Part shown: piece after piece, positions 1 to 64,000 of the stretch
Position numbering within the stretch: position 1 is the stretch's first letter
How the letters are laid out: every line of letters starts with the position of its first letter
Assembly: GCA_001780165.1 (NCBI GenBank)
Contig: MFFQ01000079.1
Location: forward strand, 2,348-66,347
Direction: 5' to 3'
DNA length: 64,000 bases
Source of the DNA: Candidatus Eisenbacteria bacterium RBG_16_71_46
Lineage (GTDB): Bacteria > Eisenbacteria > RBG-16-71-46
Translations under genes and position numbers: made by a program
Notes under the pieces: model-generated
Database searches by the model: none
The model's input: only the letters and a program-made list of their open reading frames with translations
What the model was told of the DNA's origin: nothing

Positions 1-56
1 CCGCCGAGGAGATGCAGCGGACGTCGGTCCAGCAGCTCGCCGACATGAAGAAGTAG
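1..56 (+). CDS. 3' end of an ORF entering from the left edge (possibly the solute-binding protein of the sugar ABC transporter)
   Basis: The open frame ...AEEMQRTSVQQLADMKK ends at TAG 54-56, 7 nt before the MalF-type permease start. Only 17 aa are visible, so the function is guessed from position alone. Confidence 0.3.
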   Translation, partial: AEEMQRTSVQQLADMKK

Positions 57-63
57 CCCGCCG

Positions 64-945
64 ATGCTTCGTTCGCCGCGCTGGTTCCCCTACCAGCTGC
101 TGCTGCCCGCGATCGTGGTGATGCTCGCGGTGGTGCTGTTTCCGCTCCTCTACAACTTCTACCTCGCCTTTCGGAACATGAGCCTCTACCACTTCACGGA
201 CCACCGGTTCGTGGGGTTCGAGCAGTTCCGCACCCTGCTCACCGAGCCCGCGCTCTACGTGCTGCTCGGGAAATCGGTGGCATGGACCGTGGTCAACGTG
301 CTCTTTCACGTCGCGGTCGGGCTGTTTCTGGCGGTGGTGCTCGCCGGCCCGGTGCGGGGCCGGGCGTTCTATCGCACGCTGCTGATCCTGCCGTGGGCGA
401 TGCCGCAGTACATCTCCGCCCTCACCTGGCGGGGGATGTTCAACTACGAGTACGGCGCGGTGAATCTCATCCTCACGAGGCTCCTCCACCTGCCGGCGGT
501 GCCGTGGCTCACCGATCCGTTCTGGGCGTTCGTCGCGCCGATCATCGTGAACATCTGGCTCGGCTTCCCGTTCATGATGGTGGTGGCTCTGGGGGCGCTC
601 TCGGCGATCCCGCACGAGCTGTACGAGGCGGCCGACCTCGACGGGGCCAACGTCTGGCACAAGTTCCGCAACATCACGTGGCCGCAGATCCTGCCGGTGC
701 TCACCCCGGCGGTGCTGCTCGGCACGATCTGGACCTTCAACAACATGGTGGTCATCTGGCTGGTGTCGCGCGGCGGGCAGCCCGCGGATCAGACCCACAT
801 CATGGTGACCTACATCTACAAGGTGGCGTTCACCTACTACCGCTACTCCTACGCCGCCGCATTCTCCGTCATCGTGTTCCTGATCCTGCTCGGCTTCGTG
901 CTGCTGGTGCTGCGGCGGGCCGCCCCGCTGGAGGCGCGCTCGTGA
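64..945 (+). CDS. carbohydrate ABC transporter permease (MalF/UgpA type)
   Basis: The 293 aa ORF has multiple hydrophobic TM segments. The EAA-loop region EAADLDGANVWHKFRNITWPQILP is typical of binding-protein-dependent sugar permeases. Confidence 0.9.
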   Translation: MLRSPRWFPYQLLLPAIVVMLAVVLFPLLYNFYLAFRNMSLYHFTDHRFVGFEQFRTLLTEPALYVLLGKSVAWTVVNVLFHVAVGLFLAVVLAGPVRGRAFYRTLLILPWAMPQYISALTWRGMFNYEYGAVNLILTRLLHLPAVPWLTDPFWAFVAPIIVNIWLGFPFMMVVALGALSAIPHELYEAADLDGANVWHKFRNITWPQILPVLTPAVLLGTIWTFNNMVVIWLVSRGGQPADQTHIMVTYIYKVAFTYYRYSYAAAFSVIVFLILLGFVLLVLRRAAPLEARS

Positions 946-1787
946 CCGCTCCCCGCCGCCGGCGCCTGCGTCCGTTGACGCTCATGTCGCACGCGCTGCT
1001 CATCCTGTTCTCCTTCGCGACGCTCTATCCGATCCTCCAGATCGTCACCGTGTCGCTCCGGCCGTCCGACCAGCTCTACTCGACCTCGCTCGCGCTCGTG
1101 CCCAAGGGCGCGACGCTGCGCGCCTTCTACGTCATCCTCTTCGAGCGCGACTTCCTGGTGTGGATGCGCAACTCGCTGCTGGTGTCGTTCGCCGTGACGG
1201 TGTTCGGGGTGGCGCTGGCCTCGACCGCGGGCTACGCCTTCTCCCGCTACCGCTTCCCGGGCTGGACCGCGGGGCTCTATTCGTTCCTGCTCACCCAGCT
1301 GTTCCCGGCCACGATGCTCATGCTCCCGCTCTACGTCATGATGAAGGCGGTCGGCCTGCTCGACACCTTCACCGGCCTCGCCATCGCCTATACCGCCACC
1401 GCGCTGCCGTTCTCGGTGTGGACGATGCGCGGCTACTACGACACCATCCCCATCGAGCTGGAGCAGGCGGCGCTCATCGACGGCTGCGGGCCGTGGAGCG
1501 CGTTCACCCGCGTCACCTTCCCGCTCGCGGCTCCGGCCCTGGCGATCACCGCGCTGTTCTCGTTCATGAACGCGTGGTCCGAGTTCCTGGTGGCGCGGGT
1601 GATCGTCAACCGCCAGGCGCTCTACACCCTGCCGCTCGGACTCGAGAGCCTGGCCGGCCAGTTCCAGACCGAGTGGGCGAACTACGCCGCCGGCAGCCTG
1701 CTGGTGTGCGTGCCGGTGATGATCCTGTTCGTGGTGCTCAACCGCTGGCTGGTGTCGGGGCTGGCGCTCGGCGGCGTGAAGGGCTAA
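942..1787 (+). CDS. carbohydrate ABC transporter permease (MalG/UgpE type)
   Basis: An in-frame GTG at 942 overlaps the upstream stop (GTGA). The protein VTAPRRRRLRPLTLMSHALLILFSF... carries the EAA loop EQAALIDGCGPWSAFTRVTFPLAAP. The 5' part of track ORF 282..1787 is only an out-of-frame overlap of the previous gene. Confidence 0.9.
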   Translation: MTAPRRRRLRPLTLMSHALLILFSFATLYPILQIVTVSLRPSDQLYSTSLALVPKGATLRAFYVILFERDFLVWMRNSLLVSFAVTVFGVALASTAGYAFSRYRFPGWTAGLYSFLLTQLFPATMLMLPLYVMMKAVGLLDTFTGLAIAYTATALPFSVWTMRGYYDTIPIELEQAALIDGCGPWSAFTRVTFPLAAPALAITALFSFMNAWSEFLVARVIVNRQALYTLPLGLESLAGQFQTEWANYAAGSLLVCVPVMILFVVLNRWLVSGLALGGVKG

Positions 1788-1802
1788 CGGGCGCCCATGC
1801 GA

Positions 1803-1831
1803 GAGGGCGGGCCCCGTCGGGACCCGCCCTC
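1803..1831. terminator. GC-rich hairpin between convergent genes (candidate bidirectional terminator)
   Basis: GAGGGCGGG (1803-1811) pairs perfectly with CCCGCCCTC (1823-1831) across an 11 nt loop. It lies between the MalG-type stop (1787) and the stop of the minus-strand gene (1861). There is no clear U-tract. Confidence 0.45.
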
Positions 1832-1860
1832 GTGTGCGGAAGCGGCGAAACTCGTTTGGC

Positions 1861-2781
1861 CTACCGGTACAGGGTCTTCACCCGGCCCCAGGTGGACGGC
1901 GTGGCCGAGGTCGGAAGCCCCGGGCAGACCGTGAAGAACTGCACGCCCGGCTGCTGGCGGAAGTCCACCGAGCGCGGGTCGGCCATGTTGCAGGCGCCGG
2001 TCGCGGCACCCAGCACCTGGTTCGACACGTAATCGTGGCTGGAGCCGTTGACGAACGCCACCACGTTGACGCAGCTGGTCGGGTTGCCGATCGCCGCGAG
2101 CGGGATCGCCACCTCGAAGCCGGTCGTCACCCCCGCGCCACTGCCGGCTCCCGGCGGGCATCCGCCGCCGGCCACTCCGGCCACGGTGCTGTTGTTGATC
2201 GAGGCGAGCACGCCGAGCGAGCCGCCGCCGCTCGGGGCGTTGCCGCCCGTGAGCGCGCCGCCGCCGCCGCCGCCCGCCTGGCCCTGGCCGAGGTAGTAGC
2301 CCACGCCGCCACCGACCACGACGTAGTCCACGTACATCGCGAACGGCGCCCCGCCGCAGGTCGGGCTGATCCAGTAGTCGGCCTCGAAGCCGGTCTCGAA
2401 GATGAGCCCGTTGCCGCTTCCGTCATCGCACATGCGGAGGAAGCCGCCCTGGTTGGAATTGGTGCCGAGCAGGCGATTCTCGCCGCCGCCCTTCGAGTCG
2501 ATGAAGATCTCGAGCTTGTTGAAGTTCGATTCCAGGTTCCCGGCCAGCACCAGGTAGAGGAACCCGCCGTCGATGCCGCCGAAGGCCGCGTCCAACTCGG
2601 ACCCGTTGGCGTAGTCCACCTGGCCCAGGTTGGAATCACCGAAACCGGTGTTGGTGTCCTGGATCGCGAGCGGCGGCCCGTAGACCACCTCGGCCGTGCC
2701 GTCCACGGCCACGGCGAACGCCGACGTGGCGATCAGGGAAGCGAACACCGTTGCCAGAAGCGCGGTAGCTGACTTTCTCAC
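1861..2781 (-). CDS. secreted Gly-rich protein of unknown function with an unusual C-terminal tail ...ATPSTWGRVKTLYR
   Basis: The 306 aa ORF has the signal peptide MRKSATALLATVFASLIATSAFA. It contains the block FLYLVLAGNLESNFNKLEIFIDSKGGGENRL and a poly-Gly stretch. I recognise no family. Confidence 0.75.
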   Translation of the reverse strand: MRKSATALLATVFASLIATSAFAVAVDGTAEVVYGPPLAIQDTNTGFGDSNLGQVDYANGSELDAAFGGIDGGFLYLVLAGNLESNFNKLEIFIDSKGGGENRLLGTNSNQGGFLRMCDDGSGNGLIFETGFEADYWISPTCGGAPFAMYVDYVVVGGGVGYYLGQGQAGGGGGGALTGGNAPSGGGSLGVLASINNSTVAGVAGGGCPPGAGSGAGVTTGFEVAIPLAAIGNPTSCVNVVAFVNGSSHDYVSNQVLGAATGACNMADPRSVDFRQQPGVQFFTVCPGLPTSATPSTWGRVKTLYR

Positions 2782-3024
2782 TGTCCAACCCTCCTCTGAT
2801 GAGTAGCGCGTTGCTGCGGGTGACTCGGTGCCTCCTGCCCGAAGGGGGACCCACGAAGCCGCGTAAAGCTTAGCACCTGGTTTCGGGGCCGTCCATGCGC
2901 CCGCGCGAGCTGTCGAGCCTCTCCCGACCCGCCCTCGTGCGGCACCCGGGGCCCCCGCTGCTTCCTCTCGAGCGGGCGGGGCCCCCGGGGCCCCGTCGCC
3001 CCGGGCAGCCCCGCGCGCATCCCG

Positions 3025-5544
3025 TTACTGGGTCACCACCATGCGGCGCATCAGGCTTTCGTTGTCGCGCCTGAGCTCGTAGAAGTAGATCCCGCTGCGC
3101 ACCCGCTGCCCGGCGAGATCGCGTCCGTTCCACAGCGCCTCGTGCTGCCCCGCGGCCAGCTCGCCCTCCAGGAGCTTCGCCACGCGGCGCCCGCTGACGT
3201 CGTACACGCTGAGCGTGACGAAGCCGGACTGCTTGAGCACGAACCGGATCCTGGCGCTCGCGCCCGCAGGATTCGGGGCGTTCTGGAACAGCAGCCCGAA
3301 GCCCGGGATCGCGAGGTCTCTGGGCCCGATGTCCTCGACGCCCACCGGCTCGGTGCAGTAGTTCCACTGGCTCAGCACGCGCACCAGGGGGTTGCCGGTC
3401 GAATAGTTCACGTCATCGAGCGTGAAGCCGCGATTGCCCTCTCCCTCGCATTCGAACCCGCCGTTGGTCGGCCAGGCGTCGGACCAGTACTTGAACCCGA
3501 CGTTGAATTCGGTCGAATCCGGGAAGGTGACGGCGAGGGTGTAGACCAGATCGCCCGCCTGGGCGTCAGGCGCCACGCCGTCGTCCTTCATGATCCCGCC
3601 CGCTCCGGGGGGCGTGGCGAACGAGAGCGGCGCCCGATCGGCCATCAGCCCGACGGTGTCGGTCGGGAACGCGGACGGGTGAAGCAGCTTCGCGTCCACG
3701 CGGAAGATCACCGCGATCGCCTTGTCCGTCGTCGTACAGCGGTCGATGCCGCGCGCCGGCAGCGTGAGCGGGCCGAGCGTGCCTCCCACGATGTCGTACA
3801 ACGCGTCGTTGAGGAACACGTTGCGGTTGCCCTGGCCCAGGCACTCGATCACGCCGTTGAAGTCCACCTTCCAATCGACGTTCTTCGGCGTGCAGATCGG
3901 GAAGCGGACCACGGCCGTGTAGATCTTGTCGCCCGGTACGGCGTCCGGGGACACGCCGTTGTCGAGCATCGGTATTCCGGGCTGGGTGAAGGAGAGCGGG
4001 GCCTGGCTGCCGAGGAGCGTGATCACGTCGCTCCCGGTGGGATTGAACAGCGTGGCGTCCACCGTGAAGATGACGTCGATCGGATGCGTCGTGAAGTTCG
4101 CAGGATTGTCGTTGTTCCACGCCTCGTTGAGCACCACGCTTGCGCCGTTGTCGCTCGTCAGGTGGTAGGCCCGGTTGCTGCCGAGCGGCTCGTAGGTCGT
4201 GCACTTGTTGCTGAATTTCCACGCGAGGTCGGCCTCGCCCTTGCCCGTGCCGGCGTTCTTGGGCATGCAGAACGGCACCGTGACCGTGTAGATCGAGTCT
4301 GCGTTGGTGTCGTACATCAGCGCGTTGTCGCACAGCGTCGCGATCGTGAGCGGTATCAGGCTGCCCTCGATCGCGAACGAGTCGGTCACGGCGAACGATC
4401 CGTTGCACAGTCCGATGTGGAAGTCGCCGTTGAACGTGACCCGCTGAATGAAGAACGAGCCCACGTTGGTGGTCCCGTTGGCCACGATGGTGTTCGAGGG
4501 CGTGGCGAGGTCCTTCACGTTGGTCACGGTGATGTTGAAGAAGGAGGCGTTCGAGGTGATCGCGCTGTTCAGCGTGAGATGGACGACGTTGTGGGCCGAC
4601 ACGTCCCGGGTCGCGCCGGTGACGCTACGCGTCACCGGACCGCTGAAGGCGTAATTGCCGATGGTCTCGGCGGATGTCTGGTCCACGGGCTCGCTGAAGG
4701 TGATGTCCACCTTGTTGCTGCTCAACGAGAACGTCCGGTCACCGAGCAGCGGGAAGTCCACCGCGCAGGCGCCGGTGACCGTCGGCGGCGTGACGTCCTG
4801 GAAGCTCAGAATCGTGTAGTCGTTCATGCACGTCATCTGGACCACCGCCGTGGTGTCGAAAGTGGTCTGGCCGACGCGCGACATCTGCACGGCGTCGCTG
4901 CAGAAGGCGTCGAGCGGGCCCTTGGTGGTTCCCTCCTGGGTCACCCAGAATTCGACGCGCATCGTGGTGCCGACCCCGACCCCGAGGACCGACAACGGGA
5001 GCTTGAGCTCGCGGAAGTGGGTGCTGTCCACGATCCCGAGCCCGTTGGCGCCGGAGCCCCACGAGGGGTTCACCTGGGTCGAGGCGTTGTCCCACGCGGT
5101 GGTGCCCGCGTTCCACTTGTAGAGGATCTCGTAATTGAAGGTGTTGCAGCTCACCGGCGTGACGTCGTAGACGACGAAGTCGGGCTTGAACGGCACGTTC
5201 GTCCACCCGATCGAGCGACCGAACGGGTCGGTGGTACCTCCGCCCGCCGTCCCCACGTCGAATGCGAAGCCGAGGTTCATGTCGCAGAAACACGTGCTGT
5301 CGAACTCGACACCGACGTAGAGGAAGTTGTTGTCGTTGGTGATGTAGACGCGGCCGAGATTCATCGGCAGCGCCGCGGGCGAGCAGAAGGTCTGGGTGTC
5401 GGTGCCATCGTCGCCGAGCAGGTTGGCCGGGTTGAAGTCGCTCGGATGCCCGGTGAACGTCACGGTCTGCGACACGAAGGCGTGGGCCGCGGTCGCGCCC
5501 AGCAGCAGGGCCGATGCCAGAAGCAGGACTCGAAACGATCTCAT
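3025..5544 (-). CDS. large secreted protein with Ig-like domains and a T9SS-type/FlgD-Ig-like C-terminal domain
   Basis: The 839 aa ORF has the signal peptide MRSFRVLLLASALLLGATAAHA. The C-terminus is LFQNAPNPAGASARIRFVLKQSGFVTLSVYDVSGRRVAKLLEGELAAGQHEALWNGRDLAGQRVRSGIYFYELRR...MVVTQ, the classic Por-secretion type-A CTD pattern. The N-terminal block NNFLYVGVEFD resembles carbohydrate-binding (CBM9-like) modules. Confidence 0.85.
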   Translation of the reverse strand: MRSFRVLLLASALLLGATAAHAFVSQTVTFTGHPSDFNPANLLGDDGTDTQTFCSPAALPMNLGRVYITNDNNFLYVGVEFDSTCFCDMNLGFAFDVGTAGGGTTDPFGRSIGWTNVPFKPDFVVYDVTPVSCNTFNYEILYKWNAGTTAWDNASTQVNPSWGSGANGLGIVDSTHFRELKLPLSVLGVGVGTTMRVEFWVTQEGTTKGPLDAFCSDAVQMSRVGQTTFDTTAVVQMTCMNDYTILSFQDVTPPTVTGACAVDFPLLGDRTFSLSSNKVDITFSEPVDQTSAETIGNYAFSGPVTRSVTGATRDVSAHNVVHLTLNSAITSNASFFNITVTNVKDLATPSNTIVANGTTNVGSFFIQRVTFNGDFHIGLCNGSFAVTDSFAIEGSLIPLTIATLCDNALMYDTNADSIYTVTVPFCMPKNAGTGKGEADLAWKFSNKCTTYEPLGSNRAYHLTSDNGASVVLNEAWNNDNPANFTTHPIDVIFTVDATLFNPTGSDVITLLGSQAPLSFTQPGIPMLDNGVSPDAVPGDKIYTAVVRFPICTPKNVDWKVDFNGVIECLGQGNRNVFLNDALYDIVGGTLGPLTLPARGIDRCTTTDKAIAVIFRVDAKLLHPSAFPTDTVGLMADRAPLSFATPPGAGGIMKDDGVAPDAQAGDLVYTLAVTFPDSTEFNVGFKYWSDAWPTNGGFECEGEGNRGFTLDDVNYSTGNPLVRVLSQWNYCTEPVGVEDIGPRDLAIPGFGLLFQNAPNPAGASARIRFVLKQSGFVTLSVYDVSGRRVAKLLEGELAAGQHEALWNGRDLAGQRVRSGIYFYELRRDNESLMRRMVVTQ

Positions 5545-5840
5545 GGGAGCAAGGTCTCCTGCCGGGCCGGTGCGAGGTTATCCCTTCGATCCGCAGCCAT
5601 CCCGGGAAGGCGGGCGAACCGACCGGCATGAGCCGCCGGAGCTGCCTGGAGGGTCGAAGTGAGTTTACCGTTCCCTGGCAAGCGAGCGCAATGCCCGGCG
5701 AGCCGGCCTCGCCAAGCGGCGCGCGGCCTTCCGATTGGACCGGATCGGGTGGGCTTCTCACGCGACTTGACCTTGCATCCACGTGACGGCAAGATGCCGA
5801 ATCGTCAGGCCCTCCCAGTCCCATCTTCGGATGAACACTG

Positions 5841-7124
5841 ATGACGCCTCGCCTCGCGTGGTGGGTTAGCGCCCTCCTTCTGCTCCATCTCGCAGCGCCG
5901 GTCACCGCGAGCACCGCGCGTGACCTGTCCGGCCGCATGCGGCTCGACGGCTTCACCGACGAATACACGGCCGGCGAAGTGGTGTTCGGCCGCAACGCGG
6001 CCGCCGGCAACGTTCCCGAGGAGGCGGACGACGATTCCAAGTGGGGCACGAACAACGACATCCGGCAGCTCCGCATCACCTGGGACGCGAAACACCTCTA
6101 CCTCGCGGGCGAAGGCAACACCTGGGACAACAACATGGTGCTGCTGCTCGACACCATCAAGGGTCACGGATTGCGCACCATGCGGACCCTCAACTCCTGG
6201 CGCCGCAATTTCACCTTCGACACCACGGGCTTCGGTGCGGGTCGCGCGCAGTTCATGCCGGATCTCTTCAGTGGCACCTGGGACGGCAACGTCGCGCCGC
6301 GGTTGCTGATCGTGCTCGACTCCACCACGGTGGACGACCAGGTCCCGGGAACGCTGTTCCAGGCCGCCGCGACGTTTCTCCGCGACCAGCCGAACCGTGC
6401 GATGGAATTGGTGATCCCGTGGCGCACGGTGTTCCTCGCCTCGGCGGGGTTCGGCACGCGGGACACGGTGATGACCGTGGGCGGGGTGCGCGACACCTTC
6501 CATCTCTTCCCCCCCGGCACCAGGATCCGCGTCGCCGGAGTGGTGACCGCGGGCGGGGACGGCAGCGGCGGACCCGACGCCGCGCCCGACAACACGCGCG
6601 GCATGTCGCAGGACTCCAACGCCGAGGAGATCATCGACAACTACGCCGAGATCGACCTCGACCGCGTGGATGACACCGGCGCCGGTCGCGGCGGGCCCGA
6701 CGGCGTCGCCGACTGGGGCATCGAGCCGAAGGAGCGCGTCTCCTTCCGCTACCCGCCGCCGATCCTGGGCCTGCGGTTCAGCCTGCAAGACGCGCGGCTC
6801 GACCGCCCCGCCTTCAAGCCCGATCTCGGCGACCGCATCCGCTTCGGGTTCACGCTCGCCCCGCGCCTCGATCCGAACCTGCAGATCGACCAGATCCGCA
6901 CCGTGGACGTGACGGCCAACGTGTTCGACATGAACGGGCGGTTCGTGAGGAACCTCTACATCGGCGACACCCGTCTGGCACTGTCGCCGCTGAGCTCGGA
7001 CCGCGACGTGTGGGACGGCCGCGACGAGCGAGGGATGCTGGTGACGCCGGGGATCTACATCCTGCGGCTGGTCATCGAGCCCAACCAGAGCCGGATCACG
7101 CGGGCGATGGTGGTCGTGCGATGA
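5841..7124 (+). CDS. secreted protein with a T9SS-type/FlgD-Ig-like C-terminal domain (first gene of the outer-membrane alpha-glucan operon)
   Basis: The 427 aa ORF has the signal peptide MTPRLAWWVSALLLLHLAAPVTAS. The C-terminus is VTANVFDMNGRFVRNLYIGD...VWDGRDERGMLVTPGIYILRLVIEPNQSRITRAMVVVR. Its stop overlaps the next start (ATGA). Confidence 0.85.
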   Translation: MTPRLAWWVSALLLLHLAAPVTASTARDLSGRMRLDGFTDEYTAGEVVFGRNAAAGNVPEEADDDSKWGTNNDIRQLRITWDAKHLYLAGEGNTWDNNMVLLLDTIKGHGLRTMRTLNSWRRNFTFDTTGFGAGRAQFMPDLFSGTWDGNVAPRLLIVLDSTTVDDQVPGTLFQAAATFLRDQPNRAMELVIPWRTVFLASAGFGTRDTVMTVGGVRDTFHLFPPGTRIRVAGVVTAGGDGSGGPDAAPDNTRGMSQDSNAEEIIDNYAEIDLDRVDDTGAGRGGPDGVADWGIEPKERVSFRYPPPILGLRFSLQDARLDRPAFKPDLGDRIRFGFTLAPRLDPNLQIDQIRTVDVTANVFDMNGRFVRNLYIGDTRLALSPLSSDRDVWDGRDERGMLVTPGIYILRLVIEPNQSRITRAMVVVR

Positions 7125-8092
7125 GACGCGTGGCGAAACTCGTGCGGGCTCGGAAGCCCGCGGCGCACGTCCTCCCGGCCCTCGCCGTCGCGCTGGCGTG
7201 CGCCGGGGCCGCCACGCCCGCCCGCGCCTACTTCGAGGAGACCGCGGTGGGCGCCCGGGTGCTGGCGCTCGGATTCTCGGCGCTGGCCGACGCCCACGAT
7301 GTCTCCGCGTACTACTGGAACCCCGCCGGCCTGGCCCGCCTGCGCGGCACGGAGCTGCTGCTGGACCTCGCCAAGCCATACGGCATATCGGAGCTCAACG
7401 AGGGCACGATCGCGGTCGGCACGCAGCGCTTCGGGACCGGGTGGGCGCTGGCCTGGCACCACCTCGGCATCACCAACGCCTATGGGGAGGAGCTGTTCAG
7501 CCTGGGGGCGGGCCGCCCGCTGATGACGTTCCCCGGCGGTCACGGCCTCTCCGGCGGCGCGACCTTCAAGTACGGGCGCATCGGCTTCGTGCCCTTCGAC
7601 GACCCGGTGGACGGGTTCCCCGTGGACTACGGGCACCAGGCCAAGGGCTCCCTCGATGCCGCGATCACCTGGAGCACGCCGTGGCGCGTGGATGTCTCCT
7701 GGGTCGCGCGCGACCTGCTGCAGCCGCGCTACCAGTTCGTCGAGGGCACCGGCGGCGACCGGCTGGTCACCCGCCAGCAGCTCGCCGGGGCGTTCCGCTG
7801 GAACCGCGAGTCCACGGTCACCGCGAGCTGGAGCCAGGTGGACGGCGGGCCGATCTCGTTCAACGCCGGGATGGAGGTCACCTTCTACGACGTCTTCGCG
7901 ATCCGCTCGGGGCTCACGAACCTCGCCGTGATCTACGCGTCCACCGGCTCGCCCAACGACTTCCAGTACACCGGCGGCTTCGGCGTGTACCACAAGGGCT
8001 ACTTCATCGACGCGGCGGCGTTCACGAATCGCGACCTCGGCGCCTCCTACCGGATGACGCTACGATTCCCCGTCTTCGGCGGGTCGCGATGA
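7121..8092 (+). CDS. outer-membrane beta-barrel protein, PorV/PorQ/UPF0164-like N-terminal motif
   Basis: ATG at 7121 overlaps the upstream TGA. There is a signal peptide, followed by AYFEETAVGARVLALGFSALADAHDVSAYYWNPAGLA. This matches the G-A-R..A.G...A.AD..SA..WNPAG motif I associate with PorV/PorQ-type FadL-like barrels. The sequence shows an alternating beta-strand pattern. Confidence 0.65.
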   Translation: MRRVAKLVRARKPAAHVLPALAVALACAGAATPARAYFEETAVGARVLALGFSALADAHDVSAYYWNPAGLARLRGTELLLDLAKPYGISELNEGTIAVGTQRFGTGWALAWHHLGITNAYGEELFSLGAGRPLMTFPGGHGLSGGATFKYGRIGFVPFDDPVDGFPVDYGHQAKGSLDAAITWSTPWRVDVSWVARDLLQPRYQFVEGTGGDRLVTRQQLAGAFRWNRESTVTASWSQVDGGPISFNAGMEVTFYDVFAIRSGLTNLAVIYASTGSPNDFQYTGGFGVYHKGYFIDAAAFTNRDLGASYRMTLRFPVFGGSR

Positions 8093-9645
8093 ACCGCCCG
8101 CCGCCTCTCGCCCTGGCGGCCCTGGCCGTCAGCCTGCTCGCCGCGGGCCCGGCGGGAGCGAGCACCAAGATCAACGGCGAGTACCAGCTCATGCTCGACC
8201 TGCGCAAGGACCAGCGTGTCTTCCCGTGGGACTGGTTCACCAATTCCAACGACAATTACACGCCGGCCAAGCTGCGCATCTTCTCGCAACCGGCCCCCGG
8301 ACTCGAAGCGTTCTTCGAGGCGGAGGCGCTGTGGAACTCCAACGACAACGGCGCCGCGCGACCCGAGTTCCACTACGGCACCGCGCACCTCCGCCTGCGG
8401 CGCGAGTCGGGCGGCCGCGGCTTCGACAGCTACGTGTTCTCGCGCCAGGATCGGTTCTGGGTGGATAGCTACCTGCTGCGGCTGGTCTATGGGCGCGGCG
8501 GCTCGCAGGGCGTGCGCGTGGACACCTGGGGCTTCTTCGGCCTCAACACGGCCTTCATCGTCTCGGACTACAGCGACCAGTTCAATCCCACGAGCTTCCC
8601 CGCCGGCCTGCCCCGCGACTCGGTCGCGCGGCAGGCGGTCAACCGCACGGATGACGCCTACATCGTGCGGCTCCGCCGCGAGTTCACCCGCGACAAGCGC
8701 CTGCGCCTCGGCTTCACCATGAACCGCTTCGAGGCCAACCAGGGCGACAGCCTGAACCACCAGAGGACCCACGTCGCGGTGTACGGCTACGACGCCCGCT
8801 ACCGCGTGCTCGGCACGGACGTCTCGCTCGAGTACGCCGAGAGCCAGTCCGAGCGCCCGCCGCTCAAGTTCCCCGGGACGTCGAACGAGATCGCGCTCTT
8901 CAAACGCTCGACCGGCATCGGGCTGCGGCGCAACGCCGTGGTCCAGGCGGAGATCCGCAGTGTCCGGCTCGGAACGTCCAGGGCCGGATTCCTGAACGTC
9001 ACCCCGATCTGGTGGCAGCGGGGCTCGGAATGGCAGAACGCCATCGGCGGCCCCAACCGCGATGAAACCGGATTCCTGCTCAACACCGTCTACCTGCTGC
9101 CCCAGCGCGCGGTCACCTACACGAACAACTACCGCTGGTACGGCAACAACGCGACGACGCATTACGACGATCGCGAGGTCTACAACGAGATCTACGTCGA
9201 GTTCGTCAACGGCTTCACCGGCAAGGCCTACTACCGCAATCACGAGACCTTTCGCGAGAACGCGGGACTGCGCATCCGTGACGTGTTCAACGAGTGGTTC
9301 GCGGAGCTGCAGGTGGAGAGCCGTCTCGCCAAGCTGGTCGTCGAGGCCAAGTCGAAGGACATCGGGCGCCCCGAGCACAAGCAGCTCTATTCGGTGGAGA
9401 CCGCAGTGAACCTCACGGACAAGCTCAAGGTCTACAACCGCTTCACCTTCGGCAACGACGCCAGCATCCTGCGCAAGGGCATCTTCAGCCAGCTCCAGTT
9501 CCGGCCCGCCGGAAACACCGAGATGTACCTTCAGTACGGTCCCGACTACATCGGCGGCGGTTCCGTCCCCGTGGACGAGGGGAATCTACAGGGCAGCGGG
9601 GACCAGGCCGACATCGTCAAGTTCATCATCAAGGGGAACTTCTAG
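8089..9645 (+). CDS. predicted outer-membrane beta-barrel/porin-like protein, unknown family
   Basis: ATG at 8089 overlaps the upstream stop (ATGA). The signal peptide is MNRPPPLALAALAVSLLAAGPAGAS. The protein is Tyr/Arg/Asn-rich with alternating strands and ends ...VKFIIKGNF with a terminal Phe, the OMP C-terminal signature. The 5' part of track ORF 7198..9645 is an out-of-frame overlap. Confidence 0.75.
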   Translation: MNRPPPLALAALAVSLLAAGPAGASTKINGEYQLMLDLRKDQRVFPWDWFTNSNDNYTPAKLRIFSQPAPGLEAFFEAEALWNSNDNGAARPEFHYGTAHLRLRRESGGRGFDSYVFSRQDRFWVDSYLLRLVYGRGGSQGVRVDTWGFFGLNTAFIVSDYSDQFNPTSFPAGLPRDSVARQAVNRTDDAYIVRLRREFTRDKRLRLGFTMNRFEANQGDSLNHQRTHVAVYGYDARYRVLGTDVSLEYAESQSERPPLKFPGTSNEIALFKRSTGIGLRRNAVVQAEIRSVRLGTSRAGFLNVTPIWWQRGSEWQNAIGGPNRDETGFLLNTVYLLPQRAVTYTNNYRWYGNNATTHYDDREVYNEIYVEFVNGFTGKAYYRNHETFRENAGLRIRDVFNEWFAELQVESRLAKLVVEAKSKDIGRPEHKQLYSVETAVNLTDKLKVYNRFTFGNDASILRKGIFSQLQFRPAGNTEMYLQYGPDYIGGGSVPVDEGNLQGSGDQADIVKFIIKGNF

Positions 9646-11940
9646 ATGCGCGCGAATCCAGCCGCCGCTCCGGCGGCACGGCGCCCTCACCGGCGCCTCG
9701 TGGCCCTGGCCGCCGCCGCGTGGTTGCTCGCCGCATCTTCGGTGGGCGCGGCACCCCAGAAGGCGGATGGCGGCATCCGCTTCACCTACGCGGACGCTTC
9801 GGCGCAGGCGGTGTTCTGGGCCGGGGAGTTCAACAGCTGGTCGCCGACGGCCACGCCGATGACGCGGGACGCGAACGGGTTGTGGAGCGCCGTCGTACCC
9901 CTGCCGCCCGGCACCCACGAGTACAAGTTCGTCGTGGACGGGCAGTGGTTCGCCGACCCCGAGAACCCAGTCACCGCGGGAGACTTCGGCAACAGCGTCG
10001 TCGTGGTCTCGCCCGAGGGCGACCTGGTCGCCGCGGCAGCCACCTCGAACACCCCCTACAGCCCGCAGATCATGATAGGCGGTCGGATCATCGGCCTGTT
10101 CCAGGATACTCACAGCGACGAGGACGGCCGATTCGCGCTGCGGCGCCCCAATCTGGACATCGATCTCGGCTTCGACATCCGGATCTCGGACGTGCTGAAG
10201 GCGCATTGGCTCATGAACATCAACAGCGAAAAGGAGGACGTGCAGGACTTCCGCAGCCGGCTCAACTTCGACCGCGGCTCGCTGCTGTTCACCAAGCCGA
10301 AGCTCCAGATCCTCGCCTACGACAACGAGGCGGCGGGCACCTGGGACGATCCGCTGCACCTGCTCGGCGACGTGGGGATTTTCCACCACGCGTACGGCTA
10401 TCAGCGCCAGGGCTTCAAGCTTTCGAGCCAGTATGGCGGCTTCGACACCGAGTTCCACTACGCGGACAACTTCAACGCCGGCGGCACCACCTACCCGGCG
10501 TTCATCGTCGGCGATCCCACCAATCCGCGCTTCGTCTTCGAGAGCGATCCGGTGCGCAAGTCCATCGACCTGCTGAAGACGGAGCGCGACGGCGGCGGCT
10601 ACCGCCTGGTCGGCGACCAGTTGAGCAAGGTGTCGAGCATGGACCGCAGCGACGCCAACGCCGACATGTTCGCCTTCCGGTCCTCGCGCCAAGTGCTGGA
10701 CGGGGTTTCGGTCGGCGGCCTGTTCCGGAACGACCGCGGCTTCAACCTCGGGCAACTCGTGCTGTCCAAGGTGACCGGGGACAGCACGCTGCAGATCCTG
10801 AGCGGGCGCTACGAGCAGGAGTGGCTCGGCGGCGGCGGGCAGGTGTCGTGGACCCCGACCACGGGCGTGCGGCTCTTCGCCGAGTACCTGCGTGGCACGC
10901 TGCGCATGACCCTGCTCAGCGACGCCACCACCACGGACTGGAAGCTGTCCGCGATCGGCGCGCTCGCCCCCGGAACCGCCACCGCCCTGGGCGGCGTCAC
11001 CGCCAACGGCGACCATCGCACGCTCGACGACAGCGCGCGGCTCAAGGCCGGCGGCTCCTGGAGCTTCGCCCAGGGCGACATCGTGCTGCGGGCCGACGTC
11101 GAGCACCAGACCCACTCCTACGCCGCCTGGACCCAGCCGCCGACGGCGCCCGCCGGCCTGCCGCCCACCGACGACATCATCTTCGAGAACGCCGAGTATC
11201 AGCGGAAGAACTACGTCGACGCCGGCCGCACGATCGACAACGCGATGACCATCACCCGCGTCGGCTGGGAGCGGAACTGGCGTCACTACCTCGAACGCGA
11301 GGTTCGCACCGGGCTCCACGTCGAGGTGACGCACTTCGAATACGACCCGCGCACGAACTGGCAGTACCAGCTCTGGTTCCCCACCGGGAACTTCTGGCTC
11401 GAAACCGGCGAGCACGTCGTCACCACCGACCGGCTGACGATGCTCGGCGAGCGCAACGTGATCCGCGTGAAGCCGAGCCTTGCGGTGCCCCTGCTCGCCA
11501 GCCGCGCGATGATCCTGGAGTACCTCGGGACGCTGTCGGGGGTGACCCTCGGGCGTCAGCCCAAATACGCCGAGTCCATCCTCCAGTTCGGGTTCGACCT
11601 CTCGCGGGACCTGCGGTTCAACACCGACACCCGATGGGCCAAGTACGACGACCCCGAACTCTCGCTGGCCAAGGGATACGTCAGCCACTTCTTCGAGCTG
11701 GAGTACCGCTTCGCGCCGACCGCGAGCGTGGCCTTCTCGTGGGGGGTGGATCCCTGGGTGATCGATCCCCTGACCAACGAATATGCCTACATCGGCCGCG
11801 ATGTTTACCTCATCGACAGGAACGCCAACGGTTTCTTCGCGGAAACCAACTACCTGAGCCTCGCGCCGATGATCGCCGCGTCCGAGAAGAATCTGCGCAA
11901 CGAGCGGCGCCTGCAGGTCGAGGCGATCGTCCGCTTCTAG
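9646..11940 (+). CDS. CBM48 (glycogen-binding, AMPK-beta-like) module fused to a ~640 aa predicted outer-membrane beta-barrel
   Basis: The start follows the upstream TAG directly. After the signal peptide comes IRFTYADASAQAVFWAGEFNSWSPTATPMTRDANGLWSAVVPLPPGTHEYKFVVDGQWFADPENP, the CBM48/E-set pattern. The rest is a long alternating-strand region ending ...RRLQVEAIVRF with a terminal Phe. Confidence 0.8.
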   Translation: MRANPAAAPAARRPHRRLVALAAAAWLLAASSVGAAPQKADGGIRFTYADASAQAVFWAGEFNSWSPTATPMTRDANGLWSAVVPLPPGTHEYKFVVDGQWFADPENPVTAGDFGNSVVVVSPEGDLVAAAATSNTPYSPQIMIGGRIIGLFQDTHSDEDGRFALRRPNLDIDLGFDIRISDVLKAHWLMNINSEKEDVQDFRSRLNFDRGSLLFTKPKLQILAYDNEAAGTWDDPLHLLGDVGIFHHAYGYQRQGFKLSSQYGGFDTEFHYADNFNAGGTTYPAFIVGDPTNPRFVFESDPVRKSIDLLKTERDGGGYRLVGDQLSKVSSMDRSDANADMFAFRSSRQVLDGVSVGGLFRNDRGFNLGQLVLSKVTGDSTLQILSGRYEQEWLGGGGQVSWTPTTGVRLFAEYLRGTLRMTLLSDATTTDWKLSAIGALAPGTATALGGVTANGDHRTLDDSARLKAGGSWSFAQGDIVLRADVEHQTHSYAAWTQPPTAPAGLPPTDDIIFENAEYQRKNYVDAGRTIDNAMTITRVGWERNWRHYLEREVRTGLHVEVTHFEYDPRTNWQYQLWFPTGNFWLETGEHVVTTDRLTMLGERNVIRVKPSLAVPLLASRAMILEYLGTLSGVTLGRQPKYAESILQFGFDLSRDLRFNTDTRWAKYDDPELSLAKGYVSHFFELEYRFAPTASVAFSWGVDPWVIDPLTNEYAYIGRDVYLIDRNANGFFAETNYLSLAPMIAASEKNLRNERRLQVEAIVRF

Positions 11941-11956
11941 CGGGAGGAGACATCCG

Positions 11957-12352
11957 ATGCGACGCACCGTGGGGATGGCGCTGGCCGCAGCGCTCGTGCT
12001 GGCCGGTTGCGGTTCCCTCAACTTCATCAAGCGCCGCCTGCCACCCCCAACCGAAGGCCCCGCGGGGGTGACCTTCCGGTTCGACGCGCCGTCCGCCCAG
12101 GTGGTCCAGCTGGCGGGAAACTGGCCGGAGAACAACTGGCTGCGAGGCCAGGCCCAGACCGGGAGCTTCCTGGTCGGCGAGATGTCAGATCCGGACGGCG
12201 ACGGGATCTGGGAGCGCACGGAGAAGCTCCCGCCTGGCCGCTACGAGTACAAGTTCGTCATCGACCGGGTGAACTGGCGTTACGACCCCAACAACTCGAA
12301 CCGTACCGACGACGGCTACGGCGGCTTCAACTCGCTGCTCGACGTCCAGTGA
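11957..12352 (+). CDS. lipoprotein consisting of one CBM48-like glycogen-binding module
   Basis: A GGAGGAG RBS precedes the start. The lipobox is MALAAALVLAGC. The module reads VTFRFDAPSAQVVQLAGNWPENNW...GIWERTEKLPPGRYEYKFVIDRVNWRYDPNN...DDGYGGFNSLL. Confidence 0.85.
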   Translation: MRRTVGMALAAALVLAGCGSLNFIKRRLPPPTEGPAGVTFRFDAPSAQVVQLAGNWPENNWLRGQAQTGSFLVGEMSDPDGDGIWERTEKLPPGRYEYKFVIDRVNWRYDPNNSNRTDDGYGGFNSLLDVQ

Positions 12353-13161
12353 CCGAGACCTCGATCCGAAGCGCGGGACGCGCACCCCTCCGCCGCGCGC
12401 GCGCCGCGGGGGCGGTGCTCGCGCTGCTGGTCGTGCTGGCGCCCGGTTGCGGCCGCAACCGGGTCGCGGACCTCCTGGTCCCGACCGGGATCCGGCCGCG
12501 GCCCGCGATCGGCTCCGGGGCGATCTCGGTGCGGCTGTTCTACGATCCCGTGCGCTACCCGGATCTCACGCTGCCGCCGTTCCCGCCCACCACCGTGAAG
12601 CTCCAGTTGGCGGGCATCGCCTTGGACTCGACGACGCTGGACGGCAGCACGAACGTGGTGACGTTCGATTCCCTGCAGGCGGGCAGCTACCTGATGACGT
12701 CGAGCGCGTTCCTGTTCTTCTCCGCGAGCCTCGGACCCATCGCGGTGACGGATCAGCTGGTGGACGCGGGCGACGACACCCTGACCCTGAACCCGGCGAA
12801 GGTCCGGAGCACCGTCCACCTCGTGGGAGACTTCAACGGATTTCCGAGCGACTTCCCCGACTCCATCTCGATGGAGCAGAACAGCGTCGGGGTGTGGACC
12901 TACCCCAACATCGACTACCCGGCGCAGACCATCCAACCCGGAACCTACCGGCTGCGCTTCGTCACCGACTTCAGCTACGACAACCCCACCGACTACGGGG
13001 GCAGTGAGGCCGTGACCTACACCGTGCCGGTCCTCAACGCTACCACACGGCTCGTCTCGGGCCCGGGAACCGACCTCAAGATCCGGGTGGTCACGACCGG
13101 CCCATACCGCTTCACGCTCGACGAGCGCCGCCAGACCTTCAGCGTGGAGCCGATTCCGTAG
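12349..13161 (+). CDS. lipoprotein with an Ig-like N-domain and a CBM48-like C-domain
   Basis: GTG at 12349 overlaps the upstream stop (GTGA). The lipobox is LLVVLAPGC. The C-terminal half reads VHLVGDFNGFPSDFPDSISMEQNSVGVWTY...GTYRLRFVTDFSYDNPTDYGG. The upstream part of track ORF 12007..13161 is an out-of-frame overlap. Confidence 0.7.
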   Translation: MTETSIRSAGRAPLRRARAAGAVLALLVVLAPGCGRNRVADLLVPTGIRPRPAIGSGAISVRLFYDPVRYPDLTLPPFPPTTVKLQLAGIALDSTTLDGSTNVVTFDSLQAGSYLMTSSAFLFFSASLGPIAVTDQLVDAGDDTLTLNPAKVRSTVHLVGDFNGFPSDFPDSISMEQNSVGVWTYPNIDYPAQTIQPGTYRLRFVTDFSYDNPTDYGGSEAVTYTVPVLNATTRLVSGPGTDLKIRVVTTGPYRFTLDERRQTFSVEPIP

Positions 13162-13193
13162 CCGGAACCGGCGTCCTCGAGGAGACCTCCGTC

Positions 13194-13988
13194 ATGACCC
13201 ATCGCATCGCCTTCGCAAACCTCCTGGCCCTCGGGACCGTGCTCCTCGCGGGCTGTGCCGGCGGCTGGCGCCACGGAGCCGCGCCCGGCGCCGCGACCTC
13301 CCCCGCCGGCGCTCCCGCGGCTCACGCCTCCGCGCCCGCGCCGGCCACGCGTGGGCCGGTTGCAGGTGGTTCGGGGGTCACCTTCACCTACCAGGGCCCG
13401 GCCAACACGGTGGCGCTGGCCGGCGACTTCAACGACTGGTCCACCTCGGCCGACGCCATGACCAAGGGGGCCGCCGACACCTGGACCCTCACCAAGAAGC
13501 TCGAGCCGGGCCGCCACATGTACAAGTTCGTGATCGACGGTGGCACCTGGAAGGAGGACCCTGGTGCCGTCGAGTTCGCCGACGACGGCTACGGCGGGAA
13601 GAACTCGGTCGTGGTGGTGGGTGCCGGCACGGCCGGCGGCGGCGCCGCCCCCGCAGCGCCTGCGCCCGCCGCCCCCGCGGCACCTGCGCCGGCCGCTCCC
13701 GCAGGCGCCGGCAAGGCCCCTGCCCAGACCGCGGAGGGCGTGGTCTTCACCTTCGCCGGCAGCGCCAATGCGGTCAACCTCGCAGGGGACTTCAACGCCT
13801 GGTCCACCACCGCCGACCCCATGACCAAACAGGCCGACGGCACCTGGACCCTCACCAAGAAGCTCGAGCCCGGCAGCTACGAGTACAAGTTCGTGATCAA
13901 CGGAACGACCTGGAAGCAGGACGAGGCCAATCCCGAAAGCAAGAGCGATCCCTATGGCGGCAAGAACTCAGTGGTCACCGTGAAATAG
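13194..13988 (+). CDS. lipoprotein with two tandem CBM48-like glycogen-binding modules joined by an Ala/Pro linker
   Basis: A GAGGAG RBS precedes the start and the lipobox is LLAGC. Two copies of V.FT..G.AN.V.LAGDFN.WST.AD.MTK..DGTWTLTKKLEPG.Y.YKFVI.G.TWK.D...........YGGKNSVV are separated by AAPAAPAPAAPAAPAPAAPAGAG. Confidence 0.9.
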   Translation: MTHRIAFANLLALGTVLLAGCAGGWRHGAAPGAATSPAGAPAAHASAPAPATRGPVAGGSGVTFTYQGPANTVALAGDFNDWSTSADAMTKGAADTWTLTKKLEPGRHMYKFVIDGGTWKEDPGAVEFADDGYGGKNSVVVVGAGTAGGGAAPAAPAPAAPAAPAPAAPAGAGKAPAQTAEGVVFTFAGSANAVNLAGDFNAWSTTADPMTKQADGTWTLTKKLEPGSYEYKFVINGTTWKQDEANPESKSDPYGGKNSVVTVK

Positions 13989-14059
13989 GCACGCGGCCCG
14001 TCGCGACGGAAGGTGTCCGTCGCCGGCCCTCCGCTTCTCCCGATCCCGAGGAGTCCCCG

Positions 14060-16729
<2,670 letters not shown>

Positions 16730-16741
16730 ACCGCGACCCGA

Positions 16742-17845
<1,104 letters not shown>

Positions 17846-18038
17846 GGGATCCTCTCGAAGACGACGCTCACGATTCCCGCGCCACCCTAGCCAATCCCGG
17901 CCGGGGCTTCAACTTTCGGCGACCGATCGGGCCGGGAACCGGGCGCCGCGGCGGCGCGGCTGGGAATGCCTTCGCCACTCACCACCCCCGGGCCGAGAGC
18001 CGGGCACGCCGCGCTGCGGGCGGCTCGCCCCACGGGCA

Positions 18039-19244
18039 TCAATGCGCGCCGGTGCCGGTCACCGGCGAACCGAGCAGAAAGACGAGAACGCGGTCGATCC
18101 GCGCCGCCCAGGCGCGCTCGTCATGGACCGCTCCCGCGACCTCCTCGTAGTGGAGGTTCACGCCCTCGCGATAGCCGCGGGCCAGCAAGGCGTCACGCAG
18201 CGCGCGCGCATCGCCCAACGCCTGTTCCCGTGCCTCCGCATCGCGCCCCTCGAGCGAGCCGATGTCCACCCAGATGCGGCCGTGGACGCCGTGACCGGCG
18301 GCGGTGCGCCGCACGATGTCGCGCTCCGCCCACCTCGCCGCGGGCGAGAGGCAGCCCACCAGACCGAACACCTCCGGATGCTCGAGCCCGAGGTAGAGCG
18401 AGACGATCCCGCCCAGCGAGGACCCCACCGCGCCGGTGGTCCCCGGACCGGGCGCGGCGCGGTAGTGGGCGTCGATGAAAGGCTTCAGCTCCTGGACCAG
18501 GAAGCGGGCGTAGTCGGCCGCGCGCCCCCCGCCGCGCGCCCGGTCGGCCGCCGGCGTGTACTCGGCCACGCGGTCCGGGGTGTTGGCGACCGCCACCGCG
18601 ATGAAGGGCCGCACGCGGCCGTCCCGAAGCAGCTGCCCGGCGGTCTCGTCCACCCCCCACTCGATCCCGAGGAAGCTGGTCGCGGCGTCGAACACGTTGT
18701 TGCCGTCATGGAAATAGAGCACGGGGTAGCGTGCGGTGGAGTCGGTGTCGTAGCCGGGGGGCAGGAAGACCAGCACGTCGCGCGCCCGGACGAAACGCGA
18801 GGGAAATGCCGGATGACTGCGTATGTCGCCGGTCCGCGTCGGCACGCGGGGTGTGCGGGACTCGGACTGGTCGCGCCACGCGGCGACGGTGACCCGCACC
18901 GTGTCGTCCGCCGCGGCGACCCACTCGCGGTTGGCGATCTCGCCGCCGCGGGCGTCCTTCTCGACCGTCTCCCAGCTCCCGCGCGTCACCTTGAACGCGA
19001 GCGCCGTGCCCGCCTCGACTTCGAGCGTGGCGCCGAAGCGCCGCCCGCCGAGCGCGGCGAGGCGCAGTCCGGCGCCGTCCCAGCCGCCCAGCTGGGGGAC
19101 GTCACCCGAGATCCAGATCGCCGCGCCGGCGGGGGTCGCGGCCGGAGTCTCGACCACGAACGTGACGTGGGCCGGGGCCGCGCTCAGCACGGCCGGCGCC
19201 CAGACCAGCGCCACGAGCACAGCCCAGCCGGACCGCAGCGACAC
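18039..19244 (-). CDS. secreted CBM20-like starch-binding module fused to an esterase-family alpha/beta hydrolase
   Basis: A signal peptide is followed by HVTFVVETPAATPAGAAIWISGDVPQLGGWDGAG...FKVTRGSWETVEK, which is CBM20-like. The putative-esterase pattern YPVLYFHDGNNVF...GSSLGG contains the nucleophile elbow GxSxG. Confidence 0.8.
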   Translation of the reverse strand: MSLRSGWAVLVALVWAPAVLSAAPAHVTFVVETPAATPAGAAIWISGDVPQLGGWDGAGLRLAALGGRRFGATLEVEAGTALAFKVTRGSWETVEKDARGGEIANREWVAAADDTVRVTVAAWRDQSESRTPRVPTRTGDIRSHPAFPSRFVRARDVLVFLPPGYDTDSTARYPVLYFHDGNNVFDAATSFLGIEWGVDETAGQLLRDGRVRPFIAVAVANTPDRVAEYTPAADRARGGGRAADYARFLVQELKPFIDAHYRAAPGPGTTGAVGSSLGGIVSLYLGLEHPEVFGLVGCLSPAARWAERDIVRRTAAGHGVHGRIWVDIGSLEGRDAEAREQALGDARALRDALLARGYREGVNLHYEEVAGAVHDERAWAARIDRVLVFLLGSPVTGTGAH

Positions 19245-19245
19245 C

Positions 19246-19905
19246 TCAGGGGATCTCCGCCTCGCCCGCCTCGCGGCGCTTGAGACGACGGCCGGCGACG
19301 TCCATCACGACGTAGAGCGCGAGCAACACCCCGGCCGCCGCCACGAACCACAACAGCTTCTCGCGCAGCACGTGGGCCATCGCCAGCGGATCGTCGAGCA
19401 GCGTCGGCTCGCTGCCGAGCACACGCGCCCCGAACCACGCCAGTACGAAGCACCACAGGAACGAGCCGGTGAGCGTCATCAGTGAAAAGCGCCCGAAGGG
19501 CATCCGCGCCGCGCCCGCCGGGAGCGACACCAGATGGCGCACCACCGGCAGCAACCGGGCGAAGAAGACTCCCGCCGTGGAGTAGTGGCGGATCCAGCGC
19601 TCGGCGAGCAGCCACTTGCGCTCCGGCACGAATACGTACCGGCCGTAGCGCAAAATGAGCGGCCGCCCGATCGCGCGCGCGACGAGGTACGACAGTGCGG
19701 ACCCGAACCACGAGCCCAGCGTTGCCGCCGCCACCACGCCCCAGAAGTGGAAACGCCCCTGCTCCGCCCAGTAGGCCGCCGGCGGCACCACCAGCTCGCT
19801 CGGCAGCGGGAACACCGTGGACTCGATCGCCATCATCAGGAACACGCCGCCATAGCCCCAGTCGTGCACCTGGTGAAACCAGCCGGCGAAGAGGGAATGG
19901 AACAT
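19246..19905 (-). CDS. DedA-family inner-membrane protein
   Basis: The sequence MFHSLFAGWFHQVHDWGYGGVFLMMAIESTVFPLPSELVVPPAAYW...GSALSYLVARAIGRPLILRYG matches DedA/SNARE-associated motifs. I chose the ATG at 19905 because the longer track ORF would overlap the upstream gene. Confidence 0.85.
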   Translation of the reverse strand: MFHSLFAGWFHQVHDWGYGGVFLMMAIESTVFPLPSELVVPPAAYWAEQGRFHFWGVVAAATLGSWFGSALSYLVARAIGRPLILRYGRYVFVPERKWLLAERWIRHYSTAGVFFARLLPVVRHLVSLPAGAARMPFGRFSLMTLTGSFLWCFVLAWFGARVLGSEPTLLDDPLAMAHVLREKLLWFVAAAGVLLALYVVMDVAGRRLKRREAGEAEIP

Positions 19906-19912
19906 GCGCGGG

Positions 19913-20833
19913 CTAGCGGCCTCGCTCGGACACGGCCGCGTCGGCCGCCGCGGCCACCGTGTCGGCCCAGGCAAAGTCGTCGCCGTCGGCGCGCGGGCGT
20001 GCCAGCGCCACCTCCGGGTCGTGCTCGAGGCAAATCCACGCCCGCTCGGCGCTGGCGCGATCGAGCAGGGCGCGCTTCTCCTGCATGGTCTCGATCGCGG
20101 CCACGTCGTAGCCCATGACGAAGGGAATGCGCACGTGCGAGGCGGTCGGGATGAGATCCGCGACGAAGTAGAGCACCCCCTCCGGACCGGAAACGCGCAC
20201 CAACTGCTGGCCCCGCGTGTGGCCGTCGGCGGTGAACAGCTCGAAGCCCGGCCACGGACTCAGCGCGCCGTCCCACTCCGTGAGCACGCCGGCGGCGACC
20301 AGGGGCTCGAAGTTCTCCGCCAGATACGAGGCGCGCTCGCGCGGGTTGGGGTGCCGGGCGTTCTCGAGGTTGCGGCGCTGCACGTAGTAGCGCGCGCGCG
20401 GCAGGCGCGGCGCCGGATCCTCCTCCACGCGGCGAGTCGAGCCGCCGGCGTGGTCGAAATGGAGGTGGGTCAGGACCACGTCCGTGACGTCCTCGACCGC
20501 GAGCCCCACTGCCCCGAGCGAGCGCTCGAGCGTATGCTCGCCGTGCTCCACCCGGTAGATGTCCATCAGCTTGGGGGGGAACTTGTCCCCGATGCCGTCG
20601 TCCACCAACACCCTCCGGCCGTGGCCCTCGGCGAGCAACACGCGCATCGCCAGCCGGATGCGGTTGCGATCGTCAGGCGGATGCGACTTGCTCCAGAGCG
20701 GCTTGGGCACCGAGCCGAACATCGAACCCCCGTCGAGCCAGAGACAGCCGGTTTCGAGGGTTTGGAGCTTCCAGTCACCGAGCACGAGGTGGGGCATGAG
20801 AAGAGCATCGCCCAAAGCGTGGAAAGCGGTCAA
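19913..20833 (-). CDS. MBL-fold metallo-hydrolase
   Basis: The 306 aa ORF carries THLHFDHAGG (the HxHxDH motif) and downstream His/Asp ligand positions. Confidence 0.85.
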   Translation of the reverse strand: MTAFHALGDALLMPHLVLGDWKLQTLETGCLWLDGGSMFGSVPKPLWSKSHPPDDRNRIRLAMRVLLAEGHGRRVLVDDGIGDKFPPKLMDIYRVEHGEHTLERSLGAVGLAVEDVTDVVLTHLHFDHAGGSTRRVEEDPAPRLPRARYYVQRRNLENARHPNPRERASYLAENFEPLVAAGVLTEWDGALSPWPGFELFTADGHTRGQQLVRVSGPEGVLYFVADLIPTASHVRIPFVMGYDVAAIETMQEKRALLDRASAERAWICLEHDPEVALARPRADGDDFAWADTVAAAADAAVSERGR

Positions 20834-20887
20834 ACGCGCGGGCGCGAACGCGCCGCACGACCGTGGCGGGGTGATGCGCTCCCGGCG

Positions 20888-21655
20888 CTACTTGCGGTAA
20901 AGCTGCTTGAGCCCGCCGAAGCTCATCGGCAGCGCGGGGGTGGCGCCGAAGGCGGTCACCTCGAAGACGAAATCGTTGAAGTCGTTGTCGGTCTGCGCGT
21001 GTCCCGGCGGGCCGGGGTTGGCGCCGCTGTCGAGGTCTTCGAAGCAGACCAGCCAGGTATTGGGTCCGTCGAACCGCGAGACGTCGAACACCAGCGCCTG
21101 CACGTCTCCGTCGGTCGGAGCGTGGAGCGCCCCGGCGCCGTCGGGCCCGCGGTCGTTGTACAAGCGATTGCTGTAGAACAGCTCGGGCTCGGGGGCATTG
21201 GTCGCGGCGAGCGGCCCGTTCGGATTCATGTAGAAGCCGAACGCGGTCATCGCGCGTGGGAAGACGATGATCGCCGTGGCGCCGGCGCCCTGCGGGCCGT
21301 CGAACACCACGCCGTCATCCACGCCGTCGATCGCCGGCCGCGTGCCGGTCTCGAGATACCAGCCGACGAGGTTGCGGTTCGCGTTCCCCGCCACCTCGCG
21401 GATCAGCAGGGCCGAGAAATGATCGTCCACCCAGAACCATGGATCCAGGTCCCCCGCCCGGGCGCCGATGTAATCGTGCTGCACGTCGATCGCGCCGGCC
21501 CCGTAGAGCCCGTCCACGATCTTCTGCAGGCTCGTCGAGGGGGCGTCCCAGGTGGTTCCGAACGCGACCGGCACCACGGCGGCCGCCGGAGAGGCCGCCG
21601 CCGCGGCGAGCAGGGCGGACGTGGCGGCGGCACGCAGCACGGCAAGGGGCTTCAT
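20888..21655 (-). CDS. secreted DUF4114-like protein with C-terminal tail ...ATPALPMSFGGLKQLYRK
   Basis: The signal peptide is MKPLAVLRAAATSALLAAAAASPAAA. The block DNDFNDFVFEV is the pattern I associate with DUF4114. The tail resembles that of the 1861..2781 protein. Confidence 0.7.
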   Translation of the reverse strand: MKPLAVLRAAATSALLAAAAASPAAAVVPVAFGTTWDAPSTSLQKIVDGLYGAGAIDVQHDYIGARAGDLDPWFWVDDHFSALLIREVAGNANRNLVGWYLETGTRPAIDGVDDGVVFDGPQGAGATAIIVFPRAMTAFGFYMNPNGPLAATNAPEPELFYSNRLYNDRGPDGAGALHAPTDGDVQALVFDVSRFDGPNTWLVCFEDLDSGANPGPPGHAQTDNDFNDFVFEVTAFGATPALPMSFGGLKQLYRK

Positions 21656-21987
21656 CGAGCTGTCTCCGGATGCGGGGATCGGGTTGCGTGGCCAGATGGG
21701 AAACCCGGCCGGCCCGACCGGGGCCGGCCCAGTGTCGCGCCGGACAAGGGGGGACCTCGTGAGGTCGGCGCGTTACGTTCAGGTGCCTAAGACGTTAGCA
21801 GTCCCAGATCACCTGATTCAAGAAGAATCGTCGTGGCCGCGAGCACGTCCCGACGCGGGCGCGGCCGCGGTAGCCGCGAGGGTTCGAATCTCCGGCCGCG
21901 GCAGGCTCCCGCGCATGCAGATTGCACGCCCCGCATGGACCCTCGGGGAATCCGCTCTCCGATGCCCGCGGCGCGGCCGCCAACCTG

Positions 21988-23385
<1,398 letters not shown>

Positions 23386-23392
23386 GGCGGGA

Positions 23393-24685
23393 TCAGACCT
23401 CGAACAGCATGCGCTCGGGGTCCTCGAGCCGCTCCTTGACCCGCACCAGGAAGGTCACCGCCTGCTCGCCGTCCACGATGCGATGGTCGTAGGAGACGGC
23501 CACGTACATCATCGGGCGAATGACGACCTGGTCGTCCACGGCGATCGGGCGCTTCTCGATCTTGTGCATGCCGAGGATGCCGCTCTGCGGCGGGTTCAGG
23601 ATCGGGGTGGAGAGCAGCGAGCCGTAGACGCCGCCGTTCGAGAGCGTGAACGTCCCGCCGCTCAGCTCGTCGAGCGTCAGCGTGCCGGCGTGAGCCTTGG
23701 CCGCGAGGCGCGCGATCTCGCGCTCGATCTCGGCGAACCCGAGACCGTCGGCGTGACGCACGACCGGGACCACCAGTCCGCGCTCGGCGCCCACCGCCAC
23801 GCCCAGGTGCACGTGGCGGCGGTAGACGATGTCGGTGCCCCGGATCTCCGCGTTGAGCTCGGGAATCTCCTCGAGACCCAGCACGCAGGCGCGGGTGAAG
23901 AAGCTCATGAAGCCGAGCCGCACGCCGTGCCGCTGCTCGAAGCTCTCGCGAAAGCGCGCCCGCAGCTCGAGCACCGCACTCATGTCGATCTCGTTGAACG
24001 TGGTCAGGATCGCCGCGGTGTGCTGCGCCCGCACCAGCCGCTCGGCGATGCGCAGGCGGATGCGGCTCATCGGCACGACGCGCTCGTCCTCGTCGGTCGG
24101 CGTGGCCGGCGACGGGGGCCGAGCGGCCGGCGCCGGCGGCGCGGGGGCCTCGGCGGCCTCCGAGGCGGGGCCGGGCGCGACCGCCGCCGCGCCCGAGGTC
24201 GCCTCCGGCCGGCCCGCGCGCTCGAGATGCAGCAGCACGTCCTCCTTGAGCAGGCGGCCGCCCTTCCCGGTGGCCGCGATCCGCGCCGGATCGAGGCCGT
24301 GCTCGTCGACCAGCCGGCGCACCGCGGGCGACAGTACCCGCTCCGCGTCCGCCACCTGCGGCCGGCCGGCCGGCAGCGGTTCGCCGGCTCGTTCCGCCGG
24401 ACCGCCGTTGTCACCGCCGCGCGCCGCGGGCGCCTCCGGCTCCCCCGCCGGGGCGGCCTCCACGCGCGCGATCACGTCGCCGACATGAACCGTCTCGCCG
24501 GGACGGCGGGCGTGGCGGAGGATGCCGGAATCGGCGGCGGCGATCTCCACCGCGGCCTTGTCGGTTTCCAGCGTGGCCACCGGCTCGTCCACGCCGACGC
24601 GCCCGCCGTCGGGCTTGAGCCACTCCACCAGTACCGCCTCCGAGATCGACTCGGCGAGGCGCGGCACCTTGATCTCGATCGCCAT
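23393..24685 (-). CDS. sucB: dihydrolipoyllysine-residue succinyltransferase (E2 of 2-oxoglutarate dehydrogenase)
   Basis: The ATG at 24685 gives [24 protein letters not shown]...[10 protein letters not shown], a lipoyl domain. An Ala/Pro linker, a peripheral subunit-binding domain and the catalytic DHRIVDG follow. The start shares one base with the sucA stop. Confidence 0.95.
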
Positions 24686-27459
24686 CAACTCACCTCCCGC
24701 GCGACGCGCACCGGGGCCGGCGCGATCTTGGCGTCCGGATCGCAGAACGCCCGGTCCAGCACCGTCTTCTCCTGCTCGACATGACGCTGATAATAGCCGG
24801 TGGCGGGGGTCGAGGAGGCCTTGCGCGCCACCAGCCGCAGCGCGGCGCGGGCGGGCAACACCATCTCGAGCCGGTGCCGGGTATTGCGCCACCCTCCCAT
24901 GTTGGCCGGCTCCTCCTGCACCCAGCGCAGATCCCGGACCTCGGGGTAGCGGCTGAAGATCCGTTCCAGCTCCTGGTGCGGGAACGGATAGAGCTGCTCC
25001 ACCCGCACCAGCGCGGTGTCGCGCACCTCGCGCGCCGCGCGGGCCTCGAGCAGCGTGTAATAGAACCTACCCGAGACCAGCAGCACGCGCCGCACCGTGC
25101 GCGGGCTGTCGATGGAATCGTCGTCGATCGCGGTGCGAAACGCCCCGCCCGTGAACGCCTCGCGCGGGGACACCGCCTCGCGGTGCCGCAGCAGGCTCTT
25201 CGGGCTCATGATCACCAGGGGCTTGCGAAAGCGGCGATGGAGCTGGCGGCGCAGCGCGTGGAACAGCTGGGCCGGCGTGGTGAGATTGCACACCTGCATG
25301 TTGCCGTTGGCGCACAGCTCGAGGAAGCGCTCCAGGCGGGCGCTCGAGTGCTCCGGGCCCTGCCCCTCGTAGCCGTGCGGCAGCAGCAACACCAGCCCCG
25401 ACATGCGCTGCCACTTCGCTTCGCCGCTGGCGAGGAACTGGTCGATGATCACCTGGGCCACGTTGGCGAAGTCGCCGAACTGGGCCTCCCAGACCACCAG
25501 CGTCTGCGGATCCGCGGTGCTGTAGCCGTATTCGAAGCCCAGGGCGGCCACCTCGCTGAGCGGCGTGTCGATGATCTCGAAGCGACCCTGCTCCGGCGCC
25601 AGGTGCTCGAGGGGCACGTGGCGCCGCCCGTCCTCGGCGTCGAACAGCACGGCGTGGCGGTGGGAGAACGTTCCGCGCCCGGTGTCCTGGCCGCTGAGCC
25701 GCACGCGGTGACCCTCCAGGAGCAGCGAGCCCAGCGCCAGCGCTTCGCCCATGCCCCAGTCGATGCGGTCCTCGGCCACCATCTTCCGTCGCTCGGCGAG
25801 CAGCGGCGGGATCTTGCGGTGCGCGTGGAAGCCCTTCGGCAGCCGGGTGATGGCCTCGGTGAGCCGCGCCACGGTCTCCTCCGGCACCGCCGTGGAGGCG
25901 CTCCAGTCCTCGCCGGCCCACTCCAGTCCGCGCCACGCGCCGCCCAGCGGCGCCGGGCCGTTGCCCGCCGACGGGTCGCTGCGGGCGAGTTCGTGGGCGG
26001 CGCGCAGGCGCTCGTGGATCGCCGTCTCGATCGCTTCCAGCCGTGGCCGGTCGATGACGCCTTCGGCCATCAACTGCTCCGCGTAACGGCGTGACGCGGG
26101 CGTGTGCGTGGCGATCTTCCCGTACATCACCGGCTGGGTGAAGGTCGGATCGTCCAGCTCGTTGTGGCCGTGCTTGCGATAGCACACCAGGTCCACGAGG
26201 ACGTCGCGCTTGAAGCGCGCGCGGTAGTCCATCGCCGCCCGGATGGCGAACACCGCCGCCTCGGGATCGTCGCCGTTGACGTGGAACACCGGGGTCTCGA
26301 TGACGCGCGCGATGTCGGTGGCATAGCGCAGCGGGCGCCCGTCGGCCGGCGAGGTCGTGAAGCCGATCTGGTTGTTGACGATGATGTGAACGGTGCCGCC
26401 GGTGCGGTAGGCGGGGAGCTGCGATAGCAGCAGCGTCTCGGCCACGATCCCCTCGCCGACGAAAGCCGCGTCACCGTGGATCAGCACCGGCACCCCGCGG
26501 TCGCGCTCGAGGTCGCCCATGTATTCCTGGCGGGCCCGCACCGAGCCCAGGACCACGGGGTTCACGAACTCGAGATGGCTGGGGTTGAAGTTGAGGTCGA
26601 GGTGCACGGTGCGGCCCGACCGGCTCTCGTGGAAGCTCGAGTAGCCGAGGTGATACTTCACGTCGCCGTGCCCCTGAACGTCGGGCGGCGCGAAGCTCGA
26701 TTCGAACTCGCCGAAGACGCGTTCCAGCGGCTTCTTCATCAGGTGGGCGAGCACGTTGATCCGGCCGCGGTGCGGCATGCCCAGCACCAGCTGCTCGACG
26801 CCGTGCTCCGCCGCCGACTCGACCAGGGTTTCCAGCATCGGCTCGAGCGTCGCCGCGCCCTCGAGCGAGAAGCGCTTCTGTCCGACGTACTTGACGTGGA
26901 GGAACTGCTCGAAAGCGTCGGCGGCGAGCAGCGACTCGAGGATCCGGACGCGCTCCGCGGGGTCGAGCGCGGGCCGGCCGCGCTGCCGTTCCATGCGCTG
27001 CTCCAGCCACTCGCGGCGCTCCTTGTCCGGAATGTCCATGTACTCGACGCCGAGCGTGCCGCAGTAGGTGTGGCGCAGAACCTCGATGAGCTGGCGCAGC
27101 GTGCCCTGGAACTCGCCCGCGAACGGGCGCGGGTCCACCTCGCGATCGAGGTCGGCCTCGGACAGGCCGAAGCTCCCGAGGTCGAGGAGCGCGTGCGAGT
27201 CTGGGTTCTCGCCCAGAGGGTCGATGCGGGCGATGAGGTGGCCGAATTCGCGGTAGGCGAGCACCAGGCCGAACACGCCCCCGGCGATCCCCGCCACCGG
27301 CGCTCCCGCCCCGCCCGGCTCTCGTCCACCCAACTCGAAGCCCGCGAAGAAGGCGCGCCACTCGTCGGGAACCGACTGGGGATCCGCGAGATAGCGGGCG
27401 TACACCGACTCGATGTAGGCGGAGTTGGCCCGCTGTGTCACGTCCAGCTTTCTCGCCAT
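24685..27459 (-). CDS. sucA: 2-oxoglutarate dehydrogenase E1 component
   Basis: The ATG at 27459 gives [39 protein letters not shown]1o blocks follow, including [24 protein letters not shown] and [21 protein letters not shown]. The upstream part of the track ORF has no coding character. Confidence 0.95.
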
Positions 27460-27744
27460 CAAGTTCCCCGGAAGGGCGCCCGTCTCGCGGGGGGACGCGC
27501 CCGAGGCCCGTGCCCGCGATCGTCTGCGCTGTAGATGCCCCAGTCCGCGGCAGGGTAGCACGAAAGACTCGGGGGCTGCAGGCTCGGCGGCGCGCCACTC
27601 GGATGACCGCGGGCGCCTCCATCCCGAATCATCATCGGCGCTTGCGGCCACGGGCTGGAGCCCCGCGCCGGCCGGCGCGCGGGTCGCGACCGGGGCCCCG
27701 CTCCGGTTGTGCGGCCTCGCGCGGGCGGCTATGTTCCCCGTCCG

Positions 27745-28704
27745 ATGAGCCCGTCCGCTCCCACGTCCGCGCCCCCTTCGACCGAGCCTGCCCTGCTCTG
27801 CCGGGGCCTGACCAAGCGCTACGGCAGCGTGGTCGCCGTGGACGGGCTCGACCTCGAAGTCGGCACCGGCGAGTGCTTCGGGCTGCTGGGTCCCAATGGC
27901 GCCGGCAAGACCACCACGGTCGAGATCCTCGAGGGCCTGCTCGTGCCCGACGCCGGGGAGGTCCGGGTGCTGGGACAGCGCTGGGGCGGGGGAGGCGACC
28001 GCGACCTGCGCCAGCGACTGGGCATCCAGCTCCAGGAGACCCAGTTGCAGGAGAAGCTCTCGGTGGAGGAGACCGTGCGGCTGTTTCGCAGCTTCTACCG
28101 CCGCGGCCCCACGCCGCTCGAGGTGATCCGCTCGGTCTCCCTGGAGGAGAAGCGCCGCAGCTGGGTGGGCAAGCTCTCGGGTGGTCAGAAGCAGCGGCTG
28201 TCGGTCGCCTGCGCGCTGGTCAACGACCCCGACGTGCTGTTCCTCGACGAGCCGACCACCGGCCTCGATCCGCAGTCGCGCCGCCAGCTATGGGAGCTGA
28301 TCGAGGCGTTTCGCCGGCGCGGCGGAACCGTGATGCTCACCACCCACTACATGGAAGAGGCCCAGCGCCTCTGCGACCGCGTCGCGATCGTGGACCACGG
28401 CAAGATCATCGCCCTCGACACGCCGGCGGAGCTGATCGCGTCGCTGGGGGGCGAGCACGTGGTCGAGTTCTCGGTCGCGGACGGCCTCGATCCCGAGCCG
28501 CTCGCGGGCCTGCCGGGGGTGAGCAGTGTCCATCGCGAGCCACGCGGCTACGCGCTGGGCGTGCGCGAGCCCCACGTCGCGATCCCGGCCCTGCTCGCCG
28601 AGCTGGAGCGTCAGAAGGCGACCCTCTCCCAGCTCACCACCCACAACGCCACGCTGGAAGACGTCTTCGTCAGCCTGACCGGACGAACGCTGCGCGATGC
28701 CTGA
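27745..28704 (+). CDS. ABC transporter ATP-binding protein (ABC-2/DrrA-type exporter)
   Basis: The protein has Walker A GPNGAGKTT, the signature LSGGQKQRLSVACA and Walker B VLFLDEPTTGLD. The start is uncertain (ATG 27745 or GTG 27709). Confidence 0.9.
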   Translation: MSPSAPTSAPPSTEPALLCRGLTKRYGSVVAVDGLDLEVGTGECFGLLGPNGAGKTTTVEILEGLLVPDAGEVRVLGQRWGGGGDRDLRQRLGIQLQETQLQEKLSVEETVRLFRSFYRRGPTPLEVIRSVSLEEKRRSWVGKLSGGQKQRLSVACALVNDPDVLFLDEPTTGLDPQSRRQLWELIEAFRRRGGTVMLTTHYMEEAQRLCDRVAIVDHGKIIALDTPAELIASLGGEHVVEFSVADGLDPEPLAGLPGVSSVHREPRGYALGVREPHVAIPALLAELERQKATLSQLTTHNATLEDVFVSLTGRTLRDA

Positions 28705-29752
28705 GCCCGGACTCTTCGAGCGCTCGCCGCTGTGGCAGCTCACCTGGGCGCGCACGCTGGCTTTCCTGCGCGAGCCCGACGCGCTGTTCTGGGTGTTCGC
28801 CTTCCCGGTGCTGATGGCGCTCGCCCTCGGGATCGCCTTCCGCAACCCCGGAGCCCAGAAGTCCCACGTCGGGGTCGAGGCCGGCCCGCGGGCCGCGGCC
28901 ACGATGCGCGCGCTCGAGGCCGCACCCGATCTCGAGATCGCACTGCTGCCGGCGGACGAGGCCGCCGCGGCGCTGCGTCGCGGCCGGATCTCGGTGCTGG
29001 TGCGCACCGCGGACAAGGGCGGGCCGGTGCTGGTCTACGACCCCTCGCGGCCCGAGACGCGACTCGCCCACCTCGCCACGGTGGAGGCGCTCGAGCGCGC
29101 CGCGGGCCGCGTGGATCCGCTGCCGCTGCGCACCGACACCATCGTGCGGCCGGGATCGCGCTACATCGACTTCCTCATCCCCGGGCTCATCGGGCTCAAC
29201 CTGCTCGGCACCGGCATGTGGGGCATCGGCTTCCCGATCGTGATGGCGCGCCAGCTCAAGCTGCTCAAGCGGCTGATCGCCACGCCGATGCGGCGCAGCC
29301 ACTACCTGCTGGCGTTCATGCTGGCGCGCATGCTGTGGCTGGTCCTGGAGGTGGCCACCATCATGATCTTCGCCCGCGTCGCCTTCGGCATCGTGGTGCG
29401 CGGATCGTGGGCGGGGTTCGTCGTGGTCTGCGTGGTCGGGGCGCTCTCGTTCTCGGCGATGGGCCTGCTCGTGGCCTGCCGTGCCCGCACCGTCGAGGCC
29501 GCGATGGGCCTGATGAACGCGGCGATGCTGCCGATGTGGCTCTTGTCCGGCGTGTTCTTCTCCGCCGACCGCTTCCCCGGCGTGATGCAGCCGTTCATCC
29601 GCGCGCTGCCGCTCACCGCGGCCAACGATGCCCTGCGGGCGCTCACCAACGAGGGTGCCGGCTTCGCCGGCGTGATCCCCGCGGTGCTGCTGCTGGTGGC
29701 CTGGGGCGTGGGCTGCTTCGGCGTCGGCCTGCGGCTGTTCCGCTGGGACTGA
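28697..29752 (+). CDS. ABC-2 type transporter permease
   Basis: The ATG overlaps the ATPase stop by 8 nt. The 351 aa protein has one N-terminal TM, a ~130 aa extracytoplasmic loop and five C-terminal TM segments, the usual ABC-2 topology. Confidence 0.85.
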   Translation: MPEPGLFERSPLWQLTWARTLAFLREPDALFWVFAFPVLMALALGIAFRNPGAQKSHVGVEAGPRAAATMRALEAAPDLEIALLPADEAAAALRRGRISVLVRTADKGGPVLVYDPSRPETRLAHLATVEALERAAGRVDPLPLRTDTIVRPGSRYIDFLIPGLIGLNLLGTGMWGIGFPIVMARQLKLLKRLIATPMRRSHYLLAFMLARMLWLVLEVATIMIFARVAFGIVVRGSWAGFVVVCVVGALSFSAMGLLVACRARTVEAAMGLMNAAMLPMWLLSGVFFSADRFPGVMQPFIRALPLTAANDALRALTNEGAGFAGVIPAVLLLVAWGVGCFGVGLRLFRWD

Positions 29753-29835
29753 TCGCGCTCGGGCGGTCGGACCCGGGCGCTGGACGCTCGGCGTTTCACG
29801 CGCGAGCTGACGCGCCTTTGCGGCAGGCCGTGCAA

Positions 29836-29865
29836 GGGCGGCCACCCCGTTCGAGGTGGCCGCCC
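29836..29865. terminator. perfect 11-bp hairpin between convergent genes (bidirectional terminator candidate)
   Basis: GGGCGGCCACC (29836-29846) and GGTGGCCGCCC (29855-29865) are exact reverse complements across an 8 nt loop. The hairpin lies between the stops at 29752 (+) and 29888 (-). Confidence 0.6.
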
Positions 29866-29887
29866 CGCCGCTCCGTCAGCCGCCGCG

Positions 29888-31960
29888 CTACCGGACCATG
29901 ATCACCCGGCGCACCGCGCTCATCCCCGGCCACTCGTAGCGCACGAAGTAGAGTGCCGCCGGCGCCCGGCCGTGCTCGGTCGCTCCGTCCCACACCGCCT
30001 GGTACCGCCCCGGCCGATACACCCCGTGCGCCAGCTGCGCCACGCGCCGCCCCTGCACGTCCAGCACCGTGAGTCGCACGCGCGCCTCGCGCGCCACCGA
30101 GAAGCCGACCTGGACCGCTCCCCTGCTCGGGTTGGGCGCCAGCGTGTGCAGCGCGAACTCGCGCGGGGATTCTCCCGCGATCGCCTCGATCGGGCCGAAG
30201 GTGAGCGTGCCGCCGTCGCGACTGGTCGCCAGCAGGCGGTAGTAATAGGTCGCTCCGGGCTCGACGCCGCGATCGTAGAGAACGATGGTCCCAGCCAGCT
30301 CGCGACGCTCCGCGTTCACCGCGCTCCACGGCCCCTGCAGGGCTTCCGCCCGCTCCAGCGCCGAGCCCGTGAATCGCTCGGGCTCAGCGAACTGCCAGCG
30401 CAGCTCGATGCCCTCGCCGGTCCAGCTCGCCTGGAACATGGAGAGGAGTGTGGGCGTGGGGGGCGCCTCCTCGCTCACGAGAATCTTTTGATCCGCCGCC
30501 GGGGCGGGCCTGAGCACCTGCACGACCCCGGTGGGCCAGATGACGATCAGCGAATCGAGCGTCGCCGTCCCCAGGCCGAACGACGCCACCAGCGCGTCCT
30601 GCGATCCGTAGCCCGAGCCGCCCGACAGCTCGCGGATCTGGGTGATCCCGCCCGCCACTACCTTGACCCGCGCTCCGATCCCCGCCCGGTTCGACGCCGT
30701 CCCCGCGAGCTTCACCTGCAGCCAGTGGTTGCCGTTCGCCACATCGTTGCGAAACAGTTTGTTCGCCTGCCCGTTGTTGGAGAGGTAGAGGTCGAGGTCA
30801 CCGTCGTTGTCGAAGTCCCCCCACGCCACGCCCGAGCCATCGCCGGTGTCGCCCAGCGGGCCGCTGGTGGCATCCACGAACGTGCCGCCGCCGTCGTTGC
30901 GGAACAGCTTGTTCGCCTGCCCGAAGTAGTTGGCGAGGTAGAGGTCGAGGTCGCCGTCGTTGTCGTAGTCCCCCCACGCCACGCCGAAGCCGGCGCCGGT
31001 GTCGCCCAGCGGGCCGCTGGTGGCGTCCACGAACGTGCCGTAGCCCTCGTTGCGGAACAGCTTGTTCGCCTGCCCGTTATTGGCGAGGTAGAGGTCGAGG
31101 TCGCCATCGTTGTCGTAGTCCCCCCACGCCACGCTGACGCCATTGCCGGTGTTGCCCAGCGGGGGGGTGGTGGCGTCCACGAACGTGCCGCCGCCCTGGT
31201 TGCGGAACAGCTTGTTCGCCTGGCCGTAATTGGCGAGGTAGAGATCGAGGTCGCCGTCGTTGTCGTAGTCCCCCCACGCCACACCGATGCCACGGCCGGT
31301 GTCGCCCAGCGGGCCGCTGGTGGCGTCCACGAACGTGCCGACGCCCTCGTTACGGAGCAGCTTGTTCGCCTGCCCGAGCTCGTTGGCGATGTAAAGGTCG
31401 AGGTCACCGTCGTTGTCGTAGTCCCCCCACGCCACGCCGTAGCCACTGCCGGTGTTGCCCAGCGGGCCGCTGGTGGCATCCACGAAGGTGCCGCCGCCGT
31501 CGTTGCGGAGCAGCTTGTTCGCACCATCGTTGGAGACGTAGAGGTCGAGGTCGCCGTCGTTGTCGTAGTCGCCCCACGCCACGCCGAAGCCACCGCCCGC
31601 GTCGCCCAACGGGCCGCTGGTCACGTCCACGAACGTGCCGCCGCCGTCGTTGCGGAACAGCTTGTTCGGCCCGTTGTTGACGAGGTAGAGGTCGAGGTCG
31701 CCGTCGTTGTCGTAGTCCCCCCACGCCACGCCGTAGCCCAAGCCGGTGTCGCCCAGGGGGCCGCTGGTGACGTCCACCCAGTCCGCGGCCTGGGCGGCCG
31801 GGGCGATCGGGAGAGCGAGAACAACGATGGGGATCGAAAGGGCGAGGGCGAATCGGAAGCGGGAGGCCGCGCGCGCTCGTGCCGCGGCGAGCGAGGGAAG
31901 GGCCACGGTAGGATCGGCGATCTCACGCCTGGAGGTTCGCGGAGGATTCAAGCTGAGCAA
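29888..31960 (-). CDS. FG-GAP/VCBS repeat + ASPIC/UnbV protein (CRTAC1-like) with a T9SS-type/FlgD-Ig C-terminal domain
   Basis: About 8 repeats of [47 protein letters not shown] are followed by an UnbV_ASPIC-like block [28 protein letters not shown]...GSGYGSQD. The C-terminus is [32 protein letters not shown]...ALYFVRYEW...VIMVR. The start codon is uncertain. Confidence 0.9.
   Translation of the reverse strand: [690 protein letters not shown]
30780..31740 (-). repeat. seven tandem 147-153 bp coding repeats (FG-GAP units) with high DNA-level identity
   Basis: The string gaggtcgaggtcgccgtcgttgtcgtagtccccccacgccacgc, or a near-identical version, recurs at about 30788, 30941, 31091, 31241, 31394, 31541 and 31688. 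Confidence 0.8.
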
Positions 31961-32246
31961 GGTGGCGCCCCCTTTGGCCGCAGGTCAAGCAGCTTCGCGG
32001 CGGGAGCGGCACACCCGACACGGTTGTCCTTCCACGATGAGATCGGAGGCGCCCATGCGCCACCTTGACGGCGCATTGGAACAGACACCGTGCTAGATGC
32101 TAGCACACGGCGGAAGCGCGTTCGGCAGGATTGCGACACGCAACGAAGGTCCAGGCGGATTCGGAAGAGGGAGGGCTACCCCATGGATGGTCGCTCGTCT
32201 CGAGGCATTCCCGCTTGCCCGCGCGGGGACGCGGGAAGGTGCGCGT

Positions 32247-32275
32247 TTGACTCGTCTAAGATCTTGTGTTACATT
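32247..32275 (+). promoter_or_regulatory. sigma-70-like promoter TTGACT-N17-TACATT with an extended -10 TG
   Basis: TTGACT lies at 32247-32252, the spacer is 17 nt, TG is at 32267-32268 and TACATT is at 32270-32275. It sits in a local AT-rich island within a ~70% GC background and points toward the DUF4332 gene 385 nt downstream. Confidence 0.4.
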
Positions 32276-32660
32276 AGCTTTTGTCGAGTAGCTGGTGGCC
32301 AGTACCCGGAGGCCGCCAGGGGCCCACGGGCCCGAAACTCTCTCCTTCAGCCGCGGTCACCGGCCCGTTCGAGGCTGGTCGCGCGGCATGCTGGCGGGGC
32401 TCACGCCCCCTTCAGCCAGCCGCCCCTTTCCTGGGGCTTCTACGAAAGACATCGCGAATCTTTGCGCGGGGTCCGGTCGCGGCGGCCCGCCACGGACGAA
32501 CCGAACACGCACCGGGACGCTCGCCCGGCCTCACGGCCGGCGATCGACGACATCGCGTTCGTGGCGACCGGCCCGCGGCTCCATGGGCGGCAGCGTCCGC
32601 CCGCACGTCGCGCAACGAGACATTCAGTGCACCTCTTACCTCTTACGAAAGGAATCACCA

Positions 32661-33068
32661 ATGACCTACAAGATCATGGACATCCAGGGAATCGGACCGG
32701 AATTCGGCAAGAAGCTCGAGATGGTCAACGTCCACACGACCGACGATCTCCTGAAGCACTTCAACGATCCGACGATGCGCCGCAACCTCATCGAGAAGAC
32801 CGGTGCGAGCGAGCCCGTGTTGACGAAGTGGGTGCAGATGGCGGAGCTGATGCGGATCAAGGGAGTGGGTCCGCAGTACGCGGAGCTTCTGCTCCTCGCC
32901 GGCGTGGACACGGTGGACAAGCTGCGAGCCGTGAGCCCCGAGACGTTCGAGAAGAAGCTGGTCGAGCTGAACACCCAGCACAAGGTCACGGGTGCCACGC
33001 CGAAGGCGACCGACATCCAGCAGTGGCTGGACGAGGCCAAGACCTTCGAGCCGGTGCTGGTGCGCTAG
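32661..33068 (+). CDS. DUF4332 domain protein (helix-hairpin-helix-like)
   Basis: ATG at 32661 is preceded by AAAGGAA. The 135 aa protein reads MTYKIMDIQGIGPEFGKKLEMVNVHTTDDLL...MRIKGVGPQYAELLLLAGVDTVDKL, with two HhH-like IxGIGP/IKGVGP units. The upstream 120 codons of the track ORF are non-coding-like. Confidence 0.8.
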   Translation: MTYKIMDIQGIGPEFGKKLEMVNVHTTDDLLKHFNDPTMRRNLIEKTGASEPVLTKWVQMAELMRIKGVGPQYAELLLLAGVDTVDKLRAVSPETFEKKLVELNTQHKVTGATPKATDIQQWLDEAKTFEPVLVR

Positions 33069-33102
33069 CACCGTCCGCACCGCGCTCTGCGGGATTCGAC
33101 CG

Positions 33103-33129
33103 GCCCCGGTTCCTTCACGGAACCGGGGC
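33103..33129 (+). terminator. rho-independent terminator candidate
   Basis: GCCCCGGTTCC (33103-33113) and GGAACCGGGGC (33119-33129) are exact reverse complements across a 5 nt loop. The T-containing tract TTCGTCGTT follows. It lies 35 nt after the DUF4332 stop. Confidence 0.65.
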
Positions 33130-33155
33130 TTCGTCGTTCGGACCGGAACGCGCGC

Positions 33156-36100
33156 TCAGGCGGCCCGCGGCCCCTGGCGCCACACGCGCGCGATCAACCG
33201 CTGCCCGTCCTCGAGCGCGGTGTAGAGGCACGGCACCAGGATCAGCGTGAGCAGCGTGGAGGAGGCCAGCCCCCCGATCACCGTGCGGGCCAGCGGGAAG
33301 TAGAGCACGTCGCCCACCCGGTTCTGCCCCAGCGCCAGGGGCAGCAGTCCGAGGATGGTGGTGGTCGTGGTCATCAGGATCGGGCGCAACCGGTCACGGG
33401 CCGCTTCCAGCACCGCCTGCTCGCGCCCCAGGCCGCGCCCGCGCAACTGATGGACGTGGTACAGCAGCACCACGCCGTTGTTGACCACGATTCCGACCAG
33501 GATCAGCAGGCCGATCTGCGCCATGAGATTGAACGGCGAGCCGGTGAGCAGGCAGACCCACGCGATCCCGACGAAGGCGAACGGCAGCGCGAACATGATC
33601 GCGAAGGGGTGGAGCAGCGACTCGAACAGCGCCGCCATCACCAGGTAGACCAGCACCAGGGCGAGCAACAGATTGACGAGCATCTCCTGCTGCGTCTGGC
33701 TCTCCTCCTCGAGACCCATGCCGAACGACCAGGAGTACCCGGGCGGGAAGTTCATCGCCTTGAGCTGCTGGGTCGCGGCCTTGCGCACCTGGCCCCCCTG
33801 GCTCGCCGCGTAGTTCCCCGCGACGGTGACCACCGAGCGGCGCTGCTGGCGCTGGATGCTGGCCGGGGTTTCCACCGTGCGGAAGTCCGCCACCGCGGCG
33901 AGCGGCACCACCTGGCCGTCGGCGCCGCCCAGCGGCAGATCGCGCAGGCGGTCGAGCCGCTCGCGGTCCTCGTTGGCCAGCCGGGCGGTGATCTGAACTT
34001 CGCCCTCGGGCCCACGGTAGCGCGCCAGCGGACGCCCGCGGAAGAACAACGCCACGGCCTGCGCCACGCCGGCGGTGGTGAGGCCGTGGCGCGCGGCGCG
34101 GTCCCCGCGCACGGCGACCTGGACCTCCTGGCGCCCCTTCTGCCCGCCGAGCTCGACGTCGGTCAGCCCCGACACCAGCGTCAGACGGCGGCGCACCTCC
34201 GCGGCGAGGTCGTCGAGACGCGGCCCGGGATCGCCGAACAGGCGCACGCCGAGACGCGAGGGACCGGAGTTGTCGTCGTCCCCACGCAGGCTGAGCTTGA
34301 GCCCGGGCAGGCTCGGCAGGCCGTCGCGCAGCATCTTGCGCACCTGCTGGGCGCCGTCGTCGTCGGCCCAGCCGGCGGCGAGGTAGGCGCGGGTGATGGC
34401 CATGTTGTTCGTGAAGTAGGAGTAGGTGGACTTGACGTGCAGCGAGTCGCGGCGGTCCTGGATCCAGTCCTCGACCCGCGACACGTAACGCTCGACCTCG
34501 CGGTAATTGAGGTTGTCCGCGAACTCGTAGCGGATCTGCACCGCCTCCACCCGGGTGCCGGTGAACGCGCTCTTGTCCACCGGGATGAACGCCGCCACCG
34601 AGACCGCGAACAGCAGCACCCCCGCACCCAGGGTCAGCGGCCGGTGGCGCAGCGTCCAGTCGAGCAGGACGTGATAGCGCGCGGCCAGCCACTCGACCGC
34701 GCCGATGCGCGGCGATACCCCGGCCGGCAGCACGCGGCCCATCGCCAGCGGAATCGCGGTCAGCGACAACAGCAGCGAGCAGCCGAGGGTGAAGATGATC
34801 GTCCGCCCCACTTCGCCGATCCAGGTCGTGATCTCGGTGCGACCGCCCAGCACCAGCGGCAGGAACACGATGACCGAGGTGGCGGTCGAGGTGATCACCG
34901 CGGGCAGCACCTCGCGCGAGCCCTCGAGCGCGGCGCGCAGCCGCCCACGGCCCTTGTGGCGCAGGCGCTCGATGCTCTCGAGCACCACCACCGCGTTGTC
35001 CACCAGCAGTCCGACCGCGAGCATCAGGCCCATCATCGACAGGATGTTGAGGCTGCGCCCGGTGAAGAACAGCAGCGCGCAGGCGGCGAGCAGCGAGACC
35101 GGGATCGCGAGCGCCACGACCAACGTCGCGGTCAGGCGCCGCAGGAAGAAGAACAGCACCCCGGTCGCGAGGACCGCGCCTACCAGCCCGGACTGCATCA
35201 GGCCGCGCAGCGAATTCTGGATCTCCTCGGCCTGGTCGGTGAAGGTCAGCACCTGGATACCCTCGAGCAGCGGGTCGCGCTTCATCTCCGTCAGCACGCG
35301 TCGCGCGCGGGTGGCCACGTCCACGGTGTTGGCGCCCGACTCCTTGATGACGTTGAGGCCGACGGCACGCGTGCGGTCGAGATGACGGCCGTAGTCGAGA
35401 TCGGGCTCCGCATAGGCCACGCGCGCCACGTCCGCGAGCCCCAGTCCGCGCGCGCCCACCGGGAAGCTCTCGATGTCGTCGAGGCTCGCGAACTGGTTCA
35501 CGATCCTGAGCGGCATGGTCTCGCCGGGCCGGCGGATCTGGCCGGCGCTCACGCTGTGGTTCGCAGCATCGAGCCGAGCGAGCACCACCTCGGCGTCCAC
35601 CCCGTGCCGCCGCAGCGCGTCGAGCCGGAAGTCGATCCGGATCTCGGGCGGCTCGACCCCGTAGAGCTCGACCTTGGCCACCCCCGGCACGCGACGCAGC
35701 GGGTCGGCGACGTGGCGGTCGAGCAGCTCGTAGGATTGCGACAGGTCGCGGGTGGCGGAGATGCGGCACTCGAGCACCGGGATGTCCGAGGAGCGGAAGC
35801 TGTTGACCCGGATGCGGTCGACGTCCGCGGGGAGCTGGTCGCGGATGCGCTCGAGCTTCTCGCGCGCCTCGACCCGCAACGGCTCGACGTCCTCGCCCCA
35901 GTCGAACTGGACGTAGATGTTGGCGGAGTTGGGCGACGACCAGGAGTGGATCGCGCGCACCCGGCTCAGGGTCGCCAGCGCCTCTTCGGCGGGGCGCGTG
36001 ATCTCCTCCTCGACCTGGGCCGGGAGCGCGTTCGGATAGGGTATCTCGATATCGAGACCCGGGAAGTCCACGTCGGGGAGGAATGCCAGCGGCAGGCGCG

Positions 36101-36191
36101 GCGCGGACACCGCGCCGATCACGATCACGCACAGGATCATCATCACCGCCGTCACCGGCCGGCGCAGGCTCCAGCGCGGGAGGTTCACCAC
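33156..36191 (-). CDS. RND efflux transporter permease (HAE1 family, MdtC/AcrB-like)
   Basis: The 1011 aa ORF begins MVNLPRWSLRRPVTAVMMILCVIVIGAVS...LPDVDFPGLDIEIPYPNA. It has 12 TM segments and two large periplasmic loops. The conserved TM4 region MMGLMLAVGLLVDNAVVVLE is present. Confidence 0.95.
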   Translation of the reverse strand: MVNLPRWSLRRPVTAVMMILCVIVIGAVSAPRLPLAFLPDVDFPGLDIEIPYPNALPAQVEEEITRPAEEALATLSRVRAIHSWSSPNSANIYVQFDWGEDVEPLRVEAREKLERIRDQLPADVDRIRVNSFRSSDIPVLECRISATRDLSQSYELLDRHVADPLRRVPGVAKVELYGVEPPEIRIDFRLDALRRHGVDAEVVLARLDAANHSVSAGQIRRPGETMPLRIVNQFASLDDIESFPVGARGLGLADVARVAYAEPDLDYGRHLDRTRAVGLNVIKESGANTVDVATRARRVLTEMKRDPLLEGIQVLTFTDQAEEIQNSLRGLMQSGLVGAVLATGVLFFFLRRLTATLVVALAIPVSLLAACALLFFTGRSLNILSMMGLMLAVGLLVDNAVVVLESIERLRHKGRGRLRAALEGSREVLPAVITSTATSVIVFLPLVLGGRTEITTWIGEVGRTIIFTLGCSLLLSLTAIPLAMGRVLPAGVSPRIGAVEWLAARYHVLLDWTLRHRPLTLGAGVLLFAVSVAAFIPVDKSAFTGTRVEAVQIRYEFADNLNYREVERYVSRVEDWIQDRRDSLHVKSTYSYFTNNMAITRAYLAAGWADDDGAQQVRKMLRDGLPSLPGLKLSLRGDDDNSGPSRLGVRLFGDPGPRLDDLAAEVRRRLTLVSGLTDVELGGQKGRQEVQVAVRGDRAARHGLTTAGVAQAVALFFRGRPLARYRGPEGEVQITARLANEDRERLDRLRDLPLGGADGQVVPLAAVADFRTVETPASIQRQQRRSVVTVAGNYAASQGGQVRKAATQQLKAMNFPPGYSWSFGMGLEEESQTQQEMLVNLLLALVLVYLVMAALFESLLHPFAIMFALPFAFVGIAWVCLLTGSPFNLMAQIGLLILVGIVVNNGVVLLYHVHQLRGRGLGREQAVLEAARDRLRPILMTTTTTILGLLPLALGQNRVGDVLYFPLARTVIGGLASSTLLTLILVPCLYTALEDGQRLIARVWRQGPRAA

Positions 36192-36258
36192 GGCGGGCTC
36201 CCGTCGCGGGCGGCACCCACGCCACGGGCCGCGCTTCCGCCGCCGTCCCGCGCCCCGC

Positions 36259-39200
36259 TCATGAGCTGCGGTCCACCGTGGCGTACACCACCGGAATCAC
36301 GATCAGGGTGAGCAGGGTCGAGAACGCCAGCCCGCCGATCAGGGTGATCGCGAGCGGCGCCCGGAGCTCCGAGCCCTCGCCGATGCCGACCACCATCGGC
36401 AGCAGCCCGAGCACCGTGGTGAGCGTGGTCATCAGGATCGGCCGCAGCCGTACCGTGGCGGCCTGGATCAGCGCCTGGATCTTGGGGGCGCCCTGCACCC
36501 GCAGCTGGCGCGCGTAGTCCACCAGCACGATGGCGTTGTTGACCACGATCCCGGCGAGCACCACCAGTCCGATGAACACCATGATGCTGAGCGGGGTGGA
36601 GGTGGCGAACAGGGTGAACACCACGCCGATCAGGGCCAGGGGCAGCGAGAACATGACCACGAACGGATGGAGCAGCGATTCGAATTGGCTCGCCATCACC
36701 AGGTAGACGAGGAACACCGCGAGCAGCAGGGCGAAGCGCAGCGAGGCGAAGGATTCGCCCAGCTCGCGGTTCTGGCCGGCGAGGGTGACCCGCGCGCCCG
36801 GGGGCAGCGGCAGGGCGTCGAGCGCGCCCTGGATCTCGGCCGCCGCCGAGGCCAGGTCGCGGCCCTCGAGGTTGGCACTCACCACCGCGGCGCGCTGCTG
36901 GCCGATGCGCCGGATGTCGCCCGGACCGCGCTCCACCGCCAAGCGCGCCACCGCGGCGAGCGGCACCGAGCTGCCCCGGTTGCGGCCGACCTCGAGTTGG
37001 GCGAGCGCGCTCACCAGCGACCGCTGGTCCTCGCTCGCCCGTACGCGCACGTCGAGCTTGCGCTCGAGGTCGCTGAACTGGGTCGCCGCCTCCCCCTGCA
37101 CCGCGTTGCGCACCAGGCGCGACGCGGACGCGGGATCGAGGCTCATCGCCGCGAGGCGGTCGCGGTCGAAGGCGATCCGCACCTCGGGATCGCCGAGGCG
37201 CACCGAGGTCTCGACGTCCTCCACCCCGCGCACCGCGCTCATCCGTTGCGCCACCGTGGCGGCCAGGGTGGCCAGCGTGTCGAGGTCGTAGGCGTAGACC
37301 TCGGCCTCCAGCGGAGCGCTGAAGGTCAGCAGCCCCGGGCGCTCGAATTCGTACGTCAGGCCCGGGATGCGGTCCATCTCTCGCCGCAGCGTCGCGGCGA
37401 CCGCCTCCTCGCCCCTGCGGTCCGACGCCCGCTTCATCACCACCGCGACCTGGCCGCGGTTGGCCTCGCGTGCCGAGCCGGCGAAGGCCGAGAGGTCGGT
37501 CTGGCCCGCGCTGGAGTAGGCGAAGCGCACCCGGGGGTCGTCCTTCACCGCGCGGGTCAGTCGGTCGAGGGTCTCGTCGGTGACCTCGAGCGCGCTGCCC
37601 GCCGGCAGCGTCACGTTGAAACGGAACTCGCCCTGGGTGAAGGACGGGAACAGATCGCGCGGCAGCATCAGCCCCATGAGCACCGCCAGGACCAGTGCCG
37701 CGGCGGAGAGCCCGAGCACGGCACGCGGCCGCGCCAGCGCGCGCGCCAACAGGCGCGGGTAGGCGCGGGACAGCGCGCCGTATCCGGCGTCGAAGGGAAC
37801 CAGCAACCGCCCGACCACGGGTGCGGAGCCGCGCCCGAGCCGGCCCATGCCGCGGATGACGAGCCGCGGCACGAACACCGCAAGGTACGCCGCCCAGCCG
37901 AGAAAGCCGGTCCAGCGCCCTGGAGGTAGGCTCGGCGCCGCGTCGGCGGTCCCCGCTCGGCGCCGTGCCGCGAGTGCGGCGATCGTCGGCACCAGCGTGA
38001 GTGCCACGACCAGCGAGGCCAGCAGCGAGAACGAGATCGTCAGCGCCTGGTCGCGGATCAACTGACCCGCCAGGCCTTCGACGAACACCAGCGGCAGGAA
38101 CACCGCCACCGTGGTGAAGGTGGATGCCGCCACCGCGGTCGCCACCGTGCCCGCACCCTGGCTCGCCGCCGCCACCGGCCCCAGTCCCTCTTCGCGTTTT
38201 CGGAAGATGCTCTCGAGCACGACGATCGAATTGTCCACCAGCATTCCCACACCCAGCGCCAGCCCGCCCAGCGACATGAGGTTCAGCGACAGGCCGAAGC
38301 GGTACATGATGACGAAGGTGGCGAGCACCGACACCGGGATCGAGAGCCCGATGATGAGCGTGGTGCGCAGGTCGTGCAGGAACGCGAACAGCACCAGGAT
38401 CGCGAGCAGACCGCCGACCACCGCGGCGCTCATGACGTCGCCGATCGCGGCCTGGATGAAGCGCGACTGGTCGGCGACAGTGACCAGCCGCATCTCCGGC
38501 GAGAGCTGCAGCCGGTCGAGGCGCCGCCGCACCGCGCGCGCCACGGTAACGGTGTTGGCGTCGCCCTCCTTGTAGACCGCGATCTCCACCGACTCCTCGC
38601 CGCCGACCCGGGCGACGACCTCGCGGTCGCGCGCCCCGCGAGCCACGGTGGCGACGTCGGAGACCCGCACGATCCCGTCGGGACGCGTCGCCAGCACCAC
38701 GCCGCCGATCTCCTCCGGAGCGAGGAACTGATTGACCGCGCGCACCAGGTACTCGGATCGGCCTTCGGTGAGCGAGCCTCCGGCGAGGTTGATGTTTTCC
38801 TCGCCCAGCCTGCGGGTGACGTCGCCAACGGTGAGACCGACCGCGTTCAGGCGCGCGGCGTCCACCTCGACCTGGATCTCCTCCTCCTCCCCGCCCGACA
38901 CCTTGACCGCGGCCACCCCGGCCACGCCCTCGAGGTCGCGCTGCACGGTCTGCTCCGCGATGCGGCGCAGCCGCTTCAGGTTGCCGCCGCCCGCGAGGCG
39001 CAGCCGCATGATCGGGTCGAGCGAGGGATCGAAGCGCAGCAACGCGGGACGCCGCGCCTCCCGGGGCAGGGTCACCAGGTCGAGCTTCTCGCGCACCGCC
39101 AGCGAGGCGAGATCCATCCGCGTGCCGGAGGCGAACTCCAGCGTCACCTCGGATTGCCCGGGGCGCGACACCGAGTGCATGCGCACCAACCCCGGCACCA

Positions 39201-39417
39201 CGCCCACGCCCTCCTCCACCGGGCGGGTCACGAACTGCTCGACGTCCGCCGGGGCCGCGTCGGGGAGGTCGGTGCGGACGGTGAGCGAGGGGTAGGAGAT
39301 GTTGGGCAGCAGGTCCACCGCGAGGCGCGAGGCCGCCACCAGCCCGAACACCACGATGCCCGCGGTCGCCATGAACACGGTGATCGGGCGGCGGATCGAG
39401 GCGTCTGCCAGCCGCAT
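36259..39417 (-). CDS. RND efflux transporter permease (HAE1 family, MdtB/AcrB-like)
   Basis: The 1052 aa ORF begins MRLADASIRRPITVFMATAGIVVFG...LPNISYPSLTVRTDLPDA. It carries GGLALGVGMLVDNSIVVLESIF. It is the second RND paralog in tandem. Confidence 0.95.
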   Translation of the reverse strand: MRLADASIRRPITVFMATAGIVVFGLVAASRLAVDLLPNISYPSLTVRTDLPDAAPADVEQFVTRPVEEGVGVVPGLVRMHSVSRPGQSEVTLEFASGTRMDLASLAVREKLDLVTLPREARRPALLRFDPSLDPIMRLRLAGGGNLKRLRRIAEQTVQRDLEGVAGVAAVKVSGGEEEEIQVEVDAARLNAVGLTVGDVTRRLGEENINLAGGSLTEGRSEYLVRAVNQFLAPEEIGGVVLATRPDGIVRVSDVATVARGARDREVVARVGGEESVEIAVYKEGDANTVTVARAVRRRLDRLQLSPEMRLVTVADQSRFIQAAIGDVMSAAVVGGLLAILVLFAFLHDLRTTLIIGLSIPVSVLATFVIMYRFGLSLNLMSLGGLALGVGMLVDNSIVVLESIFRKREEGLGPVAAASQGAGTVATAVAASTFTTVAVFLPLVFVEGLAGQLIRDQALTISFSLLASLVVALTLVPTIAALAARRRAGTADAAPSLPPGRWTGFLGWAAYLAVFVPRLVIRGMGRLGRGSAPVVGRLLVPFDAGYGALSRAYPRLLARALARPRAVLGLSAAALVLAVLMGLMLPRDLFPSFTQGEFRFNVTLPAGSALEVTDETLDRLTRAVKDDPRVRFAYSSAGQTDLSAFAGSAREANRGQVAVVMKRASDRRGEEAVAATLRREMDRIPGLTYEFERPGLLTFSAPLEAEVYAYDLDTLATLAATVAQRMSAVRGVEDVETSVRLGDPEVRIAFDRDRLAAMSLDPASASRLVRNAVQGEAATQFSDLERKLDVRVRASEDQRSLVSALAQLEVGRNRGSSVPLAAVARLAVERGPGDIRRIGQQRAAVVSANLEGRDLASAAAEIQGALDALPLPPGARVTLAGQNRELGESFASLRFALLLAVFLVYLVMASQFESLLHPFVVMFSLPLALIGVVFTLFATSTPLSIMVFIGLVVLAGIVVNNAIVLVDYARQLRVQGAPKIQALIQAATVRLRPILMTTLTTVLGLLPMVVGIGEGSELRAPLAITLIGGLAFSTLLTLIVIPVVYATVDRSS

Positions 39418-39478
39418 GGGTTCCTCCCCGGGAGGCGGCCCCGCGCGGCGCCCGGCGCCCGCGCGGCCGCGGTGGTCG

Positions 39479-40591
39479 CTACAGGGTCACCGAGCGGATC
39501 TTCGCCCCCGGCTTGAGCCCGCCCTGGCCGACCGTGACCACGCTGTCGCCCGCGGAGAGCCCGGAGAGGATCTGGGCGGTGTCGTTCTCCACCGCCCCGA
39601 GCGTGACCGGAACGCGCACCACGCTGTCGCCGCGGGCCACGAAGACGAAGGATTCGCCGTCCTCCTGGACCACGCCGCGCCGCGGCATCAGCAGCGCGTC
39701 GGTGAAGGCGCCGGTCTTGAGCCGCACCCGGGCGAACGCGCCCGGCCGCAGCTCGCCGGCCGGATTGGGCAGCTCGAGCGTCACCTTGAACGTGCCGTTG
39801 CTGCGGTCCACCGTGGGGTTGACCAGCGCCACGCGCGCGCGAATCTCCCGGCCGGGGTGCGCGTCCATGGTCAGGCCCGCTTCCTGCCCGACGTGGACCC
39901 GCGTCAGCTCGCGCTCCGGAAAGTAGAGCGGCGCGCGCAGCGGGTCGAAGTCGATCAGCCGGAAGCACTCCTTGCCGACCGGCACCGTCTCGCCGAGGCT
40001 GATCAGCCGATCCACCACCCGGCCCGCGAACGGAGCGGTGAGGCGCGTCTGGGACAGGTCGTAGCGCGCCTGCTCGAGCTCCACCCAGGTATTGCGCCGC
40101 TTGAGCTCGAGGTCGTCCATTTCCTTCTTGCTCAGGTAGTTCTGCTCGACGAGCTGCCGGCCCCGCTCCAGCTCGCGCTCGGCCATCTCCAGGGCGAGCT
40201 GGGTGCGCTCGAGCGCCAAGCGGGCCTCGGTGTCCTCGAGGCGCGCCAGCACCTCGCCCTTTTTCACCCACTGCCCCTCCTCAACCCCCAGCGCCACGAC
40301 CTGGCCGGCGCGGCGGGCGACCAGCACGGCGGAATGGCGCGCCTCGAGCGTGGTCGTGGTCTCGAGGAAGGTGGCGATCGCGCCGGCGCCCACCGCGGAC
40401 AACTCGACCGGCACCGGGAGCGGGGCGTCCTTGTCGGACTTCTTCTTGTCCTTCGAGGCGTTCCCGTTGGCGTTGCGGGCGACGAGCGCCCCGCCCGCGA
40501 GTGCCCCCAGGGCCAGCGTGGCCATCACCGACCAGAGCACGATCCGTCGCGAGCGGCGTTTCGCAACCTGCTGTTCCATCGGGACCTCCAT
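39479..40591 (-). CDS. efflux RND transporter periplasmic adaptor subunit (MFP/HlyD family)
   Basis: The 370 aa ORF has an N-terminal TM anchor, a lipoyl-like motif GQVVALGVEEGQWVKKGEVLARLED, a coiled-coil hairpin and beta-barrel domains. Confidence 0.9.
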   Translation of the reverse strand: MEVPMEQQVAKRRSRRIVLWSVMATLALGALAGGALVARNANGNASKDKKKSDKDAPLPVPVELSAVGAGAIATFLETTTTLEARHSAVLVARRAGQVVALGVEEGQWVKKGEVLARLEDTEARLALERTQLALEMAERELERGRQLVEQNYLSKKEMDDLELKRRNTWVELEQARYDLSQTRLTAPFAGRVVDRLISLGETVPVGKECFRLIDFDPLRAPLYFPERELTRVHVGQEAGLTMDAHPGREIRARVALVNPTVDRSNGTFKVTLELPNPAGELRPGAFARVRLKTGAFTDALLMPRRGVVQEDGESFVFVARGDSVVRVPVTLGAVENDTAQILSGLSAGDSVVTVGQGGLKPGAKIRSVTL

Positions 40592-40844
40592 GACCGGCGC
40601 GCGCTCCCGATTCCGGGCGCCCGGGCGGCTCCGAAGCGGGTCGAGTCCAGCGGGCGGCGGCGCGCCGGCCGATGTCGAACCCGTCCCCCGGGCACGACCG
40701 GGGGGGTCGCGGGAGCGGGTCCTGGTGATTACGCGGCGGCGCGGACGAGAGTTTCACCCCGGCCTGTCATCGCCGCAAGCCCGGGATCGGCAGAGCCAGG
40801 GCGCCCGCCGGCCCGGCGCCCCGGGCGTGACCCCGATCTCGGGG

Positions 40845-41609
40845 TCATGGCCAGCGGCCGAAGTCCCACTCCAGGTGGAGCACCGGCCCGTGACCCTCAT
40901 CCTGCCAGGATTCGAGCACGCGGTCGGTCAACAGCGTGCTCGCCGGGTAGGAGCGGAACGGCTCCTCCCAGGTCCAGGCGCGGTAGCCGAGCGCGATGGT
41001 GAACGGGCGCGAGCGGCCCCGGAGCCCGAGCGTGAAGTTGCCCTCGGCCACTTCGGGCTTCTCGCGAATGCGCTCGGAGTTGAGGTACGGCAGTGCCGTG
41101 ATCCCGATCGCGAAGTCGACCTCCACGAACGCGCCGGGCCGGCCGGGTCGGCTGCGGAAGAAGCTCCCGAACACCGCGTCGCTGATCCCGTGCGAGCGAA
41201 GCGCGGGCCCCAATCCCTCGGGCAGCGTCACGCGCAGGTCCCGATAACCCACGAACACGCCGAACGGGCCTCCGACCCCGAGATCGACGCCGAGATCGCG
41301 GCGCCGTCCGGCGCCGTCGTCGAAGGCGGACGACGCGAGACCGGCACGGCCGCGAAGGAACAGCGCACGGTACCGGCCCGTGAGGCTTGCGTCCGCGCCC
41401 GGGCCGAAGCGGAGCCTGGTGCGGGCGACCACTTCCGGATCCCAATAGCCGCCCCCGCGCTGATGCGCGTAGGCGAGCAGTTCCGACCGCCATGCCTCGT
41501 AGTGGGGGCGCACCTCGCATGCCAGGCGCAGCGGGGCGTCCGCAGCGCCGACCACCGGCGCCGAGACGCACAGCACCACGAGGGCCAGCCAGCACACGCG
41601 GTCGCTCAT
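40845..41609 (-). CDS. secreted hypothetical protein (possibly a small outer-membrane protein)
   Basis: ATG at 41609 follows a GGAGG RBS. The signal peptide is MSDRVCWLALVVLCVSAPVVGAAD. The protein is Gly/Arg/Phe-rich with alternating strands. I recognise no family. The upstream 110 codons of the track ORF have no coding character. Confidence 0.55.
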   Translation of the reverse strand: MSDRVCWLALVVLCVSAPVVGAADAPLRLACEVRPHYEAWRSELLAYAHQRGGGYWDPEVVARTRLRFGPGADASLTGRYRALFLRGRAGLASSAFDDGAGRRRDLGVDLGVGGPFGVFVGYRDLRVTLPEGLGPALRSHGISDAVFGSFFRSRPGRPGAFVEVDFAIGITALPYLNSERIREKPEVAEGNFTLGLRGRSRPFTIALGYRAWTWEEPFRSYPASTLLTDRVLESWQDEGHGPVLHLEWDFGRWP

Positions 41610-41839
41610 GCGGCCTCCGAGCGGATGGGCCAGGTCGTGCTGCGATCCCGTCCCACCGCGGCCTGGGAGGGCACGCATCGGTCGTGCCCGGACCTTCGCC
41701 CGCCGCCGCCGTCGAGGAATCCGCTTGACAGCAGGCGGCTTGCGGGCCCTCGCTCCCGGAGCCGGCGCGGCGCGCCGCTCTCCGGCGCGTCTGCCAGAAT
41801 GTCGGACCGCCTGCCGCGCCGCGGGCCCCCGCTGGCTCG

Positions 41840-43246
41840 CTAGACGGGAGCCGCCGGCTCCCCGAGGGGCTCCGCTCAGCAGTACCAGGGCTCGGTGAGG
41901 AACGGCACCGGCGGTCGCCTGGGCGCGCGCGCGGTCCACGCCAGCGCGCGCGCGTGCCGGCCGGCGGCGGCCTCGGCCAGGGCGCGGGCGCGCGCGAACA
42001 CCGCCCCGCGCAGCTCGCCCCGGGCGCTCGCCGCCGCCACCATCGCCTCCACCTCCCGCTGCAGGCGGTCCACGCCGGGGTCGGCGTGCCGCCAGGGATG
42101 AACCAGGCGCGCCTCGTCGAAGGGCTCCACGAGGTCGCGCACCTCGGCCAGGTCGAGCAGGCGCGAGCCCGCCGGCACCAGCAGGCGGATCGCGAGCTGG
42201 ACCGGGGCGACGCTCTCCACCAAGTCCAACTCGTCGAGGTTGTCGAGCAGCTCGAGGTAGCCCGCGCGCGTGGTCCAGGGGTGGAACGCGACGAAGGTGG
42301 GATGAAAGTGCAATCCGGCCTCGCGCAGCAGCGCCACGGCCTCGACGAAGTCCGCCCGGGTGTGCCCCTTGTCGAGCAACGCCAGCACCCGATCGTCTAC
42401 CGACTCCACCGCGCTGGTGACGAACAGGCAGCCGGTCTCGCGCAGGGTCGGGAGGTGCTGGCGATGGCGCAGCAGGTGCTCGATCTTGATGGTGACGTCG
42501 TAGGTGAGGCGTGGGTGCTCGGCGTGCAGCGCCCGCACCAGCGGCAGCACGTGCCCGGGCCCGTTGAAGAAATCCGGGTCGCCGAAGGTGACGTGCTCGG
42601 CCCCGGCCGCCACCTGGCGGCGGACGTCCTCCAGCACGATTTCGCGCTGGACGATGCGAATGCGTCCCTGGTAGACCGGCACCACCGGGCAGTGGCGGCA
42701 GAGGTGCCGGCAGCCGCGGCTGGCCTCGGTGTAGCCCACCACGCGCGCCCGTCCGTCACCGCGCTCGAGGCGGGCGTAGCGCTCGAGCGCGGGCAGCGCA
42801 CCGCGCTCGGGCACCCGGAACTCGAGCCGCTCGGTGGGCGGCCCCGGCGCGGCGGGCGGCGCGGGGACGTCCTCCCCGGCGAGGTGGCGCGCGAGGCGCA
42901 CGAGGTCGGCCTCGTACTCCGCGCCGAGCACGGTATGGACCCCGAGGCCGCGCAGGTGCGCGGCGTTCATTGGCGCGTAGAGGCCGTAGGCGCACAGGTG
43001 CGCCCGCGCGTGGAGCGCGCGCACGCGCGGGATCTCGCGCGCGGCGAGGCGCGTGGCGGCGTGCATCGGCAGGTGGAACGCCACCAGGCCGGCCGCGCGC
43101 ACCGCCTCCGGGTCGAGTGCCTCCAGCGCCAGATCGAGGCAACGCACGGTGAAGCCCGCCTCCCCCAGCCAGGCCGCGGGCGAGGCCAGCCCGAACGGCT
43201 GGCGGCCGAGGTCGTAGGTCGAGACCAGGAGGATGGTGCGCATCAT
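41840..43246 (-). CDS. radical SAM selenoprotein with C-U-A-E-P tail (UGA 41876-41878 read as selenocysteine); B12-binding-like N-domain
   Basis: The rSAM cluster motif is CRHLCRHC (CX3CX2C). The track ORF ends ...FLTEPWYC at TGA. The same frame continues GCG GAG CCC (AEP), then LGEPAAPV and TAG at 41840-41842. A stable hairpin lies 13 nt after the UGA. Confidence 0.8.
41846..41862 (-). promoter_or_regulatory. SECIS-like stem-loop downstream of the in-frame UGA
   Basis: On the mRNA, GGGAGCC-GGC-GGCUCCC forms a 7 bp perfect stem (or 6 bp with a 5 nt G-rich loop). It starts 13 nt 3' of the UGA, the position expected for a bacterial SECIS. Confidence 0.5.
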
Positions 43247-43315
43247 TCCACGTCGGGCGTCGGCACGGCGCGGCGGGCAGCCGGCGGCAACCGCGCCGGC
43301 TCGCCCCGGGCGCGC

Positions 43316-43909
43316 TCAGGCCAGCGGGGACTGGCCTCCCTTGGACGGCCGGTAGTAGGGATTGGAGCCGCCGGCATGATCCGTGGAGTCCACGATCTCG
43401 CGGATGCCGGGCACCGCCTCGCGGATGCGCACCTCGATGCCCTGCTTGAGCGTGACGTCCACCATGCCGCAGCCCTGGCAGCCGCCGCCCAGCGCGATGT
43501 AGGCGACGTCGTCGCGCACGTCGAGCAGCGTGACGAAGCCGCCGTGCGAGGCCACCGCGGGGTTGATATCGCGGTCGATCACCTCCTGCACCGCCCGGGC
43601 TCTCGGGTCGGTCCACAGCGGGTTGGGATTCTCGATCTTGAAGCCGCCGCCCTGGGCGGTCTCGACGTAGTCGACCGAGGCGCCCGCGAGATGGGTCGCG
43701 CTCTCGGCGTCCACCAGCACCGTGAACCCGCCGGCGTCGATTGCGGTGTCGCCCGCGCCGCGCTCGGAAAGCGGCACGAAGCGCAGCACGTAGGTGAAAC
43801 CGTTGAGGCCGCGCCCGCCGATGCCGAAGCGCAGGGCCAGGCCCTCGCGCTTCTCGGCCGCGATCAGCTCCCGGATCTTCTCGCTCGCCTTCTCGGTGAT
43901 GGTCACCAT
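43316..43909 (-). CDS. nfuA: NfuA-type Fe-S cluster carrier (degenerate A-type domain + Nfu domain)
   Basis: ATG at 43909 gives the 197 aa protein MVTITEKASEKIRELIAAEKREGLALRFGIGGRGLNGFTY..., a HesB/IscA-like fold without the Cys triad. The C-terminal Nfu domain reads HGGFVTLLDV...IALGGGCQGCGMVDVTLKQGIE, with a CXXC motif. Confidence 0.85.
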   Translation of the reverse strand: MVTITEKASEKIRELIAAEKREGLALRFGIGGRGLNGFTYVLRFVPLSERGAGDTAIDAGGFTVLVDAESATHLAGASVDYVETAQGGGFKIENPNPLWTDPRARAVQEVIDRDINPAVASHGGFVTLLDVRDDVAYIALGGGCQGCGMVDVTLKQGIEVRIREAVPGIREIVDSTDHAGGSNPYYRPSKGGQSPLA

Positions 43910-45240
43910 CGTCGCTCCGCCCCCGCATCGGCCCGAACGCCCGGCGCCGCGCCCGGACCGGGTTGGATGTCGAACTCGAGCCAGCGGTGCGCCTCGCGCA
44001 GCGCCGCCTCGACCTGCTCCGGCGCGCCGCCGCGGGCGAAGATGAAGCCGAGGTAGCGCGCCCCCTCGGGCAGCGGCACCAGCTCGTCCCCCACCGGTAT
44101 CGTGATGCGCACGTCCTCGATCCCGGCCACCGCCCGCGCCGCCTCCACGCCGCGCACCCCCGCCAGCGTGCCGGCGCGCGGGATCGGGATCATCATCACC
44201 CCGGCGGCGGCGCGCTCGCGCTCGAGCCCGCCGGACTCGAGTCCCAGCGCCGCGCCGAGGATCACCTCCTCCAGCGAGCGGCCCTCGCCGAAGCGCAACA
44301 CCCGCGAGCATAGCCCGCCGATGGAGCGCGGGGCAATCTCCAGCAGGTGGGCCTCGCCCGCGTGATGGCGCAGCTCGGCGTGCACCGGGCCGTCGGAGAG
44401 CCCGAGCGCGGCCACCCCCGCCGCCGCGCGCCCCTCCACCGCCGCGCGCGCCGCGGCCGGCAGCCGCGACGGGGTGACGTAGATCGTCTCCTCGAAGAAC
44501 GGTCCCTCGAGCGGATCGGGCTTGTCGAAGACGGCGAGCACCCGCGGCACGCCACCCGTGACCAGCCCCTCGACCGCCACCTCCACGCCGGGGAGGTAGC
44601 TCTCGACCAGCAGGTGGCGCGCCAGCTCGTCGCCGGGCCGCGCCACCTCGGGGCGCCCGAGCAGCGCGGCGACCCGGCGGAAGGCCGCGGCGAACTGCTC
44701 CGGATCGTCGGCGCGGATCACGCCGCGGCTGGCGGCCAGCCCGAGCGGCTTGAGCACGCAGGGGAACTCCACCTCGCGGGCCAGGGCGAGCGGATCGGCG
44801 TCGAGCGCGAAGCGGTGGAAGCGGGGCGTGGGGATGCCGGCGGCGGCCAGCGCCCGGCGCATCCGGTACTTGTCGCGCGCGGCCGCCACCGCCTCGGGGG
44901 GATGGTGCGGCAGGCCGAGCGCGCGCGCGGCGAGCGCCGCGGTGAGGACCCCCTCGTCGTCGGCCGCGAGGATCGCCGCGAGCGGCCGGCGCGCGGCGAA
45001 GCGGCGGATGACCTCGACCGCGACCTCGGGCGCCGAAAAGTCGAGCGTCAGGTGCCCGTCGGGGTTGAAGCCCGCGAGCGCCTGCGGTCGCTCCGATCCC
45101 ACCGTGAGCGGCGCTCCCAGCCGTTGCGCCGCTTCGACGAACGCTCCGGCGCGATAGGACTGCGTGGTGACGAGCAGGAGCACGCGCCCCGGGCGTCTCG
45201 CCGGAACGACTCCACCCCCCTCACTCCAGTAGCGGGTCAC
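43903..45240 (-). CDS. ATP-grasp domain protein (carboxylate-amine ligase type), substrate unknown
   Basis: The 445 aa ORF has a pre-ATP-grasp region RVLLLVTTQSYRAGAFVEAA. ATP-grasp blocks include DKYRMRRALAAAGIPTPRF, FPCVLKPLGLAASRGVIRAD and LLVESYLPGVEVAVEG. The start is GTG. The 3' end overlaps the nfuA-like start by 7 nt. Confidence 0.8.
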   Translation of the reverse strand: MTRYWSEGGGVVPARRPGRVLLLVTTQSYRAGAFVEAAQRLGAPLTVGSERPQALAGFNPDGHLTLDFSAPEVAVEVIRRFAARRPLAAILAADDEGVLTAALAARALGLPHHPPEAVAAARDKYRMRRALAAAGIPTPRFHRFALDADPLALAREVEFPCVLKPLGLAASRGVIRADDPEQFAAAFRRVAALLGRPEVARPGDELARHLLVESYLPGVEVAVEGLVTGGVPRVLAVFDKPDPLEGPFFEETIYVTPSRLPAAARAAVEGRAAAGVAALGLSDGPVHAELRHHAGEAHLLEIAPRSIGGLCSRVLRFGEGRSLEEVILGAALGLESGGLERERAAAGVMMIPIPRAGTLAGVRGVEAARAVAGIEDVRITIPVGDELVPLPEGARYLGFIFARGGAPEQVEAALREAHRWLEFDIQPGPGAAPGVRADAGAERRW

Positions 45241-45348
45241 GGGCCCTGCTCCCCCGGCGACGTCTCGACGCCGATTCCGGCGTGACTCCCGGCGCGTGGC
45301 ATGGCACCCGCGCCGTGGAGCCCGCCGGCTGTGCGCGGCGGCGTGCGA

Positions 45349-46134
45349 CTACGAGCGGCCCGGCTGGAGCAGGCCGAAAACAGCGCCCTGCGGATCCATC
45401 AGCACCGCGAACGACCCCACCCGCGGCAGCGTCATCGTCGGCGCCAGCACCCGGGCGCCGAGCCCGCTCGCGCGCTGCACCGTCTTCTCGCAGTCCTCGA
45501 CACCGAAGTACGTGAGCCAGCTCGGGGGCGCCTCCCCCATCTCCTTGGGCTTCGGCATCATCCCCGCGGCCTGGGTCTCGCCGCGCCGGAACACCGTGTA
45601 CACCATGGTCTCCATCGGCTGGAGCTTGGCCTGCCATCCGAACAGCCCAGTGTAAAACGCTTCCGCCGCCTTCGTGTCGCCGGTCACCAGCTCGGTCCAG
45701 GTGGCCGCACCGGCCTCGTTCGTGACGCCCACGCCGATGTGTTTCTTCGCCTGCCAGAGCGCGATCGTCGCGCCGGTCGGATCCTGCACCACCGCCATGC
45801 GGCCGACGTCCATGACGTCCATTGGCTCCATCATCACCTTGCCGCCAAGAGTGCGCGCTTTCGCGACGGCGTGATCCACGCTCTCGACCGCGACGTAGTT
45901 CATCCAGTGCGAGGGAATGCCCTGCGCGCGCATCTCGGGGGAGATCTGGTAGAGGCCGGCGGCGTCCTTCTCGCCCTTCTCGAGCATGCTATAGGTGCCC
46001 GACTCCCCCATCGGCATCTCGCGGACGCTCCATCCGAACAGCGTGGTGTAAAACGTCCTTGCCGCCGCCTGGTCGGTGGTGCCGAGCTCGAACCAGCAAA
46101 ACACCCCCGGTGCGTTCGTCGTGACTTGAGCCAT
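45349..46134 (-). CDS. two-domain VOC (glyoxalase/bleomycin-resistance/dioxygenase) family protein
   Basis: ATG at 46134 follows a GGAGGAGG RBS. The 261 aa protein has two repeats of F.W.EL.T.D...A..FY..LFGW...........Y.........AG......... The rest of track ORF 45349..46863 overlaps egtD out of frame. Confidence 0.85.
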   Translation of the reverse strand: MAQVTTNAPGVFCWFELGTTDQAAARTFYTTLFGWSVREMPMGESGTYSMLEKGEKDAAGLYQISPEMRAQGIPSHWMNYVAVESVDHAVAKARTLGGKVMMEPMDVMDVGRMAVVQDPTGATIALWQAKKHIGVGVTNEAGAATWTELVTGDTKAAEAFYTGLFGWQAKLQPMETMVYTVFRRGETQAAGMMPKPKEMGEAPPSWLTYFGVEDCEKTVQRASGLGARVLAPTMTLPRVGSFAVLMDPQGAVFGLLQPGRS

Positions 46135-46202
46135 GACCTGTCCCTCCTCCGGTGGGGTCCGATGCGTGACGGGGTGGAGGTTAGCATCCGGCGCGCCGGA
46201 AC

Positions 46203-47192
46203 TCAGGCGGCGATCAGCAGCGTCTCGGCGAACGCCCACTGCTGGTCGATCCACCGGCCACCTTCGACGCCGAAGCCCGTGCGCCGGCCGATCTCGCGCG
46301 CCTCGCCCGCCGCGTACTTGTGGGAACTCTCGGTCCAGATGGTCTCGCCCGGCGCGAAACGAACCCGGAGACCCGCGGCCGGCACCTGCACCTCCTGGGG
46401 CGAGGCGGCGCGCAGGTGCATCTCGACGCGGCGCTCGCTCGCGTCGTAGCGCACCGCGTGGGCGAAGGCATCGAGGTCGAAATCCGCGCCCAGCTCGCGA
46501 TTGATCCGGCCCAGCAGGTTGAGGTTGAAGGCCGCGGTGACCCCCGCGGCGTCGTCGTAGGCCGCCAGCAGCCGCGGCACCGGCTTTTCGAGATCGGTGC
46601 CGAGCAGCAGGCCGTCTCCCGGCAGCAGCGACCGCCGCACCTGGCGCAGGAACGACTCGGCCGCCGGCCGGTCGAAATTGCCGATGGTGCTGCCGAGGAA
46701 GAGCAACAGCAGGCGATGGCCCGCCGGCCGGCGCCGCGCGACGTCGCCGAGCCCGCCCAGGTAGTCGCTCTCGATGCCCTCGAAGCGCAGCGATGGAATC
46801 CGGTCCAACTCGCGCTCGCAGTGGCGCAGCGCCGCCGCCGAGATGTCGATGGGAAAGTAGCACGTCAGCGGCTGCCGGCGCGCCAGCGCCTCGAGCAGCC
46901 AGCGCGTCTTGCGCCCGCTGCCGCTGCCGAGCTCGCTCACGATCAGCGGGCCGGGGATTCGGCCCACGATCTCGTCCGCCCGCATCCGCAAGATGCGCTC
47001 GTCGGCCGCCGTGAGACCGTACTCCGGGAGCTGGCTGATCGCCTCGAACAGCGCAGAGCCGACGTCGTCGTAGAGGTATCTCGAGGGCAGCGTCTTCTGT
47101 CCGGACCGGGTCAGCCCGGCGCGCACGTCGGCGGCGAACTCCGCCGTGCCCTGAGCTTCGCCGCGGGCCAGATCTTCCGCCTGCCGGATCAC
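46203..47192 (-). CDS. egtD: L-histidine N-alpha-methyltransferase (ergothioneine biosynthesis)
   Basis: GTG at 47192 overlaps the egtB stop (GTGA). Motifs are LPSRYLYDDVGSALFEAISQLPEYGLT, VSELGSGSGRKTRWLLEAL, FLGSTIGNF and WTESSHKY. Confidence 0.9.
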   Translation of the reverse strand: MIRQAEDLARGEAQGTAEFAADVRAGLTRSGQKTLPSRYLYDDVGSALFEAISQLPEYGLTAADERILRMRADEIVGRIPGPLIVSELGSGSGRKTRWLLEALARRQPLTCYFPIDISAAALRHCERELDRIPSLRFEGIESDYLGGLGDVARRRPAGHRLLLLFLGSTIGNFDRPAAESFLRQVRRSLLPGDGLLLGTDLEKPVPRLLAAYDDAAGVTAAFNLNLLGRINRELGADFDLDAFAHAVRYDASERRVEMHLRAASPQEVQVPAAGLRVRFAPGETIWTESSHKYAAGEAREIGRRTGFGVEGGRWIDQQWAFAETLLIAA

Positions 47193-48505
47193 CGCGTCAC
47201 CAGCCGGAACGTGGTGCAGGCGTACGGGTAGTGGGGCTGGAACCAGTTGCGGAAGGAGCGCCGCAGCATGCAGGCCGCGGTGCGCGGTGAACCGCCCTTC
47301 ATGACGAAGTGCTGGCCGTCGAAGAAGTTGGCCGAGTAGCCCGCGTAGAAGGGAAACGGCACGAACCCGTCGAACGGGCCGAAGGTCGTCGCGGTCCACT
47401 CCCAGCCGTTGCCCACCAGGTCCGCGATCCCGAACGCGCTGTCGCCGGCCGGGAACGATCCCACCGGCGCCGGATCCCACCCGTGGAAGTCGAAGTTGCC
47501 GTGACGGGCCTCCGGCTCGTCCTCGCCCCACGGGTAGGCGCGCTCGTGGCCGTCGGGCGTACCGTACGCGGCGCGGTGGAACTCCGCCTCGGTGGGCAGC
47601 CGCTTCCCGGCCCAGCGCGCGTAAGCGCGCGCCTCGGCCAGACTGACGACCACCGGCGCGTCGAGCGGGAGCTGAGTCTCGTGAAACATGCCCCGCAGGT
47701 ACCAGCCGTCGGAGCGCCGCAGCCAGTCGTGCGGATTCTGGCTCGGCCGGCGCGATTGCCACGCCCAGTCGTCATCCGCCCACCAGCGCCGGTTCTCGTA
47801 GCCGCCGGCGCGGAGGAACTCGAGGAAACCGCCATTGGTCACCTGGGTGAGGTCGATCTGGAACGAAGGGACCTCGACCACGTGTTCGTCGAACTCGTTG
47901 TCCCAGCCGAAGGCCGTGTCGCGTCCGAGCCCGAGCGCGGCGCGGCCGGCGGGGATGCGGACCATGCGCCGCTTGAGTGCGCGCGGCGGCGGGGGTGCTA
48001 CCAGCGCCGGCGGGCGTTTGTGATTGGTCGGCAATTGGTGGAGCAGGTAGGCCAGCGTCTCGGCGTGCATCAGCCGGTGCTCGATCGCCACCTGGATCAG
48101 GGTGCCGTCGCGCAGCTCCGGCGCCGCCTCGCCGGCGTGGTCGAGGGCGCGGTCCACGGCCTCGCGGGCCCGGCGGTTGTACTCGCGCACCTTCTCCACC
48201 GGGGGCCAGTCCGAAGCAGGTTCGTTGGGCAGGCCGCCGTCCACCGGATCGATGCCGAAGGCGAACAACTGGTCGAACGCCGAGTCGAAGGAGGGCCTGC
48301 CGAGCGCGCCGCGCGGGATCAGGTTCCAGTCGAAGGCCTCGACGTGGCCGAGGTAGAAGATCAGGCGGTGCCGCTCGGGAATCGGCCGCTCGTGCAACGC
48401 CCCCGGGGCCAGCAGGTCGAACAGCTCGTCGGTGCGCGAGCGGGCGTCGGCGAGACGCTCGGCGAGCAGCGTGCGATCCTCGATGATCGTGCGTGCAGTC
48501 GTCAT
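47189..48505 (-). CDS. egtB: ergothioneine biosynthesis sulfoxide synthase EgtB (DinB-like + FGE-sulfatase domains)
   Basis: A GGAGG RBS precedes the start. The DinB iron-site region is IFYLGHVEAFDWNL...HRLMHAETLAY. The FGE-type domain has RLPTEAEFHRAA, VGNGWEWTAT and the terminal RSFRNWFQPHYPYACTTFRLV. Confidence 0.9.
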   Translation of the reverse strand: MTTARTIIEDRTLLAERLADARSRTDELFDLLAPGALHERPIPERHRLIFYLGHVEAFDWNLIPRGALGRPSFDSAFDQLFAFGIDPVDGGLPNEPASDWPPVEKVREYNRRAREAVDRALDHAGEAAPELRDGTLIQVAIEHRLMHAETLAYLLHQLPTNHKRPPALVAPPPPRALKRRMVRIPAGRAALGLGRDTAFGWDNEFDEHVVEVPSFQIDLTQVTNGGFLEFLRAGGYENRRWWADDDWAWQSRRPSQNPHDWLRRSDGWYLRGMFHETQLPLDAPVVVSLAEARAYARWAGKRLPTEAEFHRAAYGTPDGHERAYPWGEDEPEARHGNFDFHGWDPAPVGSFPAGDSAFGIADLVGNGWEWTATTFGPFDGFVPFPFYAGYSANFFDGQHFVMKGGSPRTAACMLRRSFRNWFQPHYPYACTTFRLVTR

Positions 48506-48591
48506 GACGGCTTCCTCCCCGGGACCATCGCGACCTCACGAAGCACCAATGCGCGGCCGCGCGGTGAATTTCCCTTAGGATGGGCGGGACC

Positions 48592-50148
48592 TCAGGTGGG
48601 TTCGCTCGGAAGCCGCAGCCCGCGCGGAATCGCGATCCGGTCCAGCAGTTCGAAGCCCCACTGTACCAGAAGGGCCAGCAGGGCCGCAGGAATCGCCCCT
48701 TGAAGGATGAGCGAAGTGCGCCGCAGCTGGATGCCCGACAGGATCGGGTCACCGAGCCCGCCCGCGCCGATCAGCGCCGCCAGCGTGGCGGTCCCGACGT
48801 TGATCACGGCGCTGGTCTTGATCCCCGCCATGATCGCGGGCGAGGCCATCGGCAGCCGCACGCGGAAGAGCTGTGCGCCGGGCGAGAGCCCGATCGCCGC
48901 CGCCGACTCCGTGAGCGCGGCCGGGATGGTGGCGATGCCGGTGTAGGTGTTGCGCACGATCGGCAGCAGGCTGTAGAGAAACAGCGCCACCAGCGCCGGC
49001 CGCACCCCGATCCCCAGCAGCGGGATGAGGAAGGCGAGCAATGCCAGCGACGGGATGGTCTGCAGCAGCCCCGCGGCCGAGAGCGTCACCGCCGCCAGCG
49101 GGCGCGAGCGCGTGGCCAGCACGCCGAGCGGCACCCCGACCAGGATCGCGGCCAGCAGCGAGATCGCCACCAGCCGCAGGTGCTGCGCGGTGTCGGCGAG
49201 CAGCGCCCGCCACAGACCCTCGCGCGCGGCGGTCGCACCCCCGGCCGCGCCCAGCGCCTCGAGCAGCAGCGAGTCGGCCGACTGCGCGAACGGCACCCGC
49301 TCGAGCACCACGCGGGCGTTGGCCCGGATCATCGCGGCCTCGTCGATGCGGCCCTCCAGGCGCCGCATCGCCGCGAGCGCCCGTGGCTCGCGGTGCTCGA
49401 GGTCGAGCCGGTAGAGCCACACCGCGTCGTAGCGGGGAAAGAAGCCGCGGTCGTCGTCGAGCACGCGCAGGTCCAGGTGCTCGATCTGCGCGTCCGTGGT
49501 GTAGATGTCGATCACGTCCACCTTGCCGCTGGCGATCGCCTCGTAGGCGAGTTCGTGCTGGATGCCGCGCACGTTTCGCGACGAGAGGTCGTAACGGCGG
49601 GCGAGCCCGGGAAATCCGTCCTCACGTCCGATGAACTCGTGGGTAAGCCCGAAGCGCAGGTCCGGATGGCGGGCGAGGTCGGAGATGGTGCGCAGTTGGT
49701 AGCGGCGCTGGGTGTCCGCGCTCACCGCCAGCGCGTAGCTGTCGTTGAATCCGAGCGGGGCGCTGATGCCGATGCCCCGCGCGGCGAGGGTGCGGCGCAT
49801 CGCCTCGAGCGACGGGCGGCCGGGATCCTGCAGCAGCACCTCGGCGATGGTCCCGGTGTACTCGGGATAGACGTCCACGTCTCCCGCGCGCAGCGCCTGG
49901 TAGACGATCTCGGTTCCGCCGAGGTTGCTGCGGTGGCGCACCTCGGGCACGCCGGTCGCGCGGGTCAGTGAGGCCAGCCCCTCGCCCAGGATCCAGGACT
50001 CGGGAAACGCCTTGGACCCCACGGTCACCGTGCCCGCGGCGGCCGCGGGGACTGCCGCGACCAGCGCGAGCGCGAGCCCGGCCACCAGCGCGAGTGCGAG
50101 CCGGGCCGTCGTCGCGAGCGCGAGCCCGGCCGCCGTCGCGCGCCTCAT
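48592..50148 (-). CDS. quaternary-amine (betaine/choline/ergothioneine-type) ABC transporter, fused substrate-binding domain (N-terminal) + permease (C-terminal)
   Basis: ATG at 50148 overlaps the ATPase stop (ATGA). The OpuC/OpuB-like SBD has TVGSKAFPESWILGE, GGTEIVYQALRAGDVDVYPEYTGT and FPRYDAVWL. The permease has TIPSLALLAFLIPLLGIG and the EAA-like region ESAAAIGLSPGAQLFRVRLPMASPAIMAGI. Confidence 0.9.
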   Translation of the reverse strand: MRRATAAGLALATTARLALALVAGLALALVAAVPAAAAGTVTVGSKAFPESWILGEGLASLTRATGVPEVRHRSNLGGTEIVYQALRAGDVDVYPEYTGTIAEVLLQDPGRPSLEAMRRTLAARGIGISAPLGFNDSYALAVSADTQRRYQLRTISDLARHPDLRFGLTHEFIGREDGFPGLARRYDLSSRNVRGIQHELAYEAIASGKVDVIDIYTTDAQIEHLDLRVLDDDRGFFPRYDAVWLYRLDLEHREPRALAAMRRLEGRIDEAAMIRANARVVLERVPFAQSADSLLLEALGAAGGATAAREGLWRALLADTAQHLRLVAISLLAAILVGVPLGVLATRSRPLAAVTLSAAGLLQTIPSLALLAFLIPLLGIGVRPALVALFLYSLLPIVRNTYTGIATIPAALTESAAAIGLSPGAQLFRVRLPMASPAIMAGIKTSAVINVGTATLAALIGAGGLGDPILSGIQLRRTSLILQGAIPAALLALLVQWGFELLDRIAIPRGLRLPSEPT

Positions 50149-50963
50149 GGGGCCGTCTCCGCCGCACTCCCCTCGAGCGGATGCTGGGCGCGGATGAATT
50201 CGGTCACGAACGGGTCGGCCGGCCGCTCGAGCAGATCCGCCGGAATGCCGCGCTGGACCACGCGGCCGCCGCGCATCAGCGCGATCTCGCTGCCGAGGTA
50301 GGTCGCCTCGGCCATGTCGTGGGTCACCAGCAGCACGGTCTTGCGCAAAGTCTGGAACACGCGCCGGAGATCGGTTTGCAGGCGCGCGCGGGTCAGGGGG
50401 TCGAGTGCTCCCAGCGGCTCGTCGAGCAGCAGCACCGCGGGGTCGAGCATCAGGGCCCGCATCAGCCCCACGCGCTGGCGCTGGCCGCCGCTGAGTTGCG
50501 CCGGGTAGCGGGCGAGCAGATCGGGGGTGATGCCGGTGAGGGCCGTCAGCTCGTCGAGTCGCGCGCGGACGCGCGCGGCGTTCCACCCCAGGTCGTCCGC
50601 CACCAGCGCGACGTTCTGGGCCGCGGTGAGGTGCGGAAACAGGCCGCCTTCCTGGATGACGTAGCCCATGCGCAGGCGCAGGGCGCGGCGGCTCTCCGGC
50701 GCCATCGGCGTTTCGCCGATCCGCACGCGGCCATGATCCGGCGCGAGCAGTCCGACCACCAGGCGCAGCAGCGTGGACTTGCCGCAGCCGCTCGGTCCGA
50801 TCAGGACCAGGGTGGTGCGCGGCGCCACGACCAGCGACACGCCGTCGAGCGCGCGCTTGCCGCCGAAGCTCTTGACCAGATCCTCGACCGCGATCGGGAC
50901 CGCTTCGCCGCCGCCGGCCATCGCATCCCCGCCGTGAGGCGCGCCCACACCGCGCGCGGTCAT
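50145..50963 (-). CDS. quaternary-amine ABC transporter ATP-binding protein (no CBS tail)
   Basis: The protein has Walker A GPSGCGKST, the signature LSGGQRQRVGLMRA and Walker B VLLLDEPLGALD. ATG at 50963 overlaps the antiporter stop (ATGA). An alternative ATG lies at 50921. Confidence 0.9.
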   Translation of the reverse strand: MTARGVGAPHGGDAMAGGGEAVPIAVEDLVKSFGGKRALDGVSLVVAPRTTLVLIGPSGCGKSTLLRLVVGLLAPDHGRVRIGETPMAPESRRALRLRMGYVIQEGGLFPHLTAAQNVALVADDLGWNAARVRARLDELTALTGITPDLLARYPAQLSGGQRQRVGLMRALMLDPAVLLLDEPLGALDPLTRARLQTDLRRVFQTLRKTVLLVTHDMAEATYLGSEIALMRGGRVVQRGIPADLLERPADPFVTEFIRAQHPLEGSAAETAP

Positions 50964-52699
50964 TCGCCGCGCGGCGCCACGGCCGCGGCGCCCGCGCCCG
51001 GAGGCTCGCCATCCCGCTCCTCGCCCCCCTCGCGGGGCGTCCCGTCCTCGAGCGCCAGCAGCCGGGCGTCGATGTCCGCGAGGAGCTTTTCGTACACGTC
51101 CTGGCTCAGGGTGCCCTGGTGGAACGCCTGGAGAACCCGGTCCTTCTCGACGACGAGCAGATGGCGGCGCGCGCGCAGCATCTCTTCCTCGCGCAGGGCG
51201 CCTTCCTCCAGGTGCAGCGCCTGGATCCCCGCCTCGGCCCGCTCGATCCGGGCCTCGTACTCCTCGTGCAGTGCCGCCAGCACCTCCTGAGGCGCGTGCC
51301 GCGCGCGCGTCATCGATTCGACCTCGTTGAGCCCCGCGTTGGCGACCAGCAGCGCGCCGCGGGTCTGCTCGTAGAGCGCGCGCGACTCGCGGGGCCGCAC
51401 CACGCCGAGCCGGCGCAACAGCGGCGCCATCGTGAGGCCCTGGCCCAGGATCGAGATGATGACCACGCCGAAGGTGATGGTCACGAGCAGGTCGCGCTGC
51501 GGAAAGTCGGCCGGCAGGCTGAGTGCCAGCACCATGGACAGCCCGCCGCGCAGGCCGCCCCAGGCCATGACCACGCTCCAGCTGCGCGGCAGGCGGTCGC
51601 GGGTGAGCCCGAGCAGCCCCGAGGCCACCGCGATCACGATCGCCCGCCCGAGGGTGACGACCAGGAACGCCGCCACGATCGGCAGCCACGACGCCAGCAG
51701 CGCCCCGACCTTGACCTCGAACCCGATGAGCAGGAACACGATCGAGTTGAGGGCGAAGGCGACGTACTCCCAGAAGGTCTCCACCGCCACGCGGGTCGAG
51801 GGCGACATGCCGGTGCGCGCGGCGTAGTTGCCGCAGATCATGCCCGCCACCACCGTGGCGATCACCCCGGAGTCGTGGAACTGCTCCGCCGTGACGAAGG
51901 CGCCGTAGGCGGCGATCGTCGTAAGCGTGATCTCGATCATCGGGTCGTCGAGCCGGCGGATGACCTGCGAGACCGCCATCCCCACCGCGGCCCCGATCAA
52001 GGCACCGAGTCCCACGACACGCACGAAGTCCCCCGCCACCGCCCCGGCCGACACCGTCTCGCCGGCGATGAAGCCGAGGATCAGGGTGAAAAACACGATC
52101 GAGGTGCCGTCGTTGAGCAGGCTCTCGCCTTCCACCAGGGTGCCGAGCCGCTTGGGCGCGCCCAGCGACTTGAACAGCGCGACCACGGCGATCGGGTCGG
52201 TGGCGGCGATGATTGCGCCGAACACCAGCGCCAGGCGCCAGTCGAATCCCCCGCCGAATCGCAGGGCCTCGCCGAGCGGTGCCAGGATCACGGTGGTGAG
52301 CGCGATCGCCGCCACCACCCCGGGCACGGCCAGCGAGAAGATCGCGGTGCGGTTGCTCCAGAACTGCTTCCACGAGGTGTGATAGGCGGCCTCGAACAGC
52401 AGCCCCGGCAGGAAGATGGCGAACAGCAGCCGCTTGGTGAGGTGAGGCGGATCGAGCACGTGGAGCGAGCCGAGCAGCAGGCCCGCCAGCACCAGCGCCA
52501 CGGTGTAGGGTATGCGCCAGCGCCGGGCGGCGATGGCCACCGTGGTGGCGACCACGAAGAGCAGGATGAAGACGGTCTCGGCGTGCACCGCGCTAGTGTC
52601 CCGTCCCAGGAATCGCTTGACCACCAAGGCGCCCGCTGCGCCCGGCGGGCAAGGCGCGACGACGATGTCGTATCCTGGAGATACGTCGAGGAGGAGCAA
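50960..52699 (-). CDS. Na+/H+ (cation/proton) antiporter, CPA1/NhaP type with a cytoplasmic C-terminal domain
   Basis: The protein has about 12 TM segments, including FLPGLLFEAAY and AIIAATDPIAVVALFKSLGAP (the ATDP motif). The start is uncertain: TTG at 52699 in the track, with GTG at 52624 plausible. Confidence 0.85.
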   Translation of the reverse strand: MLLLDVSPGYDIVVAPCPPGAAGALVVKRFLGRDTSAVHAETVFILLFVVATTVAIAARRWRIPYTVALVLAGLLLGSLHVLDPPHLTKRLLFAIFLPGLLFEAAYHTSWKQFWSNRTAIFSLAVPGVVAAIALTTVILAPLGEALRFGGGFDWRLALVFGAIIAATDPIAVVALFKSLGAPKRLGTLVEGESLLNDGTSIVFFTLILGFIAGETVSAGAVAGDFVRVVGLGALIGAAVGMAVSQVIRRLDDPMIEITLTTIAAYGAFVTAEQFHDSGVIATVVAGMICGNYAARTGMSPSTRVAVETFWEYVAFALNSIVFLLIGFEVKVGALLASWLPIVAAFLVVTLGRAIVIAVASGLLGLTRDRLPRSWSVVMAWGGLRGGLSMVLALSLPADFPQRDLLVTITFGVVIISILGQGLTMAPLLRRLGVVRPRESRALYEQTRGALLVANAGLNEVESMTRARHAPQEVLAALHEEYEARIERAEAGIQALHLEEGALREEEMLRARRHLLVVEKDRVLQAFHQGTLSQDVYEKLLADIDARLLALEDGTPREGGEERDGEPPGAGAAAVAPRGE

Positions 52700-52756
52700 C
52701 GCGGCCCGCCGGGATGCAGCGGCCGCCGACTGGCAAGCGACTCCTGGGACGGGACA

Positions 52757-53458
52757 CTAGCCCCAGCCCTGCTCGAGCAGCGAGCGGGTCTCGGCCACCG
52801 CCGCCGCCCACACCGCGCGCATCTCGTCGTCCGGACGCTGGTAGCGGCCCCCGAAATTCCCGTCTCCCACGAACTCGCGGACCGCCTGTGGGGTCATCGT
52901 GGCGATGCGCGAGGAGTCGATCATCGGCTTCGCCCCGGACGGGGGCTCCACGCCGGCGAGCCGGGTCCAGGGGAAGCTCTCCATCCACGAGGCGTGCGAG
53001 GCCTGGGGATCGATGCACTGCACCTCGGCCCACACCCGCGGCGCGTTCCACCAGCTGTGGAAGCGGACCCGCACCCCGGCGTGCGCTCCCTGCCAGGCCT
53101 CGAGCGCCGGGAGCACCGGCTGATTGCCGCCGTGGCCGTTCGCCACCAGGACGCGGCGAAAGCCGGTGCCGGCGAGGCTGTCGAGGACGTCCGTCAGCAC
53201 GGCGGCGAGGGTCTCGGTGCGCAGCGAGACCGTGCCCGGGTAGGCGCGAAAGGCGGGGGTGATGCCGTAGGCCAGCACCGGGAACACCGGAACCCCGAGC
53301 GGTTCGGCCGCCTCGATCGCGAGGCGCTCGGCAAGGATGGCATCGGTCGCCAGACTCAGGTAGGCGTGCTGCTCGATGCTGCCCACCGGCAGCACCGCGC
53401 GATCCTCGCGCGCCACCAGCGACTCCACCTGCATCCAGTTGAGATCCGCGATGCGCAT
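52757..53458 (-). CDS. creatininase-family (creatinine amidohydrolase/MftE-like) protein
   Basis: ATG at 53458 gives the 233 aa protein MRIADLNWMQVESLVAREDRAVLPVGSIEQHAYLSLATD...VLVANGHGGN. These are the family metal-site motifs EQH and NGHGGN. Confidence 0.85.
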   Translation of the reverse strand: MRIADLNWMQVESLVAREDRAVLPVGSIEQHAYLSLATDAILAERLAIEAAEPLGVPVFPVLAYGITPAFRAYPGTVSLRTETLAAVLTDVLDSLAGTGFRRVLVANGHGGNQPVLPALEAWQGAHAGVRVRFHSWWNAPRVWAEVQCIDPQASHASWMESFPWTRLAGVEPPSGAKPMIDSSRIATMTPQAVREFVGDGNFGGRYQRPDDEMRAVWAAAVAETRSLLEQGWG

Positions 53459-53888
53459 CGCGTCCCGTCGTCGAGGCTGTGCGTGCCGCCGGCGGGCGCC
53501 GCGCCCCGCGACCGGGGGCGCGCGGTGGGCCCGCGCTTCCGTGCGCCCGCAGCCCCTCCCCGCGCGCGCGGCGCCACTATAGGCAGCGCGCGCCCGGGCG
53601 CAAAGCCGCCGCCGGGTCCGGCGCGCGATGCGCCCACTGGACGAGCTGGATCCAGCGGACGCCGGGCACGAGCCTGGCGTCCCCAACCCTCCGAGGACGC
53701 GTGGCGCTCGCCCTCCCACCCCGCGCCGCTTGGCCGGCCGCGTGGCGCCGGCTCTCTCACCCCGCGCCGATCGCCGAACGAAGGCGGAAGCGCAAACCGC
53801 CCGGGCGATACCGCGTCGCGTGCGGACGAGCGACCGCGGACCACCCGGGCGGCAATGAGACGTCCCGCCGGGACGAGGCGGACCGAGC

Positions 53889-54472
53889 CTAGCGCACCTT
53901 GGCCAACCGCAGCACCGCCCGCTTCCCTCCCTCGATGAGCCGGATCACGTACACCCCAGGCGCCAGCCGTGCGCCCTCGCGCAGATCGAGCACGTGGCTT
54001 CCTGGTCCGAGCGAGCCGACCTCGCGCGAGAGCACTCGACGGCCGGCGATGTCGAGCAGCTCGAGCGTCGCGGGTCCCCCGCCCGCCAGCGAGAACGCGA
54101 TCGCGAACGGTTCGGCCGCGGGGTTGGGCAGGGCGCCGCGCAGGCGAGGTGCGCGTCGCCGCCCTCGATCTGGAGCAGCGCGGCCGGCCGCGGGCGCGTG
54201 GCGACGAAGTAGACGCCGAGGCCGAGCCCCACGAAGGTGCCGATCGCGAAGCCGTTCTCGATGATCTCGCCGTCGTTGCCGCCGTCATCCACGACCGCGA
54301 AGGCCACTCGCGCCACCGTGCCGGCCAGGGCGCCATGGACCGTGGAACGGAAGCTCTCGACCGCCGGGTTCTCCTGGCTCCGGCGGCTGACGCTCACGCC
54401 GGCGAGCGCGGGGAGGGCGAGGCCCATGATGGCCACCACGCAGCCACACACGATCGAGCAGGGTCTACGCAT
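53889..54472 (-). pseudogene. small secreted protein with a T9SS-type/FlgD-Ig C-terminal domain, split by a frameshift near 54132-54160
   Basis: The frame starting at 54472 gives MRRPCSIVCGCVVAIMGLALPALAG...LQIEGGDAHLA. A different frame then reads ...LRGALPNPAAEPFAIAFSLAGGGPATLELLDIAGRRVLSREVGSLGPGSHVLDLREGARLAPGVYVIRLIEGGKRAVLRLAKVR, ending at TAG 53889-53891. This could be a genuine pseudogene or an assembly indel. Confidence 0.5.
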
Positions 54473-54901
54473 GACGACCTCCCGTGGGGAAGGACGATGC
54501 GTGGGAAGGAACGCGGCGAGAGGCTAGCACAGCCGACCCGCGCGTCCGCAGCCGGCGCGTCCGATGACGTCCCGGCGGTAGCGGGGCCGGCGTGAGTGCG
54601 GTCCCACGAGCATGGCTGCGCCCGCGCAGGTGCCGCGCGAGACCCGTCGCTCCACTTGCCCGCGAGCCGGGCCGGGGCTCGCCATCTGCCGGGCGCGGCA
54701 GGCCACATGCCAGATCGGCAGTCTTCCCACCTCGCAACGGCTCGTCGCACACCCGCGATCGCGATGCCTTGCGGGAAATTAGCGCGTCGCCCGACGAAAC
54801 GACCGGACTGGAACGACTCATGCTGGCCCGCTTGCGGACCGCCTCGGCCGGTCCTGCGATCGATGTCATCAAACCCCACGAACATGAGGAGGAATCGAGC
54901 C

Positions 54902-57082
54902 ATGCACCCCCAGCGCATCCACCTGCCCTGGCCCGCCCTCGCGACCGCCGCGCTCCTTTTCGGTCTGGCCACCGCCCCGTCGCCAGCCACGGCGCAACCA
55001 CCCCTCCTGGACCCGGTGACGCATCCCAAGTTCCAGAACGAGCTGCCGCGCCCGACGAAAATCGATGCCGGGAAGGGCCAGCATTTCGAGATGGAGATGA
55101 ACGAGACCGTGCAATGGCTGGGCCTCGTGGACGTCGACAACGCTCATGCCCGGCTCATGACCACGGTGTGGGGCTACGGTCCGGCCGGGTCGGCGGTCAC
55201 CTATCCGGGCCCCACGATTGTGGCGTCGAAGAACGGCCCGATCACCGTCACCTGGAACAACAGCCTGCCCCCCTACAATCACGGCTTCCCCGGACTGGGC
55301 GGCCACCTGCTGCCGGTCGACCCGACCCTGCACCTGGCGCATCCGGTCGCAGGCGGCATTCCCACCGTGACGCATCTGCACGGCGGGCACACGGAGTCGG
55401 CCAGCGACGGACTGCCCGAGGCGTGGTTCACCCAGGGGTTCGCAGAGACCGGCCCGCAGTTCGTCAAGCAGCGCTACACCTACGACAACGATCAGGAGGC
55501 GGCAACCCTGTGGTACCACGATCACGCTCTGGGCATCACGCGTCTCAACGTCTACGCCGGGCTCGCCGGGTTCTACCTGCTGCGCGACCCGAACGAGATG
55601 CGTCTGTTGAGGACGAACGTCCTGCCCCAGGGGCCGTACGAGAGGGAGATCGTCATCCAGGATCGCATGTTCGCGAAGGACGGCCAGCTCTTCTATCCCT
55701 CCGAAGACCCCGAGATCGAGCCCGGCTTCGATCCCCTGCCGCCGGGTCCCAGCGCGATCGCGGAATTCTTCGGGGACTTCATCGTCGTCAATGGCACGGC
55801 CTGGCCGCGATTGACGGTCGAGCCGCGCAAGTATCGGCTGCGCCTGCTCAACGGCTCCGACTCGCGCTTCTACGTGCTGGAGTTTCGGAACGATGCGTTC
55901 GGCGGCACGGATCAACCCTTCTTGCAGATCGGCACCGATGACGGACTGCTGCCGATGCCCGTCCCGCTCGATCGGCTGAAGCTCGGCCCGGGCGAGCGCG
56001 CCGATGTCGTCTTCGACTTCTCGCGCTTCGGTGACGGGACGGAACTGTTCATGAGAAACTTCGGCCCCGACGAGCCCTTCAAGGGCCTGGACGAGGACGG
56101 GAACCCGAGCGACGGCGAAGGCGGCGCGCTCCCGCCCGCGGATCCCATGACCACGGGTCAGATCATGAAATTCGTGGTCGAGGTGCCGGACTACCAACTG
56201 GTGGGCGGCATTCCCCCGAGCGGCCCGAATGCGGCGGACGCGACGGTGGACGTTGGCACGCGCCTGCGCCCGCCGATCCAGCCGCTCAAGCAGAAGGGAG
56301 CGACCCGGCAGCTCGTGCTGTTCGAGGGCCTGGACCGCTACGGCCGTCTCCAGCCGCTGCTCGGCACGCTGGCGGACGGCTCGCTGTCCTGGTTCCAGTC
56401 CATCACCGAGAACCCCATGCTGGACGACGTGGAGGTGTGGGAGATTTACAACGCCACGCCGGACGCGCATCCCATTCACCTGCATCTCGTCGCCTTCCAG
56501 ATCCTGAACCGGGAGAGCTTCGACGGCACGGTCGCCGAGAAGCCCCAGCCGCAGCACGACGGTGGCGAGGGCGTGGGCGGAATCCTCACGGTGAACGCGC
56601 TGGGCGGCGACGCGCAGGGACCGGAGCCCAACGAGAACGGCTGGAAGGACACCGCCGTCATGCTGCCGGGCCAGGTCACCCGCCTGATCGCCAAGTTCGA
56701 CCGCGCGGGGCGCTACGTGTGGCACTGCCACATCCTGTCGCACGAGGATCACGAGATGATGCGCCCGTACGAGGTGCGCTCGCGGGCCGCGATCGCCATG
56801 CCGGCCGAGCCCGTCGCTCAGGATGCGACGCCCCGGCTGCGGGCGCGCGGCACCGAGCTGATGCTCACGCTCGGACGCGCGGCGCCGGTCGGTGTCAAGG
56901 TCTTCAACGTGCTCGGCCAGGAGGTTCGCGACCTGGGCCGCGCCAGCTACGACGCCGGCGCCCACGCGATCCGCTGGGACGGCCGCGACGTCCGCGGGCA
57001 CGAGGTGCCGAGCGGCGTGTACTTCTATCAGGTGAGGCTGCCGGAGACCTGGCTGGTCGCCAAGGCGATCCTCCTCCGCTGA
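54902..57082 (+). CDS. secreted three-domain multicopper oxidase (CotA/bilirubin-oxidase-like) with a T9SS-type/FlgD-Ig C-terminal domain
   Basis: ATG at 54902 follows a GAGGAGGA RBS and there is a signal peptide. The copper motifs are THLHGGH, WYHDHA, HPIHLHL and HCHILSHEDHEMM. The C-terminus is VGVKVFNVLGQEVRDLGRASYDAGAHAIRWDGRDVRGHEVPSGVYFYQVRL...AILLR. Confidence 0.9.
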   Translation: MHPQRIHLPWPALATAALLFGLATAPSPATAQPPLLDPVTHPKFQNELPRPTKIDAGKGQHFEMEMNETVQWLGLVDVDNAHARLMTTVWGYGPAGSAVTYPGPTIVASKNGPITVTWNNSLPPYNHGFPGLGGHLLPVDPTLHLAHPVAGGIPTVTHLHGGHTESASDGLPEAWFTQGFAETGPQFVKQRYTYDNDQEAATLWYHDHALGITRLNVYAGLAGFYLLRDPNEMRLLRTNVLPQGPYEREIVIQDRMFAKDGQLFYPSEDPEIEPGFDPLPPGPSAIAEFFGDFIVVNGTAWPRLTVEPRKYRLRLLNGSDSRFYVLEFRNDAFGGTDQPFLQIGTDDGLLPMPVPLDRLKLGPGERADVVFDFSRFGDGTELFMRNFGPDEPFKGLDEDGNPSDGEGGALPPADPMTTGQIMKFVVEVPDYQLVGGIPPSGPNAADATVDVGTRLRPPIQPLKQKGATRQLVLFEGLDRYGRLQPLLGTLADGSLSWFQSITENPMLDDVEVWEIYNATPDAHPIHLHLVAFQILNRESFDGTVAEKPQPQHDGGEGVGGILTVNALGGDAQGPEPNENGWKDTAVMLPGQVTRLIAKFDRAGRYVWHCHILSHEDHEMMRPYEVRSRAAIAMPAEPVAQDATPRLRARGTELMLTLGRAAPVGVKVFNVLGQEVRDLGRASYDAGAHAIRWDGRDVRGHEVPSGVYFYQVRLPETWLVAKAILLR

Positions 57083-57165
57083 CCTCGAGAACGGCGCGAT
57101 CCCCCCTGCGCCGAGACCGAAGGGCGAACACCGCGACCACCCCCGGCAACGAGGGTGGTCGCGGG

Positions 57166-58878
57166 TCACGCCATCGGCGCTTGCCCCCGCCGGAGCACGA
57201 TCACCGTCATGTCGTCCGCCTGATGATCGAGGCTCGAGTGACGTGACACCTCGTCGAAGATCCGCTGGCCGATCGCACCCGCACTCAGGTTCCGCGCGTC
57301 TCGCACCAGATCGCGCAGGCGCTCCTCGCCGAACATCTCTCCCGCGGGCGAGCACGCCTCGGTCACGCCGTCGGTGTACAGCACCAGCACGTCACCGGGG
57401 GCAAGCGCGACCCGCGCCTTCTGGTAGCGGGCGTCGGGGATCGCCCCGAGGAGCGGACCGCCCTCCGACAGTTCCTCGACGGCTCCCCCCGCCCGCATGA
57501 GCAGCGGCGGATTGTGGCCCCCATTGATGTAGACCAAGTCGCGCGTCGAGGGCTCCAGCACCCCGAGGAAGAAGGTCACGAACCGTTTGGACTCGGTGCT
57601 GTCGAGGAGCTGGCGATTCATGGCCGCCATCCATTCACAGGGGTCCTCGCGTGGCCGCATCGCTTGGCTCCGCAGGCAGGCCTGGATATTGGACATGAGG
57701 AGCGCCGCCGGGATGCCCTTGCCCGAAACGTCGGCCAACACCAGAGCCAGCGGCCCCGCGCTCCCCCACGGCAGCACGTCGTAGTAGTCGCCCGAAACCT
57801 CGAGGCTCGGCACGTTGGCGGCGAAGAGATCGAACCCCTCGAGCCGGGGCAGCTCCTGCGGGAACAGCATGAGCTGGATCTCGCGCGCCATCTCGAGCTC
57901 GCGCCGGATGCGCGCCGCTTCGCGCGCCTCGCGGTTCAGCCGTTCGATGTTCTCGGTCATCGAGTTGAACGATCCGGCGAGGAACCCGAATTCCTCCTGC
58001 GCCATCTGCGGCGCGCGATAGGAGAGATTGCCGCGCGAGACCTCCCCCATCGCCGCGACCAGCTCCCCGAGCGGTCGGCTCACGCGCGCCGACAGCAGAC
58101 GGCTCACGTAGACGGCGAGAATGGTGACGACCGCCATCCCCGCGAGCAGCCAGGCGCTCTGCCGCCGCACCAGCTGCGAGATGAAGGGAGCGAACGGAAC
58201 TTGTTCCACGTGGGCGACGGAGCGCCGCCAGCGCGCGGTGACCCCGCTGTCGGTGGAGGCGCTGACCACCAGGACGCGCGGCGCGTCGGCCTCCCCCGGC
58301 GCGCCCGCCCAGGTCGCGAAGCTCTCGACGAAGCCGATGCGTCGTTGCACCGGCTGCGCGGCCGTCGCGAGAAAGCGCTCCAGCGCTGCGGCGGGGACTT
58401 TGGGCTCGTCGGCGCGCGCTTCGCCGGAGTCGTGCGACCCCGGCCCGGCGTCGGTTTCCGCGCGTTCACGTTCCGCGATCAGCCTCCACGCGCCCGCGTC
58501 TCTGCGGTAGAGCCGAAGCGCGCGGACCGTCACCGAGGCCGGGATCGCTTCCTGGTCGACCAAGCGGCCGAGAATGCAATCGAGCGCGGTCGAGCCTGCC
58601 GCGGGCCCGCATTGGGCGGCGGCGGCCCGCAGGGCGCCGGCGTTGGCCAGCGCCAGATCGTCGAGGTATTGGCGCGCGAAGAACGCGAGGTCCCGCTTGA
58701 CCGCTTCGGTGCCGGTCTCGGTCCACAGGCGCTCGAACAGCGAGCGCAGGCCCTGGCCGGTCGCGAAGAGCGACGCGATCGAGACCGCGCCCAGGGTCAG
58801 AGCGACCAGGACGATGCCGAGGAACAGGCTGCGCTCGAACCGGGTGCGGGCGCGCGGACGGGGCGAAGGAGTCGCCAT
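57166..58878 (-). CDS. membrane sensor phosphatase: periplasmic domain + HAMP + PP2C/SpoIIE serine phosphatase
   Basis: ATG at 58878 gives a protein with two TM segments flanking a ~300 aa periplasmic region. The HAMP region is RVSRPLGELVAAMGEVSRGNLSYRAP...FLAGSFNSMTENIERL. The SpoIIE/PP2C region has VSGDYYDVLP, VLADVSGKGIPAALLMS, LYTDGVTEA and DDMTVIVL. Confidence 0.85.
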   Translation of the reverse strand: MATPSPRPRARTRFERSLFLGIVLVALTLGAVSIASLFATGQGLRSLFERLWTETGTEAVKRDLAFFARQYLDDLALANAGALRAAAAQCGPAAGSTALDCILGRLVDQEAIPASVTVRALRLYRRDAGAWRLIAERERAETDAGPGSHDSGEARADEPKVPAAALERFLATAAQPVQRRIGFVESFATWAGAPGEADAPRVLVVSASTDSGVTARWRRSVAHVEQVPFAPFISQLVRRQSAWLLAGMAVVTILAVYVSRLLSARVSRPLGELVAAMGEVSRGNLSYRAPQMAQEEFGFLAGSFNSMTENIERLNREAREAARIRRELEMAREIQLMLFPQELPRLEGFDLFAANVPSLEVSGDYYDVLPWGSAGPLALVLADVSGKGIPAALLMSNIQACLRSQAMRPREDPCEWMAAMNRQLLDSTESKRFVTFFLGVLEPSTRDLVYINGGHNPPLLMRAGGAVEELSEGGPLLGAIPDARYQKARVALAPGDVLVLYTDGVTEACSPAGEMFGEERLRDLVRDARNLSAGAIGQRIFDEVSRHSSLDHQADDMTVIVLRRGQAPMA

Positions 58879-58901
58879 GGCTCCTGGCGCGATCGACGCG
58901 G

Positions 58902-59639
58902 CTACGGCTGCAGGCTCGACCGGACCAGGTCGAGCGCCCCGGTGAACAGGCGGCCGGGCAGCTGGCCCGGCCTGAACGCGGGAGATTCCATCCGGATGGA
59001 AAGCAGGCTCCCCTTGCCGCGGAACAATGCCATCATCTCCTTGGGCAGGACCCCCGCGAGCTTCACGTCCTCGCCACCCGATCGCCCGCTCGGAGGTCGC
59101 GGAACCAGGGCGACCTCCAGTTGGATGGTGTACTCCTCGCCGGGCTCGAGGATCCCGAGGTCCACGACGTGCAGCATGGTGAAGCGCCTGAAGCGATCGA
59201 GCGAGGCATAGTAGCTCTTCTGCGTGGCGATCTCCCGCGCGTTCTCGGTCAGCACGTACTCCTCGTACCATCGGCTGTAGCTCAGCGTCCGGCGCACCAC
59301 CTCCCTCACCACCATGCGGTGGCCGAATCGCTCCTTCTTACGGACCTCGGTCGAGACCACGCAGTCCACGCTCAAACCCCGCTCCTCGAGGGCGTCGTCG
59401 AGCCGCGCCTCCCGCAGCGACTGGATGGGGATCGCGAAGCCGATGAACAGGCTGCCGCCCTCCTCGTGAGAGTTCAGCGAGTCGAGGCCCTGCCCGCGGC
59501 ACGGGGGGACCGCGGCCACGAGCAGCAGCGCGAGCACGGCCCAGTGGAGCGCGGATGCGCGCCGCCCGGTCGGCGGCCAGGCCTGCGGAGACCGGGCGGA
59601 GCCGGGGGCCCCGCGCCTCGCGACCCTCGCGCCATTCAT
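58902..59639 (-). CDS. secreted/periplasmic protein, DUF4390-like (tentative)
   Basis: ATG at 59639 overlaps the upstream stop (ATGA). A hydrophobic signal-like segment WAVLALLLVAAVPPC is present. The body LFIGFAIPIQSLREARLDDALEERGLSVDCVV...RTLSYSRWYEEYVL...YYASLDRFRRF...LEPGEEYTIQLEVAL follows the pattern I recall for DUF4390. That domain is typically encoded just upstream of HAMP sensors. Confidence 0.6.
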   Translation of the reverse strand: MNGARVARRGAPGSARSPQAWPPTGRRASALHWAVLALLLVAAVPPCRGQGLDSLNSHEEGGSLFIGFAIPIQSLREARLDDALEERGLSVDCVVSTEVRKKERFGHRMVVREVVRRTLSYSRWYEEYVLTENAREIATQKSYYASLDRFRRFTMLHVVDLGILEPGEEYTIQLEVALVPRPPSGRSGGEDVKLAGVLPKEMMALFRGKGSLLSIRMESPAFRPGQLPGRLFTGALDLVRSSLQP

Positions 59640-61978
59640 CGCGTGGCCCCTCCGAAGAAGTCGAACTGGAACCGCCAGATGCGGTCGCCTGCTTCGTCCA
59701 GTGGCCGCGCCCAGGTCACCGACGCACTGGTCGGGAAGAAGACCGCGCGGCCCTGCCCGATGAACAGGCCGGCGCCCAGCGCCAGGTCCTCGCGGAGCCG
59801 CGGGATCCCCTGCCGCTCGTCGCGCCGCCACGCGTGGCCCGCGTCGAACCCAGCGAAGAGCCGGAACTGCACTTCCTGCTCCGGAAGGCCGATCGGCACC
59901 AGGGAGAGCCGGGTGCGGGCGAGCAGGCTGCGATCGCCGCTGAAGCGCGCGTCGGCGAAACCCGGCAAGGTGCCCTTGCCCCCGACGTCAAACGACTCCT
60001 GCAAGGGCAGGCGACCGGTCGCGAGCCCCGCGCGCAGGCGCTGGTCGAGGTACAGGCGGCGGTGCAGGCGGAAGGACGGGGCGACGTTGATCTCCCAGCG
60101 CACGAAATCGCGATCGCCGCCCAGGGCCCCGCCCGCCGCGCGGACCTCGCCCTCCACGAACACGCGCTCCCACGTCCGCGGGCGGGTCCGCCGGTAGCGG
60201 TACGCCAGGGTGGTGGCGTGCAGGCGGCCACTCGCGACTCCGGCGACCGGATTCGGGCCGAAGTGGTCCCGCCCGAACAGGCTGGAGGTTTCGGCGTTGC
60301 GCAGCGGCGACTCGCGCACGAGGGCGAGCGTGAGCTCGGCCTCGTGCCCGGGGAAGCGCTCGAAGGTGGGTCGCCATCCGGCCGTCCATCCGCGCGTGTG
60401 GATGTAGCGCACGTGGTCTTCGCCCCACAGCATCGCGCTGGCGGTCGCCTCGGCGGTGTTGGAAAGCTCCTCGTGGTAGAAGGGCGTCGGCTGGTCGCGG
60501 TAGGTCACGAGCGGGATCCAAGGCGCCCGTCCGCTCACCGCGACAAGGTGGTGCCAGCGCTCGTCCGCCAGGCCATAGTCCCAGGCCCACCGGGCTCGCA
60601 ACGTCGCGTCCGACCGCGAGTCGACCTGGCTCAGGTGCAGCGTGAATCCCGCGCGCGGTGCAGGCGCCGGCGCGGCGCTCTCCGAAGCGTCGGGCTCCGC
60701 CGCCGCCACCGTCCGGTCCGCTCCACGCCCCGCCTCCCAGTAGAGCTCCGTCGTTCCCTTGACCCGCGGCCCCGTGACCTTGCTCCAGTAGAACGGCAAG
60801 GGAACGGGCGGCATCCGCCGCCGGGCCACGCTCGGCTGGAGCCACACCTCGGGCCGGAAGAGATTCGCCCCCAGGGTTCCCGGCCCCGCCGTCCCGGGCG
60901 CGATCTCGAAACCGAGCCCGCCGGGCCGTTCCCGCCTTGCACGCAGGGTGCCGAGCTGCGCGGCGCGCTCGAGCGTGACCTCTTCGGTCCCGCCCTGCCT
61001 GCGGGCCACCCGGAGGTTGGTCTGGTCGCCGGGCCGCAAGCCGGCGTAGACCCGATCGAATCCCTCGAGCGTGACGAGGGGCTCTCCGGCGATGCTCAAG
61101 ATGCGATCCCCGGGGCGAAGCGCCGCTTTCTCCGCCGGCGAGCCGGGCTCGACGCGGCGGATGAACAATCCCCCGGAATCGGCGCCGGTCACCGAGAGCG
61201 ACTCCGCTTCGATCAGGAGCGGGCTCATCTCCTCGAGCCGGAGCCCCGCCCACGGCCGGGCCGGCGACTGCGCCACATAGCGGACCGTTCGACTCGTGCC
61301 ATCGCCAACGAAGCGAAGCGTGATGTCGTCGCCCACGCGAAGCGGCTCGGTCTTCTGGCGAAGCTCGCGGGGCGATCGAACGCTGTCGTCGTTCACGGCC
61401 ACGATCGCCACGCCGCTTTGGAACCCCGCGCCGGCGAAGCCCGGCACCCCCCGTTGCGCCCAGACCACCACCGGCAGGCTGTCGGGCGCGGTCGAGCCGC
61501 GCGGCATCTGCGCGCGGATGTCCGGGCGGTCCACGAGCGGCGCCACCTCGAAGCCGAGGTCGCCGCGCGGCAACTCCTCCAGGGTCACCGACACCGCGTG
61601 CGTCTCCTGGCCGCGGCGAACCGTGAGCGGGAGCGAAGACGACGGTGGGTGTCTTCGGAGAATCGCGTCGAGGCCTCGCGGCGAGTAGATCGGCCGGCCG
61701 TCGGCGGAGACGATCAGATCCCCGACGCCGAGGCGCGCGCGTTCGGCCGGAGAGCCGGCGTCGAGCCCCACGATCGCGACCCCGGCATCGATCGAGCTCA
61801 GGGAGAGCCTGAGCCGGTCCGAGGACGAGAGGGAGGCGACCAGGGCCCCGAGGTAGCGTGGCGGTGTTCGGAAACCGCCAGCCGCGCCGGCGGCGGCAGG
61901 GGACCCCAGCACGACGAGCGGAATCGCCGCGTGCGCCACCAGCAGAGTCCGCAGGACCGTCGCGCGGCCGCGACCCAT
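59636..61978 (-). CDS. PDZ-domain (2 clear + 1 degenerate) protein fused to an Omp85/BamA-like C-terminal beta-barrel
   Basis: ATG at 61978 is followed by a signal peptide. The PDZ motifs are GVAIVGLDAGSPAERARLGVGDLIVSADGRPI and GLFIRRVEPGSPAEKAALRPGDRILSIAGEPL. The C-terminal ~330 aa carry FDVGGKGTLPGFADARFSGDRSLLARTRLSL. This parallels the Omp85 segment GG..(L/V)RG(Y/F)......GD......E.R. Confidence 0.7.
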   Translation of the reverse strand: MGRGRATVLRTLLVAHAAIPLVVLGSPAAAGAAGGFRTPPRYLGALVASLSSSDRLRLSLSSIDAGVAIVGLDAGSPAERARLGVGDLIVSADGRPIYSPRGLDAILRRHPPSSSLPLTVRRGQETHAVSVTLEELPRGDLGFEVAPLVDRPDIRAQMPRGSTAPDSLPVVVWAQRGVPGFAGAGFQSGVAIVAVNDDSVRSPRELRQKTEPLRVGDDITLRFVGDGTSRTVRYVAQSPARPWAGLRLEEMSPLLIEAESLSVTGADSGGLFIRRVEPGSPAEKAALRPGDRILSIAGEPLVTLEGFDRVYAGLRPGDQTNLRVARRQGGTEEVTLERAAQLGTLRARRERPGGLGFEIAPGTAGPGTLGANLFRPEVWLQPSVARRRMPPVPLPFYWSKVTGPRVKGTTELYWEAGRGADRTVAAAEPDASESAAPAPAPRAGFTLHLSQVDSRSDATLRARWAWDYGLADERWHHLVAVSGRAPWIPLVTYRDQPTPFYHEELSNTAEATASAMLWGEDHVRYIHTRGWTAGWRPTFERFPGHEAELTLALVRESPLRNAETSSLFGRDHFGPNPVAGVASGRLHATTLAYRYRRTRPRTWERVFVEGEVRAAGGALGGDRDFVRWEINVAPSFRLHRRLYLDQRLRAGLATGRLPLQESFDVGGKGTLPGFADARFSGDRSLLARTRLSLVPIGLPEQEVQFRLFAGFDAGHAWRRDERQGIPRLREDLALGAGLFIGQGRAVFFPTSASVTWARPLDEAGDRIWRFQFDFFGGATR

Positions 61979-62293
61979 CGATGATCCCTTCGCGTGCCGG
62001 GTCTCTTCGCCGCCGGAGCCTGCTCGGGCGGGTGGCCGCTTCCGCTCCGGCGCGCGGAGGCGACCGTGTCGACCCGGGAGTCTACACCCGGACCCAAGCG
62101 ACGGCATGGCGTCCGGATTCGCGTTGACCGCGGCGCGTGGCGTTGGCCGCTGCCCGAGCCGCGCGGGCGACGGATCGGCGGAACCGAAGCTCGGAACCGG
62201 AGTCTGGAGATGTGGAGAGCAAGACTACGTGACCGCTCTTGACACGACGATCTGTCGGCTTTCTCAGACGGCTCGTTCCGACGGCTCCTGGGC

Positions 62294-62590
62294 GTGCCTG
62301 CGCGCGTGGTCCTCGACCGTCAGGACCCGCGGGACCTGACCACAAGGGCATCGCTCCACGCGCAGGCGGAGATCAGCGCCTACCCGAACCATGGGCGCCG
62401 GCTCCTGATCCCGGGCTTCACCTACGAGACGTTCGGTGATGCGGACGCCGCGCTGATCGATCCCACGAGTTTGCAGAACGGCGCGCGCGAGAAGATCCAG
62501 ACGGCCCTTCTCGAGGGCCCTGTGGTCCTCGACAAGGCTTCGCGTTGGCCCCTGACGGTTCGGTCCACGGCCGCGCCCGAGGGGGAGTAG
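62294..62590 (+). CDS. hypothetical small protein (weak call)
   Basis: The 98 aa ORF has high third-position GC and a non-degenerate composition (ISAYPNHGRRLLIPGFTYETFGDADAALIDPTSLQNGAREKIQTALLEGPVVLDK). It has no recognisable RBS or family. A 7 bp hairpin (62669-62694) follows. Confidence 0.3.
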   Translation: MPARVVLDRQDPRDLTTRASLHAQAEISAYPNHGRRLLIPGFTYETFGDADAALIDPTSLQNGAREKIQTALLEGPVVLDKASRWPLTVRSTAAPEGE

Positions 62591-62854
62591 AACTGCCGGG
62601 CCCCGGGCCTAACGAGCCAAACTCGGTGTGTAGCCACGGCCGCAAGAGGACCACCGGCAAAGAGTCTGGCCGTCTCGCCCCCCCGGAAGACGGCTGCTCC
62701 TTCCCGGCCCCTCCGAAGGCGTTGGGCCGCGCTTGAATGAGTGGCGCCGCCCCCAGGCCCGCGGGCGTATGATCGGGGCCGGTGCGGCGGGCTCCCCCTC
62801 CTCGATACCCTGCCGTGGCCGTCCCGCCCGGCCCCGCAGTACTCGGAGGCCGTC

Positions 62855-64000
62855 ATGCAAGCCAAGTGGACGTCGCTCGGACTCGCGACGTGCTGCTGCG
62901 TCGCGTCCGTCCTCGGCGTGAGCCCCTCGTTGGCCCAGGGGCTCGAAGTGATCTTCCTTCCCCATTCCGACTACGCGGCCGGAGTCAACCCCTGGTCCGT
63001 GGCGATCGGAGATCTCAACGGCGACGCGAGGCAGGATCTCGTCGTCGCCAACACGGGCTCGGGAACGGCGTCGGTGTACCTCGGAAACGGGGACGGCTCC
63101 TTCGGTCTGAAAACCGATTTCCCGGTTGGCTCCACTCCGCTCGCGGTCGCGATCGGCGATTTCAACGCGGACTCCAAGCCCGATGTGGTGGCGGCGAACT
63201 ACGTCGCCTCCGCCACCGTTTCGGTGCTGCTCGGCAACGGCGATGGCACGCTCGCAGCGAAGAGCGATTTCGCGACGGGCAACTCACCCTCCCACGTGGC
63301 CATCGCCGACTTCAACGGGGACTCGCGTCCGGACCTCGTCACGACCAGCTACCAAGCCTCCGGCTACGTGTCCGTCCTGCTCGGGGCCGCAGCGGGGAAC
63401 TTCGGCTCCCCGACCAATCTCGCGGCGGGGAGCCGCCCACTGTGGGTGGCGGTTGCCGACCTCAACGCCGACGGCAAGTTGGACCTGGTGACGGCGAACT
63501 CCTCCTCGGCCAACGTGTCGGTCCTCCTCGGAAACGGTGACGGCACATTCGCACCCCAGAAGCAATTCCCTGCGGCGACCGGGGCCCGATCGGTGGCGAT
63601 CGGCGACCTCGATGGAGATGGGATTCCCGATCTGGCGGTGGCGAACCAGACGACCGCCACGGTGACGATCCACGTGGGCGACGGCACGGGCGAATTCAAC
63701 CCCGGTGCCGCCTACCCGACGGGGAGCGACCCGCGGTCCATCGCGATCGGCGACTTCAACCTCGACGGACGACTCGACCTGGTCGTCTCCAACTTCGGGA
63801 GCAGCACGGTCACCGTGTATCTCGGCTACGGAAATGGCACCTTCGCGTCCGGCGTCACGTTTTCCACGCTCGCGAACCCGGTGACGGTGGCCGTCGCGGA
63901 CCTGAACGGGGACGGCAAGCCGGACCTGGCGACGGCCAACGCCTCGGGCTCGATTTCGGTGCTGCTCAATCTCACCTCCACCGGGAGTCCCACGAACGTC
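62855..64000 (+). CDS. secreted FG-GAP/VCBS repeat protein (5' partial, runs off the window; absent from the ORF track)
   Basis: ATG at 62855 lies 6 nt after GGAGG. My manual translation is MQAKWTSLGLATCCCVASVLGVSPSLAQG... followed by at least 7 repeats of VAIGDLNGDxxxDLVxAN....xVSVLLGNGDGTF. The frame stays open for 382 codons to the window end. Confidence 0.85.
   Translation, partial: MQAKWTSLGLATCCCVASVLGVSPSLAQGLEVIFLPHSDYAAGVNPWSVAIGDLNGDARQDLVVANTGSGTASVYLGNGDGSFGLKTDFPVGSTPLAVAIGDFNADSKPDVVAANYVASATVSVLLGNGDGTLAAKSDFATGNSPSHVAIADFNGDSRPDLVTTSYQASGYVSVLLGAAAGNFGSPTNLAAGSRPLWVAVADLNADGKLDLVTANSSSANVSVLLGNGDGTFAPQKQFPAATGARSVAIGDLDGDGIPDLAVANQTTATVTIHVGDGTGEFNPGAAYPTGSDPRSIAIGDFNLDGRLDLVVSNFGSSTVTVYLGYGNGTFASGVTFSTLANPVTVAVADLNGDGKPDLATANASGSISVLLNLTSTGSPTNV

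What the first reader, a model, noticed from the sequence alone, without database searches (positions are those of the whole stretch)
9646..11940. A carbohydrate-binding module fused directly to a large outer-membrane barrel
Residues ~45-125 form a clear CBM48/AMPK-beta-type module (IRFTYADASAQAVFWAGEFNSWSP...GTHEYKFVVDGQWFADPENP). The remaining ~640 aa have an amphipathic beta-strand periodicity and the OMP terminal motif ...AIVRF.

A single polypeptide combining a glycogen-binding module with a transport-sized barrel would join the roles played by a surface glycan-binding protein and a porin or TonB-dependent transporter in known systems. I am not aware of a characterised example.
Basis: partly seen in the sequence, partly recalled or inferred. 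Interest (0 to 1): 0.7.

Follow-up and report, generated by a model that had tools for sequence, protein, structure and literature searches.

The report
Starch-binding module fused to outer-membrane barrel
This gene encodes a glycogen/starch-binding module joined to a very large outer-membrane barrel, and it sits at the centre of a starch-use operon conserved across four little-known bacterial phyla, so it looks like an uncharacterised way of getting starch fragments across the outer membrane.

Summary
ORF 9646-11940 (+) encodes a 764-aa protein with four parts:
- a Sec signal peptide
- a CBM48/AMPK-beta-type module (Pfam E=1e-14, residues 46-121) whose glucan-binding Trp/Lys/Trp residues are conserved
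- a conserved 19-residue linker
- about 26 antiparallel strands ending in ...AIVRF

The AlphaFold2 model has pLDDT 90. All top Foldseek hits are large outer-membrane barrels, none of them close.

A barrel-only profile finds only 249 relatives among 1.84 billion proteins. Of 66 distant full-length relatives, 65 carry CBM48 (one to three copies). No full-length stand-alone barrel was found among those checked.

The gene sits in a conserved cassette: a secreted surface protein, a small FadL/PorP-like barrel, a second large barrel, this protein, and a CBM48 lipoprotein. GH13 or GH57 amylases and a MalK-type ABC importer lie nearby. The cassette occurs in Eisenbacteria, Krumholzibacteria, Cloacimonadota and Marinimicrobia.

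An alpha-glucan role is well supported, but loop-length parity places the N-terminal module on the periplasmic side, not the cell surface. The best reading is a TonB-independent alpha-glucan uptake channel with a tethered periplasmic capture module. No characterised precedent was found.

The parts
9646..9750 (+). Sec signal peptide of the target protein g4 (residues 1-35; Arg-rich n-region, LVALAAAAWLLAASS core, cleavage probably after VGA)
   Evidence: Read directly from the sequence. AlphaFold2 predicts a helix at 19-29 with low pLDDT. Ala35 is at least 90% conserved. There is no lipobox cysteine, and the protein has no Cys at all.
9757..10008 (+). CBM48 / AMPK-beta-type glycogen-binding module (residues 38-121)
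   Evidence: Pfam PF16561 E=1e-14 and PF02922 E=1.2e-9. PDB AMPK beta1/beta2 glycogen-binding domains at 5e-14 to 1e-15. W65, K94 and W101 align with the FNNW, YKF and DGQW motifs of AMPK beta1 and are invariant or nearly invariant in 77 homologues. This is the most conserved part of the protein, with mean identity 0.76.
10009..10065 (+). Conserved linker (residues 122-140, '...AAATSNTPYSPQI')
   Evidence: Mean column identity 0.69 (consensus ATSNTxYSPKI). pLDDT is only 56 for residues 131-140. Its function is unexplained.
10066..11937 (+). Large outer-membrane beta-barrel, about 26 wall strands (residues 141-764). It has long conserved loops at 227-254, 566-603 and 700-754, and a C-terminal beta-signal RLQVEAIVRF.
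   Evidence: AlphaFold2 pLDDT mostly above 90 with DSSP strands. Foldseek hits are TonB-dependent transporters, LptD and PapC at E~1e-8 but TM only 0.21-0.35. Strand, loop and parity analysis. Amphipathicity. No Pfam, NCBIfam or PDB sequence match.
5841..7124 (+). g1: 427-aa secreted protein with a FlgD-Ig / type IX-secretion-like C-terminal domain; first gene of the conserved cassette
   Evidence: Orthologues lie in the same position in 26 of 30 loci; the exceptions are contigs cut short. The Cloacimonadota orthologue hits FlgD_ig at 7e-8 and CHU_C at 0.0025. The window copy shows only weak FlgD similarity.
7121..8092 (+). g2: 323-aa small outer-membrane barrel of the FadL/TraF_2/PorP-SprF type
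   Evidence: Among 16 orthologues, 9 hit TraF_2, 5 hit FadL and 2 hit PorP_SprF. Its start overlaps the g1 stop by 4 nt.
8089..9645 (+). g3: 518-aa second large outer-membrane barrel (about 24-26 strands, ends ...KFIIKGNF); it abuts g4 with no gap
   Evidence: AlphaFold2 pLDDT 85.2, pTM 0.76. Foldseek finds outer-membrane barrels, best TMq 0.51 to the FimD usher. No Pfam hit. Not a detectable paralogue of the g4 barrel: hhalign probability 8.6%.
11957..12352 (+). g5: 131-aa lipoprotein with a CBM48-like module and a conserved post-Cys tether LNFIKRRLPPP
   Evidence: Pfam AMPK1_CBM 5.4e-7. It is the best-conserved cassette gene at 45-78% identity and always lies directly after g4. Lipobox and tether alignment.
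12349..13161 (+). g6: 270-aa putative lipoprotein, variable, no Pfam hit
   Evidence: Orthologues carry CarboxypepD_reg or X25-like hits.
13194..13988 (+). g7: 264-aa lipoprotein with two CBM48 modules
   Evidence: Pfam AMPK1_CBM 3.4e-26, two stretches. LAGC lipobox.
14060..16729 (+). g8: 889-aa GH13 alpha-amylase/neopullulanase-like enzyme with two N-terminal CBM48 modules and a type I signal peptide
   Evidence: Pfam Alpha-amylase 7.1e-60, AMPK1_CBM 1e-20 (two stretches), Alpha-amylase_N and DUF3459. The sequence shows no lipobox or C-terminal sorting domain.
16742..17845 (-). MalK-type ABC ATPase
   Evidence: Pfam ABC_tran, OB_MalK and TOBE_2.
64..1787 (+). Two ABC sugar-permease genes (64-945 and 942-1787)
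   Evidence: Pfam BPD_transp_1 at 9.7e-16 and 3.2e-14.

Best explanation
g4 is an outer-membrane component of a dedicated alpha-glucan (starch/glycogen/maltodextrin) uptake apparatus found in FCB-group candidate phyla.

Proposed mechanism:
1. Secreted, surface-anchored proteins bind and nick alpha-glucan outside the cell. These are g1 held by the PorP/FadL-like g2, plus type IX-type amylases encoded nearby.
2. The fragments cross the outer membrane through the large plug-less barrel of g4, possibly working together with the neighbouring barrel g3.
3. The CBM48 module hangs from the periplasmic rim of the barrel on a short tether and captures the incoming chain.
4. Capture prevents back-diffusion (a binding ratchet) and hands the chain to the CBM48-bearing periplasmic GH13 enzyme.
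5. A MalFGK-type ABC importer takes up the products.

Shown by the analyses:
- the domain architecture
- the barrel prediction
- conservation of the glucan-binding residues
- the universality of the fusion
- the conserved alpha-glucan operon

Inferred:
- the channel function
- the periplasmic location of the module
- independence from TonB
- the ratchet role
For: Architecture:
- CBM48 scores E=1e-14. Binding-site W65/K94/W101 align to AMPK beta1 and are invariant or nearly so.
- The barrel model has pLDDT 90.3 and all top Foldseek hits are large outer-membrane barrels.
- The terminal ...AIVRF is conserved.

Fusion is obligatory:
- 118 of the 120 close homologues listed carry CBM48 Pfam domains; the two without are short (628 and 646 aa).
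- 65 of 66 distant full-length barrel homologues (about 20% identity) also carry it.
- Copy number is 1-3. This argues for a free tethered module rather than a fixed plug.

Context:
- g1-g2-g3-g4-g5 occur in the same order in every one of 30 loci that is long enough. The pattern also holds in more distant Krumholzibacteria-type loci.
- The cassette is accompanied by GH13 or GH57 enzymes in most loci whose flanks extend far enough, and in several by CBM20 proteins, MalK and sugar ABC genes.
- The genes overlap or abut, which indicates an operon.

Topology:
- With 26 wall strands, connections after odd strands total 231 residues and include every loop of 13 residues or more except one 17-residue turn (493-509).
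- Connections after even strands total 64 residues, and 10 of 12 are 6 residues or shorter.
- By the general rule for outer-membrane barrels (short periplasmic turns, long external loops), strand 1 starts in the periplasm.

Other points:
- No Plug or TonB_dep_Rec hit at E<=1.
- GH13 g8 has a plain signal peptide and its own CBM48 modules, so CBM48 modules plausibly work in the periplasm here.
- A flexible periplasmic Ig-like N-terminal domain on a glycan-import barrel has a precedent in the SusC N-terminal extension (PMC7782687).
Against: - Model coordinates and PAE could not be inspected. The position of the CBM48 rests only on loop-length parity and general topology rules.
- 11 of 26 strands lack a clearly hydrophobic face.
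- The linker is strongly conserved yet poorly modelled, which a simple flexible tether does not explain.
- A second large barrel (g3) is always present. It could be the real channel.
- The gene order (barrel, lipoprotein, lipoprotein, lipoprotein, GH13) mirrors susCDEFG, where the lipoproteins are surface-exposed. That would favour surface roles for CBM48 modules in general.
- Three long, highly conserved loops (227-254, 566-603, 700-754) could fill the lumen.
- There are no experimental data for any family member.
Confidence: 0.45

Rival explanations
1. The CBM48 is displayed on the cell surface, with its linker threading the barrel lumen. One polypeptide then acts both as surface glucan-binding protein and as channel.
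For: - The 19-residue linker is long enough to span a barrel, and it is conserved but poorly modelled.
- The gene order resembles susCDEFG, whose binding proteins are on the surface.
- N-terminal passengers exported through C-terminal barrels do exist (type Va autotransporters; established knowledge).
Against: - Loop-parity topology puts the start of strand 1 in the periplasm.
- There is no autotransporter domain hit, and those barrels have 12 strands rather than about 26.
- Family members with two or three tandem CBM48 modules would need up to about 400 residues exported through their own lumen.
- Surface binding roles are already covered by g1 and the type IX-type proteins in the cassette.
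Confidence: 0.2
2. g4 is not a channel. It is a membrane scaffold that, together with g2, g3 and g5, anchors and organises an outer-membrane amylolytic complex. Transport occurs through g3 or an unlinked porin.
For: - Three barrels and a highly conserved lipoprotein are strictly co-inherited, which suggests a multi-protein complex.
- Long conserved loops could occlude the lumen.
- 11 of 26 strands are rather polar on both faces, which is compatible with protein-protein interfaces.
Against: - A barrel of about 26 strands is far larger than is needed for anchoring.
- The most conserved elements are the CBM48 binding site and loops rich in conserved aromatic residues (five in loop 566-603), as expected for a sugar path.
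- No other candidate channel apart from g3 is conserved in the loci.
Confidence: 0.15
3. The CBM48 acts as a gate or plug. It docks into the periplasmic mouth or lumen of the barrel and opens on binding substrate, giving a TonB-independent analogue of a transporter plug.
For: - The module is attached at the periplasmic end by a short conserved linker.
- Beta-sandwich plugs in barrels of about 24 strands exist in PapC/FimD ushers, which appear among the Foldseek hits.
Against: - CBM48 copy number varies from 1 to 3.
- The linker has low pLDDT.
- The canonical glucan-binding residues are conserved. This fits a free binding module better than a structural plug.
Confidence: 0.1
4. The protein exports a self-made alpha-glucan (capsule or exopolysaccharide), and the periplasmic CBM48 feeds the polymer into the barrel, as AlgK/AlgE or BcsC do for other polymers.
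For: A periplasmic binding domain fused to a barrel is typical of polysaccharide exporters (established knowledge). AlgE appears among the weak Foldseek hits for g3.
Against: The conserved neighbours are hydrolases (GH13, GH57), CBM-bearing binding proteins and a MalK-type importer. No conserved synthase or polymerase was seen in the cassette neighbourhoods examined.
Confidence: 0.03

Closest known systems
SusC/SusD-type glycan importers of Bacteroidota (starch utilisation system; SusC N-terminal extension)
   Same: - Both are outer-membrane barrels at the head of a glycan-utilisation operon, followed by lipoproteins and a GH13 enzyme.
- Both lie in the FCB lineage.
- A small, flexible, Ig-like N-terminal domain precedes the barrel (the SusC extension is about 9 kDa, invisible in crystals and essential; PMC7782687).
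   Different: - g4 has no Plug or TonB_dep_Rec domain and no recognisable TonB box.
- It has about 26 strands rather than 22.
- No SusD-like lipoprotein is in the cassette.
- The N-terminal domain is a bona fide CBM48 with conserved glucan-binding residues.
- A second large barrel and a FadL/PorP-like barrel are obligatory partners.
Maltoporin LamB with periplasmic MalE/MalS (Enterobacteria) and the TonB-dependent maltodextrin transporter MalA of Caulobacter
   Same: All provide dedicated outer-membrane passage for alpha-1,4-glucan oligomers, linked to a MalFGK-type importer and a periplasmic amylase. In the LamB system, periplasmic binding drives net uptake (established knowledge; MalA is cited in PMC6851124).
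   Different: - g4 has no LamB Pfam hit.
- LamB is an 18-strand trimer with no fused binding module.
- MalA is a plugged TonB-dependent transporter.
- In g4 the binding module is covalently attached to the barrel.
LptD/LptE (architecture only)
   Same: - An N-terminal periplasmic beta-sandwich domain is followed by a barrel of about 26 strands.
- Both are associated with a small dedicated lipoprotein.
- LptD appears among the Foldseek hits (rank 40).
   Different: - g4 has no LptD or OstA Pfam hit, and the TM-score is only 0.23.
- The genomic context is alpha-glucan catabolism, not lipopolysaccharide biogenesis.
- The N-terminal domain is a CBM48, not a lipid-binding jellyroll.
Type B CTD cargo anchored by PorP/SprF-like barrels (type IX secretion)
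   Same: The adjacent pair g1 (FlgD-Ig/CHU_C-like C-terminal domain) and g2 (FadL/TraF_2/PorP-like barrel) resembles the pairing of cargo with its neighbouring PorP-like anchor described in PMC9143113.
   Different: This concerns the neighbours, not g4 itself. The Pfam hits for g2 are borderline, and the window copy has none at E<=0.01.
CBM9-plus-DUF5916 proteins (recalled from memory, not verified here)
   Same: As I recall, Pfam lists proteins in which a family-9 carbohydrate-binding-like domain precedes a large uncharacterised domain (DUF5916) that is probably an outer-membrane barrel. That would be another uncharacterised CBM-barrel fusion.
   Different: g4 has no DUF5916 or CBM9 hit at E<=1. 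No paper mentions DUF5916. I could not retrieve a DUF5916 member to compare.

Membership tests
CBM48 / AMPK-beta glycogen-binding module (Pfam PF02922, PF16561) | Profile score above the curated threshold | tested here: met
   PF16561 scores 54.9 bits against a cut-off of 26.8. PF02922 scores 38.8 bits against 22.4. PDB AMPK beta glycogen-binding domains score 1e-15.
CBM48 / AMPK-beta glycogen-binding module (Pfam PF02922, PF16561) | Beta-sandwich fold | tested here: met
   AlphaFold2 predicts strands at 38-40, 43-49, 56-60, 79-84, 89-97, 100-102 and 116-121 with pLDDT about 90. Only the secondary-structure string was available, not coordinates.
CBM48 / AMPK-beta glycogen-binding module (Pfam PF02922, PF16561) | Conserved glucan-contacting Trp/Lys/Trp (AMPK beta1 W100, K126, W133; residue roles recalled from the beta-cyclodextrin complex literature) | tested here: met
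   W65, K94 and W101 align with the FNNW, YKF and DGQW motifs. W65 and K94 are invariant and W101 is at least 90% conserved in 77 sequences.
CBM48 / AMPK-beta glycogen-binding module (Pfam PF02922, PF16561) | Actual binding of alpha-glucan | not testable with these tools
   Needs ITC or affinity-gel assays with the recombinant module.
Outer-membrane beta-barrel protein (BAM substrate) | Sec signal peptide without a lipobox | tested here: met
   The sequence shows an Arg-rich n-region, a hydrophobic core and a VGA|A site. There is no Cys. Judged by inspection only, as no signal-peptide predictor was available.
Outer-membrane beta-barrel protein (BAM substrate) | C-terminal beta-signal ending in an aromatic residue | tested here: met
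   ...RLQVEAIVRF, with F764 at least 90% conserved.
Outer-membrane beta-barrel protein (BAM substrate) | Closed antiparallel meander barrel | tested here: met
   About 26 long strands joined by 2-6-residue turns. The top 50 listed Foldseek hits are almost all outer-membrane barrels at probability 1.00, though TM is only 0.21-0.35. Barrel closure itself was not inspected because no coordinates were available.
TonB-dependent transporter / SusC | Plug domain (PF07715) and TonB_dep_Rec barrel (PF00593) | tested here: not met
   No hit at E<=1 in Pfam or NCBIfam. The PDB profile search matches only the CBM48 part.
TonB-dependent transporter / SusC | TonB box ahead of a plug | tested here: inconclusive
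   There is no plug. The conserved linker ATSNTxYSPKI does not resemble classical TonB boxes, but a partner-binding strand cannot be excluded.
TonB-dependent transporter / SusC | SusD-like lipoprotein partner | tested here: not met
   No SusD family hit in any cassette gene, here or in related loci.
Maltoporin (LamB, PF02264) | LamB profile match and an 18-strand barrel | tested here: not met
   No Pfam hit. About 26 strands.
LptD | LptD/OstA profile match | tested here: not met
   No Pfam hit. Foldseek TM 0.23 to 9fz5_A.
Type V autotransporter | 12-strand autotransporter barrel (PF03797) with a helical linker in the pore | tested here: not met
   No Pfam hit. About 26 strands, and the linker is not helical.

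The most novel reading that the evidence does not exclude
Several FCB candidate phyla that appear to lack a described SusCD-type starch system use a previously unrecognised, TonB-independent, multi-barrel outer-membrane machine. It comprises a FadL/PorP-like barrel, two barrels of about 24-26 strands and a conserved CBM48 lipoprotein. One to three CBM48 modules, covalently tethered at the periplasmic mouth, act as a binding ratchet that pulls long alpha-glucan chains through a plug-less channel without energy input from the inner membrane.
Probability: 0.25. Interest if true: 0.85.

Novelty: new variant of a known kind. Interest (0 to 1): 0.68.

Why it matters
Two routes are known for glycans crossing the Gram-negative outer membrane: small specific porins (LamB, ChiP, CymA) and TonB-dependent transporters (SusC, MalA).

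This family has a carbohydrate-binding module fused to a plug-less barrel of about 26 strands. It is always accompanied by a second large barrel, a small FadL/PorP-like barrel and a CBM48 lipoprotein. That would be a third design.

It is conserved across at least four uncultured phyla that are common in soils, sediments, digesters and the ocean. If it is an uptake machine, three things follow:
- It would explain how these organisms feed on starch and glycogen.
- It would give a natural test case for passive, ratchet-driven polymer import.
- It would add two unannotated barrel families (g3 and g4) and a diagnostic operon signature for genome annotation.

Tried and rejected
Searches that found nothing for the barrel:
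- Pfam and NCBIfam on residues 125-764 gave no hit.
- A PDB sequence-profile search matched only the CBM48 part.
- Foldseek against the PDB returned only generic large barrels with TM<=0.35, so there is no solved relative.

Families tested and not met (see membership table):
- TonB-dependent transporter
- LamB
- LptD
- autotransporter

Other negative results:
- g3 as a paralogue of the g4 barrel: BLASTP E=0.56 and hhalign probability 8.6%, so rejected.
- Stand-alone barrel homologues: a barrel-only profile against 1.84 billion representatives found 249 hits. Of the 66 distant full-length ones checked, 65 carry CBM48, so none was found among those checked.
- Nine literature searches (Eisenbacteria, CBM48 with outer membrane or porin, the NCBI product names, DUF5916, and two on comparator systems) found no description of this protein or operon. 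The Fibrobacter paper that matched the terms concerns GH9-CBM48 cellulases and is not relevant.
- No tRNA or Rfam element in the window.

Technical problems:
- My first estimate of the g3 start (8212) was wrong. The correct start is 8089.
- Model coordinates and PAE are not exposed by the tools, so the position of the CBM48 relative to the barrel could not be read directly.
- Coevolution analysis was considered and dropped because too few sequences are available (about 250 for 764 columns).
Full report
1. THE OBSERVATION

ORF 9646-11940 on the + strand encodes 764 residues with exactly the sequence quoted. Codon-position GC (0.63/0.46/0.92) and the frame plot show that it is a real gene in a ~70% GC genome.

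Pfam places AMPK1_CBM (PF16561, E=1e-14, 54.9 bits, cut-off 26.8) at residues 46-121, with CBM_48 (PF02922, E=1.2e-9) over the same region. A profile of the family hits the AMPK beta1/beta2 glycogen-binding domains of the PDB at about 1e-15, followed by the CBM48 modules of pullulanases and branching enzymes.

In the pairwise alignment with AMPK beta1 (1z0n), W65, K94 and W101 of the window protein fall on the FNNW, YKF and DGQW motifs. From my knowledge of the AMPK beta1/cyclodextrin structure, these carry the sugar-contacting W100, K126 and W133. W65 and K94 are invariant and W101 is at least 90% conserved in 77 homologues.

The rest of the protein (125-764) has no Pfam, NCBIfam or PDB sequence match.

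2. THE BARREL

An AlphaFold2 model built on 77 homologues has mean pLDDT 90.3 and pTM 0.80. It shows:
- a beta-sandwich at 38-121
- a linker at 122-140 with pLDDT 56 for residues 131-140
- an uninterrupted series of long antiparallel strands from 141 to 763, with three short helices at 717-751 before the last strand

Foldseek against the PDB returns 359 hits at E<=0.001. The top 50 are almost all large outer-membrane barrels: TonB-dependent transporters such as OprC, PiuA, Fiu and FhuA, plus LptD and the PapC usher. TM-scores are only 0.21-0.35. So the fold class is clear, but there is no close solved relative.

Merging the DSSP elements gives 26 wall strands. The protein has no cysteine and ends in RLQVEAIVRF. 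15 of 26 strands have one hydrophobic and one polar face; the other 11 are less clear.

3. WHERE THE MODULE SITS

Coordinates and PAE are not exposed by the tools, so I used the general rule that outer-membrane barrels have short periplasmic turns and long external loops.
- Connections after odd-numbered strands total 231 residues. They include every loop of 13 residues or more (13, 28, 50, 38 and 55 residues) apart from one 17-residue turn at 493-509, and most of the length variation between homologues.
- Connections after even-numbered strands total 64 residues. Ten of twelve are 6 residues or shorter, and most are invariant in length.

This parity means strand 1 runs from the periplasm outward and both termini are periplasmic. 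The linker and CBM48 therefore emerge at the periplasmic rim. This is an inference, not an observation.

Two further facts argue that the module is a free, tethered binder rather than a fixed plug:
- The linker is modelled with low confidence.
- Family members carry one, two (P0218, Krumholzibacteria-type) or three (P0212) tandem CBM48 modules before the barrel.

The linker sequence (consensus ATSNTxYSPKI) is nevertheless strongly conserved. I cannot explain this. It may bind a partner.

4. THE FAMILY

The close search found 142 full-length homologues. Of the 120 listed, 118 carry CBM48 Pfam domains; the two without are short (628 and 646 aa). The few that carry names are called 'glycogen-binding domain-containing protein' or 'isoamylase early set domain-containing protein' from Candidatus Eisenbacteria.

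A barrel-only profile (A2) searched against 1.84 billion representative proteins found only 249 hits at E<=0.001. Of 66 distant full-length hits (about 20% identity), 65 carry AMPK1_CBM. No full-length stand-alone barrel turned up among those checked, so the fusion appears to define the family.

Named sources are Eisenbacteria, Krumholzibacteria, Cloacimonadota and Neomarinimicrobiota, plus one record labelled Gemmatimonadota. All belong to the FCB group.

5. THE NEIGHBOURHOOD

Around the target, genes on the + strand overlap or abut:
- g1, 5841-7124: a secreted protein whose orthologues carry a FlgD-Ig/CHU_C-type C-terminal domain.
- g2, 7121-8092: a small barrel. Of 16 orthologues, 9 hit TraF_2, 5 hit FadL and 2 hit PorP_SprF.
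- g3, 8089-9645: a second large barrel. AlphaFold2 pLDDT is 85 and the best Foldseek TMq is 0.51 to the FimD usher. It is not a detectable paralogue of g4.
- g4: the target.
- g5, 11957-12352: a 131-aa CBM48 lipoprotein.
- g6, 12349-13161: a variable lipoprotein.
- g7, 13194-13988: a lipoprotein with two CBM48 modules.
- g8, 14060-16729: a GH13 amylase/neopullulanase-like enzyme with two CBM48 modules and a plain signal peptide.

Flanking genes are a MalK-type ATPase, an esterase with CBM20, two sugar ABC permeases and a large protein with a type IX-type C-terminal domain.

In 30 related loci the order g1-g2-g3-g4-g5 is identical wherever the contig is long enough, including low-GC Cloacimonadota and a Marinimicrobia contig. 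More distant loci keep g2-g3-g4-g5, or at least g3-g4-g5, next to GH57, GH13, CBM20, MalK and sugar-binding proteins.

g5 is the best-conserved gene (45-78% identity). Directly after its lipid-anchored Cys it carries a tether, LNFIKRRLPPP, that is conserved across phyla.

6. MECHANISM

The shown facts are these:
- a glucan-binding module with an intact binding site
- a covalent link to a very large plug-less barrel
- obligatory co-inheritance with two more barrels and a CBM48 lipoprotein
- a constant association with alpha-glucan hydrolases and a maltose-type importer

From these I infer an outer-membrane uptake apparatus for alpha-glucan fragments, working as follows:
1. Surface capture and nicking by g1/g2 and secreted amylases. 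The pairing of cargo with a neighbouring PorP-like anchor is described in PMC9143113.
2. Passage through g4, perhaps together with g3.
3. Capture by the tethered periplasmic CBM48, preventing back-diffusion.
4. Hand-over to the CBM48-bearing GH13 enzyme.
5. Uptake by the ABC importer.

The conserved aromatic-rich loops, notably 566-603 with five conserved aromatic residues, are candidates for a sugar path. That is speculation.

Rivals are surface display of the module, a pure scaffold role, a gating plug, and polymer export. They are weighed in the structured fields.

7. COMPARISON WITH KNOWN SYSTEMS

In role, the system works like Sus/LamB-type alpha-glucan uptake. The operon layout echoes susCDEFG. 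The flexible N-terminal beta-sandwich recalls the essential but unexplained N-terminal extension of SusC (PMC7782687).

It is not a member of the TonB-dependent/SusC, LamB, LptD or autotransporter families. Their defining domains were searched for and not found, and the strand number differs.

A possibly similar uncharacterised fusion (CBM9 plus DUF5916) is recalled from memory only and could not be checked.

8. VERDICT

The barrel and the alpha-glucan role hold up, but the module is probably periplasmic and does not replace separate binding lipoproteins.

No experimental characterisation of this protein, its barrel family or the cassette was found in nine literature searches. I rate it a new variant of a known kind (outer-membrane glycan uptake). 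It deserves structural and biochemical follow-up.

Noticed in passing
window 8089-9645 (+): g3 is a 518-aa protein with no Pfam family. It is confidently predicted as a second large outer-membrane barrel (about 24-26 strands; best Foldseek TMq 0.51 to the FimD usher). It abuts the target with no gap and is always co-inherited with it.
   Followed up: partly
window 11957-12352 (+); L001-L030: The small CBM48 lipoprotein g5 is the best-conserved gene of the cassette at 45-78% identity. Directly after its lipobox Cys it carries a tether, LNFIKRRLPPP, that is nearly invariant across three candidate phyla. This suggests a docking peptide.
   Followed up: partly
window 5841-8092 (+): g1 (secreted protein with a FlgD-Ig/CHU_C-like C-terminal domain in orthologues) and g2 (FadL/TraF_2/PorP-like small barrel) look like a type IX secretion cargo with its neighbouring PorP-like anchor, outside the Bacteroidota (concept in PMC9143113).
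   Followed up: partly
proteins P0218 (823 aa) and P0212 (922 aa), distant family members: The barrel family includes versions with two or three tandem CBM48 modules ahead of the barrel.
   Followed up: yes
window 59636-62224 (-): An 862-aa protein with two PDZ domains fused to an Omp85/ShlB-type C-terminal barrel. This is another fusion of soluble domains to an outer-membrane barrel in the same window.
   Followed up: no
window 54596-57082 (+) and 3025-5544 (-): A multicopper oxidase and an 839-aa protein of unknown function both end in FlgD-Ig/Por_Secre_tail-type C-terminal domains. This suggests the organism uses a type IX-like secretion route.
   Followed up: no
window 33156-40753 (-): Two tandem AcrB-type RND pump genes with a HlyD-type membrane-fusion protein.
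   Followed up: no
window 47189-48535 (-): A DinB_2 plus FGE-sulfatase domain protein, the domain pair typical of EgtB-like sulfoxide synthases.
   Followed up: no
window 10009-10065 (+): The linker between CBM48 and barrel is strongly conserved in sequence (mean identity 0.69) but has the lowest model confidence inside the mature protein (pLDDT 56). This is unexplained.
   Followed up: partly

Follow-up and report, generated by a model that had tools for sequence, protein, structure and literature searches.

A CUAEP-tail radical SAM gene of Candidatus Eisenbacteria with a predicted selenocysteine codon, and its relation to ArsL

As judged from its sequence, the protein described here has as its closest characterised relative ArsL, the radical SAM protein of arsinothricin biosynthesis. 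The chemistry of ArsL and the binding of arsenic by its tail have been established experimentally, and this enzyme contains a radical SAM cluster and tail cysteines only (Yao et al., 10.1101/2024.02.01.577332; Serrano et al., 10.64898/2026.04.29.721666). No solved structure of ArsL exists for comparison. The protein itself falls into family NF040546, for which NCBI uses the name 'CUAEP/CCAEP-tail radical SAM (seleno)protein', exactly as the initial annotation of this DNA had given it. That annotation had also taken the function of the family to be unknown, in agreement with its mention as 'uncharacterized' (Haft and Gwadz, bioRxiv 10.1101/2022.07.06.499078), and no published function or biochemistry was found in the literature for any member. 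The family is represented in at least 8000 scored clusters (90% identity), all with E < 1e-20, and in at least 595 species-level genomes. The gene is an additional member of this already curated family, and its designation as a selenoprotein gene is not new.

The in-frame UGA and the sequence downstream

In the window, i.e., the whole stretch of 64 kb of DNA that was analysed, the called open reading frame (43246..41876, minus strand) encodes 456 residues, ends in FLTEPWYC and stops at TGA, as had been noted at the outset. The same frame indeed continues with GCG GAG CCC (A-E-P), CTC GGG GAG CCG GCG GCT CCC GTC and TAG, and the predicted product would end in ...EPWY-C-U-AEPLGEPAAPV, with 468 residues, where ordinary ORF calling stops at Cys456 (Table 1). 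The search of the extended protein against the family profile, which had been suggested as a check, gave 637.3 bits (U written as C) for a cut-off of 500, compared with 619.1 bits without the tail, and with the tail the match covered positions 1-466 of the 468 in the profile, instead of ending at position 457. A scan of the 64-kb window found no further in-frame UGA with coding signal on both sides.

Table 1. Coordinates of the features discussed, in positions of the window
Feature	Position	Strand	Basis or remark
CUAEP-tail radical SAM selenoprotein (predicted), full CDS	41840..43246	-	468 aa, Sec = residue 457, TAG stop 41840-41842; NF040546 match
In-frame UGA, predicted Sec (U457); ORF callers end there	41876..41878	-	orthologous codon TGA/TGC/TGT
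Post-Sec tail codons AEPLGEPAAPV, 11 residues	41843..41875	-	E459 and P460 invariant, A458 95%
SECIS-type hairpin GGGAGCC-GGC-GGCUCCC	41846..41862	-	nt 17-33 from U of UGA; loop G24 = 41855
CX3CX2C motif (C179, C183, C186), radical SAM [4Fe-4S] ligands	42689..42712	-	PF04055; 100% conserved
C273, family-specific invariant Cys in radical SAM core	42428..42430	-	75/75 Cys
N-terminal Rossmann-like ('B12-binding-like') domain, residues 1-122	42881..43246	-	AF2, Foldseek, PF02310 in homologues
NfuA-like Fe-S carrier (Fe-S_biosyn + NifU), directly upstream of the radical SAM gene	43316..43909	-	domain matches
L-amino-acid-ligase-type ATP-grasp, conserved partner	43903..45240	-	Pfam ATPgrasp_N, ATP-grasp_4, LAL_C2

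The alignment of orthologues, likewise proposed as a check, bore out the expected alternation at the Sec position, since the codon is UGA in 63 of the 78 orthologous loci and UGC or UGU in the remaining 15 (TGC in 10, TGT in 5), with AEPTxxQ... kept in frame past the codon. These loci come from Methylomirabilota, Acidobacteriota, Chloroflexota, Latescibacterota, Eisenbacteria, Verrucomicrobiota, Pseudomonadota, Entotheonella and Nonomuraea, and lineages without Sec carry UGC or UGU at this position; Nonomuraea sp. NPDC050783 (L031) is one carrier of a natural Cys form. Near the C-terminus, P448, E452, W454, C456, E459 and P460 are invariant among 75 family sequences and A458 is conserved in 95% of them; the C-[U/C]-A-E-P motif found here is invariant, or almost so, in these relatives, and a tail of 11 residues is the commonest length in the family. 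The best 120 database homologues all end in ...EPW[YF]C and are therefore truncated at the same point as the ORF of the window. The cultured Thermomicrobium roseum DSM 5159 also has WFC-TGA-AEPLEDP with a hairpin in the same register (NC_011961.1, 796591-798027; predicted peptide ...ESWFCUAEPLEDP...), and its RefSeq gene is likewise truncated; the literature offered nothing informative on selenocysteine in this species.

The hairpin reported downstream of the UGA was found again, with a 7-bp stem separated from the UGA by 13 nt. It had been argued that AEP codons and a hairpin would be unlikely to follow a random stop by chance, and this argument held through the comparison of orthologues, but not for the hairpin taken alone, which is no better than shuffled sequence. 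Indeed, the 43 nt past the UGA, in a sequence of 70% GC, fold at -18.9 kcal/mol versus -18.7 +/- 3.2 for shuffles (z = -0.07); the single-sequence fold is therefore unusable as evidence, and significance comes from the orthologue comparison only. A hairpin (dG <= -8) was present at the same place in 58 of 64 Sec loci versus 1 of 15 Cys loci, with a mean energy over nt 12-37 of -10.75 kcal/mol in the former and -4.69 in the latter (Mann-Whitney p = 5e-9); the stems comprised 33 distinct sequences. In the structure test, 89.9% of cells were paired versus 81.0% in shuffles (none of 500 shuffles equalled this value), and 21 double-sided changes were observed where 5.9 were expected. The loop base G24 was found in all 67 Sec forms and in 10 of 15 Cys forms; in the Cys forms, CAA accounted for 5 of 14 Gln codons, i.e., G24 was synonymously free (Fisher p = 9.5e-5).

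The tail of the window is a minority variant of the family, with L461 and P464 in place of the T and Q present in 85% and 96% of members, respectively, and the loop of its hairpin is therefore altered to GGC (or CGGCG), without the U of the commonest loops AGUU and AGGUC, the latter being that of many NF040546 members. This loop variant is common only to the Eisenbacteria locus L006 and, approximately, to Thermomicrobium roseum. No SECIS or other RNA family was detected with Rfam, either over the whole window at the gathering threshold or permissively over 41700-42000.

Were the UGA a true stop, Cys456 would be the last residue of the protein, with the AEP codons and hairpin left over from a recent past in a lineage that no longer decodes Sec. 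In favour of such a loss, Sec machinery is missing from the 64-kb window, which contains no tRNA genes, hence no tRNA-Sec, and gave no match to SelA, SelB or SelD by tblastn with E. coli queries (in the flanks of the orthologous loci, the same search gave a single weak match, to a SelA-like PLP enzyme of L074); the unexceptional energy of the hairpin alone and its variant loop point in the same direction. This reading nevertheless has to accommodate a frame and a hairpin that are intact both in a 98%-identical contig (L084) and in L006, a tail still intact at its commonest length, the disappearance of the family-invariant E459 and P460, and the presence of UGC or UGU, instead of UGA, in lineages without Sec. 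We consider it scarcely credible. The selenoprotein reading of the UGA is, by contrast, strongly supported by this comparative sequence evidence, and the gene is very probably a genuine NF040546 selenoprotein gene, with the UGA recoded to Sec via the hairpin 13 nt downstream; the chemistry of its product is graded separately below. The correct product would then have 468 residues, versus 456 as called, and the residues missing from the truncated form (the invariant Sec-Ala-Glu-Pro) are almost certainly catalytic.

Protein architecture and gene neighbourhood

The CRHLCRHC sequence, read at the outset as a CX3CX2C motif, was recovered as such by PF04055 (54 bits). The 'B12-binding-like' N-terminal domain proposed along with it stood at the level of the fold, the AF2 model being Rossmann-like in this region, in line with the Foldseek matches, while PF02310 was not significant for this protein; precomputed PF02310 matches exist for many homologues. 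The best PDB matches of the AF2 model were AprD4, TsrM, OxsB and MgmA (E from 5e-15 to 1e-10), and the first of these, AprD4, is not known to use cobalamin. Residues 447-456 of the tail have a pLDDT < 50, which is consistent with a flexible C-terminal arm; the arm bearing the vicinal Cys-Sec pair is thus predicted to be poorly ordered. Besides the radical SAM cysteines, C273 is a candidate extra ligand, at a position where an ArsL-like protein has Val, and the N-terminal cysteines C85 and C36 are conserved in 95% and 79% of the family, respectively. Membership among the MiaB/RimO methylthiotransferases was rejected, with scores of at most 25 bits versus cut-offs above 250 and with C85 and C36 as the only conserved cysteines of the N-domain. 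Cobalt ligation by the CU pair in the manner of HgcA was also dropped, the CU of HgcA belonging to an N-terminal PCUGP motif outside the corrinoid cap helix.

The ATG of the NfuA-like gene overlaps the stop codon of the ATP-grasp gene (ATGGTGA), and the best PDB match of the ATP-grasp protein was 3VOT, the L-amino acid ligase BL00235 (E = 2e-39). An ATP-grasp gene adjoins the radical SAM gene in 41 of 59 well-flanked loci, in varying order and orientation; the other 18 have none nearby, and no other conserved partner was found in them. Pantoea, Bacillus and Priestia have genes homologous to this ATP-grasp inside clusters of the RCCLKC/ArsL family. YggX, an iron-trafficking protein, is encoded in 35 of the 59 loci and an NfuA-like protein in 5 of them and in the window, the two being mutually exclusive. 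The order of ATP-grasp, NfuA-like and radical SAM genes is repeated in L081 (NC10) and L084.

In the window, the radical SAM gene also closes a lineage-specific run of egtB, egtD, glyoxalase, ATP-grasp and nfuA genes, an ergothioneine operon being joined to it there. The ergothioneine link was rejected as a general feature, the EgtB-like, EgtD and glyoxalase-like proteins being unmatched in 80 genome loci. The RND efflux and uncharacterised downstream proteins of the window gave no match in the same 80 loci, and its betaine-type transporter matched L006 only. The Lpd protein of the window has its best hit in Candidatus Eisenbacteria, at 71%. For DUF169, neither a solved structure nor informative literature was found.

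Candidate chemistries of the Cys-Sec tail

With 266 bits over residues 5-399, the ArsL model NF040542 ranks second among the family matches, well ahead of the rest though below its cut-off of 450, and canonical enzymes gave at most 46 bits; identity to the Bacillus RCCLKC proteins is about 35%. The CC of the RCCLKC tail of ArsL aligns with C456-U457, and the third tail cysteine of ArsL with P460. From this relation we tentatively propose, as a chemistry that seems plausible while falling short of probable, an ArsL-like formation of a carbon-heteroatom bond followed by ligation. SAM would be reductively cleaved at the C-gamma-S bond, as in ArsL, leaving a 3-amino-3-carboxypropyl (ACP) species on the [4Fe-4S] cluster, with methylthioadenosine as the other product. 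A soft atom may be captured by the mobile Cys-Sec tail and brought to the cluster, as suggested by the alignment of this tail with the arsenite-binding CC of ArsL, and the carbon-heteroatom bond formed there would yield a gamma-substituted 2-aminobutanoate. This atom would more likely be a chalcogen (Se or S, as perselenide, persulfide or selenosulfide) or another metalloid than arsenic. The adjoining L-amino-acid-ligase ATP-grasp could then join the amino acid into a dipeptide, and the iron-sulfur cluster may be supplied or repaired by the NfuA-like protein, whose place would be taken by YggX in other lineages. Against such a chemistry stand the ArsL score, well under the cut-off, the absence of the third tail cysteine, the 85 loci devoid of ars genes nearby, the 18 well-flanked loci devoid of an ATP-grasp, and the nearest solved folds (AprD4, TsrM, OxsB, MgmA, MiaB), which include canonical 5'-deoxyadenosyl radical enzymes.

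The genomic context bears directly on the nature of the soft atom. Queries for ArsQ, aquaporin, ArsN1, ArsC, ArsB, ArsR and ACR3 gave no match within about 10 kb in the 85 loci and the window, and an ArsM-like gene was found in one locus only; by contrast, all plasmid loci inspected had their RCCLKC genes within ars islands. An arsenic link of the CUAEP family was rejected on the basis of these seven unmatched queries, and the soft atom is probably not arsenic because ars genes are absent near the 85 loci. The same results weigh against a protein isofunctional with ArsL, in which case the product would be hydroxyarsinothricin or, with methylarsenite as the direct precursor, arsinothricin, and Cys-Sec would be a tighter arsenic binder. 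A vicinal two-ligand site suits disubstituted As(III) and thus fits methylarsenite as substrate, and this reading draws further on the position of ArsL as closest characterised relative, on the alignment of CC with CU and on the ATP-grasp genes of some ArsL-family clusters. Given also an ArsL score below the cut-off, we regard such isofunctionality as very unlikely.

A different role for the tail is conceivable in a canonical 5'-deoxyadenosyl radical enzyme, where Cys-Sec would not bind an atom but act as a swinging selenenylsulfide/selenol-thiol redox arm that supplies or removes reducing equivalents at the active site, as the C-terminal cysteine pair does in class I ribonucleotide reductase and the GCUG tail in thioredoxin reductase. 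AprD4-like dehydratase or reductase activity, or class-B-like alkylation, would then be possible. The structural neighbours named above, the flexibility of the tail in the AF2 model, the missing metalloid-handling genes and the interchange of Sec and Cys, which is typical of selenoprotein redox sites, are all in line with a redox arm. It fits less well with the ArsL score of 266 bits versus at most 46 for any canonical enzyme, with the alignment of the CU pair on the substrate-binding CC of ArsL, and with the conserved amino-acid-ligase partner, which suits an amino-acid product better than a redox role; this reading is possible, if doubtful.

The family-specific cysteines and the iron-sulfur partners could also be understood if the enzyme inserted S or Se at the expense of a sacrificial cluster, following the logic of MiaB, RimO and LipA. 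An auxiliary Fe-S(e) cluster, or a persulfide or perselenide, would be bound by C456/U457 along with C85, C273 and in some cases C36, and would be spent at each turnover; such consumption would explain why an NfuA-like or YggX gene lies nearly always beside the radical SAM gene. NfuA is known to rebuild the auxiliary cluster of LipA. The conservation of C273 (100%), C85 (95%) and C36 (79%), the mutually exclusive NfuA-like and YggX partners, and weak matches in sequence and fold to MiaB-family enzymes favour a cluster of this kind, which is at odds with the lack of the three-cysteine UPF0004-type N-terminal motif, with a C36 that is not invariant, with MiaB-family scores one order below their cut-offs and with the close relative ArsL, which has its radical SAM cluster and tail cysteines only. 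This alternative appears improbable.

Returning to the ArsL-like chemistry, its most specific form would make the CUAEP family a widespread ArsL-like 3-amino-3-carboxypropyl transferase acting on a soft atom other than arsenic (Se or S being most attractive, Te or Sb alternatives), to give a hitherto undescribed gamma-chalcogen or gamma-metalloid amino acid and then a dipeptide. We put this forward as a speculation that is rather unlikely to hold in full, and as a testable hypothesis drawn from the sister relation to ArsL, the CC/CU tail, the shared ligase partner, the alternation of NfuA and YggX and the missing arsenic context. If true, it would be a second, far commoner case in which radical SAM enzymes join carbon to a heteroatom, and soil Acidobacteriota, Methylomirabilota, Chloroflexota and related bacteria would possess a small-molecule pathway that is new.

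Comparison with known systems

With the NF040546 family, the protein shares a full-length match over the cut-off, the CX3CX2C motif, the C-U-A-E-P tail, the UGA and the downstream hairpin. The SECIS of Escherichia coli fdhF, whose loop is AGGUC, is similarly a coding-region hairpin that follows shortly after the UGA and has a conserved G in its apical loop; unlike it, the hairpin of the window has a GGC/CGGCG loop devoid of U and matches no Rfam model.

Mammalian thioredoxin reductase, with its C-terminal GCUG tail, offers another parallel. Its Gly-Cys-Sec-Gly arm is likewise a vicinal Cys-Sec pair on a flexible C-terminal extension that swings to the active site, with Sec encoded near the true stop codon, whereas the enzyme has a flavoprotein disulfide reductase fold and a eukaryotic SECIS in the 3'UTR. 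AprD4 (6FD2), TsrM (6WTE), OxsB (5UL4) and MgmA (9CCB) resemble the protein in having a Rossmann-like domain at the N-terminus and, after it, a partial radical SAM barrel, but at 13-21% identity, and none of them has a Cys-Sec tail.

ArsL is alike in its short Cys-rich C-terminal tail with an aligned vicinal pair, CC facing CU, and in the recurrence of an ATP-grasp gene as neighbour. It differs in that the CUAEP protein has about 55 extra linker residues ahead of the tail, Sec in place of the second cysteine and no third cysteine, hence no RCCLKC motif, and in that C273 and C85 are specific to the CUAEP family.

Reading frame, family assignment and selenocysteine codon

Re-reading of the sequence bore out every coordinate of the initial annotation, for the ORF, the TGA, the AEP tail, the hairpin and the CX3CX2C motif. 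A frame of 456 codons runs from ATG 43246 (-) to the terminus ...PFLTEPWYC and a TGA at 41876-41878, past which it reads GCG GAG CCC CTC GGG GAG CCG GCG GCT CCC GTC (A-E-P-L-G-E-P-A-A-P-V) before the TAG stop at 41840-41842 (-). With Sec entered as C in the query, the extended protein scored 637.3 bits (profile 1-466 of 468) against the NCBIfam model NF040546, "CUAEP/CCAEP-tail radical SAM (seleno)protein", and can be assigned to this family because the score exceeds the curated cut-off of 500 bits; the family named in the initial annotation thus exists as such. The tail lengthened the match, the tail-less protein reaching 619.1 bits with an alignment that ended at profile position 457. The finding thus correctly recognises, in a new and probably Eisenbacteria-related genome, a selenoprotein family that was already known, NF040546 having been an NCBIfam model since about 2022. 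The function had been described as unknown, and Haft and Gwadz (bioRxiv 10.1101/2022.07.06.499078) indeed call the family "uncharacterized" when discussing rare CU motifs, its sole mention in the searchable literature; we found no paper on its function, and it is missing from the table of prokaryotic selenoprotein families in a 2026 review.

A protein search matched at least 8000 scored clusters, all with E < 1e-20, and the best 120 of these matches all ended in ...EPW[YF]C (120/120), which indicates that these database homologues are truncated like the ORF of the window. Species-representative genomes (Methylomirabilota, Acidobacteriota, Chloroflexota, Latescibacterota, Eisenbacteria, Verrucomicrobiota, Pseudomonadota, Entotheonella and Nonomuraea) provided 80 genomic loci for comparison. 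In the 78 loci whose motif was identifiable, the codon at the Sec position was TGA in 63, TGC in 10 and TGT in 5, and the downstream frame, AEPT-x-[ED]-Q-[LVF]-[AV]-..., continued for 11 to ~40 codons until a stop. The Sec/Cys alternation and the conserved AEP codons, for which the initial annotation had proposed a check, were both found: P448, E452, W454, C456, E459 and P460 were invariant among 75 full-length sequences, and A458 was present in 95%. An ENA contig (L084) was 98% identical to the window and syntenic with it. No tRNA gene was found within the 64-kb window, and tblastn with E. coli proteins detected no SelA, SelB or SelD homologue in the window or in the flanks of related loci.

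The TGA form also occurs in Thermomicrobium roseum DSM 5159 (megaplasmid NC_011961.1; locus L085, positions 8935-10440 of that locus; reading ...ESWFC-TGA-AEPLEDPSGP...), which therefore offers a cultured organism for testing Sec incorporation. Its RefSeq CDS, WP_012643191.1, is labelled as a CUAEP/CCAEP-tail protein, yet the annotation stops at the TGA; the frame beyond is AEPLEDPSGPVASQVRMVDQPLR, containing a GGACCC-GUC-GGGUCC hairpin.

Comparative evidence for a SECIS-type hairpin

Taken alone, the hairpin of the window is statistically unremarkable in a very GC-rich stretch, the 43 nt past the UGA folding at -18.9 kcal/mol vs -18.7 +/- 3.2 in dinucleotide shuffles (z = -0.07). The motif GGAGCC occurs twice (window 41846-41873, -), at nt 6-11 and 18-23 from the U of UGA, each copy being able to pair with GGCUCC (nt 27-32), and when the 43-mer is folded in isolation, the structure of lowest energy pairs the upstream copy and does not adopt the conserved SECIS register. 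Rfam gave no match at either threshold. The initial argument that an AEP tail plus a hairpin would hardly arise by chance thus finds no support in this single hairpin, but it does in the comparison of orthologues. Over nt 12-37, Sec loci folded at a mean of -10.75 kcal/mol (<= -8 in 58/64), vs -4.69 kcal/mol for Cys loci (<= -8 in 1/15; Mann-Whitney p = 5e-9). We found 33 distinct stem sequences, with the loops AGUU, AGUUG, AGGUG, AGGUC, GUU, GGU and GGC; GGC, the loop of the window (CGGCG with the closing C-G pair open), is a minority variant, common to the Eisenbacteria locus L006 and close to that of T. roseum. In the 34 sequences that have the same pairing register as the window, 89.9% of the cells of the 7-bp helix were paired, vs 81.0% after shuffling, a level reached by none of 500 shuffles; double-sided changes numbered 21 vs 5.9 expected, four of the seven pairs showed compensatory change, and slid-register controls all fell far below the true register. 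The loop base G24 (window 41855), third base of a Gln codon (Pro in three sequences), was G in 67/67 distinct Sec forms, while the synonymous CAA occurred in 5 of 14 Gln codons of Cys forms (Fisher p = 9.5e-5), which argues that the constraint lies on the RNA and not on the protein.

These comparisons provide strong RNA evidence for Sec recoding, and the rival reading of the UGA as a genuine stop codon appears highly improbable, well below the redox-arm alternative considered later. Family assignment, architecture and conserved partners are established, and Sec recoding of the UGA is strongly supported; the initial observation is confirmed, and its selenoprotein interpretation is supported.

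Genomic partners of the radical SAM gene

In the window, a co-directional run comprises genes for an ABC ATPase, a fused OpuAC-type binding protein/permease, an EgtB-like sulfoxide synthase, EgtD, a two-domain glyoxalase-like protein, an ATP-grasp protein, an NfuA-like protein and the radical SAM protein, followed by a gene of ~255-270 aa without assigned family and by genes for an RND efflux adaptor and two pumps. In the sequence ATGGTGA the start of the NfuA-like gene overlaps the stop of the ATP-grasp gene. The adjacency of the Egt, glyoxalase and RND genes is lineage-specific, since relatives of the EgtB-like, EgtD, glyoxalase-like, RND and downstream-ORF proteins were found in none of the 80 loci; the downstream ORF also had no Pfam or NCBIfam match.

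Features of the window and of comparison loci
Feature	Position	Strand	Remark
CX3CX2C motif CRHLCRHC (C179/C183/C186)	42689-42712	-	from sequence
Inverted repeat GGGAGCC/GGCUCCC, loop GGC	41846-41862	-	nt 17-33 from U of UGA
ORF directly downstream of radical SAM gene	40845-41660	-	254 aa as called in L084
RND adaptor and two RND pumps	33156-40591		after downstream ORF
Ergothioneine-type pair and transporter	46203-48505, 48592-50130; ATPase ~50130-50960	-	upstream of radical SAM module, same orientation
Multicopper oxidase related to PhsA/CueO	54596-57082	+	
2-Oxoglutarate dehydrogenase E1 with dihydrolipoyl dehydrogenase	21988-28287	-	
Maltodextrin-type glycosidase and ABC transporter genes	49-17908		
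DUF169 gene between radical SAM and ATP-grasp genes	L018 11498-12250; L043 11499-12215; L046 11716-12444		
RCCLKC and ATP-grasp cluster, Pantoea agglomerans pAJ2b_C	L171 5001-9744		plasmid locus
RCCLKC and ATP-grasp cluster, Bacillus cereus pBFR_2	L086 441-6272		plasmid locus
RCCLKC and ATP-grasp cluster, Priestia megaterium	L169 2693-7278		plasmid locus

EgtD scored 300 bits vs a cut-off of 291, and the DinB plus FGE-sulfatase enzyme gave near-equal scores for OvoA (264), SenA (254) and EgtB (242 bits), all below cut-off. The transporter ahead of this pair resembles ergothioneine importers, and the Egt-radical SAM adjacency was seen only in this lineage (whole run in L084, transporter in L006). 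The multicopper oxidase, 2-oxoglutarate dehydrogenase and maltodextrin-type genes are unrelated to selenium; the dihydrolipoyl dehydrogenase has its nearest relative (71%) in a Candidatus Eisenbacteria MAG.

The ATP-grasp gene adjoined the radical SAM gene in 41 of the 59 loci with at least 1.8 kb of flank on both sides, its position (upstream, downstream or convergent) varying with lineage. Its product has ATPgrasp_N, ATP-grasp_4 and LAL_C2 domains, and among solved structures it is most similar to the L-amino acid ligase BL00235 (3VOT, E = 2e-39), with BacD next. Of the 59 loci, 35 encoded a YggX-type iron-trafficking protein (PF04362) and 5 an NfuA-like protein, which was also encoded in the window and in an NC10 locus (L081); the two were mutually exclusive neighbours in loci L001-L081, which suggests a single helper role that either protein can fill. 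The cysteine-rich DUF169 protein (PF02596), for which no solved structure was found, was encoded beside the radical SAM gene in nine loci. Loci without ATP-grasp yielded no alternative conserved partner. In one metagenomic lineage (L082 6078-9371, L083 5714-9007), small and large aconitase-family (LeuD/LeuC-like) subunits directly precede the radical SAM gene in place of ATP-grasp, with a ChrB_C-domain gene and an MFS transporter downstream.

Architecture, proposed chemistry and relation to ArsL

An AlphaFold2 model from 12 sequences (mean pLDDT 73.9, pTM 0.78) comprised a radical SAM partial barrel and, over residues 1-122, a Rossmann-like N-terminal domain; pLDDT was < 50 for the final ten residues modelled (447-456). 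The B12-binding-like N-domain of the initial annotation was recovered at fold level, the top structural matches being AprD4 (E = 5e-15), TsrM, OxsB, the MCR glutamine methylase MgmA and MiaB, but not in Pfam, where PF04055 was the only match for this protein, although many homologues carry a PF02310 assignment. Beyond the cluster ligands and C456/U457, further family cysteines are C273 (100%), C85 (95%) and C36 (79%).

The second-best NCBIfam match was ArsL, which is the closest characterised relative (NF040542; 266 bits over residues 5-399, below the ArsL cut-off of 450), the third family scoring 46 bits. ArsL cleaves SAM at the C-gamma-S bond, yielding methylthioadenosine together with a 3-amino-3-carboxypropyl (ACP) species, either a radical or an Fe-C organometallic, that reacts with arsenite to create a C-As bond; three cysteines of its RCCLKC tail hold arsenite, and removal or mutation of the tail abolishes product formation (Yao et al., 10.1101/2024.02.01.577332; Serrano et al., 10.64898/2026.04.29.721666). 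Genes for ArsQ, aquaporin, ArsN1, ArsC, ArsB, ArsR and ACR3 were absent from the 85 loci and the window, and an ArsM-like gene occurred in 1 of the 85; true ArsL activity seems quite improbable, less likely than a redox arm. We tentatively infer that ArsL-type chemistry, amino-acid ligation and NfuA/YggX cluster loading operate together, a combination that is possible rather than probable. A soft atom would be captured by the flexible Cys-Sec arm, perhaps together with C273, and carried to an ACP-bearing cluster; the product would be a gamma-substituted 2-aminobutanoate, which the amino-acid ligase would join to a further amino acid, and NfuA or YggX would serve to keep the cluster loaded. Since the loci lack arsenic genes, we would favour over arsenic either a chalcogen (Se or S, in the form of a perselenide, persulfide or selenosulfide) or another metalloid. 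The main rival reading, in which a canonical 5'-deoxyadenosyl enzyme carries a redox arm like that of thioredoxin reductase, is somewhat less likely than this proposal, and a sacrificial-cluster S/Se insertase is clearly less likely than either. Besides the comparative SECIS evidence, the present work adds the functional leads behind the ArsL-type proposal (CC/CU tail alignment with ArsL, shared ATP-grasp partner, alternating Fe-S/Fe helpers, no arsenic genes), and for an abundant family of so far uncharacterized chemistry there is now a hypothesis concrete enough to be tested.

Unlike CUAEP genes, RCCLKC genes were embedded in an ars island in each of the four plasmid loci examined (Pseudomonas, Pantoea, Bacillus, Priestia). 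Three of these four clusters contained an ATP-grasp gene, the Pseudomonas arsQ-arsL-arsM cluster (L170) having none; in Pantoea it shares the operon, with the radical SAM gene on one side and arsM on the other. The Pantoea protein was 28% identical to the ATP-grasp of the window (E = 2e-15) and, as a query, matched the CUAEP-associated ATP-grasp in 41 loci. The plasmid-borne partners are of the same broad type as the CUAEP partner. We found no paper linking ArsL with an ATP-grasp ligase; its presence in RCCLKC clusters hints at arsinothricin-containing peptides. An alignment of one B. cereus RCCLKC protein with 75 sequences of the CUAEP family placed the CC pair of the former on C456-U457 and its third tail cysteine on the invariant P460; at the positions of C273/C85/C36 it has Val/Thr/Ile. 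Judged from this alignment, CUAEP and ArsL are therefore sister families with analogous vicinal-pair tails, yet separate ones.

Follow-up and report, generated by a model that had tools for sequence, protein, structure and literature searches.

The window, a 64,000-nucleotide stretch of DNA from Candidatus Eisenbacteria bacterium RBG_16_71_46, contains three close-set genes on the minus strand that encode an ATP-grasp ligase, an NfuA-like carrier and a selenocysteine (Sec)-containing radical SAM (rSAM) enzyme (Table 1). The ATP-grasp and NfuA-like genes share the sequence ATGGTGA, an overlap of 7 nt, and the NfuA stop is separated from the rSAM ATG by 69 nt. On the other side, 108 nt lie between the VOC stop at 45349 and the GTG start of the ATP-grasp gene, which has GGGGGAG 8 nt upstream and is overlapped by the TGA of a 21-codon ORF. 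The original prediction had given these coordinates, the 7-nt overlap, both gaps, the in-frame TGA and the small ORF exactly. Stop/start overlaps in the window and in one other locus (L086) point to co-translation of the module genes. The RND pumps encoded downstream in the window are of the MdtBC-like multidrug type and are not clearly metal pumps.

Table 1. Features of the cassette and its upstream neighbors, in window coordinates.
Feature	Position	Strand	Remarks
L-amino-acid-ligase-type ATP-grasp, 445 aa	43903..45240	-	GTG start; TGA 43905-43903; Pfam ATPgrasp_N + ATP-grasp_4 + LAL_C2
NfuA-like Fe-S carrier, 197 aa	43316..43909	-	ATG 43909-43907; PF01521 + PF01106
CUAEP-tail radical SAM selenoprotein, 468 aa including Sec457	41840..43246	-	ATG at 43246; TAG 41842-41840; NF040546
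UGA selenocysteine codon (Sec457)	41876..41878	-	In-frame TGA; tail beyond TGA conserved
SECIS-like hairpin GGGAGCC-GGC-GGCUCCC	41846..41862	-	Predicted fold; stem starts 16 nt past U of UGA
21-codon ORF MPRAGSHAGIGVETSPGEQGP, once proposed as precursor	45237..45302	-	Present; judged not to be a gene
egtB-like (48505..47189), egtD (47192..46203) and two-domain VOC (46140..45349)	45349..48505	-	Upstream neighbors, outside the module; family matches

Judged by its sequence, the rSAM protein is a bona fide CUAEP/CCAEP-tail rSAM, with 619 bits against NF040546 (cutoff 500) and the canonical CX3CX2C cluster motif in the form CRHLCRHC. The family tail reads W-[YF]-C-[U/C]-A-E-P-T, with C-U-AEPLGEPAAPV in the window copy, and the tail motif persists down to 33% identity; across phyla, identity was 53-69% in the first locus set. 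Among 311 family members, C273 is kept in 93% and C456 in 97%, and position 457 is Sec or Cys. C36 is kept in 71% and C85 in 86%, and with C273 at 93% the family has no universally conserved Cys triad for an auxiliary cluster. An AlphaFold model (pLDDT 83) matched AprD4 best (TM 0.72), with TsrM, MgmA, OxsB and MiaB as the other nearest solved folds. Residues 438-456 have pLDDT values below 50, and the C-terminal Cys-Sec tail is probably flexible. Decoding of the TGA as Sec is supported by conservation of the tail beyond it in 70 loci, by orthologues with TGC or TGT at the same site in 14 loci, and by a SECIS-like hairpin retained only in the UGA-type genes, whose stem starts at an equal distance of 14-18 nt after the UGA. 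The mean MFE of this hairpin is -10.8 kcal/mol in UGA-type genes, compared with -5.6 in Cys-type genes (Mann-Whitney p = 1.7e-8).

The NfuA-like protein joins a Cys-less A-type N-domain (Fe-S_biosyn) to an Nfu C-domain (NifU) carrying CQGC. In E. coli, LipA has its sacrificed auxiliary cluster rebuilt by NfuA, and the window protein resembles the NfuA that serves LipA and MiaB in its two domains, the Cys-less A-type fold followed by a CXXC Nfu domain, and in a gene directly beside that of an rSAM enzyme. It differs in scoring 126 bits against the NfuA equivalog TIGR03341 (cutoff 269), in an rSAM partner without a universal auxiliary Cys triad, and in being replaced elsewhere by a short Nfu, an NFU1-like protein or YggX.

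Among solved structures, the ATP-grasp protein comes closest to that of the L-amino acid ligase BL00235 (3VOT; E = 1.9e-39, residues 32-419), and the same search also matched BacD. The three-domain Pfam architecture is common to the L-amino acid ligases (LALs) BL00235, BacD/YwfE, RizA, DdaF and TabS, which use ATP to join free amino acids into dipeptides, often antimetabolite dipeptides; the products of BL00235 are Met-Gly and Met-Met, with Met as the N-terminal substrate (PMC6920838). Unlike these enzymes, the window protein scores under every curated NCBIfam cutoff and belongs to a separate orthologous group (39-67% identity) that travels with the rSAM. Orthologues adjoining the rSAM gene in species loci are 43-66% identical to it.

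Of the species loci, 60 extend far enough on either side for the comparison, and 41 of them have an ATP-grasp orthologue within 2.5 kb of the rSAM gene. The 41 come from at least five phyla, Acidobacteriota (33 of 41), Methylomirabilota, Latescibacterota, Verrucomicrobiota and Pseudomonadota, with the ATP-grasp gene co-directional upstream, co-directional downstream or convergent. Adjacency was found in 49 of 80 species-representative loci and 24 of 80 metagenome loci, a recurrence beyond chance, and loci whose rSAM is closer to that of the window tend to have a closer ATP-grasp as well (r = 0.59 between the two identities). The trio occurs in three gene orders (ATPg-NfuA-rSAM, rSAM-Nfu-ATPg and NFU1-like-rSAM-ATPg), and when the search was reversed and started from three ATP-grasp homologues, two of them led to the trio and one to ATPg-NfuA. 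In a second metagenome sample, of greater divergence, 36 loci had enough flanking sequence: 17 had the ATP-grasp gene, 14 a short Nfu gene (order rSAM-Nfu-ATPg), 7 a YggX gene directly upstream, 21 either Nfu or YggX, and 11 no module partner. In other lineages too, genes with orthologous Nfu domains border the rSAM. A Catenulispora rubra cluster combines the rSAM with DUF169 and an ATP-grasp 39% identical to that of the window (E = 1e-68). No ligase adjoins the rSAM in any of eight Chloroflexota loci, nor in Nonomuraea, Calditrichia and Dormibacterota. Together with the 11 metagenome loci, this means that either the rSAM can function with no ligase beside it or the ligase gene lies at another site. 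Neighbors in Acidobacteriota and Methylomirabilota are housekeeping-like (AcnA, YggX, G6PD, glucokinase), and recurrent neighbors include class I/II aminotransferases (Thermomicrobium roseum, Nonomuraea) and a DAP-type PLP decarboxylase (L118, L136, L172). Some neighbors have an oxidative-stress flavor (YggX; OsmC in L086).

The CUAEP/CCAEP-tail rSAM and the LAL-type ATP-grasp are co-inherited neighbors across phyla, and an Fe-S or Fe helper (two-domain NfuA, short Nfu, NFU1-like protein or YggX) has been recruited beside the rSAM repeatedly. We conclude that rSAM and ligase, with or without Nfu, very probably form a functional module. The proposal that the three genes act as a unit is thus upheld by recurrence of the trio, and its companion claim, that no described pathway uses this trio, agrees with our finding none in the searchable literature. 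The two readings that the original prediction built on this unit, one linked to ergothioneine and one to ribosomal peptides, were not supported by the comparison.

In the first of these, the ATP-grasp stands in for EgtA as the source of a gamma-glutamyl-type donor; on such a route, a thiol or selenol derived from hercynine would be the substrate of the rSAM. The window EgtD passes its model cutoff (TIGR03438, 299.9 bits; cutoff 290.9), the VOC is a glyoxalase-fold protein, and the EgtB-like protein (DinB_2 + FGE-sulfatase) scores almost equally as EgtB, OvoA and SenA, all under their cutoffs. The cassette is also co-directional with egtB-egtD-VOC across the 108-nt gap, and the oxidative-stress neighbors would be in keeping with such a role. 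However, in 164 other loci (84 + 80) the roughly 8-10 kb around the rSAM contained no EgtB or EgtD homologue. The adjacency is limited to the window and L085, whose rSAM protein is 98% identical and whose compared intergenic stretch is identical, so that L085 is not an independent observation. The link is therefore not conserved, and the replacement of EgtA is left without comparative support; it is with the rSAM, and not with EgtB, that the ATP-grasp stays paired, and evidence from terminators and promoters points neither way. We regard an extension of ergothioneine metabolism as extremely improbable. A RiPP cassette, where the ATP-grasp would ligate an amino acid to an rSAM-modified ribosomal peptide or cross-link it, with the 21-codon ORF as precursor gene, is very unlikely as well. 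It has a precedent in PGM1, the LAL-related ATP-grasp of pheganomycin biosynthesis, which joins a ribosomally made peptide to an unusual amino acid, and in C. rubra the decarboxylase gene is followed by two small ORFs and a C39-peptidase ABC exporter. Against it, nothing like the ORF precedes the ATP-grasp gene in L002, L006 or L008, and its presence is not beyond chance, given 303 ATG-ORFs of at least 21 codons in the window (about 4.7 per kb); we rejected it as a precursor gene. Most loci have no space for one, since the module genes overlap or are 50-170 nt apart. Family searches of the module proteins detected no leader-peptide-binding or RiPP recognition domain, and the best matches of the ATP-grasp are ligases of free amino acids. 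Chemistry on free amino acids or dipeptides, rather than modification of a peptide or protein, is the likelier role, and to this extent the earlier small-molecule idea is supported.

By sequence comparison, the closest characterized relative of the rSAM is ArsL, a noncanonical rSAM enzyme that forms the C-As bond of the arsenic antibiotic arsinothricin. SAM gives the 3-amino-3-carboxypropyl group, and the C-terminal Cys motif of ArsL binds the acceptor As(III) and is needed for product. The ArsL model NF040542 was second best for the window protein (266 bits over residues 5-399, under the 450 cutoff), and identity with an RCCLKC-tail protein is 35%, including an H-x-x-F-x-D-x-D-F-x-N segment common to both. 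The overall layout is likewise shared: a Rossmann-like N-domain, a CX3CX2C core and, at the C-terminus, a short tail rich in Cys. In contrast, the CUAEP tail replaces RCCLKC and is preceded by a helical insert of ~45 residues; the family-specific Cys273 and His62, His185 and His295 are missing from RCCLKC proteins; no arsM, arsR, acr3 or arsN lies nearby; and the CUAEP family far exceeds that of ArsL in size (594 clusters at 50% identity, E < 1e-30). The diphthamide pathway includes an ATP-dependent amidation (Dph6) after the Dph2 step. The ArsL preprint names Dph2 as the one further enzyme type known to make a 3-amino-3-carboxypropyl radical from SAM, but Dph2 is without a CX3CX2C motif and its target is a histidine in a protein, and no family or structure search returned sequence similarity to it.

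Some relatives of the rSAM occur among metal genes. The RCCLKC sister family sits in ars islands of Bacillus and Priestia, with an LAL-type ATP-grasp nearby as well. Fusions of the rSAM to MerB were seen in five 90% clusters, and MerB-like genes stand beside it in Nonomuraea, C. rubra and an Anaerolineales MAG. In Actinomycetota it is fused or adjacent to MerB-like lyases, near MerR and ArsR regulators and DUF169, a domain reported beside hgcA-like genes in Nitrospina. MerB, MerR and ArsR were found in a handful of about 170 loci, almost all from Actinomycetota or Chloroflexota, and no ars or mer genes or metal regulators were nearby in the window and most loci (Acidobacteriota, Methylomirabilota), which makes it doubtful that the enzyme usually acts on arsenic or mercury. 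Adjacent Cys-Sec or Cys-Cys pairs also occur in the C-terminal tails of MerA, which uses them to acquire Hg(II), and thioredoxin reductase, where the tail shuttles electrons. Haft and Gwadz found the CU motif otherwise in HgcA, MerT and the SAO organometallic system and discussed it as a metal contact. All of these proteins are unrelated to the rSAM in fold and chemistry, and the likeness is one of motif, not homology.

We propose that the cassette is a copy of a widespread module that acts on small amino-acid molecules, independently of ergothioneine, with ArsL-like chemistry and dipeptide ligation, an explanation we hold at slightly below even confidence. The rSAM would cleave SAM reductively and join the carbon radical, most likely the 3-amino-3-carboxypropyl group, to a soft heteroatom (candidates are S, Se, a metal or a metalloid), which may be held or relayed by the flexible Cys456-Sec457 pair and Cys273. 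The product would be a gamma-substituted 2-aminobutyrate, an analogue of methionine or homocysteine; the ligase would activate a carboxylate with ATP and couple this amino acid to a second one, and the Nfu-type protein would supply or repair the [4Fe-4S] cluster of an enzyme that is oxygen-labile or partly sacrificial. Carbon-heteroatom bond formation of the ArsL type, to which we give somewhat less than even credence, is favored by the ArsL match, the 35% identity to the RCCLKC-tail protein and the conserved C273, C456 and Sec or Cys457. The BL00235 relative, the aminotransferase and decarboxylase neighbors and the ligase near the sister family favor an amino-acid product, and the MerB fusions and neighbors, the MerR/ArsR regulators and the CU-motif precedents favor a soft metal or metalloid. 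Several points weigh against this model. The ArsL score is well under its cutoff, rSAM enzymes at 35% identity often differ in reaction, and the regiochemistry of SAM cleavage is not readable from sequence. Metal genes are lacking at the window and most loci, as is an adjacent ligase in some lineages and any partner in the 11 metagenome loci. The Nfu association may merely mirror the needs of an oxygen-labile cluster in aerobes, and the vicinal pair could be a redox or hydrogen-atom-donor center, comparable to the C-terminal Cys-Sec redox pair of thioredoxin reductase, rather than a substrate-binding site.

Such a role for the pair belongs to canonical radical chemistry, in which a 5'-deoxyadenosyl radical modifies a free amino acid or the ligase-made dipeptide, for example by epimerization, C-C or C-S bond formation or dehydration, and Cys-Sec acts as hydrogen-atom donor or resolving redox pair. 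We consider this a credible minority reading. The cluster motif is canonical, none of the closest solved folds (AprD4, TsrM, MgmA, OxsB, MiaB) is known to generate a 3-amino-3-carboxypropyl radical, and Sec/Cys exchange, as seen at site 457, is typical of redox-active residues; the sub-cutoff ArsL score and the scarcity of metal genes agree with it. However, ArsL is the nearest characterized homologue by sequence, the fold search cannot rank it because the PDB set searched holds no ArsL structure, and the MerB and MerR/ArsR contexts are hard to square with a purely organic substrate. Those same contexts, together with DUF169, the CU motif statistics and the ars islands of the sister family, would fit an enzyme that forms or processes a C-Hg or C-As-type bond for resistance or detoxification, with the window copy as a remnant. 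We think this rather unlikely, given how few loci carry such genes and the multidrug type of the pumps in the window. In the window, as in Acidobacteriota and Methylomirabilota, the surrounding genes are of the housekeeping kind, and the family is strongly conserved; both are more in line with a role in core physiology than with resistance that comes and goes.

The three genes at the centre of this region, which encode an ATP-grasp ligase, an NfuA-like Fe-S carrier and a CUAEP-tail radical SAM (rSAM) enzyme, lie in a row of minus-strand genes that spans 52.6 kb down to 33.2 kb of the window, where G+C is ~71% (see the table). Direct reading of the sequence agreed with the original prediction on their layout: the ATP-grasp and NfuA-like genes overlap by 7 nt (ATGGTGA), the gaps of 69 nt and 108 nt are present, and a 21-codon ORF exists whose TGA overlaps the GTG of the ATP-grasp gene. 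Of the interpretation placed on this layout, the trio as a unit stood, and the link to ergothioneine and the RiPP precursor fell away. Downstream, the ~250-aa secreted hypothetical protein had no Pfam or NCBIfam match, and a heavy-metal reading of the RND pumps 3′ of the module was rejected, as they are MdtBC-like multidrug types. In one related locus (L086) the trio is likewise trailed by an RND adaptor and pump. A promoter and terminator scan of 40500-49000 returned nothing exceeding shuffle expectation and nothing intergenic, and the window had neither an Rfam match nor a tRNA gene, hence no tRNA-Sec. No selenium-utilisation gene was found among the window ORFs scanned against families, those beyond ~28.7 kb. 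Across 18 related loci Rfam gave no riboswitch, the sole match being a group II intron domain (RF02003, 92.5 bits, L104:4331-4470, minus strand) downstream of an rSAM-Nfu-ATP-grasp locus.

Features of the window (positions without prefix) and of rSAM-MerB fusions in related material
Feature	Position	Strand	Remark
Large PDZ-containing protease-like protein	59636-62224	-	weak Trx7/PDZ (seleno)protein match, 49 bits against a cutoff of 300
Multicopper oxidase related to PhsA/CueO	54596-57082	+	
Na+/H+ exchanger	52.6-kb end	-	heads the gene row
ABC ATPase	about 50964..50146	-	region directly upstream of the egtB-like gene
OpuAC betaine-type binding domain fused to permease	about 50149..48592	-	
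EgtB-like sulfoxide synthase	48505..47189	-	
EgtD	47192..46203	-	
Two-domain VOC protein	46140..45349	-	
ATP-grasp, LAL (L-amino acid ligase) type	45240..43903	-	
NfuA-like gene	43909..43316	-	
rSAM gene	43246..41840	-	in-frame TGA at 41878-41876
SECIS-like hairpin	41862..41846		within the rSAM gene
~250-aa secreted hypothetical protein	40845-41600	-	apparent signal peptide; between rSAM and RND system
MdtABC-like RND efflux system (adaptor and two permeases)	39479-40591, 36259-39417, 33156-36191	-	
rSAM-MerB fusions (proteins P0127, P0391, P0392, P0393, P0394; locus L174)	L174:4792-6921		

We compared a first set of 80 species loci and four metagenome loci by tblastn and all-against-all clustering. 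Within 2.5 kb of the rSAM gene, 49 of 80 loci encode an ATP-grasp orthologous to the window's (43-66% identity); among the 60 loci with enough flank, 41 do so. The linkage was seen in Acidobacteriota (33/41), Latescibacterota (2/2) and Verrucomicrobiota (2/2), as well as in Methylomirabilota and Pseudomonadota; in this set none of the eight Chloroflexota loci had an adjoining ATP-grasp. The window's order, ATP-grasp-NfuA-rSAM, recurred in L085, L002, L005, L006, L008, L086 and L088, the last two found reciprocally, starting from the ATP-grasp. Most Acidobacteriota had rSAM-ATP-grasp, two loci (L049, L082) had NFU1-like-rSAM-ATP-grasp, and further arrangements were rSAM-DUF169-ATP-grasp and convergent pairs. 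A second, independent and more divergent set comprised 80 metagenome loci whose rSAMs are 43-52% identical to P0160, a family member with 41% identity to the window's rSAM. It added the order rSAM-short Nfu-ATP-grasp and placed YggX, whose identity as the 'oxidative damage protection protein' family was confirmed, directly upstream of rSAM. Among its 36 loci with enough flank, 17 had the ATP-grasp, 14 Nfu, seven YggX, 21 Nfu or YggX, and six DUF169; 11 had none of ATP-grasp, Nfu, YggX and DUF169. Overall, DUF169 occurred in 22 of about 170 loci.

This cross-phylum comparison bears out the proposal that rSAM and ligase form a unit and, at the level of gene neighbourhoods, marks them as a conserved functional pair. 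The proposed pairing of an Fe-S carrier with rSAM held as well, with Nfu- or YggX-type helpers adjoining rSAM repeatedly; judged by protein family, an iron helper of this kind has been recruited again and again by non-orthologous proteins. The VOC protein was dropped as a member of the module, having a single weak match, in L017, among related loci. At L087:6001-8910 the ATP-grasp and NfuA-like genes are found with a PIN/antitoxin pair in place of the downstream rSAM, which suggests that the genes here were locally rearranged, or else that ligase and Nfu can persist as a pair where rSAM is missing. In L086, SbnA/SbnB-type supply of diaminopropionate was ruled out, since the upstream genes, encoding a threonine-dehydratase-like protein, an ornithine-cyclodeaminase-family protein and OsmC, are not SbnAB.

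The window's rSAM matched the CUAEP/CCAEP-tail model NF040546 with 619.1 bits (cutoff 500), residues 5-456 of 468 aligning to profile positions 1-457. The C-[U/C]-A-E-P end of the family is present, and the in-frame TGA of the original prediction was read directly, giving the tail ...EPWYC-TGA-AEPLGEPAAPV before a TAG stop. Of 84 related loci, 70 have TGA and 14 have TGC or TGT directly behind ...EPW[YF]C, and the peptide past this Sec/Cys codon (AEPT-x-x-Q...) is conserved. A hairpin, GGGAGCC-GGC-GGCUCCC in the window, begins 14-18 nt past the UGA in Sec-type genes; the encoded residues vary in a way that preserves the pairing (e.g. GAGGAGC/GCUCCUU versus GGGACC/GGUCCC). The mean fold energy of the 30-nt segment is -10.8 kcal/mol in UGA-type compared with -5.6 kcal/mol in Cys-type genes (Mann-Whitney p = 1.7e-8), and the SECIS-like hairpin is specific to the former. 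Because the tail is conserved in 70 loci, Cys occupies the site in 14 and the hairpin accompanies UGA-type genes, we read the UGA as Sec and judge the window's rSAM to be a genuine selenoprotein of a named, uncharacterised family. Nearly all public predicted proteins of this family end at the Sec codon. On the Thermomicrobium roseum DSM 5159 megaplasmid NC_011961.1 (L089:7935-9440), the RefSeq CDS TRD_RS12835 stops at the UGA and the frame runs on as AEPLEDPSGPV..., so this is probably a mis-truncated selenoprotein gene.

Scanning a single genome for each species turned up at least 595 confirmed matches to the family, the best 80 of which came from Acidobacteriota, Methylomirabilota, Chloroflexota, Latescibacterota, Verrucomicrobiota, Pseudomonadota, Actinomycetota, Calditrichota, Dormibacterota and others. 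Searched exhaustively, the 50%-identity representatives yielded 594 clusters at E < 1e-30, and the W[FY]C[UC]AEP tail was still present at identities down to 33%. The cluster motif CX3CX2C (C179-x3-C183-x2-C186) is invariant in 311/311 family members, among which C456 is conserved in 97%, C273 in 93%, C85 in 86% and C36 in 71%. With C36 and C85 short of universal and C273 alone near-invariant, this pattern lends no support to a MiaB-like three-Cys auxiliary-cluster site, although such a site is conceivable. In the structural model (pLDDT 83) the tail is disordered, and the closest folds are AprD4, TsrM, MgmA, OxsB and MiaB, with no ArsL structure to compare.

By domain architecture the ATP-grasp protein is of the LAL type and a putative dipeptide ligase. 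Its ATPgrasp_N (43.4 bits), ATP-grasp_4 (101.9) and LAL_C2 (61.6) domains all exceeded their gathering scores, and it aligned over its full length with BL00235 (3VOT; E = 1.9e-39, residues 32-419 against 18-409) and with BacD at E about 1e-11, reaching no curated equivalog cutoff. The products of BL00235 are Met-Gly and Met-Met (PMC6920838). The NfuA-like protein combines a PF01521 domain that has no Cys (residues 2-96) with a PF01106 domain carrying CQGC (residues 107-172), a degenerate A-type plus Nfu architecture, and scored 126 bits against the TIGR03341 equivalog, below the cutoff of 269.

The position of the trio behind egtB and egtD had suggested a thiol or selenol pathway linked to ergothioneine. 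By tblastn, EgtB/EgtD homologues were absent from all 164 other loci (0/84 and 0/80). The adjacency recurs elsewhere only in L085, where the rSAM protein is 98% identical to the window's and the intergenic stretch identical; because it is nearly identical to the window, this locus is not an independent observation. The distribution marks the egt adjacency as lineage-specific, and we removed the ergothioneine connection as tempting yet unsupported. The EgtB-like protein itself scored 264 against OvoA, 254 against SenA and 242 against EgtB, nearly equal values that are all below cutoff. From their domains, the ABC ATPase and OpuAC-permease fusion could be a hercynine- or ergothioneine-type betaine transporter. 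In L085 the VOC gene (7109-8023) is called at 304 aa and overlaps the ATP-grasp start, and the window's VOC ends cleanly at 45349; as the 3′ part is identical in the two, one of the sequences is probably frameshifted further upstream in this gene.

The alternative proposal, a RiPP cassette with the 21-codon ORF as precursor, was likewise rejected. L002, L006 and L008 have no similar peptide upstream of their ATP-grasp, the density of small ORFs is 4.7 per kb, and the comparison shows the ORF not to be a conserved gene. Nor was a conserved precursor-peptide gene found beside the modifying enzymes, most loci having no intergenic room. In Catenulispora rubra (L172:9724-12295) a C39-peptidase ABC exporter with a small ORF on either side (57 and 47 aa) comes after the module; only here could a peptide-linked product be envisaged.

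Other neighbours concern amino acids and metal(loid)s. Class I/II aminotransferases adjoin rSAM in T. roseum and Nonomuraea, and L118, L136 and C. rubra each have a DAP-type PLP decarboxylase. The C. rubra cluster reads MerR, MerB-like, ArsR, BTAD, rSAM, DUF169, ArsR, LAL ATP-grasp, decarboxylase and C39-ABC exporter, its ATP-grasp being 39% identical to the window's (E = 1e-68). A CCAEP-tail rSAM is fused through a Pro-rich linker to a MerB-like (alkylmercury-lyase fold) domain in five 90% clusters of 60-100% identity from independent samples, and one of these fusions adjoins a second MerB-like gene. The MerB-like domain of P0127 keeps a C-x-x-D motif, which we take to be the counterpart of the catalytic Cys-x-x-Asp of MerB. 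Nonomuraea and an Anaerolineales MAG also have MerB-like genes flanking rSAM. Metal-related neighbours are rare beyond Actinomycetota and Chloroflexota, and the window has none.

The second-best model for the window's rSAM was ArsL (NF040542; 266.5 bits, below the cutoff of 450), the enzyme that forms the C-As bond in arsinothricin biosynthesis. In ArsL the acceptor atom is held by a C-terminal Cys motif and SAM donates a 3-amino-3-carboxypropyl moiety (ACP). The two differ in that the ArsL tail is an As(III)-binding RCCLKC, whereas the window's is WYCUAEP, and none of the best 150 representatives (50%-identity clusters) of the CUAEP search carries RCCLKC. Where the CUAEP family has Cys at 273, 85 and 36, RCCLKC-tail proteins have V, T and I, and they do not have its His62, His185 and His295. 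No arsenic context (arsM, arsR, acr3, arsN) was found in the window's row or 160 sampled loci, ArsR being confined to a few actinomycete loci. ArsL-family rSAM genes with the RCCLKC tail lie in ars islands of B. cereus pBFR_2 (L090, 136-9116) and a Priestia megaterium plasmid (L091, 3388-13573). Further genes of these islands code for an LAL-type ATP-grasp, a carboxymuconolactone-decarboxylase-family protein, an aquaporin, a CobW GTPase and ArsN1. The ligase among them hints that arsinothricin-type amino acids may also become dipeptides there.

From the homology and the common motif segment, we infer that the CUAEP rSAM may split SAM at its C-gamma-S bond, leaving an ACP radical and methylthioadenosine. 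ArsL is the only CX3CX2C enzyme known to generate that radical, and the main rival explanation is canonical 5′-deoxyadenosyl chemistry, in which the Cys-Sec pair would be a redox or hydrogen-donor centre. We hypothesize that the rSAM acts as ArsL does, with Cys456-Sec457 and Cys273 as acceptor or relay site; it would make an amino acid resembling methionine or homocysteine, which the ligase would turn into a dipeptide. It is possible, if on balance doubtful, that the CUAEP/CCAEP family is a second, much larger ArsL-type branch that forges a C-Se, C-S or C-metal(loid) bond on its Cys-Sec tail and, with the dedicated ligase, yields a novel amino acid and dipeptide of the organo-chalcogen or organometal(loid) kind, common in soil phyla (among them Acidobacteriota, Methylomirabilota, Verrucomicrobiota, Chloroflexota and Actinomycetota).

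The CUAEP family and every domain type here are already known by name. In the literature searched, the family is named by Haft and Gwadz alone, who called it uncharacterised and noted HgcA, MerT and the organometallic SAO system as the other places with CU motifs. In the literature we searched, no paper assigned the family a function or, as the original prediction had it, described a pathway with this trio, and none reported the conserved module or the various architectures it takes, the fusions to MerB or the RCCLKC/LAL islands as a parallel case. This large, strongly conserved family, usually a selenoprotein, is now given conserved partners: a dedicated ligase, an Nfu/YggX iron helper and DUF169, and in Actinomycetota also MerB-like lyases and metal-sensing regulators. 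Cultured carriers are identified in T. roseum DSM 5159, C. rubra and Nonomuraea sp. NPDC050783; the C. rubra and Nonomuraea enzymes are of the Cys type. With these partners and its kinship to ArsL, an anonymous family becomes a testable hypothesis, with carbon-heteroatom chemistry and a natural dipeptide that would both be new.

Follow-up and report, generated by a model that had tools for sequence, protein, structure and literature searches.

A rare, conserved gene triad encoding a predicted PDZ–Omp85 barrel, a DUF4390 protein and a HAMP–PP2C sensor phosphatase

Three genes lie in tandem on the minus strand of the 64-kb stretch of DNA analysed here (the window): g1 (59636..61978; 780 aa), g2 (58902..59639; 245 aa) and g3 (57166..58878; 570 aa). 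The gene calls are exactly those of an earlier note on this DNA and are backed by GC3 frame analysis: GC3 is 0.89, 0.92 and 0.88, respectively, and only 0.46–0.72 in upstream extensions of the open reading frames. A Shine–Dalgarno-like sequence stands 5′ of each start (AAGGGA, GGAGG and AGGAG). The g1 stop and g2 start share an ATGA (59636..59639, minus strand), and a 23-nt spacer containing AGGAG separates g2 from g3 (58879..58901, minus strand); coordinates, strand and both junctions agree with those given in the note. Judged from the sequence, the ATGA is a site of translational coupling between g1 and g2, and all three genes are predicted to be translationally coupled. The g1/g2 junctions of homologous loci (L002, L003 and the P0042 locus) are likewise four-nucleotide overlaps or short gaps.

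The g1 product has a single N-terminal hydrophobic segment, contained in a predicted signal peptide (MGRGRATVLRTLLVAHAAIPLVVLGSPAAAGAAGG; about residues 1–31, 61886..61978) whose basic n-region and Ala-rich c-region were read off the sequence, its end being approximate. Pfam detects PDZ_2 in three stretches (9e-27), together with ShlB (2.2e-8, 34.4 bits; cutoff 22.7) and Omp85 (3.6e-6, 27.2 bits; cutoff 24), so that PF01103 and PF03865 both score above cutoff. PDZ1 (about residues 40–133; 61580..61861) resembles PDZ domains of the HtrA/DegS/RseP type in its Pfam and NCBIfam matches, matches DegP PDZ1 in PDB profile searches (E 1e-15 to 1e-17) and is modelled by AF2 at pLDDT 72–87. PDZ2 (about residues 138–236; 61271..61567) is assigned from the third PDZ_2 stretch, the family alignment and PDZ-like secondary structure in the AF2 model (pLDDT 63–85), while PDZ3 (about residues 245–338; 60965..61246) holds the best Pfam PDZ stretch (268–333) and is also seen in the model. 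Carboxylate-binding-loop-like motifs are kept in all three domains (YLGL, YLGF and SGL), conserved in the family as YLG[LA] in PDZ1, [YD]LGF in PDZ2 (alignment A1) and W[SA]GLRLEE in PDZ3. The linker that follows (about residues 339–395; 60794..60964) is poorly conserved, indel-rich, variable in length (alignment A1) and predicted to be disordered; that it might be a POTRA domain is ruled out by its pLDDT of less than 40 and by the absence of any Pfam POTRA match in g1 at E<=1. The earlier proposal of a signal peptide and PDZ domains in place of POTRA domains therefore holds, with three PDZ domains and no cryptic POTRA.

The remainder of g1 (residues 396–780; 59639..60793) is predicted to form an Omp85-type beta-barrel of 15–16 strands, in keeping with the 16-strand barrel previously anticipated; the Omp85-like character of the C-terminal region stands, but its length is about 385 aa rather than ~330. 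Confidence in the AF2 models is moderate (pLDDT 57 and 66, with an input alignment of only 9 sequences; pLDDT 65.6 and pTM 0.64 for the barrel alone). Sam50, BamA and TamA are the top Foldseek matches in the PDB (E 2.5e-5 to 1e-3, TM about 0.45–0.5), and the best 46 of the 50 matches listed are Omp85-superfamily barrels; BtuB, at rank 47, is the first match of another kind. At the level of sequence, PDB matches to the barrel with E <1 are confined to BamA, over the L6 motif, and one POTRA-domain protein. The L6-loop-like motif (residues 657–683, LPLQESFDVGGKGTLPGFADARFSGDR; 59930..60010) aligns with BamA MPFYENFYAGGSSTVRGF, and the segment GG..LPGF......GD, singled out in the note as Omp85-like, corresponds to residues 666–682 of g1 and aligns with the Omp85 L6 loop motif. 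Pro672, invariant across the family, occupies the place of the conserved Arg of VRGF; the beta13 motif FAGxDAGNAW is conserved.

Like the members of the Omp85/TpsB superfamily (BamA, TamA, Sam50, FhaC), g1 combines a C-terminal Omp85-fold barrel with an L6 loop (GGxxT-x-x-G[YF]) and a beta13 motif (FxGxDAGxxW); it differs from them in carrying three PDZ domains in place of POTRA, in the replacement of the L6 Arg by an invariant Pro, and in always being followed by a sensor pair. On the basis of these matches and models, g1 is predicted to be exported and POTRA-less, its Omp85-type barrel bearing three PDZ domains of the HtrA type.

Such a protein could be an outer-membrane protein (OMP) assembly or quality-control factor, a paralogue of BamA or TamA whose PDZ domains hold the C-terminal beta-signals of clients; g2 and g3 would then be a co-transcribed sensor merely tuning the stress response, and no signal would pass through g1. 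The Omp85-type barrel with its conserved beta13 motif fits this explanation, as do the PDZ domains, since those of the HtrA/DegS/RseP type bind OMP C-termini. The L6 Arg, however, is important for the function of BamA and FhaC, and it is precisely this residue of the (V/I)RG(F/Y) lid-lock motif that is invariantly Pro in the g1 family. Strict co-occurrence and translational coupling with one particular sensor, the periplasmic domain of which is found nowhere else, would moreover be unexpected for a general assembly factor, and we consider this explanation unlikely. In the conserved Omp85 lid-lock the L6 Arg pairs with the beta13 Asp (PMC11358297). Omp85 subfamilies with non-POTRA N-termini are known (WD40-Omp85, metalloprotease-Omp85, the patatin PlpD and noNterm; Heinz & Lithgow 2014, PMC4104836), a precedent for the swapping of periplasmic modules on Omp85 barrels that also favors an assembly factor; PDZ is absent from the ten subfamilies described there, and the word does not occur in the paper.

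The g2 product, with a single N-terminal hydrophobic segment, is a predicted exported protein that matches DUF4390 (PF14334; 3.8e-8, 33.4 bits), weakly but above the cutoff of 27, which upholds the family first suggested for the middle gene. A Cys at the end of the signal peptide is present in 10 of 10 homologues, and Cys93 is invariant (alignment A4). The former residue is a possible lipidation site and lends itself to a second explanation, in which g1 serves g2 alone, as its translocator or insertase: a TpsB-like or lipoprotein-exposing barrel, with PDZ replacing POTRA as substrate-docking module, would put g2 in or on the outer membrane, and g3 would sense g2 left in the periplasm. TpsB genes adjoin the gene for their single substrate, with which the four-nucleotide g1–g2 overlap is consistent; ShlB/TpsB outscores Omp85 on g1 (34.4 versus 27.2 bits); and BamA is known to thread the lipoprotein RcsF, PDB 6t1w being among the fold matches of g1. 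Against this, the residues at position -1 of the Cys (P, A, T, T, P, P, R, S) are unlike a canonical lipobox, a disulfide with Cys93 would account for the Cys equally well, g2 lacks a TPS domain, and the best folds are Sam50, BamA and TamA, with no FhaC or other TpsB structure among the 50 Foldseek matches listed. The sole DUF4390 protein studied is, in addition, periplasmic and acts on a sensor. A translocator role is improbable.

The third gene, g3, encodes a membrane sensor phosphatase with the layout TM, periplasmic domain, TM, HAMP, SpoIIE/PP2C. Two TM segments (about residues 17–40 and 241–263 by hydropathy) enclose a putative periplasmic sensor domain (about residues 41–240; 58159..58758) in which Cys90 and Cys101 are invariant; they are followed by HAMP (residues 261–312; 57943..58098; PF00672, 1.6e-11) and the phosphatase domain (residues 375–564; 57187..57756; PF07228, 6.6e-55, 186 bits). 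The SGDYYD, DVSGKG, TDG and ADD motifs of the latter are invariant, including their Asp residues (alignment A5), and the domain is predicted to be catalytically intact. The two-TM HAMP–PP2C sensor proposed earlier is hence recovered by Pfam, but its architecture is already known, from Pseudomonas aeruginosa SiaA among others, and only the periplasmic domain is new. Chlamydia RsbU is another membrane HAMP–PP2C sensor phosphatase. The match of g3 to the SiaA NCBIfam model is weak (53 bits, far under the equivalog cutoff of 700), and its nearest HAMP–PP2C relatives are common in Acidobacteriota, many at 31–40% identity. In contrast to these proteins, g3 has a periplasmic domain unique to the triad, without a Pfam match or meaningful PDB sequence match and confined to two triad loci among 185,579 species genomes searched. 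The partner-switching cascade previously envisaged for the phosphatase found no counterpart in the window: none of its 45 gene calls encodes an anti-sigma domain, a STAS domain or an RsbW-type kinase; genes resembling SiaB/SiaC or RsbV/RsbW are absent from the vicinity of g3; and neither the window nor the conserved surroundings of the triad offer any other plausible substrate for the PP2C.

The g1 family is very rare, with 14 representatives at E<=1e-30 among 1.84 billion proteins; all full-length members are PDZ plus Omp85, and a drop in barrel-profile score from 163 to 94 bits divides them from all other Omp85 proteins. One homologue (P0005) is named 'S1-C subfamily serine protease' in one source, yet lacks any protease domain; its PDZ domains appear to have prompted the name. 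All of the roughly 12 distinct loci recovered have g2 directly downstream of g1, and in all complete contigs reaching far enough g3 then follows (window/L088, L001, L002/L089, L003/L005, L004, L090–L092 and the P0043 locus); the contigs of L007 and the P0042 locus end inside or just past g2, and L096 is a fragmented copy. Among the 185,579 species genomes, queries with g1, g2 or g3 returned the same two genomes for full-length or sensor parts, and 78 other loci matched by g3, mostly HAMP–PP2C genes, contained neither g1 nor g2 nor the sensor domain of g3. Outside triad loci, neither g2 nor this sensor domain was found. The carriers are few, uncultured, Eisenbacteria/Latescibacterota-like bacteria.

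That three unrelated envelope genes are chance neighbors, their adjacency without functional meaning, gains a little from the lack of any assignable promoter or terminator consensus. The same order and tight spacing nevertheless persist in about 12 loci at just 34–60% identity, between flanking genes that differ and are unrelated, and co-occurrence of the three families is reciprocal and exclusive; chance adjacency is refuted by these data and barely credible. The three genes are thus kept together as a unit, the opposite of which the note had named as a ground for refutation, and conserved synteny proves a functional link, although it does not thereby give the direction or nature of signalling.

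The closest parallel to g2–g3 is PlrP–PlrS, a DUF4390 protein and an NtrY-family HAMP sensor kinase of Bordetella and other beta/gamma-proteobacteria (PMC13001219). As in the triad, the exported DUF4390 gene lies immediately 5′ of, and is tightly coupled to, the gene for a sensor with a periplasmic domain and HAMP. PlrP, the only studied member of DUF4390, acts on genetic evidence as a periplasmic third component via the sensor's periplasmic domain (PMC13001219), which strengthens the g2–g3 link. The systems differ in output (PP2C phosphatase in g3, histidine kinase in PlrS), sensor domain (PDC in PlrS, not recognisably so in g3), upstream gene (g1 versus rsmB) and host (Eisenbacteria/Latescibacterota-like phyla versus Proteobacteria), and the match of g2 to PF14334 is, at 33 bits, weak. 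In its three-tier logic the triad resembles RcsF–BamA/OmpA–IgaA and YfiBNR of P. aeruginosa, in which outer-membrane sensor YfiB, periplasmic inhibitor YfiR and inner-membrane HAMP enzyme YfiN work together (PMC4655355, PMC4887326). The likeness is one of working rather than family membership: g1 showed no homology to YfiB, which is a Pal-like lipoprotein, and g2 none to YfiR, the output of YfiBNR is a diguanylate cyclase rather than a phosphatase, and the sole tie is a sub-threshold NCBIfam match of the g3 TM2–HAMP region to a family that takes its name from an association with YfiR-like proteins. With the sigma-E sensors DegS and RseP and the HtrA proteases g1 shares its type of PDZ; unlike them it has no protease domain, the stretch ahead of PDZ1, signal peptide included, being only some 40 residues long, and its PDZ domains are joined to an outer-membrane barrel.

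We give about an even chance to the reading that g1, g2 and g3 form a single conserved envelope-spanning signalling module. The g1 protein would lie in the outer membrane, its PDZ domains facing the periplasm, and may capture or release g2, or contact g3, according to PDZ ligand; candidate ligands are exposed C-terminal peptides, for example those of unassembled OMPs. The C-termini of g2 mostly end in Pro, atypical for a PDZ ligand, which counts against this reading, as do the moderate confidence of the structure models, the absence of a plausible PP2C substrate from the window and from the conserved surroundings of the triad, and the contrast between the PDC domain of the histidine kinase PlrS and the family-less periplasmic domain of g3. 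By binding the periplasmic domain of g3, g2 would set phosphatase output, as has been proposed for PlrP and the kinase PlrS.

The literature searched holds no description of a PDZ-Omp85, DUF4390 and HAMP–PP2C composition, in line with the note, which likewise knew of no such system. What is new is the combination of parts that are each known, novelty in g3 being limited to its periplasmic domain, and we judge this combination to be both real and undescribed. A relay from outer-membrane PDZ barrel through DUF4390 protein to phosphatase is plausible, and by such a route the state of the outer membrane or periplasm would be converted into dephosphorylation of a cytoplasmic phosphoprotein.

Three coupled genes on the minus strand of the window, here g1, g2 and g3, encode in order a PDZ-Omp85 protein (59636-61978, 780 aa), a DUF4390 protein (58902-59639, 245 aa) and a HAMP-PP2C phosphatase (57166-58878, 570 aa). 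The G+C content of the window is approximately 70% and raw ORF lists are for that reason crowded by spurious frames; third-position GC (GC3), at 0.89, 0.92 and 0.88 respectively, nevertheless picks the frames of the earlier note, with identical starts. Possible 5' extensions of the three ORFs have a GC3 of merely 0.46-0.72, and a Shine-Dalgarno-like sequence precedes each chosen start. The spacing described previously is present in the sequence: the stop codon of g1 and the start codon of g2 share the ATGA of 59636-59639, and g2 is separated from g3 by 23 nt (58879-58901). Downstream is a convergent multicopper oxidase gene, ending at 57082, and upstream a divergent FG-GAP repeat gene; g1, g2 and g3 are therefore a self-contained unit. 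Scanning 56900-62800 revealed no sigma-70-like promoter and a single terminator-like site, which falls within g2, on the wrong strand, and is at or below chance expectation.

POTRA domains are regarded as the periplasmic module that defines Omp85 proteins. Neither POTRA nor POTRA_2 matches g1 at E<=1 (Pfam); PDZ_2 matches in three stretches (9e-27). An AlphaFold2 (AF2) model of the full-length protein, with a mean pLDDT of 57 from an alignment of only 9 sequences, contains three PDZ folds (about 40-133, 138-236 and 245-338) followed by a disordered linker of 57 residues (339-395), which in the family alignment is indel-rich, unconserved and variable. Carboxylate-loop-like motifs are kept in all three domains (YLGL, YLGF and SGL). 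NCBIfam types the domains as HtrA/DegS/RseP, all matches being far below family cutoffs because g1 has no protease domain. To the extent that sequence and model can decide, g1 contains no cryptic POTRA domain, for which the earlier note had suggested looking: there is no HMM match, residues 40-338 are three PDZ domains, and the sole unassigned stretch is the disordered linker. Classification of g1 as an HtrA protease was also rejected, given that neither Trypsin_2 nor PF00089 is matched (Pfam) and some 40 residues lie ahead of the first PDZ domain. One homologue of g1 from JGI (P0005) carries the source name 'S1-C subfamily serine protease'; no protease domain was detected in the family, and the name appears to derive from the PDZ domains alone.

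Matches to the PDZ domains of DegP, DegQ and RseP dominate a PDB search with the full-length model, in which BamA first appears at rank 34, and for this reason the barrel was modelled separately. In the full-length model, beta-strands extend over 396-774, with 15-16 strands predicted; together with structural matches to the Omp85 superfamily (Foldseek), this supports, at moderate confidence, the barrel proposed previously for the C-terminal region. A model of the C-terminal 388 residues by themselves has a pLDDT of 65.6 and a pTM of 0.64. Omp85-superfamily barrels account for the best 46 of 50 PDB matches listed for this model, with Sam50, BamA and TamA at the top (E 2.5e-5 to 1e-3, TM about 0.45-0.5). 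Two Pfam families also match the C-terminus above cutoff, PF03865 (ShlB; 34.4 bits, cutoff 22.7) and PF01103 (Omp85; 27.2 bits, cutoff 24), and the only PDB matches to the barrel sequence profile with E<1 are BamA chains and one POTRA-domain protein.

The BamA matches to this profile sit at the barrel loop L6, where 'LPLQEEFYvGGkGTLPGY' is aligned to 'MPFYENFYAGGSSTVRGF'. Because the profile places BamA L6 there, the 'GG..LPGF' segment pointed out in the earlier note can be identified as the L6 signature. It is an altered one: the family sequence, GGxGT[LM]PG[YFR], aligns to GGSSTVRGF of BamA, the (V/I)RG(F/Y) motif with its conserved Arg is absent from the g1 family, and the position of the Arg is taken by a Pro (Pro672) that is invariant in the family. 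The (F/G)xDxG motif of beta13 is kept as FAGxDAGNAW, with Asp712 in 8/9 sequences. By predicted fold, Pfam score and beta13 motif, g1 can thus be taken to belong to the Omp85 superfamily, and at the level of sequence it fails two classical features of that superfamily, POTRA domains and the L6 Arg. Since the loss of the Arg is invariant, it suggests that the barrel is not a canonical insertase. This loss counts against g1 being primarily a factor for OMP assembly or quality control beside which a g2-g3 sensor is simply co-expressed, a role for which the Omp85-type barrel and the HtrA-type PDZ domains would speak and which we consider unlikely.

The middle gene does encode a DUF4390 protein, as had been thought (PF14334, 33.4 bits vs a cutoff of 27), and precomputed matches to the same family exist for seven of the eight full-length homologues of g2 (P0181-P0188). 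Hydropathy reveals a single N-terminal hydrophobic segment with Arg residues ahead of it, a predicted signal peptide. A Cys stands at its end in 10/10 homologues (including those of loci L001-L007 and L088-L092), preceded by a non-canonical lipobox, and C93, another Cys, does not vary among five aligned sequences. Judged from these residues, the pair would fit either a non-canonical lipoprotein or an intramolecular disulfide with C93. The sole studied DUF4390 protein, PlrP, is periplasmic; its gene overlaps that of the HAMP sensor kinase PlrS by 4 bp, and genetic evidence indicates that PlrP controls the activity of PlrS via the periplasmic domain of the kinase (PMC13001219). All published mentions of DUF4390 that we found concern NtrY-type systems. 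The gene following g2, in contrast, encodes a HAMP-PP2C protein with neither HisKA nor HATPase domain, and not an NtrY-family kinase.

The third gene was correctly described as a two-TM sensor with a PP2C/SpoIIE output. Its product comprises a TM segment, a periplasmic domain of approximately 200 residues with two invariant Cys, a second TM segment, HAMP, and a SpoIIE/PP2C domain (PF07228, 186.5 bits), and the metal-binding Asp motifs SGDYYD, DVSGKG, TDG and QADD are invariant in the g3 alignment (A5). The periplasmic domain profile has no match in Pfam or among PDB sequences other than a de novo designed repeat protein, which was judged spurious. As HAMP-PP2C sensors are common, g3 is ordinary except for this sensor domain. 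The partner-switching cascade into which the earlier note had the phosphatase feed was sought nearby: the 64-kb window, with 45 gene calls, encodes no STAS anti-anti-sigma, RsbW-type kinase or anti-sigma domain, and no partner-switching genes are conserved beside the triad in other loci. The sole triad neighbourhood with a partner-switch-type kinase is that of P0043 (JGI 3300042731), where DRTGG, RsbW-type HATPase_c_2 and [FeFe]-hydrogenase-like genes lie about 3.8 kb upstream (the upstream gene ends at 2150 and g1 starts at 5970); the kinase is not conserved at other triads.

Only nine full-length relatives of g1, all metagenomic, came from 5.8 billion protein clusters searched by word index. 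When 1.84 billion representatives were scanned exhaustively (HMMER) with a barrel-only profile, 14 proteins scored at E<=1e-30, all full-length ones being PDZ+Omp85 (684-838 aa); scores then drop from 163 to 94 bits, and below the gap lie generic Omp85 proteins (POTRA+CBM9, DUF5686 and short forms). When profiles of the g1 barrel, g2 and g3 were run over every locus fetched, g2 was found immediately downstream in each locus with a family barrel (window/L088, L002/L089, L003/L005, L001, L004, L007, L090, L091, L092, P0042, P0043 and the frameshifted L096), and g3 followed g2 in every complete contig of sufficient extent; L007 and P0042 leave their contigs within g2 or shortly after it. This adjacency of barrel and g2 could also be read as g1 being a dedicated translocator of g2, which we consider unlikely. 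Identity to the window protein is 34-61%, and the flanks are unrelated between loci (Lon/Hsp20, YidD-domain, Ser/Thr kinases and ECF sigma factors, cytochromes).

For a reciprocal test, 185,579 species genomes were searched, with the full-length g3 alignment as the g3 query. Searches with g1, with g2 and with full-length g3 agree on one pair of genomes: the Latescibacterota chromosome CP070677.1 and an unclassified MAG. Beyond these, g3 brought up 78 loci, for the most part HAMP-PP2C genes and chiefly of Acidobacteriota, that match from TM2 onward only; none of these 78 contains g1, g2 or the g3 sensor domain. The three genes thus co-occur as a conserved unit across loci, with reciprocal exclusivity in the species genomes; the triad is a real one, and its position is precisely known.

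On L096, a 50-kb ENA contig, the triad is split (8493-13128) into a PDZ piece, a barrel piece fused in-frame to a g2 piece, and a truncated HAMP-SpoIIE, reflecting either assembly frameshifts or a decaying copy. The gene directly upstream of the triad in the related loci L003 (2876-4153) and L005 (8492-9769) encodes 425 aa, with a YidD domain at the N-terminus; YidD is normally about 85 aa.

The remainder of the window holds several further features. An EgtD-like histidine methyltransferase gene (Methyltransf_33, 312 bits) overlaps by 4 nt that of an EgtB-like DinB_2 + FGE-sulfatase protein at 46203-48505 (-), and the two look like an ergothioneine biosynthesis pair. At 33156-40591 (-), an HlyD-type membrane fusion protein and, after it, two tandem AcrB-family RND pumps of 1011 and 1052 aa make up an MdtABC-like arrangement. 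A cluster at 9742-16729 (+) carries repeated CBM48, AMPK1_CBM and X25 starch- or glycogen-binding modules and ends in a gene for an 889-aa alpha-amylase; the three genes upstream of it (5937-9645) have no Pfam matches. FlgD_ig or T9SS-like C-terminal domains occur on several secreted proteins. Large examples with a C-terminal FlgD_ig or CHU_C-like domain are encoded at 3025-5544 (-), 29888-31777 (-) and 54902-57082 (+); one is of unknown function, one is FG-GAP/ASPIC and one is a multicopper oxidase. Such sorting tags are typical of the FCB group and fit a host like the Eisenbacteria or Latescibacterota. A relative of Candidatus Eisenbacteria is the probable source of the window, whose SucA shares 67% identity with one from that lineage. 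Between a creatininase-like gene and the multicopper oxidase, the coding signal of 53356-54600 is weak, 53945-54439 being the best call at a score of 16.6.

The topology, domain content, coupling and exclusive co-occurrence of the triad are demonstrated; a signalling interpretation would, by analogy, be reasonable. A relay in which g1 provides an outer-membrane input that passes through g2 to the PP2C of g3 has, in our estimation, an even chance of being correct. By analogy with PlrP and PlrS, g2 would bind the periplasmic domain of g3 and set PP2C activity; g1 would give the outer-membrane input, its periplasmic PDZ domains binding peptide C-termini, and ligand binding there may alter the availability of g2 for g3. 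Free C-termini are PDZ ligands, and the beta-signal of OMPs is C-terminal. In a more specific form of the relay, g1 would be an outer-membrane Omp85 sensor rather than an insertase, its PDZ domains reading the exposed C-terminal beta-signals of unassembled OMPs as an outer-membrane counterpart of DegS, with the DUF4390 protein as shuttle to the HAMP-PP2C; this form is tentative, and we think it rather unlikely.

The relay logic matches that of YfiB-YfiR-YfiN, in which YfiB sequesters YfiR and thereby releases the HAMP enzyme YfiN (PMC4655355, PMC4887326), and likewise that of RcsF-BamA-IgaA. Homology to YfiBNR was not found: in Pfam neither g1 nor g2 has an OmpA/Pal-like or YfiR domain and g3 lacks GGDEF, and in NCBIfam neither g1 nor g2 matches a family of YfiB or YfiR. 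Only the TM2-HAMP region of g3 gives weak, sub-threshold NCBIfam matches, to DgcN/YfiN (27.1 bits, cutoff 325) and to a kinase family associated with YfiR-like proteins (37.5 bits, cutoff 194). Omp85 subfamilies with WD40, metalloprotease, patatin or no N-terminal domains have been described (Heinz & Lithgow, PMC4104836), none of which, unlike g1, has PDZ; PDZ is unmentioned in the noNterm Omp85 study of 2024 (PMC11358297), and no PDZ-Omp85 fusion appears in titles or abstracts among the literature matches listed on Omp85, PDZ and POTRA. No description of the composition was found in the searched literature, as had been supposed.

The proteins related to g1 are an undescribed Omp85 subfamily obligately associated with a DUF4390-sensor phosphatase pair: the kinds of parts are known, their combination is new. 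The exchange of POTRA for PDZ and the loss of the lid-lock Arg indicate that the Omp85 barrel is reusable with another substrate-recognition module. That this exchange on an Omp85 barrel is tied to a sensor would surprise specialists; the family is tiny and comes from uncultured lineages only, and its mechanism is drawn by analogy. The newly proposed idea of DUF4390 as the third component of a membrane sensor is extended beyond NtrY-type kinases, beyond Proteobacteria and to a possible outer-membrane input. Should the DegS-like reading at the outer membrane be true, the triad would constitute a new envelope-stress pathway, and DUF4390 would be a general trans-periplasmic adaptor.
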